NCBI GenBank assembly: GCA_030390025.1
Contig: CM059432.1
Location: 92,196,001-92,260,000 of the forward strand
Length of the DNA stretch: 64,000 bases
Direction of reading: 5' to 3'
DNA from: Squalus acanthias
Taxonomy: Eukaryota
Made by a program: the position numbers and the translations under genes. The notes beneath the pieces are model-generated. The model was not told the origin of the DNA. It ran no database searches and worked only from the letters and a program-made list of their open reading frames with translations. This document shows positions 1 to 64,000 of this stretch, piece by piece (positions within the stretch are counted from its first letter, which is position 1; each line of letters begins with the position of its first letter).

Positions 1-1660
1 TTCCGTGAAGACAGAACCAAAGTATTTGTTTAATTGCTCAGCCATTTCCTTGTTCCCCCTTATAAATTCTCCAGTTTCTGACTGTAAGGGACCTACATTT
101 GTCTTCACTAATCTTTTTCTTTTTACATACTTGTAGAAGCTTTTACAGTCCGCTTTTATGTTCCTTGCAACTTTACTCTCATACTCTATTTTTCCCCTCT
201 TAATCAATCTCTTGGTCCTTTTTTGCTGAACTCTAAACTGCTCCCAATCCTCAGGCTTGCTACTTTTTCTGGCAACTTTATATGACTCCTCTTTGGATCT
301 AATACTATCCTTAATTTCTTTTGTTAGCCATGGTTGGGCCGCTTTTCCTTTTGTGTTTTTGCACCAGAAAGGAATGTATAACTGTTGCAATTCATGCATT
401 TGTTCCTTAAATGTTAGCCATTGCCTATCCACCGTCATGCCATTTAATGAAGCTCCCCAATCTATCATAGCCAACTCACTCCTCATACCTTCGTAGTTTC
501 CTTTGTTTCGATTTAGGACCCTAGTTTCAGATTGGACTTCTTCACTTTCCATCTTAATGAATAATTCTTACATGTTATGGTCACTCTTCCCTAAAGGACT
601 CCGCACAACAAGATTATTAATTAACCCCTTCCATTACACAATACCCAATCTAGGATAGCCTGTTCCCTAGTTGGCTCCTCAACGTACTGGTCTAAAAAAC
701 CATCTCGTACACACTCCAGGAATTCATCCTCCACAGTATTATTGCTAATTTGGTTTGGTCAGTCTATATGTAGATTAAAGTCACCCATGATTACTGTAGT
801 ACCCTTGTTACATGCATCTCTAATTTTCTGTTTGATGCCATCCTCTACATTACCACTACTGTTTGGAGGCCTATAAACAACTCCCACCAATGTTTTCTGC
901 CCTTTGGTGCTTCTTAGCTCCACCCAGACTGATTCTACATCTTGATTTTCTGAGCCAATATCCTTTCTCACTATTGCTCTGATTTCATCCTTTACTAACA
1001 ATGCCACCCCACCTCCTTTTCCTTTTTGCCTGTCCTTCCTAAATATCGAATATCCTTGGATATTCAGCTCCCAGCCTTGGTCACCCTGCAGCCATGTCTC
1101 CGTAATTGCAATTATATCATATCCGTTTACATCTATTTGTGCTGTTAATTTGTCTACCTTATTAGGAATGCTTCGTGCATTCAGCTACAATGCCTTTAGA
1201 TTTGTCTTTTTAACATTTTTAGACATCTTAACATTTTTTTGTACTATGGCCCTATTTGTCTTATTACCATTTTTTCTTACCCGGACCCTATTTGTCAGTG
1301 CACTCCTTTGTTTGTACGCTCTGTCCCTTCCTGACACAATCTGGTTATCCTTACCCCAATCACTTTCCTGCACTGCTTCCTTGTCTTTTCTCTTTAGCAT
1401 TCTAGATTTCTCTCCACCTCCCCTGCCCGCGCCCCCCCCCCCCCCCCCCCCCCCGCCCCACTTATTTAGTTTAAAGCCCTATCTACCTCCCTAGTTATTC
1501 GATTCACTAGAATTCTGGCCCCAGCATGGTTCAGGTGTAGTCCGTCCCAACGGAACAGCTCTCTCTTTCCCCAGTATTGGTGCCAGTGCCCCACATATTG
1601 AAACCCACTTCTCCCACACCAATCTTTGAGCCACACATTCATCTCCCTGACCCTTTGTCA
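1..1660 (-). mobile_element. CR1 LINE fragment (end of ORF1 esterase, ORF2 endonuclease region), continues off the left edge
   Basis: ORF 759..1007 has APE motifs (VESVWVEL, GVVYRPP, VIMGDFN). The ORF1/ORF2 junction sequence is nearly identical to the CR1 copy at 59533-59900. Confidence 0.9.
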
Positions 1661-1806
1661 ATTTGCTACTTGTATCCCAATAAATCCCATACCCCTATTG
1701 GCCCTATTCTCATTGACCTTTGCAGGGTTGTCTTCAACCAGAGCAATGAAATTAAATCCTCATCCTCATTTTTGAATCCCTCCCAGACCTTGATCCTCCC
1801 TACCTA

Positions 1807-2120
1807 TGAGACTTTAAACCGAGGCCCCGTTTACTCTCTAAGGTGGACGTAAAAGATCATATGGCATTATTTCGAAGAAGAGCAGGGGGGTTCTCCCTGG
1901 TGTTCTGGCCAATATTTATCTCTCAGCAAACCACACTAAAACAGATTATCTGGCCATTGCTACATTGCTGTTTGAGGGACCTTGCTGTGCGCAAATTGGC
2001 TGCCATGTTTCCCACATTACAACAGTGATTCACTTCAAAAGTATTTCATTTTCTGTAAAGTGCTTTAGGATACCCTGAGATTGTGAAAGACGCTATATAA
2101 ATGCAAGTTATTTCTTTCTT
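1807..2120 (+). mobile_element. Deu-domain-type tRNA-SINE (SacSINE1-like), 5'-truncated
   Basis: Body (…GCTGTGCGCAAATTGGCTGCC…) and tail (CGCTATATAAATGCAAGT) match the full-length copy at 10412-10849. Confidence 0.75.
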
Positions 2121-4156
2121 TTGCTCCAACCCTACCTCCCAGCATGCACCCTTCGCTATTCCAATTCTGGTCTTCTCTTCATCCCCCCTCTCGCTGCTTC
2201 ACTGTCAGTGACAGACCATTCGGTAATCACACCCCTGCACGCTGGAACCAACTTCCTAAATCTCATAGGGTTGCCAACTCTGATTGGACGTATTCTTGGA
2301 TATTTCATCACATGAAACCCCCTTCCCCCGCCTCCAACCGCCCCCACCCCCCAACCACCACCCCAGACAAACAGCCTCTTTTCCCATCTCCAATATTTTT
2401 ACAATTTATAAACAAAAGTGTTCACAGAAAATGGAAAAAAAACACACAATTTTTTAATGTCCCTATAGTCAAGATTAGTGACATCCCTGTATGATGTTTT
2501 TTTTTCCCCCAGGGATGTCAAGGCAGATTGTATCACTGATAACACCCTAGCTGAGATCAGCAATGGGCTGGCTTTGTAACCTGCAACCTTCCTGTCTGTA
2601 TGGTTCAGTACCACACGAGGAAATATACTTTCCCACTGTTCAATTAGAAGCTCCAAACTGCATATTTGAAAATCATTCAAAAGAAAACAAGTTGTATAAC
2701 TCAAAGGGAGCATACGTCTGGAAGATAGGCAGTCACTGAGACAGATGTACTTTTTCCATTCAGTGTATATAGTAATGGGTAGTCGTTATTTTATATTGCC
2801 GCAGGAATGGAAATTTGTTACCTCTCTGATGTGGAGAGCTGAACACAGTTAGCATACCACTGCAGGCCCTTTTACAGGCTTTGTGTAATCAATGAATATA
2901 AAAAACTTTATCTACTACAAATCTCAAAAAATATTACCTCAGTGCTTTGTTGGCTGCATTTTAATGGATGATTGGTCATTTCAAACTGAGTATAGCACAA
3001 AGAGGCTATAAATTAGATATGAATATTTCACTACGGAAGAGATAATATCATGCAGTGGATGGCAAGGTGCTTTCACGCCCGTGGCCAAATCCATTGGTAT
3101 GCAGTCTGTGATTGCACTGGCTCATATATATATTTCCTTCCTTTAATTCATTAAATATTCAGGTACAATCACAGGTTCAGCAGGATAGCTGATGTAGTGG
3201 AGCCTGTCATTGTGCTGTTGCAGCTCTTTCTGGTTGTGTATTGCTCTCCATATTAACTCACCCACTATCTCGTGTGAGCCAACTGCTGAATTAGAGAGAA
3301 TTCTGCTAATCCACGCAGCTTTGGCCATGAGAAAACCTAAATGTCTTTATTTGCTTTTTAATTTTCGGAACAAAATGAAGAATATTCTGAAGCCTTTAGT
3401 GTTTGAACACTGAGAACTACTGCCAGGTGGATTTCTGGAGAGGTATGTGATTGAAGAGTGGCAGACGAGGATTGCATGTTAAATATATTTATATTAACCT
3501 ACCAGAGTTTGTGTATAAAGTGCATTGATGATTAAGTCAAATTATATCATTCACTGTGGGTACTTGGAGAAAAATTATCTTAGATGATTATACAGAGTTG
3601 GTTAACATATAATTCAAAACGTAACTCTTCAATACAGTTTATACATTTTCTTGACTTTAACACCCTAGTCTCTTGCTAAATTAAATGACAAGGCACCTTT
3701 TGTTGCACCCGTTTTCCAGGGCACAAGGACACCTGAAAAATCTCTGCTCCCCCTTGCATATGCTAATGAGGGGCCTAATGCCTGTTTAAGGAGCCAGCCC
3801 TCAGGTTTCTGTGGGTTTGTTGCTGCCTAAGAAGCGCCTGCTACCATAATGTAAGTATTTTCTTTTTTTGCTTAAGTTTCTGTTAGTGGGTATTTTAACA
3901 ACCTTGTTAAATAATGGAACAAGGAATTTTACACAAGTGCGTTAACCACTTCATTAAAGTTAGCGTTCAAGAGACTCTTATCCCAGTTCAAATTTAAAGT
4001 TTAAAAGGTTGTCTCCTTGCAGTTATACTGCAGTCAATGTACATCCCAAGTATTTTTTAGGTTATCTCACTACTAACACTAAACTGCTTGGGGGAAAAAT
4101 TCGGTTGGTTAGCGCCTCCCGTTAGCGCCTTTGGGGGGGCACTAACGGGGTGCTAG

Positions 4157-4950
4157 GAACCTTGGGATAACCTTTAAATGTATATTATAGTTGCGTTAGA
4201 AGCCATGCTATTAAAATGTTGCTGTAACTACAAGGCATGATGGGAAGCTTGACCAAAATCAGACCAAAGCGTAGTGTCAGCATTTAGCAGTAGCAGTAGT
4301 TGTAATAAAGTTCCTTCACGAAACCTTGAATCAGGAACAATGAACAAAGATAATGGTAACTGGAGGCTGGATAAGATAAACAAAACTTCAGAAAGACAGA
4401 AGTAAGGACCTTGGGTCCGGGGCAGTTGAGATAGCGGGAAGCATCTGCCAAAGCCTACGTAACCGGTAATTAATGGTTGATTATATATAAATAAATTGCC
4501 ACAACCATTGTAAATTTGAGAGACTTCGGTATGCTGAAGGCTCTCCCCTGCATGCTTGTAATAAAGTTTCTCTCATATCGCAGCCTACCCCTGACTCCGA
4601 GTGGTTTCTTTCCACAACAGCTTGGCGTAGTCGGCAGGATCTGCTGCTAGTACTGAAACCAGGGCACCGTTCCGGGACCATCAAACAAAGTGGTGTGAGT
4701 ACGTTAATTTATACCACCCAGTAGTTAGGTCTGTGGGCACACAGCGGTCCCTCGGACTATCAGGGATCATGAACAATACGGAGTCGGAACGGCTGTCATG
4801 TGAGAGAGAGAGAGGGCAACGTTGCAAAGTGGTTGTGATCGCCGATGGCCAGGAGAGGGCCGGGGGAGAGAGCTTAAAGGGTGTCTCTCTAGGGGTAGAA
4901 GACCCCCGCGATTTCTAAAGAGTTAAGTTTCACCAACGGCCAGGAGAGGG
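4157..4950 (+). mobile_element. Endogenous retrovirus/LTR element fragment: 5'-truncated LTR, PBS and leader
   Basis: TATA-like TATATATAAA near 4482, AATAAA at 4560-4565, LTR end …CCACAACA at 4619, then an 18-nt PBS and a GTGAGT donor-like site near 4695. Confidence 0.8.
4623..4640 (+). promoter_or_regulatory. Primer binding site complementary to the tRNA-Ser 3' end
   Basis: TGGCGTAGTCGGCAGGAT is the reverse complement of ATCCTGCCGACTACG+CCA, the 3' end of vertebrate tRNA-Ser(AGA-type). It lies 3 nt after the LTR-terminal CA. Confidence 0.85.
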
Positions 4951-6393
4951 CTGCTAGACACTACCGCCACGATCTCCTGCGCCCGCAGATCGTGACATCA
5001 GTCGAGCGTGCAACGCCCCGGACCGGAAATTGAGTCGCGCCCCCTGCCTTAGCGCCTGCCGTTAGGAACGACAGGCAGAGGGGAACGTTTTCATGTCGGG
5101 AAGGGGCTGGGGGCGCGCTATTTAAAGGCGGGCGCTTCCTGCTTTTTCTTGTCGGCAAAATCTTTGGTACACGCAGGTTGAGAGCGAGAGAGACGCCTGG
5201 AGAGATTTAACACTGTCCTAAGGAGTTTTGGTCCTCAGCACCACTTTTGAGGTTCCTAAGTGCCGAGCTCTTTCCCTGGGTCTATTCATTAGTGGTTCCA
5301 ACACAATTGCTTTAGAGGTCTCTCCAGGCTGAGATTCAAGGCTGCAATGAGCAGGGTGTGGCTGGCCAGCAAGATGGCCCCTCCCCTTTAAGAACTGGAC
5401 GGCGCCAGTCTGTCTGGCTTCCATGGTAATTGACATTGCCTGAGCTTCGGTAGCTTTCTGAGGTAACACCTCGCTCCCCGACGTTAGCGCCTTAAGAGAG
5501 GTGTGTAGCGCCTGATTTAGCGCTCAAATCACCTCCAGGGGCGATAGAGGCAAATTTTGCAGTCGGAGGCGATAATTAGCGCTGGGCACTAAACTTTGCG
5601 CCTGGCCGATATTAGCGCCCCAAAATGGGCGATACCCAATTTTCCCCCTTTATTGCTATAGGCCCAGAATTTACTCAAGGGCTTCGCTACACTCCTGCTG
5701 TAACTCTGACAGAAGGCCAACGGAACCCATCAGAGAAAGGCAGGAGTTCCCGGTTGGTCTTGTAAGGGGCAGAACCACTGTCCAACCCTTACAACACCAA
5801 TAACGCAATGGGGACAGAGTCGGGGCGGGGGGGAGATGAGGACTTCCGACATTGGGAGTTTCCACTTCCCTCGCTCAGAAGAACCAATATGCTGACAAAG
5901 ATGAGACATATCAGCCTCAGGTAGACACAAGTGAGAACCTCCAGTGCAGGGCACAGACCGAACCCCTGAAGATCATGTTGGACATTTAAAAAAAAAATTG
6001 GATTGTCCTCCTTGCACAGGGGCCGAGGGGGAGATGAAAGGGGTCTCAGGGTGGGGTCCTGTCTAACCACTGATAGCAGACAGTCGCTGGAGTTTTCAGC
6101 CGCACAGTGCAGCCTGGCACCTGAGGTGAGTCTGTAGTGATGTGGCTGCCCTCCAGATGAACTCACAAACTCCGGCAGGACCAGCACTGGAGGCCACCAG
6201 TGGGATTACAGCCTGCAAACGTTTGGAATCAAAAGGGTAGATTTGGTCTTTGTGCGATAGTGTAAAACGGGTGATAGCGAATCAGCAGTCCGATTTACAT
6301 CCCTCCCAATTTTTATTTTCATTAAAGTCAAAGGAAATAAAAATGGGGAGAAATGTAAAACAGGCTGCTGATTTACTATCACACATTTTACAT

Positions 6394-6725
6394 TGGCCCA
6401 GATATTCCGATCGCAGGCCTTCCGCGGGCGGAGGGCTGCGATCTGGAAAAATCTGCGCCCTTACCTGAGGGCTCCCGGGAGGCGCACAGTTCTGCTGCTG
6501 GGCCTCTCCAAACTGCTGGTGCGCAGGGCCCACGTATCCCAGAGGCGCAGGTAGTTCGCAGCGTCCCTGGGATCACGTAGGCCGTGGGGAGCCAATCAGA
6601 GAAGGGAATCTCCCTTCATACATTTGACAGGAAGACCTGTCAAATATATGAATGGAGATCACCCCCAAAACATAGTAAAACTTCAAATATTTTTTTTTTA
6701 AATCACATTTTTAAAATGACTTGAA
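6394..6725 (+). mobile_element. Truncated MITE, same family as 21473-22208
   Basis: Starts GGCCCAGATATTCCGATCG and is colinear with the left half of 21473-22208, including the internal hairpin. Confidence 0.65.
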
Positions 6726-6726
6726 A

Positions 6727-6891
6727 TCCCCTCCCCTCCCCCCTTTCCCTGCCTCTGCACCTGCTTAAAACCTGTTACATTTCTAATTTTTTCCAGTTCT
6801 GACGAAGGGTCACAGACCTGAAACGTTAACTCTGTTTCTCTCTCCATGAGTGCTGCCTGGCCTGCTGAGTGTTTCCTGCATTTTCTGTTGT
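6727..6891 (+). mobile_element. Penelope-like element terminal (pLTR) fragment
   Basis: Same sequence as the arms of 26681-26914 and 38269-38502. Carries a hammerhead motif. Confidence 0.7.
6795..6831 (+). ncRNA. Minimal type I hammerhead ribozyme motif
   Basis: AGTT-CTGACGA-A-GGGTC(ACA)GACCT-GAAA-CGTT-AACT: core boxes, stem II, stem I AGTT/AACT and a palindromic ACGT helix III. Confidence 0.6.
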
Positions 6892-9800
6892 TAATTCATT
6901 TATCCCTACTCTCTGTTTTCTGTCCGTTAACCAATCCTCTATCCATGCTAATATATTACCACCAACCCCATGAGTCCCTATTTTACATAGCAATCTTTTA
7001 TGTGGCACCTTATCAAATGACTTTTGAAAATCCAAATATACTACATCCACTATTTCCCCTTTATCTACCCTGTTAGTTACGTCCTCAAAAAAACTCTGAT
7101 AAATTTGTTAAACATGATTTCCCTTTCATAAAATCATGTTGACTCTGCCTAATCATATTATGATTTTCTTATTGCGCCGTTACCACTTCCTTAATAATGG
7201 ATTCCAGCATTTTTCCGACAACTGATGTCAGGCTAACTGGCCTGTAGTTTCCTGTTTTCTCTCTCCCTCCTGTCTTGAATAGCAGGGTTAAATTTGCTAC
7301 CTTCCAATCCGCTGGGGTCGTTCTAGAATCTAGGGAATTTTTGAAGATCACAACCAATGCATCCACTATTTCTGCAGCAACCTCTTTTAGGACCCTAGGA
7401 TGTAGGCCATCAGGTCCAGGGGATTTGTCGGCTTTTAGTTCCATTAGTTTCTCTAGTACTTTATCTCTACTGATATTAATTACTTTAAGTTCCTCACTCT
7501 TATTAGCCCCTTGGTTCCCCCTTATTTCTGGTATGCTTTTTGTGTCTTCTACTGTGAAGACAAATATAAAATATTTGTTTAAAGTCTCTGCCATTTCCTT
7601 ATTCCCCATTATAATTTCACCTGTGTCAGACTCTAAGAGACCAACGTTTACTTTTGGTACTCTCTTCCTTTTTACATACTTGTTGGAGCTCTTACAATCT
7701 GCTTTTATATTTCTTGCTAGTTTACTCTCATATTCTATTTTCTCCTTTTTAATCAATTTTTTGGTCATCCTTTGCTGGTTTCTAAAGCTCTCCCAATCCT
7801 ACTGTTCTTTGCAACATTATAATCCTCTTCTTTTAATCTAATACTATCCTTACCTTCTTTAGTTTGCCACGGATAGATCACTTTTCCCGTGGAGTTTTTA
7901 TTTGTCAAAGGAATGTATATTCGTTGAGAATTTTAGAATATTTCTTTAAGTGTTTGCTACTGCTTATCTACTGCTATATCTTTTAATCTAATTTCCCAAT
8001 CAACCTTAGCTAACTGACCCCTCATACCTATGTAATTGGCTTTATTTAAGTTTAAGACGCTCGTTTCCGACTGAAGTATTTCACTCTCAAACTCAACGTG
8101 AAATGTTATCATATTATGATCACTCTTCCCCAGGGGATCCCTTACTATAAGATTACTAATGAACCCTGTCTCATTATACAATACAAGATCTAAAATAGCC
8201 TGTTTCCTGGTTGGCTCCATGACGTATTGTTCTAGGAAATTGTCTCAAATGCATTCCATGAACTCGTCCTCCAGATTATATTTGCCAATTTGATTTGCCA
8301 GGTCTATATGTAGATTAAACTCCCCCCTGATTATTGTATTACCTTTGTTACAAGCTCCTGTTATTTGTTGATTAATATTCTGTCCAACAGTATAGCTACT
8401 GTTTGGGGCCTATAAACTACTCCCATCAGTGTTTCTGCCCCTTTTTATTTCTATCTCCACTCATACTGATTCTACTTCCTGATCTTCTGAGCCAAGATCC
8501 TTTCGCACTACTGTCCTTATGTCATCCTTTATTATCAAGGCTACCACCACCCCTCCTTTTCCATTCTGCCTGTCTTTTCTAAACATCAAGTACCCTGGAA
8601 TATTTAGCTCCCAACCTTGGTCACCTTGCAACCACATCTCTGTAATGGCTATTAGATCAAACGCATGTATCTATATTTGTGTCACTAATTCATCTATCTT
8701 GTTACGAATGCTTTGTGCATTTAGATAAAGAGCCTTTAATTTTAACTTTTTACCATTATTCCCTACTTTCACCTTATTCGCTGATGCACTTTTACCATTA
8801 AAATCTCTGTCCCTTCCTGTCACACTCTGCTTATCTTTACCCAAATCGCTATACTGCTCCATTGCTTTGACTTTTCTCTTTAGATTTCTAAATTTCCCCT
8901 CACCTGACCCCTCCCCCCCATTTTTAGTTTAAAGCCCTATCTACAGCCCTAGTTATTCAATATGCCAGGACACTTGGCCCAGCGGATGTGGAGATCGTTC
9001 CAATGGAACAGCTGCCCCTTTTTTTTTTATTTGTTTTTATGGGATGTGGGCGTCGCTGGCAAGGCCAGCATTTATTGCCCATCCCTAATCTTTCCCCAGT
9101 ACTGGTGCCAGTGCCCCATCAATCGAAACCCCTTCCTCCCACACCACTCTTTGAGCCACGCATTTAACTCTCTGATCTGTTTGTCCCTATGCCAATTTGC
9201 GCATGGCTCAGGTAACAATCCAGAGATTATTACCTTTGAGGTTCTGCTTTTTAATTTGGACCCTAACTACTCAAACTCTCTCAGCAGAACATCATTCCTA
9301 GTTCTACCTATGTCATTGGTTCCTATGTGGACCACGACAACTGGGTCCTCCTCCTCCCACTCCAAACTCTTCTCCACTCATGAGGAGATATCCTTAACCC
9401 TGGCAACACAGCCTCCGGAACTGCCGGTCGTGGCTGCAGAGAACAGTATCTATCCCCCTGACTATACTGTCCCCTACCACTACAACATTGTTTTTCACTC
9501 CCCCCCACTTGAATGGCCTCCTGCACCACATTGCTGTGGTCAGTTTGCTCATCCATCCTGCAGACTTTGCCCTCATCCACATAGGTAGCAGGAACCTCAT
9601 ACCTGTTGGATAAGGGCAAAGGCCGAGGCTCCTCCAGCACTGCACCTGGGATCCCCTTATCTGCCTGAGCTGCGGTCACACCCTCCTGTCCCTGACCACT
9701 AACCAGACCTGTACTACTACCTAACCTAAGGGATGTGACTGCCTCCTGGATCAAAGTGTCAAGATAACTCTTCCCCTCCCTGATTCCCCGCAATGTCTGC

Positions 9801-9960
9801 ACCTCGGACTCCAGCTCAACTCTGAGCTGAAGTTCCTCGAGATGCAGACACTTACTGCAGACATGGCTGCCAGGTATCCAGTGAGCTGAGGCATTGGGCA
9901 ATTAAGTTCCCACCTCCCGTTATGTCAGTTTTGTACCTTCTTCTATTTTTGAATAAATTA
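6892..9960 (-). mobile_element. CR1 LINE (ORF1 Zn-finger/SGNH esterase; ORF2 endonuclease to RT N-terminus), degenerate and 3'-truncated
   Basis: ORFs 9323..9901 (HVCSKC, coiled coil), 9394..9645 (VVGDS), 7957..8220 (LGKSDH), 7169..7768 (KSPGPDG, NYRPVSLTS) and 6826..7050 (YLDFQKSFDKV). Confidence 0.92.
9020..9089 (-). mobile_element. Short 3' tail of the second LINE family (or its SINE) inserted in CR1 ORF1
   Basis: Poly-T plus TATGGGATGTGGGCGTCGCTGGCAAGGCCAGCATTTATTGCCCATCCCTAAT matches the 3' end at 56638-56705. Confidence 0.7.
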
Positions 9961-10199
9961 TTAGATTCATTTGTTAAACCTTGTTTTTGGAGACATATTG
10001 GACTAGAAATCAGGTCGCGTATCGTCCGTTTATGTGGGCAGTAAGAACAGCCCCAGGCCCTGAAATGCCGATCTCCGACCTCCAAGTCCCTGGCCACCGA
10101 GGCCCTCGATCCCAACCCCAGGCCCGTGATCCCACCCTCGGCCCCTGATCATTTACCTGCGGGCTGCTGCGGCACTCGAGGGTACAACGCAAATTCGGA

Positions 10200-11092
10200 T
10201 GTTGGCTGGTATGAGGAAATATAAAAATGAAGAAAGATTTGAAAATTTGGTGCTTTTGTCGTTAAAACAATGCAAATTATGGGCGATATGATAGAAGTGT
10301 TTAAAATTAAGAAAGAATGAGTCAGGGTAGTTAGAAGCAGACTGCTTTCAGTAGTTGAGGGGTCTAGAACGAGAGGTCATAGATACAAGATTAAATTTAA
10401 GAGATTTAGAAAGAAAGAAAGACTTGCATATATATAGCGCCTTTCACGACCACCGGACGCTTTACAGCCAATGAAGTACTTTTTTTGAAGTAGAGTCACT
10501 GTTGTAATGTAGGAAACACGGCAGCCAATTTGCGCACAGCAAGCTCCCACAAACAGCAATGTGATAATGACCAGATAATCTGTTATTGTTATGTTGGTTA
10601 AGGGAGAAATATTGGCCAGGACACGGGGATAACTCCCCAGCTCTTCTTCAAAATAGTGCCATGGGATCTTTTACGTCCACCTGAGAGAGCAGACGGGGTC
10701 TCGGTTTAACGTCTCATCCAAAAGACAGCACCTCCAACAGTGCAGCACTCCCAGCCTAGCTTTATGTGCTCAAGTGCCTGGAGTGGGACTTGAACCCACA
10801 ACCTCTGACCCAGAGGCGAGTGTGCTACCCACTGAGCCACAGCTGACACTTTAGAACAGAAAACAAGAGAAACTGCTTTATGCAGAGTAGTGAGGCTGTG
10901 GAATTCACTTCTGGGTTACTGGTTGAGGCAGAAACTATGTCAATTTTCAAGATTAGATCAGATTAAATGGATTACGGAAAAGAGATAAAGCGATTATGGA
11001 ACAGGACAGGTAAATGTAATTAGGACTATTTGCCGACACGCACTGGTTGGGTTGAACGGCCTGTTTCTATGTTTTAACTTCTATGAATTTCT
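10200..11092 (+). mobile_element. Old CR1 3' end, interrupted by a SINE
   Basis: Degenerate RT C-terminal DNA and a CR1 3' UTR ending in …TTCTATG repeats. Confidence 0.65.
10412..10849 (-). mobile_element. Full-length tRNA-derived Deu-domain-type SINE (SacSINE1-like)
   Basis: A box TGGCTCAGTGGG and B box GGTTCAAGTCCC on the minus strand, (TTTC)n tail, and a 7-bp TSD TTTAGAA at 10405-10411 and 10850-10856. Confidence 0.85.
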
Positions 11093-12861
11093 ATATATGC
11101 AGTCTGCATAATTCTCTAATCTCCCTTCACCCTGGACTTTCTTACACTTAGGAAGACCTTCCATCTACTGCACTAAAATACACTAAGCGCCTGTGCAAAA
11201 TGTCCTGTGGTGAGTGAGACAACAGGGTAAATTTTCATCATTAACACTCTTGGAGCAGGCTTCCTCTGTGGAATCAGAAAATTACCCTATTGGGAAATTG
11301 GGCACAAGCTGAAGACAACGATTTACTCAGAGTCTTTCACAACAACTATTGAATCCATTTAAAATTAACATATTACAAAAGCAAAATACTGCGTCCCTGA
11401 GGGCAGAAAAACTCACCTCATACTCGGACTCTCAACAACTTACCTAAAAGGAAAGAAAGACTTGCATTTATATAGCGCCTTTCATGACCACCGGATGTCC
11501 CAAAGCGCTTTGCAGCCAATGAGTGTAGTCACTGTTGTAATGTAGGAAATGACCTGCAGTAATGTAGCGTTTTACACAGCACACATCTACTGACGGAACC
11601 TTTCATTGAACATTGAGAGAAGATACCTTGTGGTCACTATGTGTTAGCAATATCATAAATGTAGTGGGAAGATTTCCTATGTTTACTATTCCTCGCGTTT
11701 ACGATTTTGTTAGAATGAGTGATCAGTGTATATCTTCCCTTAATGTTTACACATAGCAACCAGAAGAAAACGTTCCTGTTGTTTTTTGTATCACAGTGGA
11801 TATAACTCAAATAAACAGAAGAAATATTGGAAATGTTCCCCATTTTGTGATCCATATGACAAAAGGAAATAAGTAATATGTTAACAGTTACAGTGACTAT
11901 CATACACTGTTGAGTACATTTTCTGTTATTGGTTTTGTAAGGCCTAGTAACCCTATTGCTTGGGGTAATTATCAGTGAAATATGTTCAAGTGTTATCCAT
12001 GAGGAAAAATAGTTCCCCTTTTGGAGGAAAAGTTCCTGCTGGAGGGTTGGCCAATCCCAACTGGTCTGTAATTACTCAATTTCACTTTTCTCACATTGCT
12101 TAATAGCCACTTAATTTGATACAGTAACACTAAAGTATATCAGGCCAGTTGCAGAGTGCAAGAAAAAAGTTAGTGCTATGACTGGCCGAAATAAACATAA
12201 AACTTAATGAATCGGCAGTTAGATGTCCAGAGGGACCCCATTATTTAAAAAAATCAGTTTAGCCTTGTGGGCGGGGGGTGGCTGAGCAAAATTCTCAGTG
12301 GTGGCTGATTGCAGAGGGATGGGGGATGTCACCACTGACATTAACCCCCTGTCAGCCAATGGCATTGCTGCCCTGTCAGTCATTATCATTAACCCAACAT
12401 CAGCTGTGGACAGACAGTCCCTCCAGTCAGTCAGCCATTGCAAAATGTTGAGAAGAGAGACAAATTTAGCCGATTGAATTGTAAGTTTCAATTGCTTACA
12501 TTTAAAACGAAAGCCCCGATGTTACCGTAGCCCGCCCGGAAACAGGGTGGGATCAGGTCGTGTGCTCATTTTACGCCCCATCTGATTTTACGTTCCATTG
12601 TCTTCAATAGAAGTTAAAATCGGGTGGGGTATAAAACGGGTGGACCACTCACAGCCGTCCTGTTCCTGCCAGATGGGTTTGTTTAAAATTGGGGCTCAAA
12701 TGGCCCTAACAAGATGAATGAATGATACAGCCACAAGTCAGGCATGAATTGAGCCACCTAGACCTCATGCTCTGGAATTATTTCACAAAATCCCACCGCC
12801 TCTCCACCTCCCTCTCCTCCTTAAAACCCAAGCTTTTGGCCAAGGCTCCTATTTGCTCCTG

Positions 12862-13072
12862 AAACAAAAGCAAAACTGCAGATGCTGGAAATCTGAAACA
12901 AAAACAGAAAATGCTGGAAACACTCAGCAGGTCAGGCAACATCTGTGGAGAGAGAAACAGTTAACATTTCAGGTTGTGACGGAAGATAATCGACCTGAAA
13001 TGTTAACGCTGTTTCTCTCTCCACAGATGCTCTCTGACCTGCTGATGTTTCCAGCATTTTCAGTTTTTGTTC
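12862..13072. mobile_element. Penelope-like inverted-repeat insertion, degenerate
   Basis: Two inverted arms related to 26681-26914, with TCCTGA on both flanks. Confidence 0.65.
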
Positions 13073-14211
13073 CTGATATCTCCTCTTTGGCTCAGTGTCA
13101 TTTTTCTACCTTCTGAGATGACAGGAGGATAGGAATATAGGAAGCTAGGAACTGGAGTAGGCCATTCAGCCCCTCGAGCCTCTTCCGACATTCAATGAGA
13201 TCATGGCTGATCTATATATGATATTCTCTAGTGAACACTTTAAAGCATTTTAGGATTAATTGTTTGATTTAGATTAACATTATGCTTCATAGAATAAAGA
13301 GGAAGCTTTCACTTCATAAGACATTCAACCTGATTATGAAACTGTAGTCCAGCTGTGAACACAATAAAGATGTTGGCAAAATTTCTGAATAGTAACATCC
13401 TTTCTGGAGGATTCTCTTCCGAAGCCAAAAATCAAACATAGCAGGAATAATGAAAAAATCGGAGTCTACATGCTGAGGGCTAACTTGGACAAACGGATGT
13501 TGCATTCAAACTAATTAATGTACAATGTTTGTAGTACTAAAGCTATTTGAGGTTATTAGGATAGTTTTCACAGATTTCAGCAGATGATTAGAACTGTTCC
13601 GAATTTAGATTTAAGTGATCATAGTTGTTATCTATACAGAAGAAACCTCACCAGTACCAGCACAGTTAGGCTGGAATCCATACCAAAGATAAAAGATAAA
13701 AGAACCAAAAGGCCAGTGATCTGCTATTATATTATCAACCTTTTATTGGTAGATCTATTAGCCGATTAAATATCGCACCCGTGGATTAATTTCCAGGCAC
13801 TACATTAGCTTTGGTAGCCTTGCTGTTAAACGTCTTGTTACACACCTTGACATTTAATTACCCTTTGCTGTCTTAAACTGTGGACTATTAAATATTGAAA
13901 CTGCATTTAACCCAGGACATTTCATTGCATGACAGATGCCAGCTTCATTTAAACAAAATTGCCCTCCATTTTGGCTTGCAAGATATCTCCCAAATTATTG
14001 GAATATGTACGAAAGCTTTTATTGGTTACATGAATTGAATTTCTTCAACTTTGATGGTGGAAACAATTAAAATAAATGGTGACCATAATCTAAAAGTGTA
14101 CTGTAACTGGTATTGTATCTACACAGTGTGGGAGTTAGTTCTGCAATACTTTATTTGATGTCCTTCAAGATATTTAATTATCCAGATACAAGCTAGATAA
14201 TGAAAACACTT

Positions 14212-14943
14212 CGGCAAGAAATTGGCCTCCTTTGCGCCTCCCATTATCGCCTCCGGGGGGCGATAATGGGGCGCTAACGACTTACCGACTGGGTGTGGCA
14301 AAAGAAACGACTCCGGTGAATATAATGGGGGGGTAGCGCCAGCGGTAAAACTTACCGCCTCAATCTCCTGCACCCTGGAGATCGTGACGCCCCGGATCCT
14401 AAGTTCGCTTCCGCCCCCTGCAGCTTCGCCGGGCAGCAGCAACTGCAGCTACAGGAGGCGTTGTGACCTCGGCCGGCCGCTTGGGGAGCGGTAATTAAAG
14501 GGATTGGTGGTCAGGTAGGCCAAAAATAAAATTTCCGCCCCTTTATGCTGGTTTTTTTTATTTTTCATTGCCGCGTTTGATCAGCCCTGCACTCTCTTAG
14601 AGTGCTTGGGGCTGCTCCTCGCGGATCGTGGGTGCCGTCACCAACCCATCCCCAACCTTACCTTTAACTACTGTGAGCATTGGCCCTTCCCTTTAAGGGA
14701 GGGAAGGAGCCTGCGATTCCGGCTGCGCTGCACGGAACATTGCTCCGCGCTCTGCTGATACCGCCCCTCTCACTCCCTTTAGCACTCTAAGGGGAGTGGT
14801 AGTGCTTGATTTAGCGCTCCACTTCCCTCTTGGAGCACTACAATTGAGTTACATGGGAGCCTCTCATCATTAGCGCCTGGCGATAATTTTTCCGCTTCCA
14901 AAGTTTTAGCGCCCCAAACGGGGCTATAATGAATTTCTCCCAC
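14212..14943. mobile_element. Non-autonomous Harbinger-type element, degenerate
   Basis: Both ends align to the subterminal regions of 16710-20965 and 4090-5648, with many TTAGCGCC-type motifs. Confidence 0.7.
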
Positions 14944-15646
14944 CAAGTCCTAATATCCTATGCAGCAAAAAGTCAAAAAATACATTTGTGCACAATAATG
15001 TTAGATAGCTGTTATAGTAATGAAATAATTAATATATTTAAATAGATTAATTTATTGATTTAATCAAGAATATAACTTTTGTGGCAAAAGGATTTTTTTT
15101 CTCTCTTTTCTCTCTAACCTTGGACAGTGGTTTAAACTAGGTGCAGGAAACTACAAAATACTGTATTAAATTTATAGCTTAACTAGTTAAACTAATTAAT
15201 ATAACTATAAATAATAATTGAATAAAGACTTTAACTAATTAAATAAATAAAATAAGGCTGGTCTAGGATTTGGCAGGGTAGGTTGCGTGTCTGGACTGCA
15301 GTTTGTGAACGGAGAGACTGTCCCGAGCAAACACGTCTGCAGGAGATGTCTCCATCTCGAATCTCTCCGGCTCAGTGTCATTGAGCTGGAGACACTCCGA
15401 CACATAAGGGAGGTGGGGGGAATTTCTGGGCAGTTTTATCCAGAATACAGTCACACCCCAGAGGAAAGCACAGGTTCAGGAATGGGAGGGTGTGACTGTT
15501 AGGGAGCCGGGTAGCAGGGATTCAGGAGAGGTTAGAAGGAGGTCACGCAGACACTGGTCCTGTCCAACAGGTACGATGCACTCACTACCTGTGAGAACAA
15601 GGAGAAAGACTGCAGGGAGGACAGCCATAATGCAGACCAAGGCACC

Positions 15647-16198
15647 GTGGCTCAGAAGGCTGTCCAAGGGGGGGAAGAGCAGAATAGAAATGTGGTAGTG
15701 ATCGGGGACTCTATAATTAGGGGGATAGATATTGTCCTCTGCAGCCAAGAACGAGAATCCCAAAGGGTGTGTTGCCTACCCGATGCCAGGGTAAGGGATA
15801 TCTCATGGCGGCTGGAGAGGAACTTGGAAAGGGAGGGGGTAAATCCAGTTGTCATGGTCCATGTTGGAAAAAACGACATAGGTAGGAACAGGGAGGAGGT
15901 CCTGCTGAAAGAGTATCAGGAGTTAGGATCTAAATTAAAAAGCAGGACCTCGAGGGTAATAATCTCTGGATTATTGCCCGAGTCACATGCAAATTGGCAT
16001 AGAAGCAGACAGATCAGGAGAATTAACATGTGGCTAAAGGGCTGGTGTGGGAAAGAGGGGTTCCTTTTCATGGGATACTGGCACCAGTTCTGGGACAGGA
16101 AGGAGCTGTACCGATGGGACGGGCTCCACCTGAACCGGGATGGCACCCGTGTCCTAGCGGAAAGGGTAAATAGGGAGGTGGCAAAGACTTTAAACTAG
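15647..16198 (+). pseudogene. CR1 ORF1 SGNH/GDSL esterase-like domain
   Basis: VIGDS, HVGKND and DGLHLN motifs. The upstream Zn-finger part is disrupted. Confidence 0.85.
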
Positions 16199-17067
16199 TA
16201 AGATGGGGGGGGGGGAGAGATCTACAAGAAAAGTAACCAGCCTAATTATAAACAAAACAGGAAAAGAGAGCATAGGAAAGAATAAACTAAGGGAGGAGAT
16301 TGATGGCAAAGGAATAAATAGAGTTATAGTACAGGAGTCTAAAAAGATGGTTAAACATAAAGTGAGAGGAAATCCTATTAAAAATAAATTAAACTGTCTG
16401 TACAGCAATGCGCACAGTGTCCGTAATAAAACAGAGGAGCTGGAGGCAATCATGCATTGCGAGGAACCAGACATAGTAGGGATTACTGAGACATGGCTAC
16501 AGAAAAATCAGGACTGGGAATTAAACATTGCAAGGTATAACATATTTAGAAAAGATAGAGAGGGAAAAAGGCGATGTGGAGTAGCTGTACTTATTAGGGA
16601 TAACATAATGGCAGTAGAAAAAAGTGATGCCACTATCAGCAAGACAAAAATAGAATCCATATGGATAGAGATAAAAGATAATAAAGGATCAATCACACTA
16701 ATAGATGTACGGGGTAGAAATTAGGTCGCGCCCCATTTGGGGCGCAAATATCGTCCGGACGCAAATATTAGCGCCTGGCGCTAATTATCGGCACTGACAG
16801 GAAACTTCACTTTTACCGCCCCGGGAGGTGAGTGGAGCGCTAAAGCAGGCGCGGCACACCTGTCTTAAGGCGCAAAGGCCAAGGAGTGAGGCGCTAACTC
16901 AGCGCACGAGCGCAGCGCAGCTGCTGCCAGTTAGCGAGGGAACACAGACACACTGGCGCCGGCCACTTCTTAAAGCGGGGGGGGCCACTTGCTCCCCAGC
17001 CACACCCTGCTCATTGCAGCCTTGAATCTCAGCCTGGAGAGACCTGTAATCCATTTTGCTGCCAAGC

Positions 17068-18998
17068 ATGGAGAGGGTGAGAGAACGCGCTCATCGCTTC
17101 ACCGAGCGGGCCTTGGATGCTCTGGTTGACGCAGTGGAGCGCAGACGATGCATGCTGTTCCCGGAGAGTGGCAGGAGGCCTTTGCCACGCGAGTTCAGAA
17201 GAGTGTGGAGGGAGGTGGCTCAGAGCGTCTCCTCCAGGAGCATGGTGCCCAGGACCCATGTTCAATGCCGCAAAAAGTTCAACGACCTCACTCGGGTCGT
17301 CAGGGTGAGTGGCTTTTTCTCAATACCTCTCCATCCCTCCATCTCAACCTCACTCTATGGCCAGAGGGTCTTAAAACCCCAATGCACAACACTCATCCAA
17401 CACCTATGGCCCTTTCATCAAACACACACACACATTCTACACTTTGCATACAGTAAGGGCTATTCACCTATGGGAGGCACATCAGGCAAGACCATGGCTG
17501 TATATTGTAAGGGCTAATCACCTATGGGAGGCACATCAGGCAAGACCATGGCTGTATATTGTAAGGGCTATTCACCTATGGGAGGCACATCAGGCAAGAC
17601 CATGGCTGTATATTGTAAGGGCTATTCACCTATGGGAGGCACATCAGGCAAGACCATGGCTGTATATTTACTCAGATGCTGTCCTTTTTCTTGCAGGCTA
17701 AGCTGGCTCATAATCGGAGACAGCAGCAACGGACGGGTGGAGGGCGGCTTCAGCTGCAACCCCTCAGCGATCTGGAGGAGCGCGTCCACAGGATTGTGGC
17801 AAGCCGGGTGATCGGTCCCGTCGCCACTGGAGACGCCGACCCCGTTGTGGACAGCAATGGTAAGGTCATCACCTTTTCGTCCTCTGTCCTTCCACTTGTC
17901 CCTCACAATACCAGCCATTGACACTTTCAATCCAACTTGCTAACTCGCTGCACTTATTCCTCCCTTACTGCCACCCTGTCCTCACGCTAAAGCCACTCTT
18001 GTACCTCCCTGCTTTCAGATGGTGATTCACCAGCTGAGGAGACGGGCCCTCAAGCTGCCACTGGGAGTGATGCTGCAGCCGAGGAGGAAGAGGAAGCCGG
18101 AGCATCAGTGCCACCCTCTCCCGAGGAAGCCCATGCCCACACTGGGAACACGCCTTCCCCGGAGGGGAGCAGGGGGGAAGGGGCTGATGATGGTGAAGCT
18201 CCAGGACCCAGCGGGCTGCAGCAACGCCATGGGGGGGGTAGGGAAGAACGGGGGCCTTCTCCCCAGAGGGAGAGTATGCCAGACACTCCTACTGCAATGG
18301 ACGCAGAGGAGGAGCGGCTGATTGCAGAAATGAACAGCCAGGCGGTGGGCATGCACACTGAGCTCATGGGTGCAGTGGGAAGGGTGCCCGAATGCATTGA
18401 GTCACTGGCAAGGAGTGTGGAGCACTTCGCTGTAGCACAGGCGGATGCCACACTAACGCTTAGTGCTGCAATTCAGTCACTGGCTGCCGTGATCCCACCT
18501 CTGACTGCTCTCATACAGACTCAGATGGAGGCCACGCGAGCACAGACTGCTGCCAACCTCGATGGTTCGTGCACATGTCCCCGGGGCTGTCACCGCGCCG
18601 CAGCAGGCCAGCAATCTGTTCTCCGGCAGATTGCTCCGGATGCTGAAGTGCTGCCCCGTGGGAGTGCCAGTGTGTCGGGCGAGCAGGGAGTTGCTGTCCT
18701 CTCTCACGATGACAGCATTCCTGCTGCCAACACTGTCACTTCTCCACTGCACTTGCCACCGCCTGTAGGACAGACTGCTGCCGCCCATGCAGAGTTGGTG
18801 CAGTCTGCAGCCGGGCCCTCCAGGCCCAGAAGTGGTCAAGGCCGTCCTTCAGGGGCATCTGCAGTGTCAGGGTCTGACGAGCAGCAGCCTTCCACCAGCC
18901 TTGCTGCAGCCACTGAGGTCCCATTACGGAGGAGCAGTAGGGTTGGAAGGGGGGAAGTGCGCAAGGGAAGGAGATCACCCTCGAAGGGCAAAAAGTAG
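17068..18998 (+). CDS. Harbinger Myb/SANT-like DNA-binding protein (NAIF1/MSANTD-like); exons 17068-17304, 17697-17859, 18019-18998; 459 aa
   Basis: Trihelix motif (RFTERALDALV…WREVAQSV…QCRKKFNDL) in exon 1 and AHNRR…RTGGG in exon 2. GT-AG introns in phase 0 and phase 1 join into a 1380-nt open frame with a basic C-terminus. Confidence 0.88.
17453..17668 (+). repeat. 54-bp minisatellite, 4 copies, in intron 1 of the Myb gene
   Basis: GTAAGGGCTATTCACCTATGGGAGGCACATCAGGCAAGACCATGGCTGTATATT repeated head to tail with one substitution. Confidence 0.95.
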
Positions 18999-19292
18999 GA
19001 GGTGTGCCAAAATGCTGGTCATTTTTTTATTAAAGGCCGAGGGTCGTGGTCCAACTTTTGTTTAGTGTTTTGGACATTATCTCCAGGTTGTGAGAACCAG
19101 TTATGTTATTGACTGTTTTTTTGTGTTTATTTCTATGAGTTTGTCATGAGGAATTGACACACACAGAGTTTGTAAAATAAATAAGTTTCTGTTTTCAAAA
19201 TATACATGGCTGGTGCTTGGAATTATTGGTGCCTTGGCCGGCTTAGGGGTTGCGTGCTGGGTTGATTAGTGTTTGTAGCAATGGCAGGGGCC

Positions 19293-20452
19293 CTAGAAGC
19301 GGCTTGCTATTAGTCGTTGACGGACGGCCCTTGCAGTTTGACCATTGTGGGCCGCCCTCCCGCCTTGGTGCTGCTGATGATCATCGTCCTCGTCCTCTTC
19401 CTCCTCTTCCTCCTCCTCCTCTGGTGGTGCTACAAGGCCTGGTGGCATTGGCTGGGTCCTGAGGATTGCCATGTTGTGCAACATGCAGCACACGACTACG
19501 AAGTTCGAAACTTGCTCAGGCGAGTACTGCAGGGCTCCTCCGGAATGGTCCAGACAGCGGAACCGTTGTTTCAGCACGCCGATTGTGCGCTCAATAATGT
19601 TCCTGGTTGCTTGATGGCTTTCATTGTACCGCAGCTCAGCAGGGGTGTTTGGCGTACGGAGCGGTGTCATCAGCCAGGTGCTCAATGCGTACCCCTTGTC
19701 CCCAGAAGCCAACCAACTGGCTGATGCGGTGCCTCGAAAACTTCTGCCACAGTAGTCTGGCGCAGGATGAAAGCATCGTGGCAGCTGCCCGGATAGTGGG
19801 CATTGACAGCGAGTATCACCTGTCTGTGGTCACAGACCAACTGCACATTCAAGGAATGGAACCCCTTCCTGTTCCTGAATTCCTCTGCATTCTCTCGCGG
19901 AGCACGCAAAGCCACATGCGTGCAGTCAATGGCGCCCTGCACCATGGGGAAGCCCGCTACCCTCGCAAAGCCCAGAGCACGGTCACGCTGCTTGTCTGGG
20001 GTCATAGGGAAAGAGATGAAGTCTCGTCTCCTTCTGAAGAGGGCATTGGTGACCTGACGGATGCAGCGATGCACCGCAAACTGGGAGATATTGGCGAGGT
20101 CCCCAGCAGCAGCTTGGAATGAGCCAGTGGCGTAGAAGTTCAAAGCCACTGTGACCTTCACTGCCACCGACAGAGACGTCCTGGACCTCAGCTGAGGCTG
20201 CAGATCTGGCTGCAGCAGGTGGCAGAGCTCAGTGACCACCTCCTTGCTGAATCGCAGCCTCCGCAAACACAGCTCCTCGGACATATGGATGTAGGAGAGC
20301 TGTTCACGATATACCCTGGGAGGGTAAGCTCTCCTGTACATGCGCCTGATGGCCCTCCTCCGTCTGGCCATCATTGCCACTCTCTGTCTGTGTCTCTGTA
20401 TCCTCCGATTCAGCTGGAGCAGGACGACGCCCCCAATCATTGCAGCCCCCAT
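19293..20452 (-). CDS. HARBI1-like DDE transposase (DDE_Tnp_4 type), ~386 aa with one 1-nt frameshift at 19700-19703
   Basis: ORFs 19682..20521 and 19293..19712 join at WLL|GDKGY. Catalytic motifs are GAIDCTH, GDKGY and RNIIERTIG. NRKGFHSLNVQ, PGSCHD and VCCMLHN are also present. Confidence 0.92.
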
Positions 20453-21472
20453 ATTCTCTTTGCCAGAAAAGTAATGAGGTACAGCAACTAAAGTAGTAAC
20501 AAAGTTAGGATGAATAGGCAAAACTACCTCACAGAGCGTTGAGTCAATGTAGAAGTCTCTCTCTCTCTCTCTCCGAATCTCTCTCTCTCTCTCAGAACGA
20601 GTGGTGCATAAATGTTGACCACAGAAAAAGACAGGAAGAGGCCCCCTTTAAATAGCGCCCCCCCCAGCCCCACACCGATTGATAACGTTCCAGTCTTCCG
20701 GTCGTTGGAAGCGCCAGGCGGTAAGGCAGGGGGCGCCACTCAATTTCCGCTACGGGGCGCCCCAAGGGCGTTGCACCATGGAATGACGTCACAATCTGCG
20801 CGCGCAGGTGGTCGCAGCGGTAAGTTTTAGCGCCGCCGCACAATCTCAAGTTAAGTTCTCGAGCGGCGCAAACAGCGCTGCGCCCGGGCGTTAGCAGGCT
20901 TAACGCCCCATTAGCGCCCTCTTAAGGCGCTAACGGGAGGCGCAACCAAGTGAATTTTTACCCCGTAGTCTATAGACCACCTAATAGTGGAAGGGAGGTG
21001 GAGGAAGAAATATGCAGACAAATTAGGGAAATGAGTAAAAAACATAGAATAATAATCATGGGGGATTTCAACTACCCCGATATTAATTGGACAGAAGAGG
21101 GAGGTAAAGGGGATAAGGGAATGGAGTTCCCACAATGTGTACAGGACTCCTTTCTAACCCAACATGTAAAAAGCCCAACAAGGGAGGATTCGCTATTCGA
21201 TCTAGTAATGGGGAATGAACCAGAGCAGAAAAGAGAAGTAAAAGTAGGGGAACATCTAGGCAATAGTGACCATAATATAATACACTTTAAAATGATAATT
21301 GCGAAGGACATAAGTATGACGAAAACCAGGGTAATAGATTGGAGAAAAGCTGATTTTGAGGGGCTGAGAATAGAACTTGGGAAAATAAAATGGGCAACAA
21401 TATTGGCAAACAATGATGTAGAACAGCAATGAGAAACATTTAAAACGGTGTTTAACAGAGTGCAGGAACAAT

Positions 21473-22208
21473 GACCCTGAATTTCCGATCGGAGGCTTCC
21501 TGCGTGCGGATGCCTCCGATCGGAAAAAATCTACGCAGTTACCTGTTGGCTCCGTAGGTCCCGAGACTTGCGATCCTGGGCCTCTGCTCTCTGAAATGTG
21601 CAGAGGCCCAGGTATCCCAGGGTCGCATGTGGTTCGCAAGTGCCCCTGGGATCACGTGGGCCATGGGGAACCAATCAAAGAAGGGAATCCCCCTTCACAC
21701 TTTTGACAGGTCTCTCCGCACAGAACTGTCAAAAGTATGAATGGGGATCACATTTAAAAACACAGTTAAACATTAAATACATTTTTATAAAAACATCACG
21801 TATTTAAAATTAGTTAAAATTACAATAAATTAAATATTTTAAACAAAAATTTAATTTTTTGAAAAAATAATTCAAGTTTTTTACGGGGCTAAAAATAACT
21901 TACCTTTTTTAAAAGTATTTTTTAATTATAAACTCTTATGCTGGTAAAAGTAGGCCTTGCGTCTGCTTTTACCAGGAGTAGGATTTTTAAAGGTTTTCAG
22001 CGGGCGGAAGTTGTGCAGAAAGTGCAACTCCCTGCCCGCGGAGGCCCTTCTCCCGGGCAGACGGATGATCTGTCAAGAGGATTCTTGACAGATCGCAAGT
22101 GCCGGGTTTTAGCGCATGCGCTTCACATGCCTGAAACCGGCACTTGCGAGGCCCCTACGGGTGCGTATACACCTCGTACGCACCCGTGGGGGTCGGAAAA
22201 TCCAGCCC
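21473..22208. mobile_element. MITE (Harbinger-type ends) inserted in CR1 ORF2
   Basis: Imperfect TIRs GACCCTGAATTTCCGA / TCGGAAAATCCAGCCC, AT on both flanks, an AT-rich centre, and CR1 sequence resuming on each side. Confidence 0.85.
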
Positions 22209-24194
22209 ATCATATTCCGCTAAAAGGAAAGAACAAACTAAACACTAATGAGACTCCATGGATGAATAAATCCATAAGGGAACAATTGAGGGTAAGGAAA
22301 GAGGCATACATTAAGTATATAGACAGAAGGGGAGTGCATGACAAGGGAGAATAGGAAGAGATTAGGAGAGAAGTCAAAAAAACAATTAGAAAGGCAAAGA
22401 GGAACTATGAAATTAAATTATCAAGGAACATAAAACAAAATAGTAAAATATTTTACAGGTACATCAATAATAAAAGGAAGGTTGGGATGGGAATAGGGCC
22501 ATTAAGGGATAGACAGGATAATGCCACAGGTAATGACAGAGAGATGGCAGAAATATTAAATAATTATTTTGCTTCAGTATTTGCCAGGGAGATAGAACAG
22601 GTGGACATGACATTGGATGATGAGATTAGTAATGAGATAAGTGCATTTAAAATAAAAAGAGGGGATATATTAAATAAACTAATCAAACTCAAGGAGGATA
22701 AAACCCCTGGTCCGGATGGATTGCATCCACGCATTTTAAAAGAATCTAGGGAAGAGATAGCAGAGGCATTACTACATATATTTAATAATTTGTTAGATAA
22801 AGGTGTAGTGCCAGAGGACTGGCAGATAGCTAATGTAATACTTATATTTAAGAAGGGGGATAGAACATGTCCAGGGAATTATAGACCAGTCAGCTTAACA
22901 TCAGTGGTAGGAAAAATAATGGAATCCCTACTAAAGGAGAAAATAGAAGAACATTTAGAGACCAAAAATATAATAATGAATAGTCAGCATGGATTCCAAA
23001 AGGGAAAGTCTTGCTTGACCAACCTAATTGAATTTTTTGCAGAGGTAATAGAGAGAGTAGACAATGGTAATGTAGTAGATGTAATTTATCTAGATTTTCA
23101 AAAGACCTTCGATAAGGTACCCCATAATAGACTGATGCACAAGGTCAGAGAATGTGGAGTCAGGGGACAAGGAGCAGAATGGATAGCTGGCTGGCTTCAA
23201 GACAGAAAGCAGAGAGTAGGGGTAAAAGGTGTAGTGCCAGAAGGTGGGTAGTGGTGTTCCACAATGATCAGTGCTGGGATCACTGCTGTTCACAATTTAT
23301 ATTAACGATTTAGACTTTGGAATCAAAAACACAATTTCTAAATTTGCAAATTGGGGGGGATAGTCAATACTGGAGGAGGACTGCAACAAATTATAGGAGG
23401 ACATTAATAAACTTGCAGAATGGGCATATAATTGGCAAATGAAGTTCAACACAGATAAAAGTGAGGTATTACATTTTGGTAGGAAGAATATAAAAAGGAT
23501 ATAGAGGCACTGGAGAGGGTGCAGAGAAGATTTACAAGGATGATACCAGAACTGCAAGGGTATACATATCAGGAAAGGATGACAGGCTGGGTCTCTTTTC
23601 TCTTGCAAAAAGAAGGCTGAGGGTGACCTAATAGAGGTCTTTAAAATTATGAAAGATTTTGATAGAGTGGATACAGAGAGAATGTTTCCACTTGTGGGGA
23701 AGAGCATAACTAGAGGCCATCAACATAAGATAGTCACCAAGACATCCAACAGGGAATTCAGAAGAAACTTCTTTACCCAAAGAGTGGTGAGAATGTGGAA
23801 CTCGCTACCACAGGGAGTAGTTGAGGCGAATAGTATAGATGCATTTAAGGGGAGGCTAGACAAGCATATGAGCGAGAAGGGAATAGAGGGTTATGCTGAT
23901 AGATTTAGATGAGGAAAGACGGGAGGACGCTCGTGTGGAGCATAAACGCCAGCATGGACTGGTTGGGCTGAATGGCCCGTTTCTGTGCCATATATCCTAT
24001 GTAATCCTATGTAAATATTATTCTTGAAAACCGAGCAAAGATCTCCTGTGGTAATGCTTTGACGATATTAAATAAACATTTTAAAGCTACATTGCCACAT
24101 AGCTTGACATTTAATGAGTCATAAATTCAATAAAACTCATAAGAATATTTAATCAGGAAAAAAATGAACATCTAACATCTACAAAAACTGATTC

Positions 24195-26455
24195 GTGGGG
24201 GGGTCCGATGGTGGTCGGGAGGGGTTCAATTGTGGTGGGGGGGTCCGATGGTGGTCGCAGGGGGTGGCTCCTGATCGTGGGGGGAGGGTCCTGATTGCGG
24301 GAGGGGCGATCTTGATCCCAATCGCGGAGGTTCCCAATTGCGTGCGGGGGGGAGGTTCCAAACACGGGGGATGGTTCCAATTGCACGGGGCTTGTCCAAT
24401 GGTGGTCGGGGGGAGCAGATGGTGGTTGAGGTGTCCTATGGTGGTGAGGGGGTCCTATGTTGGTCGGGGGGTGGATCAGATGGTCGGGGGGGTCTGATGG
24501 TGATCGGGGGAGCAGATGGTGGTTGTGGGGTTCGAGGGTGGGGTGGGTCCGATGGTGGTCGGGCGGCAATCGATGGCGGGGGGTGGTCCGATGGTGGTCG
24601 GGTAGGAATCGATGGCGGGGGGTGGTCCGATGCAGGTCAGAGGGATCCAATAGTGGTCGAGAGGTCCGATGATGATCGGGGGGGTCTGATGATGATGATC
24701 GGGGGGGGGGGGTCTGATGATGATCGGGGGGGGGTCTGATGATGATGATGATCGGGGGGGGGTCTGATGATGATGATCGGGGGGTCTGATGATGATGATC
24801 GGGGGGGTCTGATGATGATGATCGGGGGGGGGGTCTGATGATGATGATCGGGGGGGGTCTGATGATGATCGGGGGGGGGTCTGATGATGATGATCGGGGG
24901 GGTCTGATGATGATGATCGGGGGGGTCTGATGATGATCGGGGGGTCTGATGATGATCGGGGGGGGTCTGATGATGATGATCGGGGGGGGGTCTGATGATG
25001 ATGATCGGGGGGGTCTGATGATGATGATCGGGGGGGGGTCTGATGATGATGATGATCGGGGGGGGGTCTGATGATGATCGGGGGGGTCTGATGATGATCG
25101 GGGGGGGTCTGATGATGATGATCGGGGGGGTCTGATGATGATGATCGGGGGGGGGTCTGATGATGATGATCGGGGGGGGGTCTGATGATGATGATCGGGG
25201 GGGGGTCTGATGATGATGATCGGGGGGTCTGATGATGATGATCGGGGGGGGGTCTGATGATGATGATCGGGGGGGGTCTGATGATGATGATGATCGGGGG
25301 GGGTCTGATGATGATGATCGGGGGGTCTGATGATGATGATCGGGGGGGTCTGATGATGATGATCGGGGGGGGGTCTGATGATGATGATCGGGGGGGGTCT
25401 GATGATGATGATCGGGGGGGGTCTGATGATGATCGGGGGGTCTGATGATGATCGGGGGGGGTCTGATGATGATGATCGGGGGGGGGGTCTGATGATGATG
25501 ATCGGGGGGTCTGATGATGATCGGGGGGGGGTCTGATGATGATGATCGGGGGGGGGTCTGATGATGATGATCGGGGGGGGGTCTGATGATGATGATCGGG
25601 GGGGGGTCTGATGATGATGATCGGGGGGGGGTCTGATGATGATGATCGGGGGGGGTCTGATGATGATGATCGGGGGGGTCTGATGATGATGATCGGGGGG
25701 GGGTCTGATGATGATGATCGGGGGGGGGTCTGATGATGATGATCGGGGGGGGGTCTGATGATGATCGGGGGGGTCTGATGATGATGATCGGGGGGGTCTG
25801 ATGATGATGATCGGGGGGGGGTCTGATGATGATGATCGGGGGGGGGTCTGATGATGATGATCGGGGGGGTCTGATGATGATCGGGGGGGGGTCTGATGAT
25901 GATGATCGGGGGGGTCTGATGATGGTGATCGGGGGGGTCTGATGATGATGATCGGGGGGGTCTGATGATGATGATCGGGGGGGGGTCTGATGATGGTGAT
26001 CGGGGGGGTCTGATGATGGTGATCGGGGGGGTCTGATGATGATGATCGGGGGGGGGTCTGATGATGATGATCGGGGGGGGGTCTGATGATGGTGATCGGG
26101 GGGGTCTGATGATGGTGATCGGGGGGGTCTGATGATGATGATCGGGGGGGTCTGATGATGATGATCGGGGGGGTCTGATGATGATGATCGGGGGGAGTCT
26201 GATGATGATGATCGGGGGGGGGTCTGATGATGATGATCGGGGGGGGTCTGATGATGATGATCGGGGGGGGGTCTGATGATGATGATCGGGGGGGGTCTGA
26301 TGATGATGATCGGGGGGGGTCTAATGATGATGATCGGGGGGGTCTGATGATGATGATCGGGGGGGGTCTGATGATGATCGGGGGGGGGTCTGATGATGAT
26401 GATCGGGGGGGTCTGATGATGATGATCGGGGGGGGTCTGATGATGGTCGGGGAGT
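24195..26455. repeat. G-rich tandem array, unit about TCT(GAT)3-5C(G)6-11
   Basis: Directly visible. Degenerate units at 24195-24670 and homogeneous units at 24670-26455. Confidence 0.97.
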
Positions 26456-26680
26456 CCAGACTGTTGCCGCCCATGCCGAGGTGGTGCAGTCCGCAGCCTT
26501 GCCTTCTAAGCCCAGAGCGGCTCAAGATCATCCTGCAAGGCCATCTGAAGTCTGCCTCACGGAAAGTCAACAGCCTTCCACCAGCCATGCTGCAGCCACT
26601 GGGGTAGCACATCGTGGGGGAACTAGGACAGGTAAAGGCACACTGAAGACAGGCACTAAGGGAATATACAAGGGTGATTA

Positions 26681-26914
26681 TGATAGCAAAATACTGCGGA
26701 TGCTGGAAATCCAAAATAACAACAGAAAACGCTGGAAAAACTCAGCAGGCCAGGCAGCATCCGTGGAGAGAGAAACAGAGTTAACGTTTCAGGTCGAAGA
26801 CCTTTCGTCAGAACAGTCTGACGAAAGGTCTTCGACCTGAAACGTTAACTCTGTTTCTCTCTCCACGGATGCTGCCTGGCCTGCTGAGTTTTTCCAGCGT
26901 TTTCTGTTGTTATT
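26681..26914. mobile_element. Penelope-like inverted pLTR insertion: perfect 98-bp hairpin with hammerhead motifs
   Basis: Arms 26715-26812 and 26817-26914 are exact reverse complements with a 4-nt loop and a 34-nt tail. 13-bp TSD ACAAGGGTGATTA at 26668-26680 and 26915-26927. Confidence 0.85.
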
Positions 26915-27069
26915 ACAAGGGTGATTAGTTGACTTTGTTATGTAATATTGGATAGATTGATGTATAAAGTTGGATTGGAATGTTTGTTTTGTGGTGGCTT
27001 TTATTTCAACACTGTGGCCAAGAGGACACTGTGATGGTCAGTAACAGAGGGCAGGTAAGGTGCGGGACT

Positions 27070-28241
27070 ATTGTTGATTGGGGAATTGGGGTTGCGTTCA
27101 CTGGTACCGCAGTTGGATGAGTTGATCATGGACAGTCCAGACAGAAAGGGGCTGTCTGGGTTGCCTCCTCCCTTCTCTGCTTCCACTTCCTGCTCCTCAT
27201 CCTCTTCCTCCTCCTCAGCTGGTTGCCATATGTCTGGTGGTAAGGACTGTGCCCTCATGATGGCTCGGTTGTGGAGCATGCAGCAGACCACGATGAATCT
27301 TGAGACCTGTTCTGGTGAGTACTGCAGGACTCCTCCAGAGCAGTCCAGGCAGTGGAAGCATTGATTAAGGACGCCAATGGTCTGCTCTATCAGATTCCAT
27401 GTGGCAGCATGGTTCTCATTGTACGCATGCTGCCCACGTGTGGTTGGGTTGCGGAGCGGAGTCATGAGCCAGGTGGTTAGCGGATAGCCCTTGTCGTCCA
27501 GTAGCCACCCTCTGGTTTATCTTGGTGGCTCAAAGACTGAGGGAACAGCGGACAGGCGCAGAATAAAAGCATCATGACTGCTGCCAGGATACTGGGCATT
27601 CACCATCATGATATGCAGAGCATGGTCGCACACCAACTGCACATTCAATGAGTGGTAACCTTTGCGGTTGCGGTACATCTCAGCATTTAGATGCGACACC
27701 CGCAAAGCCATGTGCATGCAGTCGATGGCGCCCTGCACCATGGGGAAGCCCGCTATCATGGCAAAGCCACAAGCATGCTCCACCCACTTCTCTCTGCTCA
27801 GCGAGAAGACAATGAACTCCCATCTCCTGACATAAAGAGTATTTGTCACCTCTCTTACACAGCAGTGGATTGCAAACTGGGAGATGTTACAGATGTCGCC
27901 TGCTTCAGCCTGAAAGGATCCCGACGTGAGGAAATTCAGGGCCACAGTCACCTTCACAGCCACTGGCAGCACTGTCCTTGCCCTGGTGTGAGGCTGCAGG
28001 TCTGATTGCAAGAGGTGGCAGAGTTCTGTGAGCACCTCTTTCGTAAAGCTCAGATGCCTCGCACACTGCCCCTGGCTCAGGTTGAGGTAAGGGAATTGCT
28101 ATCAGAAGACCCTAGGGGTTAAGGCCTCCTGCTGAGAACCCTTCTCCCCTCCTCCTCCCTCTGCGAGCAGCTTGTCCTTTTCTCCTGTTCCATCTCCCTG
28201 TCATGCTGCAGGCCAAGGTGGATGACAACTAGAGCATCCAT
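27070..28241 (-). pseudogene. HARBI1-like transposase pseudogene
   Basis: ORFs 27517..28035 (GAIDCMH, NRKGYHSLNVQ, PGSSHD) and 27001..27465 ([15 protein letters not shown]) are separated by a stop. The N-terminus is disrupted. Confidence 0.9.
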
Positions 28242-29271
28242 GACTGGGAGCAAGTGGTCTGACCAGAACTCTTGAAGTCAGAAGCAAGGCCTTCTCCACT
28301 TGCAGCCCCACTCCCTCTCACCTCAACAACTTTAAACAATTCTAGAAAGCTCCAAACACTTTCACAAACTTACATAAAACCAATAGAAATTAATCAGCAA
28401 CTGACCTTAGAGTGGTTGCTGATCCCTTTAAATATCGCTGGTGAGGGACCCTTGCTGCTGCTGAATGATGTTCAGCTGTGCGAGGTTAAAACAGGGCATT
28501 AGCTCCACTGTTGAGGATGAAAATGGCAGCACTGGCGTCAAATCAGCATTGCACGCTGATTGACGTCACGATCTGCCTACTCAACATACTTCCGGGGCAC
28601 ACTCCTAGCGCCCGCCCTACCGCCCTGACCAATATGGCATACGGCGCAGCACGCACCAGAAGTGTGTTCGGTGCGGATGCCATTTTCATCTCAAAACAAC
28701 ACCTGTAGCGCCGAAAAATCAGGCGTTACGGAGCCGAATATCTGGCCCTATGACTATCCACCTTGGGCCACTTTCTACATCTCCTAGCAACAGGTTATCA
28801 AGTGATATTGATGAAGGAGTAAAATCTCCAGCTGTCTCCATAGAAAGTGTTGGGACAATACACAAATGAGTGGGAAGAAACCTGAAAAAAACAACACGTG
28901 CACGACAAAATCCACCTCTTGCATATTGATAAATATTGATTCTCAGATTCTTACATTTATCACTTAATTTTACTACACAGGTTAATCATGATCCAATCAA
29001 CAGCGATTGATATAATTGTGATTGAGGTGCTGCCTGGCATGCTGAGTATTTCCAGCATTTTCTGTTTTAATTTGCAATTGATATAAAATCACTGGTATAC
29101 ATCAGTAAGTATATGCCAAGCACACTCACAACAGCATAAATGTTTCATATAACCTCACGGACCAGCCAACTTGTCACCAAATATGTTGGTTCCCCAAAAA
29201 GTTAAAAAATAAGCACAATATAATTTTCTCTAAGAAACAAAAAGCTTTACCATATGTTCTTTTCTTTTAGA

Positions 29272-29700
29272 ATAATAGTATCATAGAATCCATTCGGTCC
29301 ATCGTGACTGTGCTGGCTCTTTGGTAGAGCTATCCAATTAGTCCCACTCACCTGCTCTTTCCCTATAGCCCTGCAAATGTTTTCCTTCAAGTATTTATGC
29401 AATTCCCTTTTAAAAGTTACTATTGAATCTGCTTCCACTACACTTTCACATAGTGCATTCCAGATCACAACACCTCGCTGAGTAATGTTTTTTTCTTCTT
29501 GTCGCCTCTGGTTCTCTTGCCAATCACCTTAAATCTGTGTCCTCTGGTTACCGAATCTTCTGTCACTGGAAACAGTTCCTCTTATTTACTCTATCAAAAC
29601 CCTTCATGATTTTGAACACCTCAATCAAATCCCCTCTTCACCTTCTCTTCTCTAAGAACAACCCCAGCTTCTCCAGTCTCCACATAACTGAAGTCTCTCA
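29272..29700 (-). mobile_element. CR1 3' fragment
   Basis: ORF 29247..29468 (IWNAL…VVEADSI…FKREL) and CR1 3' UTR. Confidence 0.75.
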
Positions 29701-32599
29701 CCGCAATCAACCATTTGAATGGTTTTGAAATTACAAAAGAAACTGTTAATTTGACTCTCAATCATGTCTTTCTCATCTGAAAATTCACCTATTTTCCTGT
29801 TAATCACTATTGTGTTAACATCAACTGTGCATCTCTGCTTCCTGGCATCAAAATATTTGTAAAATTTACTGCAGTAAATAAAAAAATAACGTTAAAGTTG
29901 AACATAATTCTTCATAAACATTTTTTTCTTAGAAGTATTCCCAATGGTGAAAGGAGATTAAACAGGTTTAATCTCCTTTCTTTATTTTTAATTCATGACG
30001 ACTTGAAGCAAGAACACTCAGCTTTGCCAAATCAACATGCATACACCCTACCCAGGCGTAACAGCAGTAATAGCATCTGTCCAATCGTGAAGCCACATTT
30101 TCACAGTTGGTATGATTCTACAGCTAACAGCAAGCTCAGTGGTGTGTCCTCACCTAATTCCTGTAAACTCCTGCCAACACAGCAGCACTCAGAAATCATA
30201 TGGCAAGATGACAGACCAAAATAAAGATGATAGACGTATCCGCTAAATCAGATCAGGAAGCTCCTGTTAAACGTTGTTCTTTTCTGTCATTGTCCATCCT
30301 CATTCAGTTAAAACTCTGTATGTCCATAGCATTCTTGTCAATAAGCAAGTCACAACCTCTCAAGATAAATACAGATTAGGAAGGCAATTCAGTCCATCTT
30401 AATTTACCCATCTAGAAAAACCTACAGTCTGTCTGTCACAGCAACCAACTGTCTCTTAATTCAGCCGTTATTAATCAATAAAGCTTCTCCTGAATTAACT
30501 TTGCTCAGTAGCTCCACCACCAAATTCCTCCCACCATTTTCTACATCCCATTATGTGAAACATCTGCCACCACAGCACCCAGAATAAAGGACTTTGGTTC
30601 CTGCTACAGAATTGCTCTGCCCATCATAACACTCACAACACATGACCAGGTGAAAATGGCTTCCAATACTGCATGCGTTGTACTCAATGCTGCAGAAGTG
30701 TTCCTGAGCTTAGTGTCTGCTCCCAGTTCAAGCATTCCCTTCCTGTTATTTGATGCATGTTGTGCTCTGCTACTTAATCTGATGTAAAATACCCATGGAG
30801 GAGCCTGAGAGGTGGTTGTCAGCTAATTGTCACCGAGAGACACTTGAGAATCAGGTTGCTCTGCAACTCGGGTTGAATGGACCTCAGATGGTCCAGCTTC
30901 AGGCTACTGGTATCCATTGTGGAGGGGGGGGGGGGGTGGACTATATAAGGGGAACTCAGACCTACCAGATTTCCACCCCATGTAATAAATGGCTCAAATT
31001 CCGTTCCAGCAGAGCACTGTAGGCAAATCTTCCACCCACTCTGTCAGTCAAAAGACAGGTTTGGTGGCGTGTCTGGAGGGGGGGTTTCCGAGACTATCCC
31101 AGAAATTCCGGCCAGCATGCCCTCCATAGGCCCAAAGGAAGCCACGCCAGATGAGAGTTGACATGTCTTCTGCAAGGGCCTTCCAAAGGCAAAAGGTTCC
31201 CTGGCGCAGTCAATCAATCCTAGAGGGACTCAATCACCATTAAATTAATGGCCACATTTCCACTCAGAGAACCTCAGAAATATTTGTGACTTTCTTTCCA
31301 GCCTCAAATCTGCCATTAGAATGGACAGGGGCCACTCCGCCTTCCCAGTAGGCAGCTGAGGTTGGCACCTCTGTTTCGCTGCTGCCTGGCCTGACTCTGG
31401 AAATAACCCCGTCCTTGCAATTTGGGATGGGGGCCATACTTCTACCTGTAGGCAGACAGGAGCCCTGATCCACCACACTTCTGCTGGTGGAGCAGGACCT
31501 TGGAATTTCGGACCCCATAATATTTAATAAAGTGCGTTGGAGGTCAAGTGCTGTGATTTGCTGTTCCATCTAAACTGCTCCACTTGCTGTATTTGGCCTG
31601 GTGGAGTAAACTGAGTACTTGTAACTGGGTGGAGTGACCCATCTGTCTCATTGGAGGAAAGGGAGTCACTCAATGACCTGACTGACGAAGGCGACTGATA
31701 ATGAGTTCCATTTCTCCTGTTGTTACAGTTTCCTCGAAACATTCCAATATGGACACAGCATTCGTCAGCCTCAAATGGAAATGAGCTGTTTACATTCAAA
31801 TTTACGAGATTGCTCATTTGCATAGCTTTAGATGCAGATTTAGACGGGTGTAGGAAGCAAACCAGGGAGTCGGTTATAACTATTGGGCGACCGACCAGCA
31901 GAGCGCGCGGCAGCCGCCCATCCTGGGTGTCCCAATACAGCTGGCCGGATTCAGGCTGCCCAAAGATCAGGTGGCCCGGCAGCAAGGTAAGTCCGGGGGG
32001 CCGGGGAGGTGAGGGGGAAGACAGCCTGGGGTTGAAGCAGCCCAGATTGTTTTGTTCCACCTGGACGTTCCAAAAATAATTAAAAATGTAACTCTCCAGG
32101 GCCGCTTAGGCTCTGTCGCCAGTGAAACTGGTCAGAGAATGCACAACACACTTTTTGACCAGTTCTATCCTGAAATTGCAATTGGGGGTCCTATTTACAT
32201 CATAGGACCTTGATTTGCATATTAAAAGAGGCCAACCGTCTGAAATAGGCAGGCACTTCGGTCGCCCAACCGTAGGTCCTTCTGAAAGTGGCATCGGGCT
32301 GGTCATCGGCGTTAATGGGGCAGTAAGTCTACCGACTCCACTTTGAGGCCATTACCGCCCCATTAACATTGTTTTCGGCAAGTTAAAATCGACCCCTAGC
32401 ACTAGAGCACAAAGAAGTGTAAGTGAAATTTAAAGGGATGCAGACAATTAATGGGAAATATCAGAAAGCAGGACAAAAATTATTACATACGTAAGGCTTA
32501 GAAGGCATTTCAACCCATTGCCCAAGACTGAAAAGAGAAGGGACCAAGAAGTGACAAGCAAAAATGAAGGGAAAGTAAATCCAAGGAGCATAAGAAGGA

Positions 32600-33192
32600 G
32601 CATAAGAACATAAGAACAGAAGAATTAGGAGCAGGAGTAGGCCATACGGCCCCTCGAGCCTGCTCCGCCATTCAATAAGGTCACAGCTGATCTTCGACCT
32701 CAACTCCACTTTCCCGCCCAATCCCCATAGCCCTTGATTCCCCATGAGTCCAAAAATCTATCTATCTCAGCCTTGAATATACTCAACGATTCAGCATCCA
32801 CAGCCCTCTGGGGTAGAGAATTCCAAAGATTCACAACCCTCTGAGTGAAGAAATTCCTCTCATCTCAGTCTTAAATGACCGACACCTTATCCTGAGACTA
32901 TGCCCCCTAGTTCTAGACTCTCCAGCCAGGGGAAACAACCTCTCAGCATCTACCCTGTCAATCCCCTTCAGAATCCAGAGAGTATAGGCCCAATCTACTC
33001 AATCTCTCCTCATAGGATAACCCTCTCATCCCAGGATTCAATCTAGTGAATCTTCGTTGCACTGCCTCTAAGGCAAGAATATCCTTAATTAGATAAGGAG
33101 ACCAAAACTGTGCACAGTACTCCAAGTGTGGTCTCCCCAAAGCCCTGTACAATTGTAGCAAGACTTCCTTACTCTTGTACACCAACCCCCAC
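32600..33192 (-). mobile_element. CR1 3' fragment
   Basis: ORF 32958..33206 (RPHLEYCAQFWSP) and (TTCTTATG)n tail. Confidence 0.85.
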
Positions 33193-34497
33193 CTGGCGGA
33201 AGACAAAGCGGAGAGGGCAGTTAAAAAGGGGTGGGGGACTTACTCACTCCTTTCCGGCACCGATCTGCATGACTTCAATTTAAAATTGCAGATGACAAGG
33301 ACACCTGCTCATTAAATATGCAGGTCGGGTGCCGATGATGTCTATTTTAACCTGAGGCCTGAGCGGTGGGGGATATCACTGATGGCATCCTTGCCATCCA
33401 AACCTGCTGGAAACAGGGGCCAAAGCTAGAAGAGGCCCAGCAAAGCAGGTTGCTAAAATTTTATTTAGTTTCCTTGTGGGGCCAGGGGAGCCTTGGCCCA
33501 CCCCTGGCTACTCCTCATTCCCCCAACCAGGATTCTCTTCCTGGAGCATTTACCATGTACCAGGGAACGTTCCCGCGGGTTCTGCCACCTGATTTTAATG
33601 ACCGAACAGTCGCTTCCTGCTGACTTTCTGGCCCTTTTGTTTGGGCAGTCGGCAAGTGGCATATTAATGAGGCCGGGTCTACCTGTTACTGCTCCTGGAC
33701 AGACGCACAGCTCGTTTTGCCATGCTCCCACCCGGGAATTAAAATCCAGCCTCATGTAATTCTATGTGGTTTTATTATAGCAAACACCACCATCATTATC
33801 TGGAAATGTATGCTCGAAAAATCGTACTGGCAGATGAAACTGAAAAGTCAGCAAAGATTTCCAGGTTAAGATTTTCCACATTCCCCGGAGACTTTCTGAA
33901 GCAAATGAATTGCCTGTTTCGCACTTTCTATCTTAATGTTATTCCCCGTCAGCTTGACTCATTCCTTATTACCAGAATTATCTTGTCAGAAAAGACTGAA
34001 GGGTTAGAAAGTGCCTGATGATCTTGCCTAGCACAGTCGCAGCAAGTGATGTCACAGCACCTATTCATGTCATTCGAGCATTCTAATTAGCTATCAGCCT
34101 TGCTTTCCGTCTGCTGGAGCAATCACAGCTTTTCCTCTGCCTAGTTACTTCTTATCTTTCCCTCATTATCTTCAATTACTGTGCACTAAGTAACAATTCT
34201 ATGGAACAGACTTTGATCCTCATGTTTTACTAAAATTCCACTTTTTAATCTTCTTCTTTATAAAGTGAAACCTGAACAAACATAGGTCCTCGACCCGAAA
34301 CGTTGACTCTGTTTCTCTTTCCTCGATGCTGCCTGACCTGCTGAGTGTTTCCAGCATTTTCTGTTGTTATTAAACATATTTGGGACTGACTTCAGCATTC
34401 CTTGCATTTGAATGCAGCTTCGAGGCTGATTCATTGATATATTACACTAAGAATGAAGTGGAAGACAAGCGCGTTGTAACTTAAGCTGCAGGTATAC

Positions 34498-36166
34498 TGT
34501 AAGGGTTTGTTGTGCCTGTGTCTCTCAGAGACGGTGCTGGTGCGAGGTTAGGCCTTCGTTGCCTAATACTATTGCTTGCTCTGGTCTCCGGCCAGCCCTT
34601 TTGCAATAAGCACCTGTGAGTGGTTCGACCCACTCGCCCTTACGGTTCTAACACTGGACTTAGGTGCAGGGAGCAGTAATGCAGAGAAAACTCAAATAGA
34701 CCCGGTTGAATAGTACGAAATGGAAATCTTTATTGCATAGCGTCCAAAATCATGAAGTACATGTCATAGGCGCAAATTAACGAGAGTACAAGTATACATA
34801 CATTCATAAAGCTTGGTCTATGGAAATGAAGAACGCACGGCACATCGTAAAAAGGGGAACACATTATACTTTAACCTTAATAAAACCACCCTCCCTTAAC
34901 AATACCTACACTACGTCTAGATTTGTAGGATCGGGAAACATGCTCACCACTCGTGCTACTTCGGAGAATTTTAAAGTGAGGCACTCGGCTCGTTTCGCTG
35001 CAGCGCCTGACTGTCACGTGTTTGGAAGGGTCTCTGTACCCCACTTGTTTATTTTCGCTGCTGCGACAAGCAGGCCAGACTCCCTGTTGTCATGAAGAAC
35101 TCGACAGGACTCAAACCGGATCGTGCAGTAACCCGTAGAATTCAAAGATGAGTTCTGTATTTATATTTTCGGGCGCGGTCGGGGTTTACTGACCGTGGCG
35201 GCACGTGGATTCTTCTCCTCTTCTTCTCGTCTCGTCTCGTCTCTTCGGGCCTTCGGGTCCAGACACCGTTTACCGACACTCGGGATGGTGCACCCGGTTA
35301 CTTGCCCTTGTCGGGGCGGCTCGTTCCGAGTGAGCTCCACCCAACATTCGAATAACCGACCAGTACGGCTAAGAGTCAAGAGTCAACAAAGTCCAGAGAA
35401 ACACAGAAGGCTGCTCGTCCAGCAGAGCGATACCCGAGGATCAGAGCCAGCCGGGAGAATAAGAGTCGAATCAAGAGAATAAGAGTTCAGCAGTCAGCAG
35501 CGAGATAAGAGAATAAGAGACCGATGGACATTTGTTCACTATAGTTATAGTGATATGTTCCCTTATCTCCCGCTCAAAACTTAATGTTTGTCCTTTGTGT
35601 AATACTGGTGCACAAAACTCCCAGCATGGGGCGGTTGTCTTCTTTAACGGGTTTCGGTAGCACCTGAAACTGGCCAACTATCCGTTAATGTTTTCCCCAT
35701 TGTTGACCCAGCCAGGATGTGTATGAATCGTCTCCCTGACTGGTTTTGGGGGCCCCCGAATACTGACTTAATCACCCGTCAATGTCTCTCTCAATGTAGA
35801 GCCGTGGGGGTATTTGTGTATTGATGTGTCTGGATGGGTCTTCGGTTGCCCAGTACAATGGTCTTTACTTGTGCATGGAAAACGATTCTAGCACTTATAT
35901 CTTTGCTATTGTCACAAATGCAAACGGGTTGCATCCTGTCTTTATCAGTGTTTATCGAGTATGATCCAATCTTATATTGAATGTTTATTCGACGCCATCT
36001 TGTCTGCCCACTGTATTTCTGGAAGCTTCTGCCACGATGCGCGGTGGCCATTTTACAGGCTTCTGTGTCCTTTATAATCATGACAGCATTTCGTTTAATA
36101 AAACTGATCAAACGAATCTGTTTCTCTCTGTGTTATTTCGAATCGCGATAATTGCGAAACTTTACA
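34498..36166 (-). mobile_element. Solo LTR, 1669 bp
   Basis: TGTAAGG…CTTTACA termini and a 4-bp TSD ATAC (34494-34497, 36167-36170). Minus-strand TATAAAT at 35159-35165 and AATAAA at 34729-34734. CpG-rich with no coding domain. Confidence 0.8.
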
Positions 36167-37731
36167 ATACCCAATATATCCATCACTGACTCTTCTATAA
36201 AAATTCCACAGAGTTCAACTTCAAAATATTCTACATGAGCCATACAATCTTTTTAAAATGTACAGTAGGCAACTGTACACGTGTAATATGACCAGTCTAC
36301 TGAAAGAATGTTAAACCATTACCAGCCTCCCAAGCTAATGTGGGAACCATGTGTGCCCACAACCTCTGCACACAGGCACAAATTTAACTATCACCTGAAT
36401 GTCCCACATGTGTGAAACTCCACACATGCACCCTAGAAAACTTCAGGCCATTCTGGAGACAACTTGCTAGGACAGTAAAACACCTGGGGGGGGAAATTGG
36501 GTGGCGCCCCGCTAACGTCGTCAGCGCTAATTTTAGCTCCCAGAAAAAGTTAGCGCCCCTCCGCCTGAAATTCATTAGTAGCACCCCAAGCAGGAGGTGG
36601 AGCACTAGTGGAAGCACTCCACCTCCTTCTTGGGGCACTACAACTGAAGATTGCGGTGCTACATGCAACAGCGCCACACGCGCCAGCATGTAGCGCCGCA
36701 TCATTGCAGGCCTCCTCCCCTGATTAAAGTAACCCGCTCTGGAGAGGCGGGTCCATGATTATAACATGTTAATAAGGCTCCATTCCTGGTATTTTGGCAG
36801 TGATTTAAATTTAAGACTGGCCAGACGGGTATCTCCGAGTTCGGATACAGCAGGTAAGTGCTTTTTACAGCACTGCTTGTGAGCCATGAGGAGCAGGAGT
36901 GCTTCCTCCAGGCCCTCAAACAAATCTTCTCCAGCGATCGGACAACTCCCCTCTCCAAAGCTGTAATGTTTCCCGGTCCCTCCTCCCTCATGATTGTCAG
37001 TCCAAAACCTCCCCTCCCCGCCCCCCTCCAACAACCCACAATGTTTCCCGGTTGCTGGGGACCGCACCCAATGATCCCCGGCTGCGTCCTCCTACTGCTG
37101 GTTTTCCTACCCAGCAGATGACCAGGCTGTCAATCTGGCCAGCTGCCAGGCGGGAAATGGAGCAAAAATTGATAATGAGGTTCTGCCATTATATTCGGCA
37201 GGATCGCTGCATTCCCAGCATTTCCGGGTTTCCCCGCCTCAAACATGCAGGAAGAACAAGATCTGCCATGCCCTTCTATCAGCAACACTCACGCCATCAT
37301 TCACCCTCTCTCATCCAAGGATAATTAGCGAGTGAGCCAGAGGAGAAGCACACAGGATGATATACAGAGCACAAGTGGCTAGGAGGAGATGGGAATGGAA
37401 GATAAAGACGAGGTTCTTGGACGGAGACTCAGGAGATATTTGTCCTGTTTAGTTGTTCCTCCTCATTCTGCAATTCTTGCTTCTCAAGGTACAAGTACAG
37501 GAGAGACCCTAATGGAAACATCACTGTGTTCTGTGTTCTATAAATGAAATAATCTTCCCAGTACCAGCAGGAATGCTAAAGCTATTCGTAAGTTCCAGAT
37601 TAAAAAGACCTCAAAAAGCAACAACAAAATGTTCAGTAGCAAAGTTTGAGCATTTACTCTATCCTAATATGATGGCCTTTAATAGCACTTCCACCAGTCT
37701 AACAGGAAACCAGCAGTATCCCTTCTCTACA

Positions 37732-37950
37732 AAAATGAGAAGTCGCACAACACCAGGCTATAGTCCAACAGTTTTATTTAAAATTATGAGCTTTCGGAGC
37801 TGCTGCTCCTTCGTCAGGTAGAGGTACGACGAAGGAGCAGCAGCTCCGAAAGCTCGTAATTTTAAATAAAACTGTTGGACTATAACCTGGTGTTGTGCGA
37901 CTTCTCATTTTTGTCCACCCCAGTCCAACACCAGCATCTCCACATCATGA
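37732..37950. mobile_element. Penelope-like inverted pLTR insertion (second family) with hammerhead motifs
   Basis: 87-bp arms 37729-37815 and 37828-37914 with 2 mismatches, a ~36-nt tail, and TSD CCTT(C/T)TCTACA at 37721 and 37951. Confidence 0.8.
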
Positions 37951-38227
37951 CCTTTTCTACAGGCATTGATTTTATGAAGTGAATGGGCCACAGGGAAGGG
38001 AACTCCAATGCTGGATATCAGTACGTCATTCGAATCTGATTTGCAGGCAGCAGGTGGGATTCCCACAATCTGAGGGGAGGAAAATCCAAAACAAGGTTTT
38101 TTACTGCTGGAGAAATGGCCCTAGGTCTCCCTGCCTCATTTTCCTCGACTATTCACCTTGCCACAAGACGGCCAGTAAATAGAAAGAATATCTAGGCTAC
38201 GTTCTTTTCTCCTCTGGGTTTTGATTT

Positions 38228-38695
38228 CCTGGCCAATATTTATCCCTCAATCAACATCACTAAAAACAACAGCAAAATACTGCAGATGCTGGAAATCTGA
38301 AATAACAACAGAAAATGCTGGAAGCACTCAGCAGGCCAGGCAGCATCTCCCCTCCCCTCCCCCTTTCCCAGCCTCTGCACCTGCTTAAAACCTGTTACAT
38401 CTCTAACCTTGATGAAGGGTCACAGACCTGAAACATTAACTCTGTTTCTCTCTCCACAGATGCTGCCTGGCCTGCTGAGTGCTTCCAGCATTTTCTGTTG
38501 TTATCACTAAAAACAGATTATCTGGTCATTATCACATTGCTGTTTGTGGGAGCTTGCTGTGCGCAAATTGGCTGCCACGTTTCCCACATTACAACAGTGA
38601 CTACACTTCAAAAAGTACTTCATTGCCTGTAAAGTGATTTGGGACATCCAATGATCATGAAAGGCGCTATAGAAATGTAAGTCTTTCTTTCTTTA
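38228..38695 (+). mobile_element. Deu-domain-type SINE 3' part, interrupted by a Penelope-like insertion at 38269-38502
   Basis: SINE body and tail as in 10412-10849. The nested insert has a 13-bp TSD ATCACTAAAAACA (38256-38268, 38503-38515). Confidence 0.8.
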
Positions 38696-38934
38696 TGATG
38701 TGAATGTAGAAAATGGTTTTCGTGGAGCCAAATAATATTGTTAAAAAAATATTGTTTGTTATGGAAAGCCAAATTATCTTAATATTGTTTCTAAAGTAAA
38801 TATATTTTATAAAATAAGTGAGCTCCATGTATCAGTGTATGACCATAAAGGTATCCAATACTACTTTCAATTTGATTTAGGTATCATATTTTTAATATTT
38901 AGAAAACCAGTCTGGTTTATTAATCATCTTAATT

Positions 38935-39390
38935 GATGATGTGGAGATGCCGGTGTTGGACTGGGGTGGACAAATGTGAGAAGTCGCACAACACCAGGTT
39001 ATAGTCCAACAGCTTTATTTGAAATCACAAGCTTTCGGAGCGCTGCTCCTTCGTCAGGTGAAGTGAAGAGATGCATATAGGCACATCATATATAGTCAGA
39101 GAACACTGCCAGATGATTACAGTTAATCTTTCTAACTGTCCTTTATCACACCTCGGCAGAGAGATAATCACGGCAATCAAAGGTGTGGATGGTGTCCAAA
39201 CAGGTCAGTCAGGAAAACATTACATCAAAGATAATGAGGTGGGGTCACAAGGGGTCAAATGTGGCAGATGCTGGGGTCTGTATGGAAAACAAAAAACTTT
39301 TTTTGCTGGAAATCACAGCAGGTCCGGCCGCATCTGTGTAGAGAGAACAAGCCAACGACGACTCGAGTCTGGATGACTCTACGTCAGGTG
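38935..39390 (-). mobile_element. Penelope-like element terminal fragments
   Basis: 38935-39060 matches the arm and tail of 37732-37950. 39250-39390 resembles the other pLTR family. Confidence 0.65.
39025..39061 (-). ncRNA. Minimal type I hammerhead ribozyme motif
   Basis: Minus strand reads TCAC-CTGACGA-A-GGAGC(AGC)GCTCC-GAAA-GCTT-GTGA, with a palindromic AGCT helix III. Confidence 0.6.
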
Positions 39391-40303
39391 GGGTTACATG
39401 TAGCATGACATAAACCCAAGATCCCGGTTTTCTGCTCGACGATTTTGCGTTGTCGTGTGTCTCGAAGGCCGCCTTGGAGACGGACACCTCAGCACTTCAC
39501 TCTACCGCAATCATTATTAGTGATCATGTATTGCAATCTTCAGTAAATTAACTGGGACAATACATACTGGATCTTAGGCAATGGTTCTTTTCCCAGAGAG
39601 TCTCTGGAATACATTGCCGTCTGGTGAGGTGGGTGCTGATTCTCTGCATGGCTTCAAGAGGGAGCGGGGCCGATTCTTGACTGGGGCAGTGATCGCAGCA
39701 TATAGAAGGTAAGTGTCTTTATAGATAACACTCAGTCCATGTGATCTCCTGGACTGGTTTCCATCGCCTGAGGAGGTCGGAGAGGAATAGTCCAGAGTAC
39801 TTTTTTCCCTTTTTGGCCCTGGGTATTTTCTGGGTTTTTTGCCTCTCCCAAGTGGAGTACATGGCTATGGTGGGGGTGGGCGGGGGGAGGGGTTTGGGTG
39901 GGGACGGAAGCGTTTAGTCATGATGCTCCAACCATCATGGTGTGGGGCAGGCTTGATGGACCAGCTGGTCTTTTCCTGACCGTCAATTTTGTATCTTTGT
40001 ATATAGGATGATCCAGGAAGAGGTGTTTAGTGCCTGTTATAAATGAATGACAATAAATGTTCATTTGGAAAGGATCTGTTTTGTTACATATAAGCCTGAA
40101 ATTGTGAGATTCCACTCCTGGTGCAGAATCTGGCTTGGCAGGTGAAAACATTGCAGAATTGGTCACACAGATGCCCCAGCACCCGTGGCCCACCTAAATA
40201 AAGCAATGTCTATATAAAAGAGACACTGCTGGTTGCTAGGCAGGATGAAACAGGCAGAAGTAATGCTAAAAGCCACCTTATTAAGACAGCTCAAACAATT
40301 CAT

Positions 40304-40460
40304 GGCCAGGAATTTTCTTGGAAGTGTTCTCACACCACCGCTGTAACTCCACCAGAAGTGCAGCAGAAACCCAGTTCTCGTGTGTGTGAATGGGTGTCTG
40401 CCGCACTTCTGGCGAAGTTCTGGTGGTGGAGTGGGAGCAGCTTCAAGGAAGTTTCCAGCC
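40304..40460. mobile_element. Short fold-back MITE
   Basis: GGCCAGGAATTTTC…GAAGTTTCCAGCC ends, imperfectly self-complementary throughout, AT on both flanks. Confidence 0.65.
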
Positions 40461-40905
40461 ATGGTATTCCCGATTTTCCAGCTATGATTCTATGATTTGC
40501 GTTCCTGTCACACAAAACTCTGCATCAGGAGCAGTCTCACTATTTTGGGACTTAAAAAGCTAATATGATCTGAACCAGTGGGCACTGTAGAATGTCAGAT
40601 ATAGTCCAGTTTCTGAAGTAAAGCAATTTTTAGAAACTGGGAGATAGGTTTTCCTCATTGGAACACTCCATTACCATCTGTTTCCAGAGCATTCTGATGA
40701 GGAAAAAAAATGAGTTACACCAGGTCACTACTTCATTTGCATATGATGCTCATTGCCAAAGGTGGGATGGGTGGAAGCTGGAAGAACCCACCTGAAAGAG
40801 GCACAGAGATCTAAATGATATTACAATGGCACGAAAGCGATGCCAAAATACCTTCCTCCATTACAGTTGGCCATAAGGATAAAAATTTCAGTGCTCTAAA
40901 TACTC

Positions 40906-41603
40906 GGGCCTAGATTTTAACTCGACAAACTCTCATGTCGAGGCCCGGAGAGATTTAGCTCCCGAGCCTCATTTTCATATACAGGCTCCAACTCCCACCC
41001 AAACCTGGCATAAATCACTGCCTGGCCGGCGGGCAGGAGTGGCAATTCAGGTGCCAGCAGACTGCCGTCGGGGATTGTATAACTAAACCTGCTGCAGGAC
41101 AACCCAAAACAAATTTGGCTGTGTAGGAATTAGGCAAGACGAAGAGGAAAGGGAGCAAACCCGATCGACTTATTTTTATTTCCACTGCTTTATTTTTAGG
41201 TAAGTGGTGAGTGTTGGGGTCCAGCATTGATCACGATCGGGTGGGGAGAGGGGGGGAGGGAGTCGGGGCAAGGGAGGTCCGCGCGGAAACTTAAAACAAA
41301 AACTTACCTCTTCTAGTCCTCGATCCAGCTCCTGGCAGGTTTTGCCTGGCGGGGAAGCCACCACTGCTCCCTCACTCAGGCCTCAGGTTAAAATAGCAGA
41401 TCGGCCCCCCAATTACATCATCAGAGACCGATCTGCATATTTAAAGAGGATTCCGTCAACTTGGGTGGGAATGTTTGCCGCCTGCTATTTAAAATTGCAG
41501 TTGTTCAGATCGGGGCAGGAATGGAGTGAGTAAATCCCCCGCTCCATTTTAACTGCCCTCCCGCCTAGTTTCTGCCAGGCATAGGGAGTTATAATCAAGG
41601 CCT
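40906..41603. mobile_element. MITE (Harbinger-type ends)
   Basis: GGGCCTAGATTTTAACTC … GAGTTATAATCAAGGCC imperfect TIRs. Confidence 0.6.
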
Positions 41604-41785
41604 TGTCGTGAGCAGTTACTAAGATGTGCTTGAGGTTCAAAACCCTTTAAAGGAGAAATCACGTTGTGAGCGCAATTCTTTGTGGATATTAATGTAAAGC
41701 AGTGTTTGCATTATTTCCGGCAGTTGGGGATCTGATTGGCTGTTTGGGGACCATTTTCTCAGCTGCTACGATTTTCCTTTGCAGA

Positions 41786-43369
41786 ATGGGTTTTCCTCAC
41801 GGAGGGTCTGATGAAAGGGAGGAACTGAAAGAAATCAGTATTTGTAGGGACATGGTGTTAGGGAAATTGACGGGATTGAAGGCCGATAAATCCCCAGGGC
41901 CTGATAATCTACATCCTAGGGTACTTAAGGAAGTGTCCCTAGAAATAGTAGATGCATTGCTGATCATCTTCCAACATTCGATGGAATCTGGAACAATACC
42001 CATGGATTGGAGGGTAGCTAATGTTACCCCACTATTCAAAAAAGGTGGTAGAGAGAAAACGGGGAATTATAGCCTGACATCGGTAGTGGAGAAAATGCTA
42101 GAGTCCATTATAAAATATGTAATAGCAGAGCACTTGGAAAACAGTGACAGGATCGGACAAAGTCAACATGGATTTACAAAAGGTAAATCATGCTTGACTA
42201 ATCAACTGGAATTTTTTGAGGATGTAACTGTTAAAATAGATAAGGGAGAACCAGTGGATGTGGTGTATTTGGACTTTCAAAAGGCTTTCGATAAGGTCCC
42301 GCTTAAGAGATTAGCGTGTAAAGTTAAGGCACATGGGATTGGGGGCAAGGTATTGACTTGGATAGAGAACTGGTTGGCAGACAGAAAGCAAAGAGTTGGA
42401 ATAAATGGGTCTTTTTCCGAGTGGCAGGCAGTGACTAGTGGGGTACCGCAGGGATCGGTCCTTGGACCCCAGCTATTCACAATATATATTAATGATCTAG
42501 ACAAGGGAACTAGATGTAATATCTCCAAGTTTGCAGACGACACAAAGCTGGGTGGGCATGTGTGCTGTGAGGAGGATGCCGAGAAACTCCAGGATAATTT
42601 GGACAGGTTGGGTGATTGGGCAGAAGCATGGCAGATGCAATATAACGTGGATAAATGCGAGGTTATCCACTTTGGTGTCAAAAACAGGAAGGCAGATTAT
42701 TATCTGAATGGCAATAGATTGGGAGAAGGGGAAGTGCAACGAGACCTGGGTGTCCTTGTGCACCAGTCGCTGAAGGTAAGCATGCAGGTGCAGCAGGCGG
42801 TTAAGAAGGCAAATGGTATGTTGGCCTTCGTAGCGAGAGGGTTTGAGTACAGAAACAAGGACGTCTTGCTGCAGTTGTACAGGGCCTTGGTGAGACCACA
42901 TCTTGAGTATTGTGTGCAGTTTTGGTCGCCTTATCTGAGGAAGGAGGTTCTTGCCATGGAAGGAGTTCAGCGAAGATTCACCAGGCTGATACCAGGGGTG
43001 GCAGGAATGACGTATAAGGAGAGATTGGGTCAATTGGGCTTATACTCGCTGGAGTTTAGAAGAATGAGAGGGGATCTCATTGAAACTTATAAAATTCTGA
43101 CAGGACTGGACAGACTAGATGCAGGAAGGATGTTCCCGATGGTCGGGGAGTCCAGAACCAGGGGTCACAGTCTAAGGATAAGGGGTAAGCCATTTAGAAC
43201 AGAAATTAGGAGGAATTTCTTCACCCAGACCGTGGTGAACCTGTGGAATTCTCTACCACAGAAGGCAGTAGAGGCCAATTCATTAAATATATTCAAGAAG
43301 GAGTTGGATATATTTCTTAAGGCTAAAGGGATCAAGGGATATGGGGAGAAAGCAGGGACAGGGTTCTGA
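41786..43369 (+). CDS. Open CR1 reverse transcriptase ORF (527 aa from ATG 41786; no endonuclease)
   Basis: Stop-free frame with KSPGPD, QHGF, YLDFQKAFDKV, GVPQGSVLGP, FADD and RPHLEYCVQFWSP. In-frame loss of RPV from NYRPVSLTS. Confidence 0.75.
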   Translation: MGFPHGGSDEREELKEISICRDMVLGKLTGLKADKSPGPDNLHPRVLKEVSLEIVDALLIIFQHSMESGTIPMDWRVANVTPLFKKGGREKTGNYSLTSVVEKMLESIIKYVIAEHLENSDRIGQSQHGFTKGKSCLTNQLEFFEDVTVKIDKGEPVDVVYLDFQKAFDKVPLKRLACKVKAHGIGGKVLTWIENWLADRKQRVGINGSFSEWQAVTSGVPQGSVLGPQLFTIYINDLDKGTRCNISKFADDTKLGGHVCCEEDAEKLQDNLDRLGDWAEAWQMQYNVDKCEVIHFGVKNRKADYYLNGNRLGEGEVQRDLGVLVHQSLKVSMQVQQAVKKANGMLAFVARGFEYRNKDVLLQLYRALVRPHLEYCVQFWSPYLRKEVLAMEGVQRRFTRLIPGVAGMTYKERLGQLGLYSLEFRRMRGDLIETYKILTGLDRLDAGRMFPMVGESRTRGHSLRIRGKPFRTEIRRNFFTQTVVNLWNSLPQKAVEANSLNIFKKELDIFLKAKGIKGYGEKAGTGF

Positions 43370-43470
43370 ATTTGGATGATCAGCCATGATCGCATTGAAT
43401 GGCAGAGCAGGCTAGAGGGGCCGAATGGCCTACTCCTGCTCCTATCTTCTATGTTTCTATGTTTCTATGT
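41801..43470 (+). mobile_element. 5'-truncated CR1 LINE, young
   Basis: RT ORF, 3' UTR and (TTCTATGT)n tail. Confidence 0.92.
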
Positions 43471-44460
43471 TCCATTGTAATTGTGTTACTTAGAGGAAGA
43501 GGAGGGGGGTTTGAAGAAGAACTTTTGGATGCTAGGGAAGAGGGCTCCTGCCTGCCATTACCCTGCCAACAGAATATTCCTGCCCTGATGCAACTATCCA
43601 GGCTTGGCTGAGGAGCAATGTCTTTGGAGCCTCCAATTCACAAAGATTGGGCAACATGCTGCAAAAAGACGTGAATGTGACAGTCACATAAAATGTTTGC
43701 CTCGGTCTCTTTTGAGGGTGCTACTGGGGCCATCAGTAACATCAGTCAATCTGCAGTACAGCACTGCATAAGGTAAGTGATCAATGTTTTCAGGAGTAAG
43801 CAGGTACGCTGTTTTCCCCATGGGCAACAGAAAACAGGACAGATCCCTAGTTTTTTTCAAGAATGGTAGGGTTCCCTAAAGTCCAGAGTGAGATTGAAGG
43901 CACTACATTCTCCTGCACATGAACCACAAGAGCTTTTACTCCATCAATGTGCAGCTTCTGTCTAACCAGCTGCACACGATACTGGAGGTGATTGCTCAAT
44001 TCCCTGGCAACAGTCAGGAAGCATTCTTTTTACACACAATTATGCCGTCATTATTAGCTGAAACCCAGCGAGTCATCCTGGGAGACCAAAGATGCCCACT
44101 GTTGTTTGGCTCATTACCCCTCTGCCTCATTCCCAGAAATCAGTCGAATGCAGATTCATAAGGTGCTAGCCGTTCCCAGATTAATCATTCAGAATACCAT
44201 AGCATACCGAAGCTGCAATTCAGATGCCCTGACAGGTCACGGAGTGTTCTTCAGGATAACCCAGCAAACGTTTCCAGGATAATTATGGTGTGCTGCATTC
44301 TTCACAACCTGCCAAGTGGAGGAGCAGTTGAAATGGAGCTACTGCATCAACAGCCTTCTGATAGAAGCTGGAGGAAGTCGCAAAGGAGCCAGAAGAGGCA
44401 ACAGTATTAGTACCTTTTGTAGCTGCAAGAGCCAATCGGCAGATCTTAATACAGAACATT
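43471..44460 (+). pseudogene. Degenerate HARBI1-like transposase (third Harbinger copy)
   Basis: ORF 43919..44161 (NHKSFYSINVQL…FPGNSQEAF) and VCCILHN-coding DNA near 44290. Confidence 0.75.
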
Positions 44461-44671
44461 TTATCCGAAAGAACCCAAAAACCTCCGGACCTCCCCGCTT
44501 CTTCCCCATCCCTGCAATAACTTATCTGCTAGGCACAACATACCAATGTGTGACATGTGACATATGTCTTTCTCCTGCCACACAAATTAAACTGCACAGA
44601 GGTAACTACAGAGGTAACCTGCTTGACTAAGTATGACTGGCTTTTTTGTGTACAAATACAAGCAGATCTAG

Positions 44672-45090
44672 TGTCAGCATAGTTTGTTAGCACTGTTACC
44701 TCTGAGACAGGAGGCTGTAGGTTCAAGTCCTACTTCTGAATTTGAGGGCATATAGTAGGCTGCCACTCCAGTGCAGTACTGAGAGAGTTCTGCTTTGTCA
44801 AAAGTACCATCCTTTTGAGAAGAGGTTAAACTGCAACTCTGTCTATTCTGGTAGATATTTAAAAAACGATCACCATTCAGAAAAGAGCAGGGAGTTCTCC
44901 TGGTGCCCTGGCCAACATTCATCTTTCAACCAAAACCAGATTAACTAATCATTCACCTTATTACCTTTTGTTGGATCTTGCTGTGCACAAAACAACTGTC
45001 ACATTTGTGTACATAACAATAGTCACCGCACTTCAAAGTAATTCTTTGTATGTGAACCACTTTCTGAGACATGTGTTTTCTTTCTTTTGT
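44672..45090 (+). mobile_element. Degenerate Deu-domain-type tRNA-SINE
   Basis: B box GGTTCAAGTCC near 44720 and a body colinear with 10412-10849. Confidence 0.65.
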
Positions 45091-47635
45091 AATGTACAAC
45101 TGGTGTAAATCAGACTGTATAGCAACATCACATTCTTGCTAAATACGCATGTAAAAATAATGGGCTACGGTATATGGGATATGCCACTAAGATTAGGAAT
45201 GTACCAGTGCAAGTGGAATAGCTGCATGGTCGATCACGTAGGTTGGGAGTGTGCCAGAGAAAGAGGGTGTGTTGCAGGACATATAAGCAGATCCTGTCAA
45301 GCTGCTGGCACATGTCATGCCTCCACGGGCAGCTCACCCAGTTTAGACAACCAATTTCGGGCCGCTTGCTTTGCCAGCAGCGACACTCAGGTAAGTGGTG
45401 GGGAGGGAGAGCCGATTGTGGCTGGCAGCAACTATCAGGAGTGCTTTGGAACTTTTCCTGGCTCCACAGGAAATTAAAAATAAATTAAACTTACCTTTTT
45501 GGTGAAGGCCGCTTGCTAGGCCTGATACATGCCTGGAAAATCTGATGTCTGCAGCCAAAATTCCCTGAGGGGGTTCTAAAACAGGTGATGAATGTTTTTC
45601 AGGCCTAGCCCTGCGAAATTGGTCGAGAAAACAGGCGCGACGGTGTCCCATTTATTAGAGTCTATTATTTATTTGCGGTATGGCTTTGAATTCTGTGAGT
45701 AGTTATTGGTTATTAAATGACATCAGAGTAGTCATCAGGAAATCCAATGACATCAAATATTTAAAAATTATTATTATTGCAATTCACTTTTATGTATGGG
45801 CTTTGACCCTCTTAACAAGGCACAGTGTCTGCAGAAATAAAAGTTTTGTTTGCAGAAGAGGCAGAAGAGCTGTTATGTTATTACATGCAACTGGCATGAT
45901 AATGCAATTCTATGTGATTCCAGTCAACAAACTAGAAAGTATGTGCCAAACACTTTTTCAGGAAGATGATGGACCTTTAAATGAAGATTTCAGAAAATCT
46001 TAGCTAATACAGCCTTTTGCTCTCCCTCCTCTCCATCTCTCTAATGCTTTCCTTGAGGATAATTCTAATGAATGATATACTCTCTGCAAACTACCAACTC
46101 TCTACAGTCCACATAAAAAGGCCTCAAAAATTCACTGAACTTGAAGACCGAATTTAGTAATTTGATGTGATAGATAGCAGAGAGATTGATGCTGCTAAAC
46201 ATCAGGCAAGATAAATGAGAGGAAGTTGTAAAGTAGTCTAGACCCTGCAGTAACACACAAGGATTTCAAATGAGCTTTATTGAGCAGTAAGAAGAACTTG
46301 GCCATCCTTAGAGGAGATTAATCCCTTCAATTTCTTCATTCATTCAGTTACTCTTTGTCACCGGCTCATTCAATAATACTTCAGCAAACTGAATTTTAAT
46401 GGAAATTTTTAACACTAGTTCTTGGAATAGTGTAGCTACATTCTACCAATTACTGTAATTCTAGTCAAAATTGTACTTCTGTGTTTTGATAATTAGGCAG
46501 ACCTGATCAACAGATTCATTCAGTAGAATTTTCTGCAAACCCCTTAGCAATGTTCAAACTAATTGGATTGTAGAGCCAACTGCAGACAGTGTGTAGAGTT
46601 CTTCTCATCAACCTAAAATGGAGGAGCAGGAATTCAAACCTTTAACAGATGTGCATTTTACCTTGGAAAAAGAGTGGGCTGCTTTCTCCTCTAAATTGGG
46701 GCAGATTTGGGGCAATAATGAATTCTTAGAGGCTGCCACCTCAAATCTGCAGCTAAAATTCTGAATGATCCTCCAAAAAAAAATCTATCCCCTTTAAAGC
46801 CTGCCAGGCGCCTGATCCGCCACATGCAAATGGGGTTGGGGGGGCATGGCTAACCCCTTTGACCCATTTCTCCCAAATTCTGCCCAAATAATTACCACCA
46901 CTATATAAGTGGCAGTAAGAGCTGCAGTAAGCTATGCCTGAGGCGGATACCACTTTGAGGAGCTATTTTGAGTACTGCTACTGAAGATTGGTGCTACTTT
47001 ATCCGCATATTGGTCTCTTTAGTACTTATAGTACTGCTCTTCTGAGCAGGCGAGATCCTTCTGTAAATATGTAGATCGGGTTCCGATGATGTCATCAGGG
47101 CCGACTGCAATTTTAACCGGAGGCCTGCATGGAAAAGCCATTGCAGTTTCCCCGCAAAGCCTACCTAGCAGGAGGAGGAGCCAGGCACCAAAGGGGCCTA
47201 AAAAGGTATGAGGATTTATTTTACTTTCCCTGAGGCCCTCCCGAACCACCTCCCAACCAGTTACTTGAGTGCTGGGGACTTCGGGTCCCCAGCACCAGCC
47301 TCCTGCCGCTCGACATTCTGCTCCCACCTGCCAGCCAGCTGCCAATTCCCATTGGTTTCAGGCAGGAAACTGATGGCACCTAAGCAGGGAGTGAAAATCA
47401 CCCAGGCCTCATGCTTCCGAGGTCAGCATGGTTTGCTATCCGCTTCGCCCCCTGCCTGCATGACTCTCGTCCCGAGTTAAAATTGGGAGTATTAATCTTA
47501 TTAAAGGTCACATTTTTGTTATAAATGCACTGGTGAGAATCCAAGGGGCAAGTTACCAAATATTCAAATTAAATACTGCTCTGTGTCCTTCTGGTGAATA
47601 CAGTCTAACTTATCCTGTTAGACCTCCCAGACATC

Positions 47636-48525
47636 TAAGCTGGGGCAGAGGAAAGTAAGCTGTGAGGAGGACGCAAAGAGCCTGCAAAGGGATATAGGCG
47701 GGTTAAGTGAGTGGGCAATAAGGTGGCAGATGGAGTATAATGTTGGGAAATGTGAGGTTATTCACTTTGGTAGGAAGAATTAAAAAGCAGATTATTTTTT
47801 AAATGGTGAGAAACTCTTAAATGTTGGTGTTCAGAAAGAGTTAGGTGGCCTTGTACAAGAAGAGTTCACATGCAGGTACAGCAAGCAATTAGGAAGACAA
47901 ATGGCATGTTGGCCTTTATTGCAAGAGGGTTGGAGTACAAGAGTAAGGAAGTCTTGCTACAATTTTACAGGGCTTTGGTGAGACCATACCTGGAGTACTG
48001 TGCACAGTTTTGGTCTCCTTATCTAAGGAAGGATATACTTGCCTTAGAAGTAGTGCAACAAATGTTCACTAGATTGATTCCTGGGATGAGAGGGTAGTCC
48101 TATGAGGAGAGATTGAGTATATTGGACCTATATTCTCTGGAGTTTTGAAGAATGAGAGGTGATCTCATTGAAACGTACAAGATTCTAAGGAGGATTGACA
48201 GGGTAGATGATGAGAGATTGTTGGAGAGTCTAGAACTAGGGGGCATAGTCTCAGGATAAGGGGTCGGCCTTTTAAGACTGAGATGAGGAGGAATGTTTTT
48301 ACTCAGAGGGTTGTGAATCATTGGAATTCTCTGCCCCAAAGAGCTGTGGATGCTGAGTTGTTGAGTATATTCAAGGTTGAGATGGATAGATTTTTGGACT
48401 CTAGGGGAATCAAGGGATATGGAGATCGGGCGAGAAAGTGGAGTTGAGGTCGAAGATCAGAATGACGGAGCAGGCTCGAGGGGCCGTATGGCCTACTCCT
48501 GCTCCTAATTCTTACGTTCTTATGC
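47636..48525 (+). mobile_element. CR1 3' fragment
   Basis: ORF 47870..48097 (RPYLEYCAQFWSP), 3' UTR and tail. Confidence 0.85.
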
Positions 48526-51086
48526 TCTTACATCTTGCGCAGAGCTGTTCTAAAATGGTTCCAGTTTTGTTGCAAAGCTCTAAGGTCTGGAGTTTCCATT
48601 CGGTTGCACTGGTTTTTTCAGCGCAATTCACCCAAAATCGGCCAAACCAACTCAGAAGACCGTGGGATTCAAGCACAAATTATGTCCAGCGCAAATTGAG
48701 TTTCCGCAATCTTTTGCACTTGTTTAAAAAACATTGTGCTAGAAGCTGGCCCCACCCACAACAGTGGCCAACCCCCAGATCGAATTAATCACCATTGCGA
48801 GCTTCCACTAATTGCACCCATTTGCAGGCCTTCGAGGTGGCTGTTAAAATTAATCTTTTTTTAGGCGCAAAGACACAAATAGGCATGTTTTAAAAGCTTA
48901 TGAATATAATTTTCTTTTATTTACTAAGAACTGCACACCAATGAAACTAGTAAATGGTCCTGTATAGTTTTTTAAAGTCAGTTATTTAAAATCGGGTTAC
49001 TCACAGGTGGTGGACTAGACACTCTGATTAAAATGCTTACTTTTTGTGATAAACCCATTTTCAGCTGCATTAATCAAACTGCACTTAAATATATCAAGGA
49101 ATATCTTATTAAAGCAAAACATTAAAAAAAACTTACATTCTAAAACACTGCCCGATTGCGCTGGTTCATGGCAGATTTTACGTTTGGCGATATGCAAATG
49201 AGTGTGAGTGGAAACTTGAGAAAAAAAACACTTCTTTCCAAACAATATTTCATTGGTGTTGAAATCACTTTGGTCATTAAAACTTTTCACATACAAATGG
49301 TCATAAAAGGTACCGCAATGAATCCAATTCCTTAATTTGCAATCTTGGTTCATCAGTTTCTTAGATTAAATATAGCTTGCTAGTTAGTTTCTTAGATGAA
49401 CGGCCTATTATTCTGTCAGTTCTGCAAACTACCTTCTGTTCATTTAGCAGTTTCTGCTCAACTTCTCATGAACTAACAGCCTGTCAGTCTCCTGATAAAT
49501 ACCCTGACTCTCACAAACTAACACTTACCGTTGCAGGGCACTCAGTTTCTCTAACACTGTCAGTATTGAAGACTCTCCGTTTCAATCCCAAGCACCAGGC
49601 AAACTCATTCTCAGTCTCTGCAAATTAATCTTCAGCCACTTTCAAGTGAACTAATCGCTCTCACCAAATCTTCCAGGTAGGTTTGTACTAAAGATATCTC
49701 TGGAATCTCTGGACAGATTTGGACTTGATGTGGGTTAAGATTTCCCTGATATGTCCATGCAGATTTGGAGTGGGAGTCTGTTCTTTAATTTCAATCTTAC
49801 AAGCCAGTGCTTGTGATGGTAGATTTTACACCTTGAAATATCTCTGGTAGCCTGGGCACCAAAAGGCTTTTCCTAAACACTGCCTTTATTTGCACTCGCA
49901 TAGGCTACCTGTTTTGACAGTCATGTAAATCTTGACACAATTTCAAGCTAAGCACATCCTTTTCACTTACTTTCAAAACTGTCTGAACAAATTCATTAGA
50001 ACCTTCAGTTAGTTTCCTTACATTTCCACCAATTTGTGTTATCTGTTCCATATTAAACAGTGTGGAACGTTTTCGCTGCACTGTCATGAGATCTACCAAC
50101 TAAACCAATTATCAGGTCGAAATTACATTAGTTTCGACCCAGTCATCCACTACAAAGTCAGCACTTTCACATGTGCAGAATTGAAAGCAAATGAAACATG
50201 GTCCAAAACCGCACTACCCACAAATAAGAGTAGAAAAAAATATTTTTCTCTCAAATATAAATTAATATTCAGAATACAGTGCATTGTACAGCAGTATTTT
50301 TTCATTTCAAATAGTGCTAGAGATAAACAAATTGGTGATGGTCTGGATGACGGCAAACTGGCAGCGTTGTCCATCATTCCGCCTTTGAAACTGACCGCAA
50401 CTTCGGGATTTGGCGTATGTGCAGGCGTGTGCAGAAATCCCGAAGTTGCGGCCTGTCATTCATTGCTCCTCCACAGGCTGCGCTGTGCTCCCCCCCGCCC
50501 CCCAGTCCCTCCCCACAGAGCCAGCATTCAGTGAAATCTTATCATCAGGGAAACTGACGAAAACTTGGCTCTTCCGTAGTGATTACCCTGTTAAATTCCC
50601 CACTAAAAGTTAGACCCAAAGGGTTTAGGTGTAACTGGGGTTTCCACAGAGTATTGACTGCTAAGCAAAGGTTATGGGCCTGAAAAACTAATTTTAATTG
50701 TCAAATTTATCCATTTTAATAAAAATGTTCAATTTTTTTTAAGTTTGTTCATCTTTATTTCAGGTTTCCCTTCCCGCACGTGAGAGCCCCAATCTTTTGA
50801 TTTGCTCCCTTTAACATTTTTTTAAAGTTTGAATTTTAAGAGCTTACCCACTTCCTGCTTTGCTGCCTGTAAGAATTCTGCATTTTGATTGGCTGCTTAG
50901 ACAGCTTGTTGCCACGCACTATGGGATTTCCACTATACTCCGTTGATTTCAACTATGAGTCGGAAAACCCAAAAGTCTCGACACAAAGTTTGCGAGATCT
51001 TTGTGAGAAGCCTACTTCGGGGCGGGAGGCAAATGCCTTTGCTTCACCGCTGACCGCAAATTCCGGGCCAATATTATTGCACTGCA

Positions 51087-51395
51087 TTACAACAACAACA
51101 ACTTGCATTGATATAGCGCCTTTAATGTAGTAAAACATCCCAAGGCACTTCACTCGAGCATTATTAGACAAAATTCAACACCAAGCCACCTGTAGAGTTA
51201 TTAGGACAGGTAACCAAAAGCTTGGTCAAAAAGGTGGGTTTTAAGGAGCGACTTAGAGGAGGAGAGAGAGCTAGAGAGGTGGAGAGTTATAGGGAGGGAA
51301 TTCCAGAGCTTAGGGCCTAGGCAGCTGAAGGCACGGCTGCCAATGGTGGAGTGATTAAAATCGGGGCTGCGCAGGAGGCCAGAATTGGAGGATTG
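51087..51395 (-). mobile_element. L2-type LINE 3' fragment
   Basis: ORF 51201..51404 (GSRAFSCLGPKLWNSLP…LKTHLF) and (GTT)n tail. Confidence 0.75.
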
Positions 51396-52129
51396 GACGG
51401 GCACAGATTATGCAGAAAGAACTGGGCTTGAGAAACTTTATGCTTGTGATATATTCATGTATATGTATTTCTGAAATGATGTAATCCATGTCATATGTTA
51501 CATCAATTTGTAAGGGAATCTAAAGGTAATAAGATCCAGAAGATCATGAAACCTGCACCTCACCTTGCATTACTAAGTTGGAGCGCAAACGTAACTGATA
51601 CTGGAATTGCGACTAAGCACCCATCATAGCCAAGAAACAAGAGAGAGAAGACAAAGAAGCGGATCAGGTAGAACTTTTATATCACCAAAGGTGCATTTAA
51701 AATAATGTTATATGCAACATGTATGTTTGAGACTGATTAAAAATTACACAAGGTTCCATTCACTATATTAATGTCATTTTAAGCAATAAATTGTGTAAAG
51801 TATAACCTGAAATAATGAATGGTCCTTATTTTAAAATATGGACAGATGGTAGAAATGTAAGACAGTGAACTACTGAAGTAGACAATATATTGGGCTGAAC
51901 TTTCCTTTACAAAGCCACCTGTTTTTGGCTGGTTCAGAGACGGTGGAATGAGTAAGATGGGGTGGATTGGCTTACCATCACAATCACAACCTAAAGAATA
52001 ATAACCAAAGCTTTCCGCTTAAAAACCTGCCAGTAACCATAACCGTCCACTATGAGCTGCCTCACCGCATGTAAATGGGTTTCCAACTTTTCAATACTCA
52101 CTCTACAGTGTTTATAGACTAGAAGGTCT

Positions 52130-54030
52130 GCCCATCAATGTCTCGGAAGGCTGAACTTCCCCTAGAGGCTATTGGGAAGATATGACAGCTGTTGGTTGAA
52201 GAGTTGCAGCCCACTTCAATAAGGAGCACGGCATTATCTTTGGCAGCCTAAGTGACCACTGCCCTGAATATTTTTACCACTAGACCTTTACAGGCAGCCT
52301 TGGGTCACCTTCAACATTAGTCAGGCAGCAGCGCACCACTGCATAAAGAATGTTATTAAATTTCTATTAAGTTTAGCATGCTCGTTCATTACCTTCTCAA
52401 TGGAACCAGCAAAGCAAAAAAAATGAGGAGTCCAATTCAATTTGCTGACTGGATTCCCACATGAGCAAGAAGTAATTGATGGAACACCTGTAGCATGAAA
52501 GCCCCATATAGCAACTCCCTCTATGTCATTAATAGGAAATAATTAATTCCATCAACGTCCAGCTAGTGTGTGATGCCAATCACCTTATCCTGCATGTTGA
52601 TGCTCGCTATCCTGGAAGTTGTCATACTTTTATCATGTTGCAATCCACCATTACTCCAAACCATGGTCCCAAATTTCCTGCGGCTGGAGATGATGTAAAT
52701 CACATATGGGGCCCAGAATATGGGCCTTCTGAAGGTGCCAAACCTTTATTCGAGTAAGGTAATTGATCCTGGAGGGGATTGATTATCTTATCTCATCAGG
52801 GTGGCTCGAGTGGCAAGGGTGGATTGGCTCAGACCAGGGCTGCTCCTGATGCACCTTTGCAGATGACAGTAGCCCACACCAGTTAAGCAAATGACCCTGG
52901 GCGCGATCTTGCCAGCCCTGGGGAGGCGGGTATGGAGGCGGGACTGCCGGGAAAATGGCAGAATCTGCCTCCGTGCCACCTTGCCAGGAGGCAGGTAGCC
53001 GACCCGCACCGGGTCCCGACTCCTGGAGTCGGGAAGGGGATTACAGCCACTTAACTGCCTGTTAACAGGTAGTTAACAGGCAGTTAAGAGGATTATCCCC
53101 ATTTTTCCAATAGAGGCGCGGGCTTCCCGACGTCGGGAAACCCTGCCAGGGTCACCGAGGCAAGCAGTGGGTCTGCGGGGGTCGGAGGGGTCCAAAAGTG
53201 TGCTGTGAAGGTAAGTGATGGGTGCAAGTGTGGAGAGGTAAGTATGTGAGGTAAGTGGAAAGTGATAGAAAATGCTTACTTACCTTTGGTTCTTCCTGCA
53301 GGCTTCAACAGTTGGGGATGCAGAGAGTCTCACATCTCACCGGCAGAGATGACAGATGGCTGCTGCATTCTCTGATGCAACAACCATCTAATTTCTGCAA
53401 AAGAAAGAGGTTTGATGAGTCTTGAATGCAAGGACTCATCAAACAACATAGAATGTCAGTGTTTGACAGCTTCACAGAGCTGTCAAATGATGACAATTCA
53501 CCTGTCCAAAATTTTTGACAGATGAAACATCATACGTTGACGTTCTCTGTAACCAGCTTCCCCTTAATTGGCCTGCTAAGCCCGCTGGGCGGGCTTAACA
53601 AGGTCAATCAAGGGAAAATAGCGTGGGTTGGCCACAAGTCGATGGAGGTGGGACATCGACCCGACAAGCAGCAGTCCCGCCTCCAACGCGCCCCCATTGG
53701 CAAAATCGCCCCCCAGATCTCTGGAATTTGAGATGGTGTATCTGGCCTTATGTGAGAAGAGGCAGACTTATGCCAGTGGAGTGGGGCCCCATGAATTTCC
53801 AGGCCCACACATTAGGATAGCAATTGGTGATCAGGGTTATCCGCTATAGTCAAGGCTGATGACTCCAGTACGACATCCACAGACAGAGAGGGAGAACAAA
53901 TATAAAGAGGCTCATGGACCTACAAGAAGTGTGATACAACAGATCAATTGCATTCTGAAGCTTTGCTTAGGTGCCTGACAATTCAGCCCTGCAGTACAGC
54001 CCAGCAAGAGTGTCCAGAATTATTTCAGGG
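52130..54030 (+). pseudogene. Degenerate HARBI1-like transposase (fourth copy) split by a MITE at ~52665-53806
   Basis: SINVQLVCDANHLILHVDARYPGSCH-coding DNA (52548-52630) resumes as IGDQGYPL…LMTP after 53810. Confidence 0.75.
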
Positions 54031-54889
54031 TCGTAGTGTAAATTCAGAGGCAAGCACAACCTGGCTTCACTGCACATCACCCTGGAATAAGGTCAGATTC
54101 CAACTCTGGATTTACAACAACTTCTTAATGTTAGTGCAAAGCAAAACCACATTGCACAGAAACTGCAATTGTAGCTTAAATGTGGCCACAATGTATCATC
54201 AGATTGCTATCTTGTATTAATGATCCTTATCTAATTAAAATCAAATTGTAGCAGCTTCAATGCACTTGGAAAATTACGCAATAGAAATATTCAGTGTATG
54301 CTGTTCACTTACTATTACATTATCCAGAAAGCTATTAGTCTTCTGCTTCAAAATTACCAGTTTCACAGTAGAAGCCATGTTGTAAGGTCTCTGATTAAAA
54401 GCCAGCATCCTAAAATGTGTGTAATTTGTTTTTTAAGGCATCAAGTTATTTAGCAGGATTGAGAAATTTGCTTGTGACAAGATTTAGTATAATGCAGTTG
54501 TGTTAATCTGCTTTAAATTGTTCTGTCATGTACCACATCTGAACTGCAAGGTAAAAGAGCTACTTATAAAAAGATTTAGGTTAAAAATTCCACTTTAGAA
54601 TGATCCAATAAAAGTGACGTATTTACAAGAGACACATAGTGGGGTTTGCAGTTGTTCCAAGCGTAAAAGGTTTAGCCTATGGATAAGAAGTTGGAAGCTT
54701 TACTAATGAGTGGGATAATCTGAGTATTACACACTACACACTGTGAATTCTGTTGATAATGTAGAAATCCAGGCACAAAATCAAATTCTAAATTCTAAAA
54801 CAGCTGGAGTGCCAGCTAATTGTTTCACATAATTGGCTGAAGTGAGTAATCATCTTATACTTACCAGAATCCTCTATGGCACTTACTCA

Positions 54890-56078
54890 CCAATAACCTG
54901 TTTGCCAATGCTCAGTTTGGGTTCCACCATGGACACAAGAGCTATATTCCAGAGGTGAGGTGTGAGTAACTGCCCTTGCTATATTCGACCGAGTGTGGCA
55001 CCAAGGAGCCCTAGTAAAACTGAAGTCAATGGGAAACGGGGAAAACTTTCCAGTTTCTGGAGTCATACCTAGCACAAAGGAAGATGGTTGTGGTTGTTGG
55101 AGGGCAGGATATCACTGCAGGTGTTCCTCAGAGCAGTGTTCTAGGCCCAACCATCTTCAGCTGCTTCATCAACTACCTTCCCTCTATCATAAGGTCAGAA
55201 GGGGGAAGTTCGCTGATGATTGCAGTGTTCAGCTCAATTCACAATTCCTCAGATAATGAAGCAGTCCATGCCAACATCCAGGCTTGGGCTGATAAGTGGC
55301 AGGTACCAATCGCACCACACATGTACCAGGCAATGACCATTTCCAACAAGAGAGAGCCTAACTACCTCCACTTGATGTTCAACGGCATTACTATCACCAA
55401 ATCGCCCACCATCAACATAATGGGGGTCACCATTGGCCAGAAACTTAACTGGACCAGCCACATAAATACAGTGGCTACGAGAGCAGGTCAGAGGCTGGGT
55501 ATTCTGTGATGTGTGGTTCACCTTTGATTCCCCAAAGCCTCTCCACTACCCACAAGACACAAGCCAGGAGTGTGATGGCTTTTCTCCACTTGCCTGAATT
55601 GGTACAGCTCCAACAACACTCAAGAAGCTCAATACCATCCAGGACAAAGCAACTTGCTTGATCAGTAGCCCATCCACCAGGTTAAACATCCACTCCCTCC
55701 ACCACTGGCGCACCATGGTTGCAGTGTGTACTATCTACAGGAAGCACTGAAGTAAGTCACCAAGGCTTCTTTGGCAGCACCTCCAAAACCCACAACCTCT
55801 ACCACCTAGAAGGACAAGGGCAGCAGATGCATGGGAACACCATCACCTCCAAATTTCCCTCCAGGTCACACACCATCCCAACTTGGAAATATATCGCCGT
55901 TCCTTCATCATCACTGGATCAAAATCCTGGAACTCCCTCCCTAACAGCAATGTGGGAGTACATTCATCACACGGACTGCAGAAGTTCAAGAAGAAAACCC
56001 ACCACCACTTTATCCAGGGTAACTAGGGATGGGCATTAAATTGCCAGTGATGCCCATATCCCAAGAATGAATTTAAAA
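54890..56078 (+). mobile_element. 3' part of a second LINE family (RT and 3' UTR), degenerate
   Basis: ORF 55084..55509 (GVPQSSVLGP…WADKWQV) and a 3' end GGGATGGGCA…CCCATATCCCAAGAATGAA shared with 56638. Confidence 0.8.
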
Positions 56079-56637
56079 AGCTGACTTTCATATCCTGGTA
56101 ATCATATTTTCTACGCTGACAATTGTGATGTCTCACTTTCATCCAATTAAATCAGAACTTGTTATTGTTCTTGCATTGGCTGCTATAATGGGGCCAACAT
56201 GTTTAAATTCTTCATCAAGGCACTACCGCTGGGTGTGACGGTAATACTGCCACTCCCCGTCAGTCTGTTTCTAATGAAACTGGTAGTGCTGATCCTCAGA
56301 GTTTGTATCCAGGCTGTTTTATTAATAAGTTGTTCTTTAACAAAATCACAGTCATTGACTTTAAGTGTCAGGGCACATACATTATGCAAAGAAAATAAAT
56401 TATTACAGTTGATAATTAATATATGGAAAGACTGAAGGAACTAAAAATAATGGACAATATTTTCCTATTTTGGAGAAAAGATCATTTTGAACTTTATAAC
56501 TTCTGAAATAACTTATATTTTTCGTAATCTAATTGTGCAGTTATGTAAAATGGTTACATCAGAAAGTAGAAACAACAAAATTATTCCCACAAGTCTGTGC
56601 ATGTAATAAGAGTTCCAAGAGCAGCCGATGTCGCATG

Positions 56638-59600
56638 GTTTTTTTATTCGTTTATGGGATGTGGGCGTCGCCGGCAAGGCCAGCATTTATTGCCCATCCC
56701 TAATTGCCCTTGAGAAGGTGGTGGTGAGAAGTGCCGCTTGATAGCACTGTCAATGATACCTTCCATCACTTTGCTGATGATTGAGAGTAGACTGATGGGG
56801 CAGTAATTGGCCGGATTGGATTTGTCCTGCTTTTTGTGGACAGGACATACCTGGGCAGTTTTCCACATTGTCGGATAGATGCCAGTGTTGTAGCTGTACT
56901 GGAACAGCTTGGCTAGAGGCGCGGCTGGTTCTGGAGCACAAGTCTTCAGCACGATAGCCGGGATGTTGTCAGGGGCCCATAGCCTTTGCTGTATCCAGTG
57001 CGCTCAGCCGTTTCATGATATCACATGGACTGAATCGAATTGGCTGAAGACTGGCTTCTGTGATGGTGGGGACCTCAGGAGGAGACCGATATGGATCATC
57101 TACTCGGCACTTCTGGCTGAAGATGGTTGCAAACGCTTCAGCATTGTCATTTGCACTCACGTGCTGGGCTCCACCATCATTGAGGATGGGGATATTCATG
57201 GAGCCTCCTCCTCCCGTTAGTTGTTTAATGGTCCACCACCATTCACGACTGGATGTGGCAGGACTGCAGAGCTTTGATCTGATCCGTTGATTGTGGGATC
57301 GCTTAGCCCTGTCTATAGCATGCTGCTTCCACTTTTAGCATGCATGTAGTCCTGTGTTGCCGCTTCCCCAGGTTGGCACCTCATTTTTAGGTATGCCTGG
57401 TGCTGCTCCTGGCATGCTCTTCTACACTCCTTATTGAACCAGGGTTGGTCCCCTGGCTTGGTGGTAATGGTAGAGTGAGGGATATGTGAGGACATGAGGT
57501 TACAGATTGTGGTGGAATACAATTCTGCTGCTGCTGATGACCCACAGCGCCTCATGGATGCCTAGTTTTGAGCTGCTAGATCTGTTCTGAATCTATCCCA
57601 TTTAGCATAGTGGTAGTGCCACACAACACAATGGAGGGTGTCCTCAGTGTGAAGACGGGACTTCGTCTCCACAATGACTGTGCGGTGGTCACTGTCATGG
57701 ACAGATGCATCTGCGACAGGTAGATTGGTGAGGATGAGGTCAAGTAGGTTTTCCTCTCGTGTTGGTTCTCTCACCACCTGTCGCAGGCCCAGACTGGCAG
57801 CTATATCCTTCAGGACTCGGCCAGTTAGGTCAGTGGTGGTGCTACCGAGCCACTCTTGGTGATGGACATTGAAGTCCTCCACCCAGAGTCCATTCTGTGC
57901 CCTTGCTACTCTCAGTGCTTCTTCAAAGTGCTGTTCAACATGGAGGAGTACTGATTCATCAGCTAAGGGAGGGCGGTAGGTGGCAATCAGCAGGAGGTTT
58001 ACTTCCCCATGCTTGACCTGAAGCCATGAGACTTCATGGGGTCCGGAGTCAATGTGCCGCCACCCCTGGTGGGTCTGTCCTGCTGGTGGGACAGGACATA
58101 CCCAGGGATGGTGATGGAGGAGTTCGGGACATTGGCTGAAAGGTATGATTCTGTGAGTATGACTATGTCAGGCTTTTAGAAACATAGAAAAATAGGAGCA
58201 GGAGTAGGCCATTCAGCCCATCGAGCCTGCTCCGCCATTCAATATGATCATGGCTGATCCTCTATCTCAATACCATATTCCCGCTCTCTCCCCATACCCC
58301 TTGATGCCTTTTCTGTCTAGAAATCTATCTATCTCCTTCTTAAATATATTCAGTGACTTGGCTTCCACAGTAGCCTTGGCCTCTGTGGTAGAGAATTCTA
58401 CAGGTTCACCACCCTCTGAGTGAAGAAATTTCTCCTCATCTCAGTCCTAAATGCCCTACCCCGTATCCTGAGACTGTGACCCCTCGTTCTAGAACCCCCA
58501 GCCAGGGGAAACATCTTCCCTGCATCCAGTCTGTCGAACCCTGTCAGAATTTTATACGTTTCAATGAGATCCCCTCTCATTCTTCTAAACTCTAGTGAAT
58601 ACAGGCCTAGTCGACCCAATCTCTCCTCATATGACAGTCCTGCCATTCCAGGAATCAGTCTGGTGAACCTTCGCTGCACTCCCTCTGTGCCAAGTATATC
58701 CTTTCTTAGGTAAGGAGACCAAAACTGCACACAGTACTCTAAGGTGTGGTCTCACCAAGACCCTGTATAACTGTAGTAAGACATCCCTGCTCCTGTACTC
58801 AAATCCTCTTGCAATGAAGGCCAACATACCATTTGCCTTCCTAACTGCTTGCTGCACCTGCATGTTTGCTTTCAGTGACTGGTGTACAAGGACACCCAGG
58901 TCCCTTTGTACATCAGCATTTCCCAATCTATCACTATTTAAATAATACTCTGCCTTTCTGTTTTTCCTACCGAAGTGGATAACTTCACATTTATCCACGT
59001 TATACTGCATCTGCCATGTATTTGCCGACTCACTCAACTTGTCTAAATCACCTTGAAGCCTCTTTGCATCCTCCTCACAACTCACAATCCCACCTAGTTT
59101 TGTGTCGTCAGCAAATTTGGAAATATTACATTTGGTTCCCTCATCCAAATCATTGATATATATTGTGAATAGCTAGGGCCCAAGCACTGATCCCTGTGGT
59201 GCCGCACTAGTCACCGCCTGCCACCCCGAAAAATACCCATTTATTCCTACTCTCTGTTTCCTGTCTGTTAACCAATTTTCAATCCATGCCAGTATATTAC
59301 CCCCAATCCCATGTGCTTTAATTTTGCACACTAACCTCTTATGTGGGACTTTATCAAAGGCCTTCTGAAAATCCAAATACACCACATCCACTGGTTCTCC
59401 CTTATCTATTCTACCAGTTACATCCTCAAAAAACTCCAGTCGGTTTGTCAAACATGATTTCCCTTTCATAAATCCATGTTGATGAAATGATGGTAGCATA
59501 GTGGTAATGTTACTGGGCTAGTAATCCAGAGGCTCTGTCCCTTCCTGACACAATCTGGTTATCCTTACCCCAATCACTTTCCTGCACTGCTTCCTTGTCT

Positions 59601-61590
59601 TTTCTCTTTAGCATTCTACATTTCGCTCTACCGGGACCCTCTCCGCCCCCCCCCCCCCCCGCCCTTATTTAGTTTAAAGCCCTATCTACCTCCCTAGTTA
59701 TTCGATTCGCTATAACTCTGGTCCCAGCATGGTTCAGGTGCAGTCCGTCCCAACGGAACAGCTCTCTCTTTCCCCAGTACTGGTGCCAGTGGCCCACGAA
59801 TCGAAACCCACTTCTCTCACACCAATCTTTGAGCCACACATTCATCTCCCTGATCCTATTGACCCTACGCCAATTTGCTCGTGGCTCCGGTGATAATCCA
59901 GAGATTTTGACCTTTGTGGTTCTGCTTTTTAATTTAGTCCCTAGCTGCTCAAACTCTCTCAGCAGAACCTCTTTCTTTGTCCTACCTATGTCGTTGGTAC
60001 CTACGTGGACCACGACAACTGGATCCTCCCCCTCCCACTCCAAGTTCTTCTCCAGCCGGAGGAGATGTCCTTTACCCTGGCACCGGGTAGGCAACATAGC
60101 CTTTGGGACTCATGTTACTGGCTGCAGAGAACAGTGTCTCTCCCCCTAACTATACTGTCGCCTACTACAACCACCTTCCTTTTTACTCTCCCCATTTGAA
60201 CGGCTTCCTGTACCACGGTGCCGTGGTCAGTTTGCTCGTCCTCCCCGCAGTCCCCGCACTTGTCCACAAGGGTTGCAAGAACCTCGAATCTATTGGACAA
60301 GTACAGGGACTGTGGCTCCTGCAATACTACTTCCTGGATCCCCGTACCTGCCTCACTCGCAGTCACACCCTCCTGTCCCTGACCATGTGTCAATTCTAAA
60401 GTATTTAATCTAAGGGGTGTGGCTGCCTCCTGGAGCAAAAGGTCCAGGTAACTTTCTCCCTCCCTGATGTCTCGCAATGTCTGCAGCTCGGACTCCAGCT
60501 CCTCAACTCGGAGCCAAAGTTCCTCGAGCCGCAGAATTAGTCGCCCTGGACAAAAATGTCCACAAGCTCCCACATATTGCAGCAGCAACACATCTCCTGT
60601 TCTCCCATTATTTTATTTATTTTATTAATTAGTTTAATGTTAATCAAATTATTTACCTCGTTTAGTTTATTAAATTAATTAAATGAAGTTTAGTTTTTTA
60701 AATTTTGTTATATGCTATATGTTAACTTAAAACTTATCCCACAGTCACTACCAATCACTTACCTGCCTTACCTGTGACGTCACACTGCAGTTTTCTCTTG
60801 TTGTTGCAGGTCTGCTGCTGCTTTTATCCCCGCTCTCGGGCCTCGGTCTGCTCCCACTCAGGTCCACCGCTGCTCTGCGGGAGAAGTTAGGAAAAGCAAG
60901 AAAAGCAGCACCTCCTTCTCCCACTTCACCGAACTCCCACACTTACCAGTAGGAGAGCTTGCTTGTTTGTCTCTGCTTAAGCCTGAAACTTAAAAAATTA
61001 AAGTTTAAAATTTAACTTAAACAGTTTATCTTACTTAAGAGCTACTAGCAATTAACACTAGATTTTAAAAGAGATTAACCCTTAAAACTCCCACACTTAC
61101 CAAACTCCAAGTTGTTCACTCTGTGCCCGCTGCACTCAGTCTTTTTGCTTGACTAATCTGTGGGACAGCTTTCCCAATTTTGGCACAAGTCCCCAGATGA
61201 GGAGAACTTTGCAGGGTCGACTGGGCTGGGTGTGCCGCTGTCGTGTCCATAGCCGGTGCCGAGGTCGAGGACGGGTGGCCCATCCGGTTTTATTCTTGTG
61301 TTTCGTAGCGGTTTGTTACAACTGAGTGGCTTGCTAGGCCATTTCAGAGGGCAATTAAGAGTCAACTGCATTGCTGTGCGTCTGGAGTCACATATAGGCC
61401 AGACCAGGTAAGGACGGCAGATTTCCTTCCCTAAAAGACATGTTTTTACGACAATTTGATAGTTTCATGGTTACCATTACTGATACTAGTTTTTTATTCC
61501 AGATTTGGTGGGATTTGAACTCACGTCTCTGGATCATCAGTCCAGGCCTCTGGATTACTAGCCCAGTAACATTACCACTATGCTACCATC
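56638..61590 (-). mobile_element. Second-family LINE with tRNA/SINE-like 5' head, endonuclease, partial RT and 3' tail; internally deleted and split by a CR1
   Basis: APE N-terminus IWGLVPKLGKLSHRLVKQ (61200-61147) continues as PDIVILTESYL (58172 downward). ORFs 57562..57882 (DFNVHH, LDL, SDH) and 56644..56952 (NYCPISLLS). Poly-A tail. Confidence 0.8.
58178..61140 (-). mobile_element. CR1 LINE with both ends and ~1.7 kb of ORF2 deleted
   Basis: ORF1 60115..60591 and 59669..60097 (HVGTND, DGLHLN). RT in 59173..59499, 58627..59148 (FADD) and 58398..58730. CTTTT on both flanks (58173-58177, 61141-61145). Confidence 0.9.
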
Positions 61591-61760
61591 ATTTCATCAA
61601 CAAAGGTTTGGACTTGACTATAAGAACCAATGTCATTACCAACCAAATAGTCCAAACCAGGTTCAGGAAACCTTGTGAAAGTGTAGCTTTCAGGCTGATC
61701 CTCAAGACGGCTATTGAATTAATGGTAGTCACCACTATGGAAGCCACTGCTGTCCTTAGT

Positions 61761-62080
61761 ACAACAACAACAACAACTTGCATTTATATAGCGCCTTTAA
61801 TGTAGTAAAACATCCCAAGGCGCTTCATAGGAGCATTATAAAACAAAATTTGACATCGAGCCCCATAAGGAGAAATTAGGGCTGATGACCAAAAGCTTGG
61901 TCAAAGAGGTAGGTTTTAAGGAGCGTCTTAAAGGATGAAAGAGAGGTAGAGAGGCGGAGAGGTTTAGGGAGGGATTTCCAGAGCTTAGGGTCTTGGCAGC
62001 TGAAGGCACGGCCATCAATGGTTGAGTGATTAAAATCAGAGATGCTCAAGAGGCCAGAATTAGAGGAGCGCAGAGATCTC
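61761..62080 (-). mobile_element. L2-type LINE 3' fragment
   Basis: Colinear with 51087-51395, with a (GTT)n tail. Confidence 0.75.
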
Positions 62081-63454
62081 TAGTACCTCCTCTTGATGAC
62101 TTGTTGCTGCAAAAGCCTCCCGGACCATCACTCTTTCTGCAGTGTTATGCATGTTGTGAGAACATAGGTTTTCTGCCCCTTCCCACAGTGCATCTGAGGG
62201 ATTGCAGGCTGGATTTAGGCAGCCTTCATGTCTCTCTACATTTAAGCTAGCTGAGCCTGCCAGTTACAGCAGGGTTACCGCCACAAGAGAAAGGCCTGCC
62301 CCACCTCATTCTAGCAGCACAATGCCACACCCAGCCCAGAATACTCAATTAAACAATGGGTTTAAATTTCAATGGAAACACAAGGCCTCGAAATATTATA
62401 GGTCAGTTGTCAACTTCCAGTTTCTGCCAAAATTACAACATTACAAAGATGACTAGTTTAAGGAAGATCGCACAGGGACTAACGGTTTCATAATTCATGG
62501 AGTCATTGTGCCAGACTGTAAAGACCTTCATTTATACGGAGAAGCAGAATCTTGTCTGTACAGTGACCCATGGGGATCACAGAGTCTGCCTTCAGGAACA
62601 CAATTACAGGTTTTTTTTGCTGAAACCGATGTTGAAGTCAGAGTTCATGTTTGTTTTATTTACTTTGTTATTGTGGTCACATTTGTGATTGGCAAATGTC
62701 TTTGCTACAAATGGAAAACTATGATGAAGGAAATAGAGGTAACCATGGCAACAGTGAGCAGCAGCACAGACAAAGTCCACATTAGATTTTTAAGATACCA
62801 GTAACCTTAAAGCATGAGATAAGCACTTGACACCACCCTGCAGTCTGTGGCCTTTACTTTAAATTATGCTGGATGTTGCTTGAATTCTTCCTTTGTTCAA
62901 GAACCAGCACAGGGGAGCTGTGTTGTGATAAAAATCTATAGTTTATTTTTAAAATCTAACGTTGATTAATATATTAGAATTAAACAGAAACCTGAACATT
63001 CTCAGTTTAATCATTTTGGAGAAGCAGAACAAACACATATATCTTGTTCAGACAGTCTTTACCTGCTTCGGTGCAGTTTCCTTTCTCGATGCAGACAGCC
63101 TGGCTGAAGGTGTTACCGATTTCGAGATATTGGAATTCCAAATAATCAGCAACATCCAAATATTTTATTATTAAACAGCAAAGGCAGGAGCTTCTGGTTC
63201 AGCTTGGCTAGGAAAAGAATATTTGCTACATATCTTATGACGATCTCATGTAAACAAAGTGTTAGCTTTTTGAAACTGATTAGTGGTCTACAGTAAGATG
63301 TAATGTATATTTGTCTCATGTCTCGTGTTCATAATAAGTCAGCACCAGTGTCCTTTCAACCTTCATAAAGTAGTCTGTTGCAGGCCATTGTATATTGATG
63401 GCCTGCAAGAGATGGGGGACTGCTGGATAACTGCAAGAGCCCCTGTTTCTGTTA

Positions 63455-64000
63455 GTATCTGTATTAGTACTGGATTAGTGCTGTTTCTATATTAGTGCTG
63501 GATTAGTGCTGTTTCTGTATTTGTGCTGGATTAGTGCTGTTTCTGTATTTGTGTTGGATTAGTGCTGTTTCTGTATTTGTGCTGGATTAGTGCTGTTTCT
63601 GTATTCGTGCTGGATTAATGCTGTTTCTGTATTCGTGCTGGATTAGTGCTGTTTCTGTATTTGTGCTGGATTAGTGCTGTTTCTGTATTTGTGCTGGATT
63701 AGTGCTGTTTCTGTATTCGTGCTGGATTAATGCTGTTTCTGTATTCGTGCTGGATTAGTGCTGTTTCTGTATTCGTGCTGGATTAATGCTGTTTCTGTAT
63801 TCGTGCTGGATTAGTGCTGTTTCTGTATTCGTGCTGGATTAATGCTGTTTCTGTATTTGTGCTGGATTAATGCTGTTTCTGTATTTGCGCTGGATTAATG
63901 CTGTTTCTGTATTCGTGCTGGATTAGTGCTGTTTCTGTATTCATGCTGGATTAATGCTGTTTCTGTATTCATGCTGGATTAATGCTGTTTCTGTATTTGT
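63455..64000. repeat. 28-bp minisatellite (~19 copies), runs off the right edge
   Basis: Unit (G/A)TGCTGTTTCTGTATT(T/C)GTGCTGGATTA is directly visible. Confidence 0.97.

Follow-up and report, generated by a model that had tools for sequence, protein, structure and literature searches.

A full-length, abundant Harbinger transposon in a LINE of the shark Squalus acanthias, with a transposase probably inactivated by loss of one base

The window analyzed here, a 64,000-nucleotide stretch of Squalus acanthias DNA numbered on the forward strand, holds a full-length two-gene Harbinger copy of about 4.25 kb between terminal repeats; it interrupts the endonuclease gene of a LINE (Table 1). We think it probable that this copy belongs to an abundant family of PHIS, Nuwa-like elements and that its transposase was inactivated, after insertion, by a real one-base slippage deletion. 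It is likely an ordinary decaying member of its family. A sequence-only reading had placed the element in the two-component Harbinger class, and the finding of a PF13359 transposase, a Myb/SANT open reading frame (ORF) and terminal inverted repeats bears this out.

Table 1. Features of the element and of the interrupted LINE
Feature	Position	Strand	Basis or remark
Left part of interrupted LINE: ORF1 (esterase type), beginning of ORF2 endonuclease	15536..16709	+	PF13472, PF03372
Left copy of likely GTA target duplication (alternative: TA, 16708-16709)	16707..16709	+	Empty LINE form
Left terminal inverted repeat, GGGGTAGAAATT	16711-16722	+	C at 16710 is either additional or the repeat's first base
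Left subterminal GGCGCWAA cluster, n = 5	16741..16897	+	Predicted Myb protein binding sites
Myb/SANT exon 1, 79 aa, Myb/SANT-like domain	17068..17304	+	PF13873 E=1.3e-9, PF13837 E=1e-6
Minisatellite, 4 x 54 bp, Myb/SANT intron 1	17453..17668	+	TRF, 98% matches
Myb/SANT exon 2	17697..17859	+	GT-AG, in frame
Myb/SANT exon 3, up to TAG stop	18019..18998	+	Open frame
DDE transposase, 386 aa if in frame, frameshift at codons 251-252	19293..20452	-	PF13359, both halves
G4 run (C4 on + strand)	19700..19703	-	Family contigs carry one C more
Predicted GT-AG intron, 70 nt, transposase 5' leader	20458..20527	-	Sequence motif only
Right subterminal GGCGCWAA cluster, n = 4	20827..20933	+	Motif count
Right terminal inverted repeat	20953-20964	-	Motif search of window
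Right copy of likely GTA target duplication	20965..20967	+	Empty LINE form, flank symmetry
Host LINE, right part: remaining endonuclease and broken reverse-transcriptase region	20965..23251	+	PF14529

Both terminal repeats were found where they had been proposed. The inverted ends, GGGGTA(G/A)AAATT, are 12 bp long, start with a purine and pair at 11 of 12 bases; outside them lies an extra C/G pair, so the first base of the repeat is ambiguous by one. At up to two mismatches the terminal motif matches the window 24 times, and the only two exact matches are the ends of the element; a degenerate form of the motif had no match in metagenome contigs or in viral contigs. Inside the ends, GGCGCWAA is enriched (22 copies in the window where 1.81 would be expected; 9 lie within the element ends), and the Myb protein is predicted to bind both clusters.

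The host LINE allows the insertion to be read in some detail. Once the 4258-bp insert is removed, the LINE frame is open across the insertion site, with a stop at aa 325; the right part of the LINE also holds a 298-aa ORF (22355-23251) that we take, from its motifs, to be reverse-transcriptase-like. We compared the family and the LINE through contigs of public runs, X1 and X2 being DNA and X17 guessed to be RNA. All three contain the empty LINE form, in which 16706 is joined to 20965 with three letters fitting both sides, and relative to these copies the net insertion is 4258 bp at a single site. An insertion polymorphism was considered as the source of these joints and rejected: the X17 joint has a depth of 108 amid LINE flanks of 170-350, so other LINE copies account for them. 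The sequence fits either a GTA duplication around an element running from 16710 or 16711 to 20964, or a TA duplication around an element of 16710-20965 with a 13-bp repeat. The GTA reading is favored because the flanks, ATAGAT/GTCTAT, form a 5/6 palindrome. The site equals the Harbinger3_DR target at 8 of its 12 outer bases (chance, 0.003-0.01), and another element end in the window, at 36479-36486, has an exact AAACAC-CTG. At 4090-5648 and about 14212-14945, the ends of old relics have decayed too far for a duplication to be read.

The Myb/SANT gene had been proposed to be spliced from three exons and fully open; the open three-exon model held up. From the ATG at 17068, the predicted spliced product has 459 aa and no internal stops once two GT-AG introns (392 and 159 bp) are removed. 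A word-based full-length search gave a single homolog and an exhaustive search gave 74. Junction 1 is free of gaps in 55 of the 67 homolog alignments that cross it, and P0124 of Pristiophorus japonicus matches the spliced protein over residues 5-456 (37%), ungapped at both junctions. None of the 15 joints listed, out of 108, was a splice joint, those of X17, the guessed RNA run, included; an X17 contig runs from exon 1 directly into intron 1. Reads from the raw RNA run X21 (organism label E, 12% read) yielded 0 matches, a result with no bearing on expression.

The transposase is broken at one point. PF13359 scores above its cut-off in two frames (profile positions 1-73 and 82-158), split at the C4 run; the coding strand there reads CTG GGG ACA, a loss of 1 bp. 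With the frame restored, the catalytic residues are D176, D252 (at the break) and E288. Translated as it stands, the protein ends at 256 aa, without the second D or the E. Of 72 columns that at least 80% of 43 homologs conserve, the protein with an X placed at the break matches 71 and misses only the break itself; D-D-E is kept in only 16 of the 43 long homologs by column count. One can envision a programmed frameshift that yields full-length transposase from G4, since both frames overlap at the break. Family contigs contain an in-frame form, though, and the homologs run uninterrupted through the second-Asp motif, most commonly as L-G-D-K (15/43), which makes such recoding scarcely credible.

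The best database match to the transposase is 69% identical. Shark or ray names are borne by 110 of the 120 matches listed, and in a quick tree of database homologs only, the transposase sits in a shark/ray-only clade of 35 homologs (SH-aLRT 99). A search for solved structures related by sequence gave none, its one match having E=0.37. The nearest database relatives are shark and ray proteins named "putative nuclease HARBI1" together with Myb-like proteins (P. japonicus P0001, P0002 and P0124); unlike the window element, these predicted proteins, at most 69% identical, are annotated as genes without transposon context. The HARBI1 name, which is an automatic label, might suggest a domesticated HARBI1/NAIF1-like host gene pair. 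Domesticated HARBI1, NAIF1 and MSANTD genes are single copy and have no terminal repeats, whereas the window element is the opposite on both counts, and its intact terminal repeats, target duplication, very high copy depth and position inside a LINE refute the idea, to which we give essentially no credence.

The Harbinger family is very high copy: 31,603 and 48,197 contigs of the two DNA runs match the element, with a summed depth in each bin inside it of about 0.16-1.4 million in both runs, a figure that is not a copy number. An extra C behind 19699, which makes the run G5, accounts for 203,436 of 279,770 depth in X1 (73%), 15,795 of 124,330 in X2 (13%) and 70.9 of 70.9 in X17. Related subfamilies are in frame too: in the loose ends behind 19703 the motif is again L-G-D, with leucine encoded by CTC. 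The presence of G5 in family contigs means that the family reads L-G-D, and a G is indeed missing here, as had been supposed.

Is the missing G real? It could be a homopolymer error of the assembly, in which case both reading frames would be intact and the copy potentially autonomous. Homopolymers are the usual site of long-read errors and the break lies in one; G5 is the majority form in X1 and X17, and about 2.5 kb of coding sequence shows no further frame lesion or change at a conserved residue. Against this, only 1 of the 26 coding runs of four or more identical bases is out of frame, and the longer runs, G8 and both G6, are in frame, which disfavors an assembly prone to homopolymer errors. 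Private substitutions also occur in the copy, as does one additional base (20896, right subterminal region) that sits in no homopolymer and is missing in 87-99% of family depth; with the usual ratio of indels to substitutions, drift of this size predicts about one true indel. A real G4 is therefore more likely than an assembly error, the former being probable and the latter unlikely, as judged from contigs rather than from reads of the locus. Contigs lose rare variants. Sequencing error, one of two explanations offered earlier, is less likely than a real deletion.

A real G4 might also have been inherited, with a defective sublineage copied in trans and several copies sharing the lesion. The extra C is absent from 27% of X1 depth and, at 19699, present in only 13% of X2 depth, as such a sublineage would have it. 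Short contigs ending inside the run are blind to the indel, however, and in diverged subfamilies the additional base falls at another point, giving the loose ends behind 19703, so that the remainder need not be G4. We consider inheritance improbable and return to a deletion that arose in this copy after it inserted.

Other differences from the family speak to the age of the copy. With 40 of 171 difference rows listed, at least 20 of the 35 element sites listed depart from the majority in both X1 and X2, and at least 8 depart from more than 95% of family depth in both DNA runs. The missing G is thus the only visible lesion of the reading frames, as claimed, but not the only departure from the family, given these near-fixed substitutions and the extra base at 20896. 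At 19193, 20391 and 20497 the window's letter has a depth of 364 or less and is private or almost so; CpG losses make up two of the eight near-fixed differences. Five of the eight keep an X2 depth of 1,800-21,600 for the window's letter, and these could mark a small younger subfamily instead of private decay. X17 contigs differ from the window at 24 of 1483 bases (1.6%; five records, depth above 50); we rejected this value as a distance to the consensus, two of those letters being rare in X1 and X2.

Relics of related elements elsewhere in the window are at most 58% identical. The copy is young relative to these relics, because its conserved transposase columns, the break aside, are kept and its Myb frame is open. 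CpG abundance, cited earlier as a sign of youth, is indeed higher in the element (observed/expected, 0.58) than in the rest of the window (0.42-0.45), but 4 of 32 2-kb bins wholly outside it reach 0.61-0.89, which makes the sign weak. Roughly dated by its private changes, the copy would be millions of generations old: with 7e-10 mutations per bp and generation (PMC10587355), a divergence of 0.19-0.47% gives 2.7-6.7 million, the rate being taken from another shark and CpG hypermutability ignored. Because shark mutation is slow, a shark element can look near-intact without being recent. The proposal of a single recent mutation in an active family finds no support, given the private and subfamily differences, and near-identical words of the family occur under eight organism labels. 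Word share was 0.50-0.51 in small runs of organism label A and much the same, 0.46-0.66, in seven other labels, values that correspond to about 98% identity if differences are evenly spread; those seven could be samples carrying host DNA.

That leaves the place of the element among known systems. We classify it as a Nuwa/Harbinger3-like member of PHIS, likened by description rather than by comparison with Nuwa or Harbinger3_DR sequences. It has the two-ORF PHIS traits: a DDE_Tnp_4-type transposase, a Myb/SANT ORF, short purine-first repeats and a dispersed multicopy family. PIF/Harbinger sensu stricto is defined by a TWA duplication (Han et al. 2015), whereas GTA or TA is seen here. In the parts of PMC4482050 drawn on here, NuwaI averages about 4.5 kb, has a CWG duplication and repeats of 12-61 bp from GGG, and NuwaII has C|TNA|G. 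Both resemble our element in having DDE and Myb/SANT ORFs and an animal host; NuwaI also does so in length (4.25 kb here) and, provided that the outer C lies outside the repeat, in its 12-bp repeat from GGG. Unlike NuwaI, the insertion site lacks CWG, although the related end at 36479-36486 does show CTG, and unlike NuwaII, the duplication is not C|TNA|G. Cartilaginous fish are absent from the NuwaI and NuwaII host lists given in those parts.

Harbinger3_DR of zebrafish is a reconstructed element (Sinzelle et al. 2008, cited in PMC3016246, PMC2836001 and PMC9392472) with a palindromic 15-bp target, AAACAC-CWG-GTCTTT (PMC3016246). It shares with the window element a transposase, a Myb-like protein, short terminal repeats and a resembling palindromic target; the core is CWG there and GTA (or TA) here, and ours is a natural genomic copy. 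Harbinger-Snek of sea kraits, in the account drawn from PMC8437027, is likewise a two-gene vertebrate Harbinger that expanded massively, with single-gene and noncoding derivatives. It has 269 intact copies in Laticauda colubrina, whereas none was seen among the shark data here; RNA reads cover both genes in L. laticaudata, and it arrived by horizontal transfer, in contrast to the shark/ray-only transposase clade. The window element would not be the first intact natural vertebrate Harbinger, intact Harbinger-Snek copies having already been published (PMC8437027). Of the vertebrate Harbingers that we found cited, the reconstructed Harbinger3_DR is alone in having been shown to transpose.

Our literature search, which covered few subscription papers, found no description of the window's Harbinger family or of an active shark Harbinger; Repbase and Dfam lay outside it, and a catalogued entry may exist. 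In the passages of PMC12498223 and PMC8455134 at hand, shark Harbingers are repeat-table entries only, and the fish survey in PMC9179366, as excerpted, has none in elephant shark and calls for other cartilaginous fish.

By analogy with Harbinger3_DR and Ping/Pong, we imagine that the Myb protein would bring the transposase into the nucleus, bind the element ends (probably through the GGCGCWAA motifs) and position the enzyme. The DDE transposase would excise the element and then insert it into a palindromic target of about 15 bp, the central 3 bp being duplicated. Slippage after insertion would then have removed one base and inactivated the transposase of this copy. An active autonomous element has both ORFs intact, and the window sequence does not, by reason of the frameshift. 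Having no transposase of its own, the G4 copy may still be mobilizable in trans through its two ends, and it could go on supplying Myb protein.

As a single copy, one broken member of a big repeat family, the element matters little, but its family is of some value. That the family still transposes in sharks, with both genes intact in some copies (perhaps in this one, if G4 is an error), is doubtful. An intact copy of the family may still be worth finding; because slow shark mutation keeps copies near the functional sequence, both proteins should be easily recovered and assayed. If the family is mobile, it would be a natural, unreconstructed two-component vertebrate Harbinger with a palindromic target of about 15 bp and a non-CWG (GTA) core. 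It might then serve as a tool for site-selective insertion and help to test how the choice of target is shared between the Myb protein and the transposase.

The anatomy read from sequence alone, with terminal inverted repeats around a three-exon Myb/SANT gene and a transposase broken at 19700-19703, is borne out by the sequence, by domain profiles and by homologs. PF13359 is split across two frames at the run of four C's there (G4 on the transposase coding strand). Of the 72 alignment columns that 80% or more of 43 long homologs conserve, the transposase, with an X placed at the break, keeps 71, the sole miss being the break itself. Exon 1 encodes the Myb/SANT domain, by profile match. Twenty donor/acceptor combinations preserve the reading frame of this gene, and thus an open frame alone leaves its junctions unfixed. 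The predicted junctions are fixed by homology: 55 of the 67 homolog alignments that span junction 1 show no gap there, and a predicted sawshark (Pristiophorus japonicus) protein, P0124, aligns to residues 5-456 (37%) with no gap at either junction. Two other predicted proteins of that species carry three (P0122) and two (P0123) tandem Harbinger-type Myb domains, possibly reflecting a domesticated or mis-joined multi-Myb gene.

Features of the element and other repeats in the window
Feature	Position	Strand	Remarks
Harbinger derivative, ~1.56 kb	4090-5648	-	no transposase match; ends 75-84% like element; 6 GGCGCWAA
MITE-like relative, ~0.73 kb	about 14212-14945	-	decayed ends; left flank AAAACAC; 4 GGCGCWAA
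Element	16710/16711-20964/20965		ends ambiguous by one base
Myb/SANT exons 1-3	17068-17304, 17697-17859, 18019-18998	+	GT-AG introns of 392 and 159 bp; spliced product 459 aa without stop
Four 54-bp repeats	17453-17668		in Myb intron 1; 98% alike
294-bp 3' region	18999-19292		common to two convergent genes; polyadenylation-like hexamers at 19029, 19176 (+) and 19026, 19126 (-)
Transposase	20452 to 19293	-	product as written ends at 256 aa, without second D and E
Predicted 70-nt GT-AG intron	20458-20527	-	transposase 5' leader, 6 nt before ATG; TATA-like ATTTAAA upstream
23-bp satellite, about 75 copies	24668-26445		strongly G-skewed; directly upstream of second Harbinger's Myb remnant
Second, broken Harbinger	26457-28182		same gene layout; stop-containing transposase, 58-67% identical
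Its Myb exon 3 end	26457-26675		adjoins satellite
558-aa open LINE stretch	41693-43369	+	one of many LINE pieces; presumably reverse transcriptase, from its motifs
Two older fragmented Harbinger transposase relics	43696-44311, 52144-54032	+ (both)	39-56% identity
28-bp tandem array, 19 copies	63458-63997		95% alike; reaches window end

In two public DNA runs of the source organism, an extra C behind 19699 accounted for 203,436 of a depth of 279,770 (X1, 18 contigs) and 15,795 of 124,330 (X2, 5 contigs); in X17, a run guessed to be RNA, it accounted for 70.9 of 70.9. Thus the five-G form (G5, reading L-G-D) is present in the family and predominates in two of the three runs, and to this extent the expectation of G5 copies elsewhere holds. 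The low share in X2 perhaps, but not certainly, comes from short contigs that stop within the run and from subfamilies with a different leucine codon, which the contigs show as loose ends behind 19703. Such evidence speaks to the family rather than to G4 at 19700-19703; since contigs drop rare variants, family depth does not show whether G4 is real there. We think it probable that G4 is a real, private deletion. An assembly error is an unlikely source: of the 26 homopolymer runs of at least four in coding sequence, only 1 breaks the frame, longer runs are intact, and, with the usual indel ratio, about one real indel is expected per 4.25 kb at a substitution level of 0.2-0.5% or more. That G4 marks a shared defective sublineage seems very improbable.

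The family itself is very abundant and present at full length. The two DNA runs gave 31,603 and 48,197 matching contigs; their summed depth, which is not a copy number, was ~0.16-1.4 million for each bin within the element, across both genes. Joints in X1 contigs skip 1200 bp (17772-18973) and 3781 bp (16844-20626), showing internally deleted, non-autonomous members. Among 40 of the 171 difference rows, 35 lay inside the element; at 20 of these sites the window's letter departs from that of the majority in each of the two DNA runs, and at 8 from more than 95% of the depth. At 19193, 20391 (a CpG loss, changing transposase R21 to H) and 20497, at most 364 units of depth support the letter found here, so these changes are private or nearly so. 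The remaining five near-fixed sites, with 1,800-21,600 left in X2, could belong to a small subfamily. Another CpG loss, at 18838, lies within the Myb gene, and a base at 20896, which is not part of a homopolymer, is missing from 87-99% of family depth. A divergence of 0.19-0.47% gives 2.7-6.7 million generations, a rough estimate that ignores CpG effects and borrows the 7e-10 per bp per generation reported for the epaulette shark (PMC10587355). Abundant CpG had been taken to suggest a young copy, a claim we do not retain: CpG content is no date, and while observed/expected CpG is 0.58 in the element against 0.42-0.45 elsewhere in the window, four 2-kb bins outside reach 0.61-0.89.

The element interrupts a LINE endonuclease domain (PF03372 left, PF14529 right, an esterase ORF1 upstream); with 4258 bp skipped, the LINE frame reads through the site until it meets a stop further on, at aa 325. 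Its 12-bp terminal inverted repeats, GGGGTAGAAATT and GGGGTAAAAATT, are the only two exact matches among 24 in the window with at most two mismatches. In contigs of the empty LINE, 16706 is followed directly by 20965, with three letters that could be assigned to either side; these joints were rejected as insertion polymorphism, other LINE copies accounting for them. Two readings of the insert are possible: GTA is duplicated around an element of 4254 bp with one additional C, or TA is duplicated around an element of 4256 bp whose first base is C. The flanking ATAGAT and GTCTAT make up a 5/6 palindrome with GTA at its centre and agree with 8 of the 12 outer bases of the target reported for Harbinger3_DR, the reconstructed zebrafish element (AAACAC-CWG-GTCTTT; PMC3016246; chance 0.003-0.01). 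We therefore favour the 3-bp reading for this one site, which does not define a family rule. A separate Harbinger-like end at 36479-36560 is preceded by AAAACAC-CTG and shows an exact AAACAC-CTG, the left half of that target, at 36479-36486; no partner end was found.

The window contains 22 copies of GGCGCWAA, where 1.81 would be expected, and 9 of them lie in the two ends of the element; of the 13 outside, 11 fall in related ends or relics, three in all (4090-5648, 14231-14913 and 36550). We infer that this motif is the predicted binding site of the Myb protein. The 23-bp satellite may have grown inside the second Harbinger.

The element fits the two-ORF type of the PHIS superfamily. Under the rule of Han et al. 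(PMC4482050), TWA duplications define PIF/Harbinger sensu stricto and CWG NuwaI; its one site shows neither, so we file it in neither, and "Nuwa-like" is a label drawn from its GGG ends and target flanks. The system presumably works as Harbinger3_DR does. By analogy with the division of labour reported for that element and Ping/Pong (PMC2836001, PMC9179366, PMC9392472), the Myb protein would bind the element ends and import and position the transposase, and the DDE enzyme would cut and paste the element into an extended palindrome, duplicating 3 bp of target. This frameshifted copy would depend on transposase supplied by another copy.

Shark or ray names account for 110 of the 120 transposase matches listed (best, 69% identical), and in a quick tree, restricted to the 43 matches of at least 340 aa and biased by the query, the transposase shares a clade with 35 proteins of sharks and rays (SH-aLRT 99). 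The host is therefore likely a cartilaginous fish, and the sampled proteins give no hint that the element was recently imported. The element stretch was found in 20 of the 21 listed runs, 17 with at least half of the sampled words (13 studies, 8 organism labels). Word shares were 0.50-0.51 in small runs of organism A versus 0.46-0.66 for other labels, or ~98% identity if evenly spread; a label B run of only 9 million letters reached 0.52, suggesting high copy number in B too. The simplest reading, offered as a lead since other-label samples could contain host DNA, is an expansion older than the split of related species.

X17 covers introns, ends and LINE flanks; none of the 15 joints displayed, of 108 in this run only guessed to be RNA, is a splice joint. 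The run X21 gave no matching reads, a result that carries no weight as a test. Harbingers appear in repeat tables reported for the whale shark and grey reef shark (PMC8455134, PMC12498223), and natural vertebrate copies that are intact and transcribed are reported from sea kraits (PMC8437027). For this shark family, a search confined to the literature found no description. A well-preserved member of a large Harbinger family of sharks, this copy is probably dead. We consider it unlikely that intact, mobile copies of the family survive, and their survival is a more interesting question than this copy.
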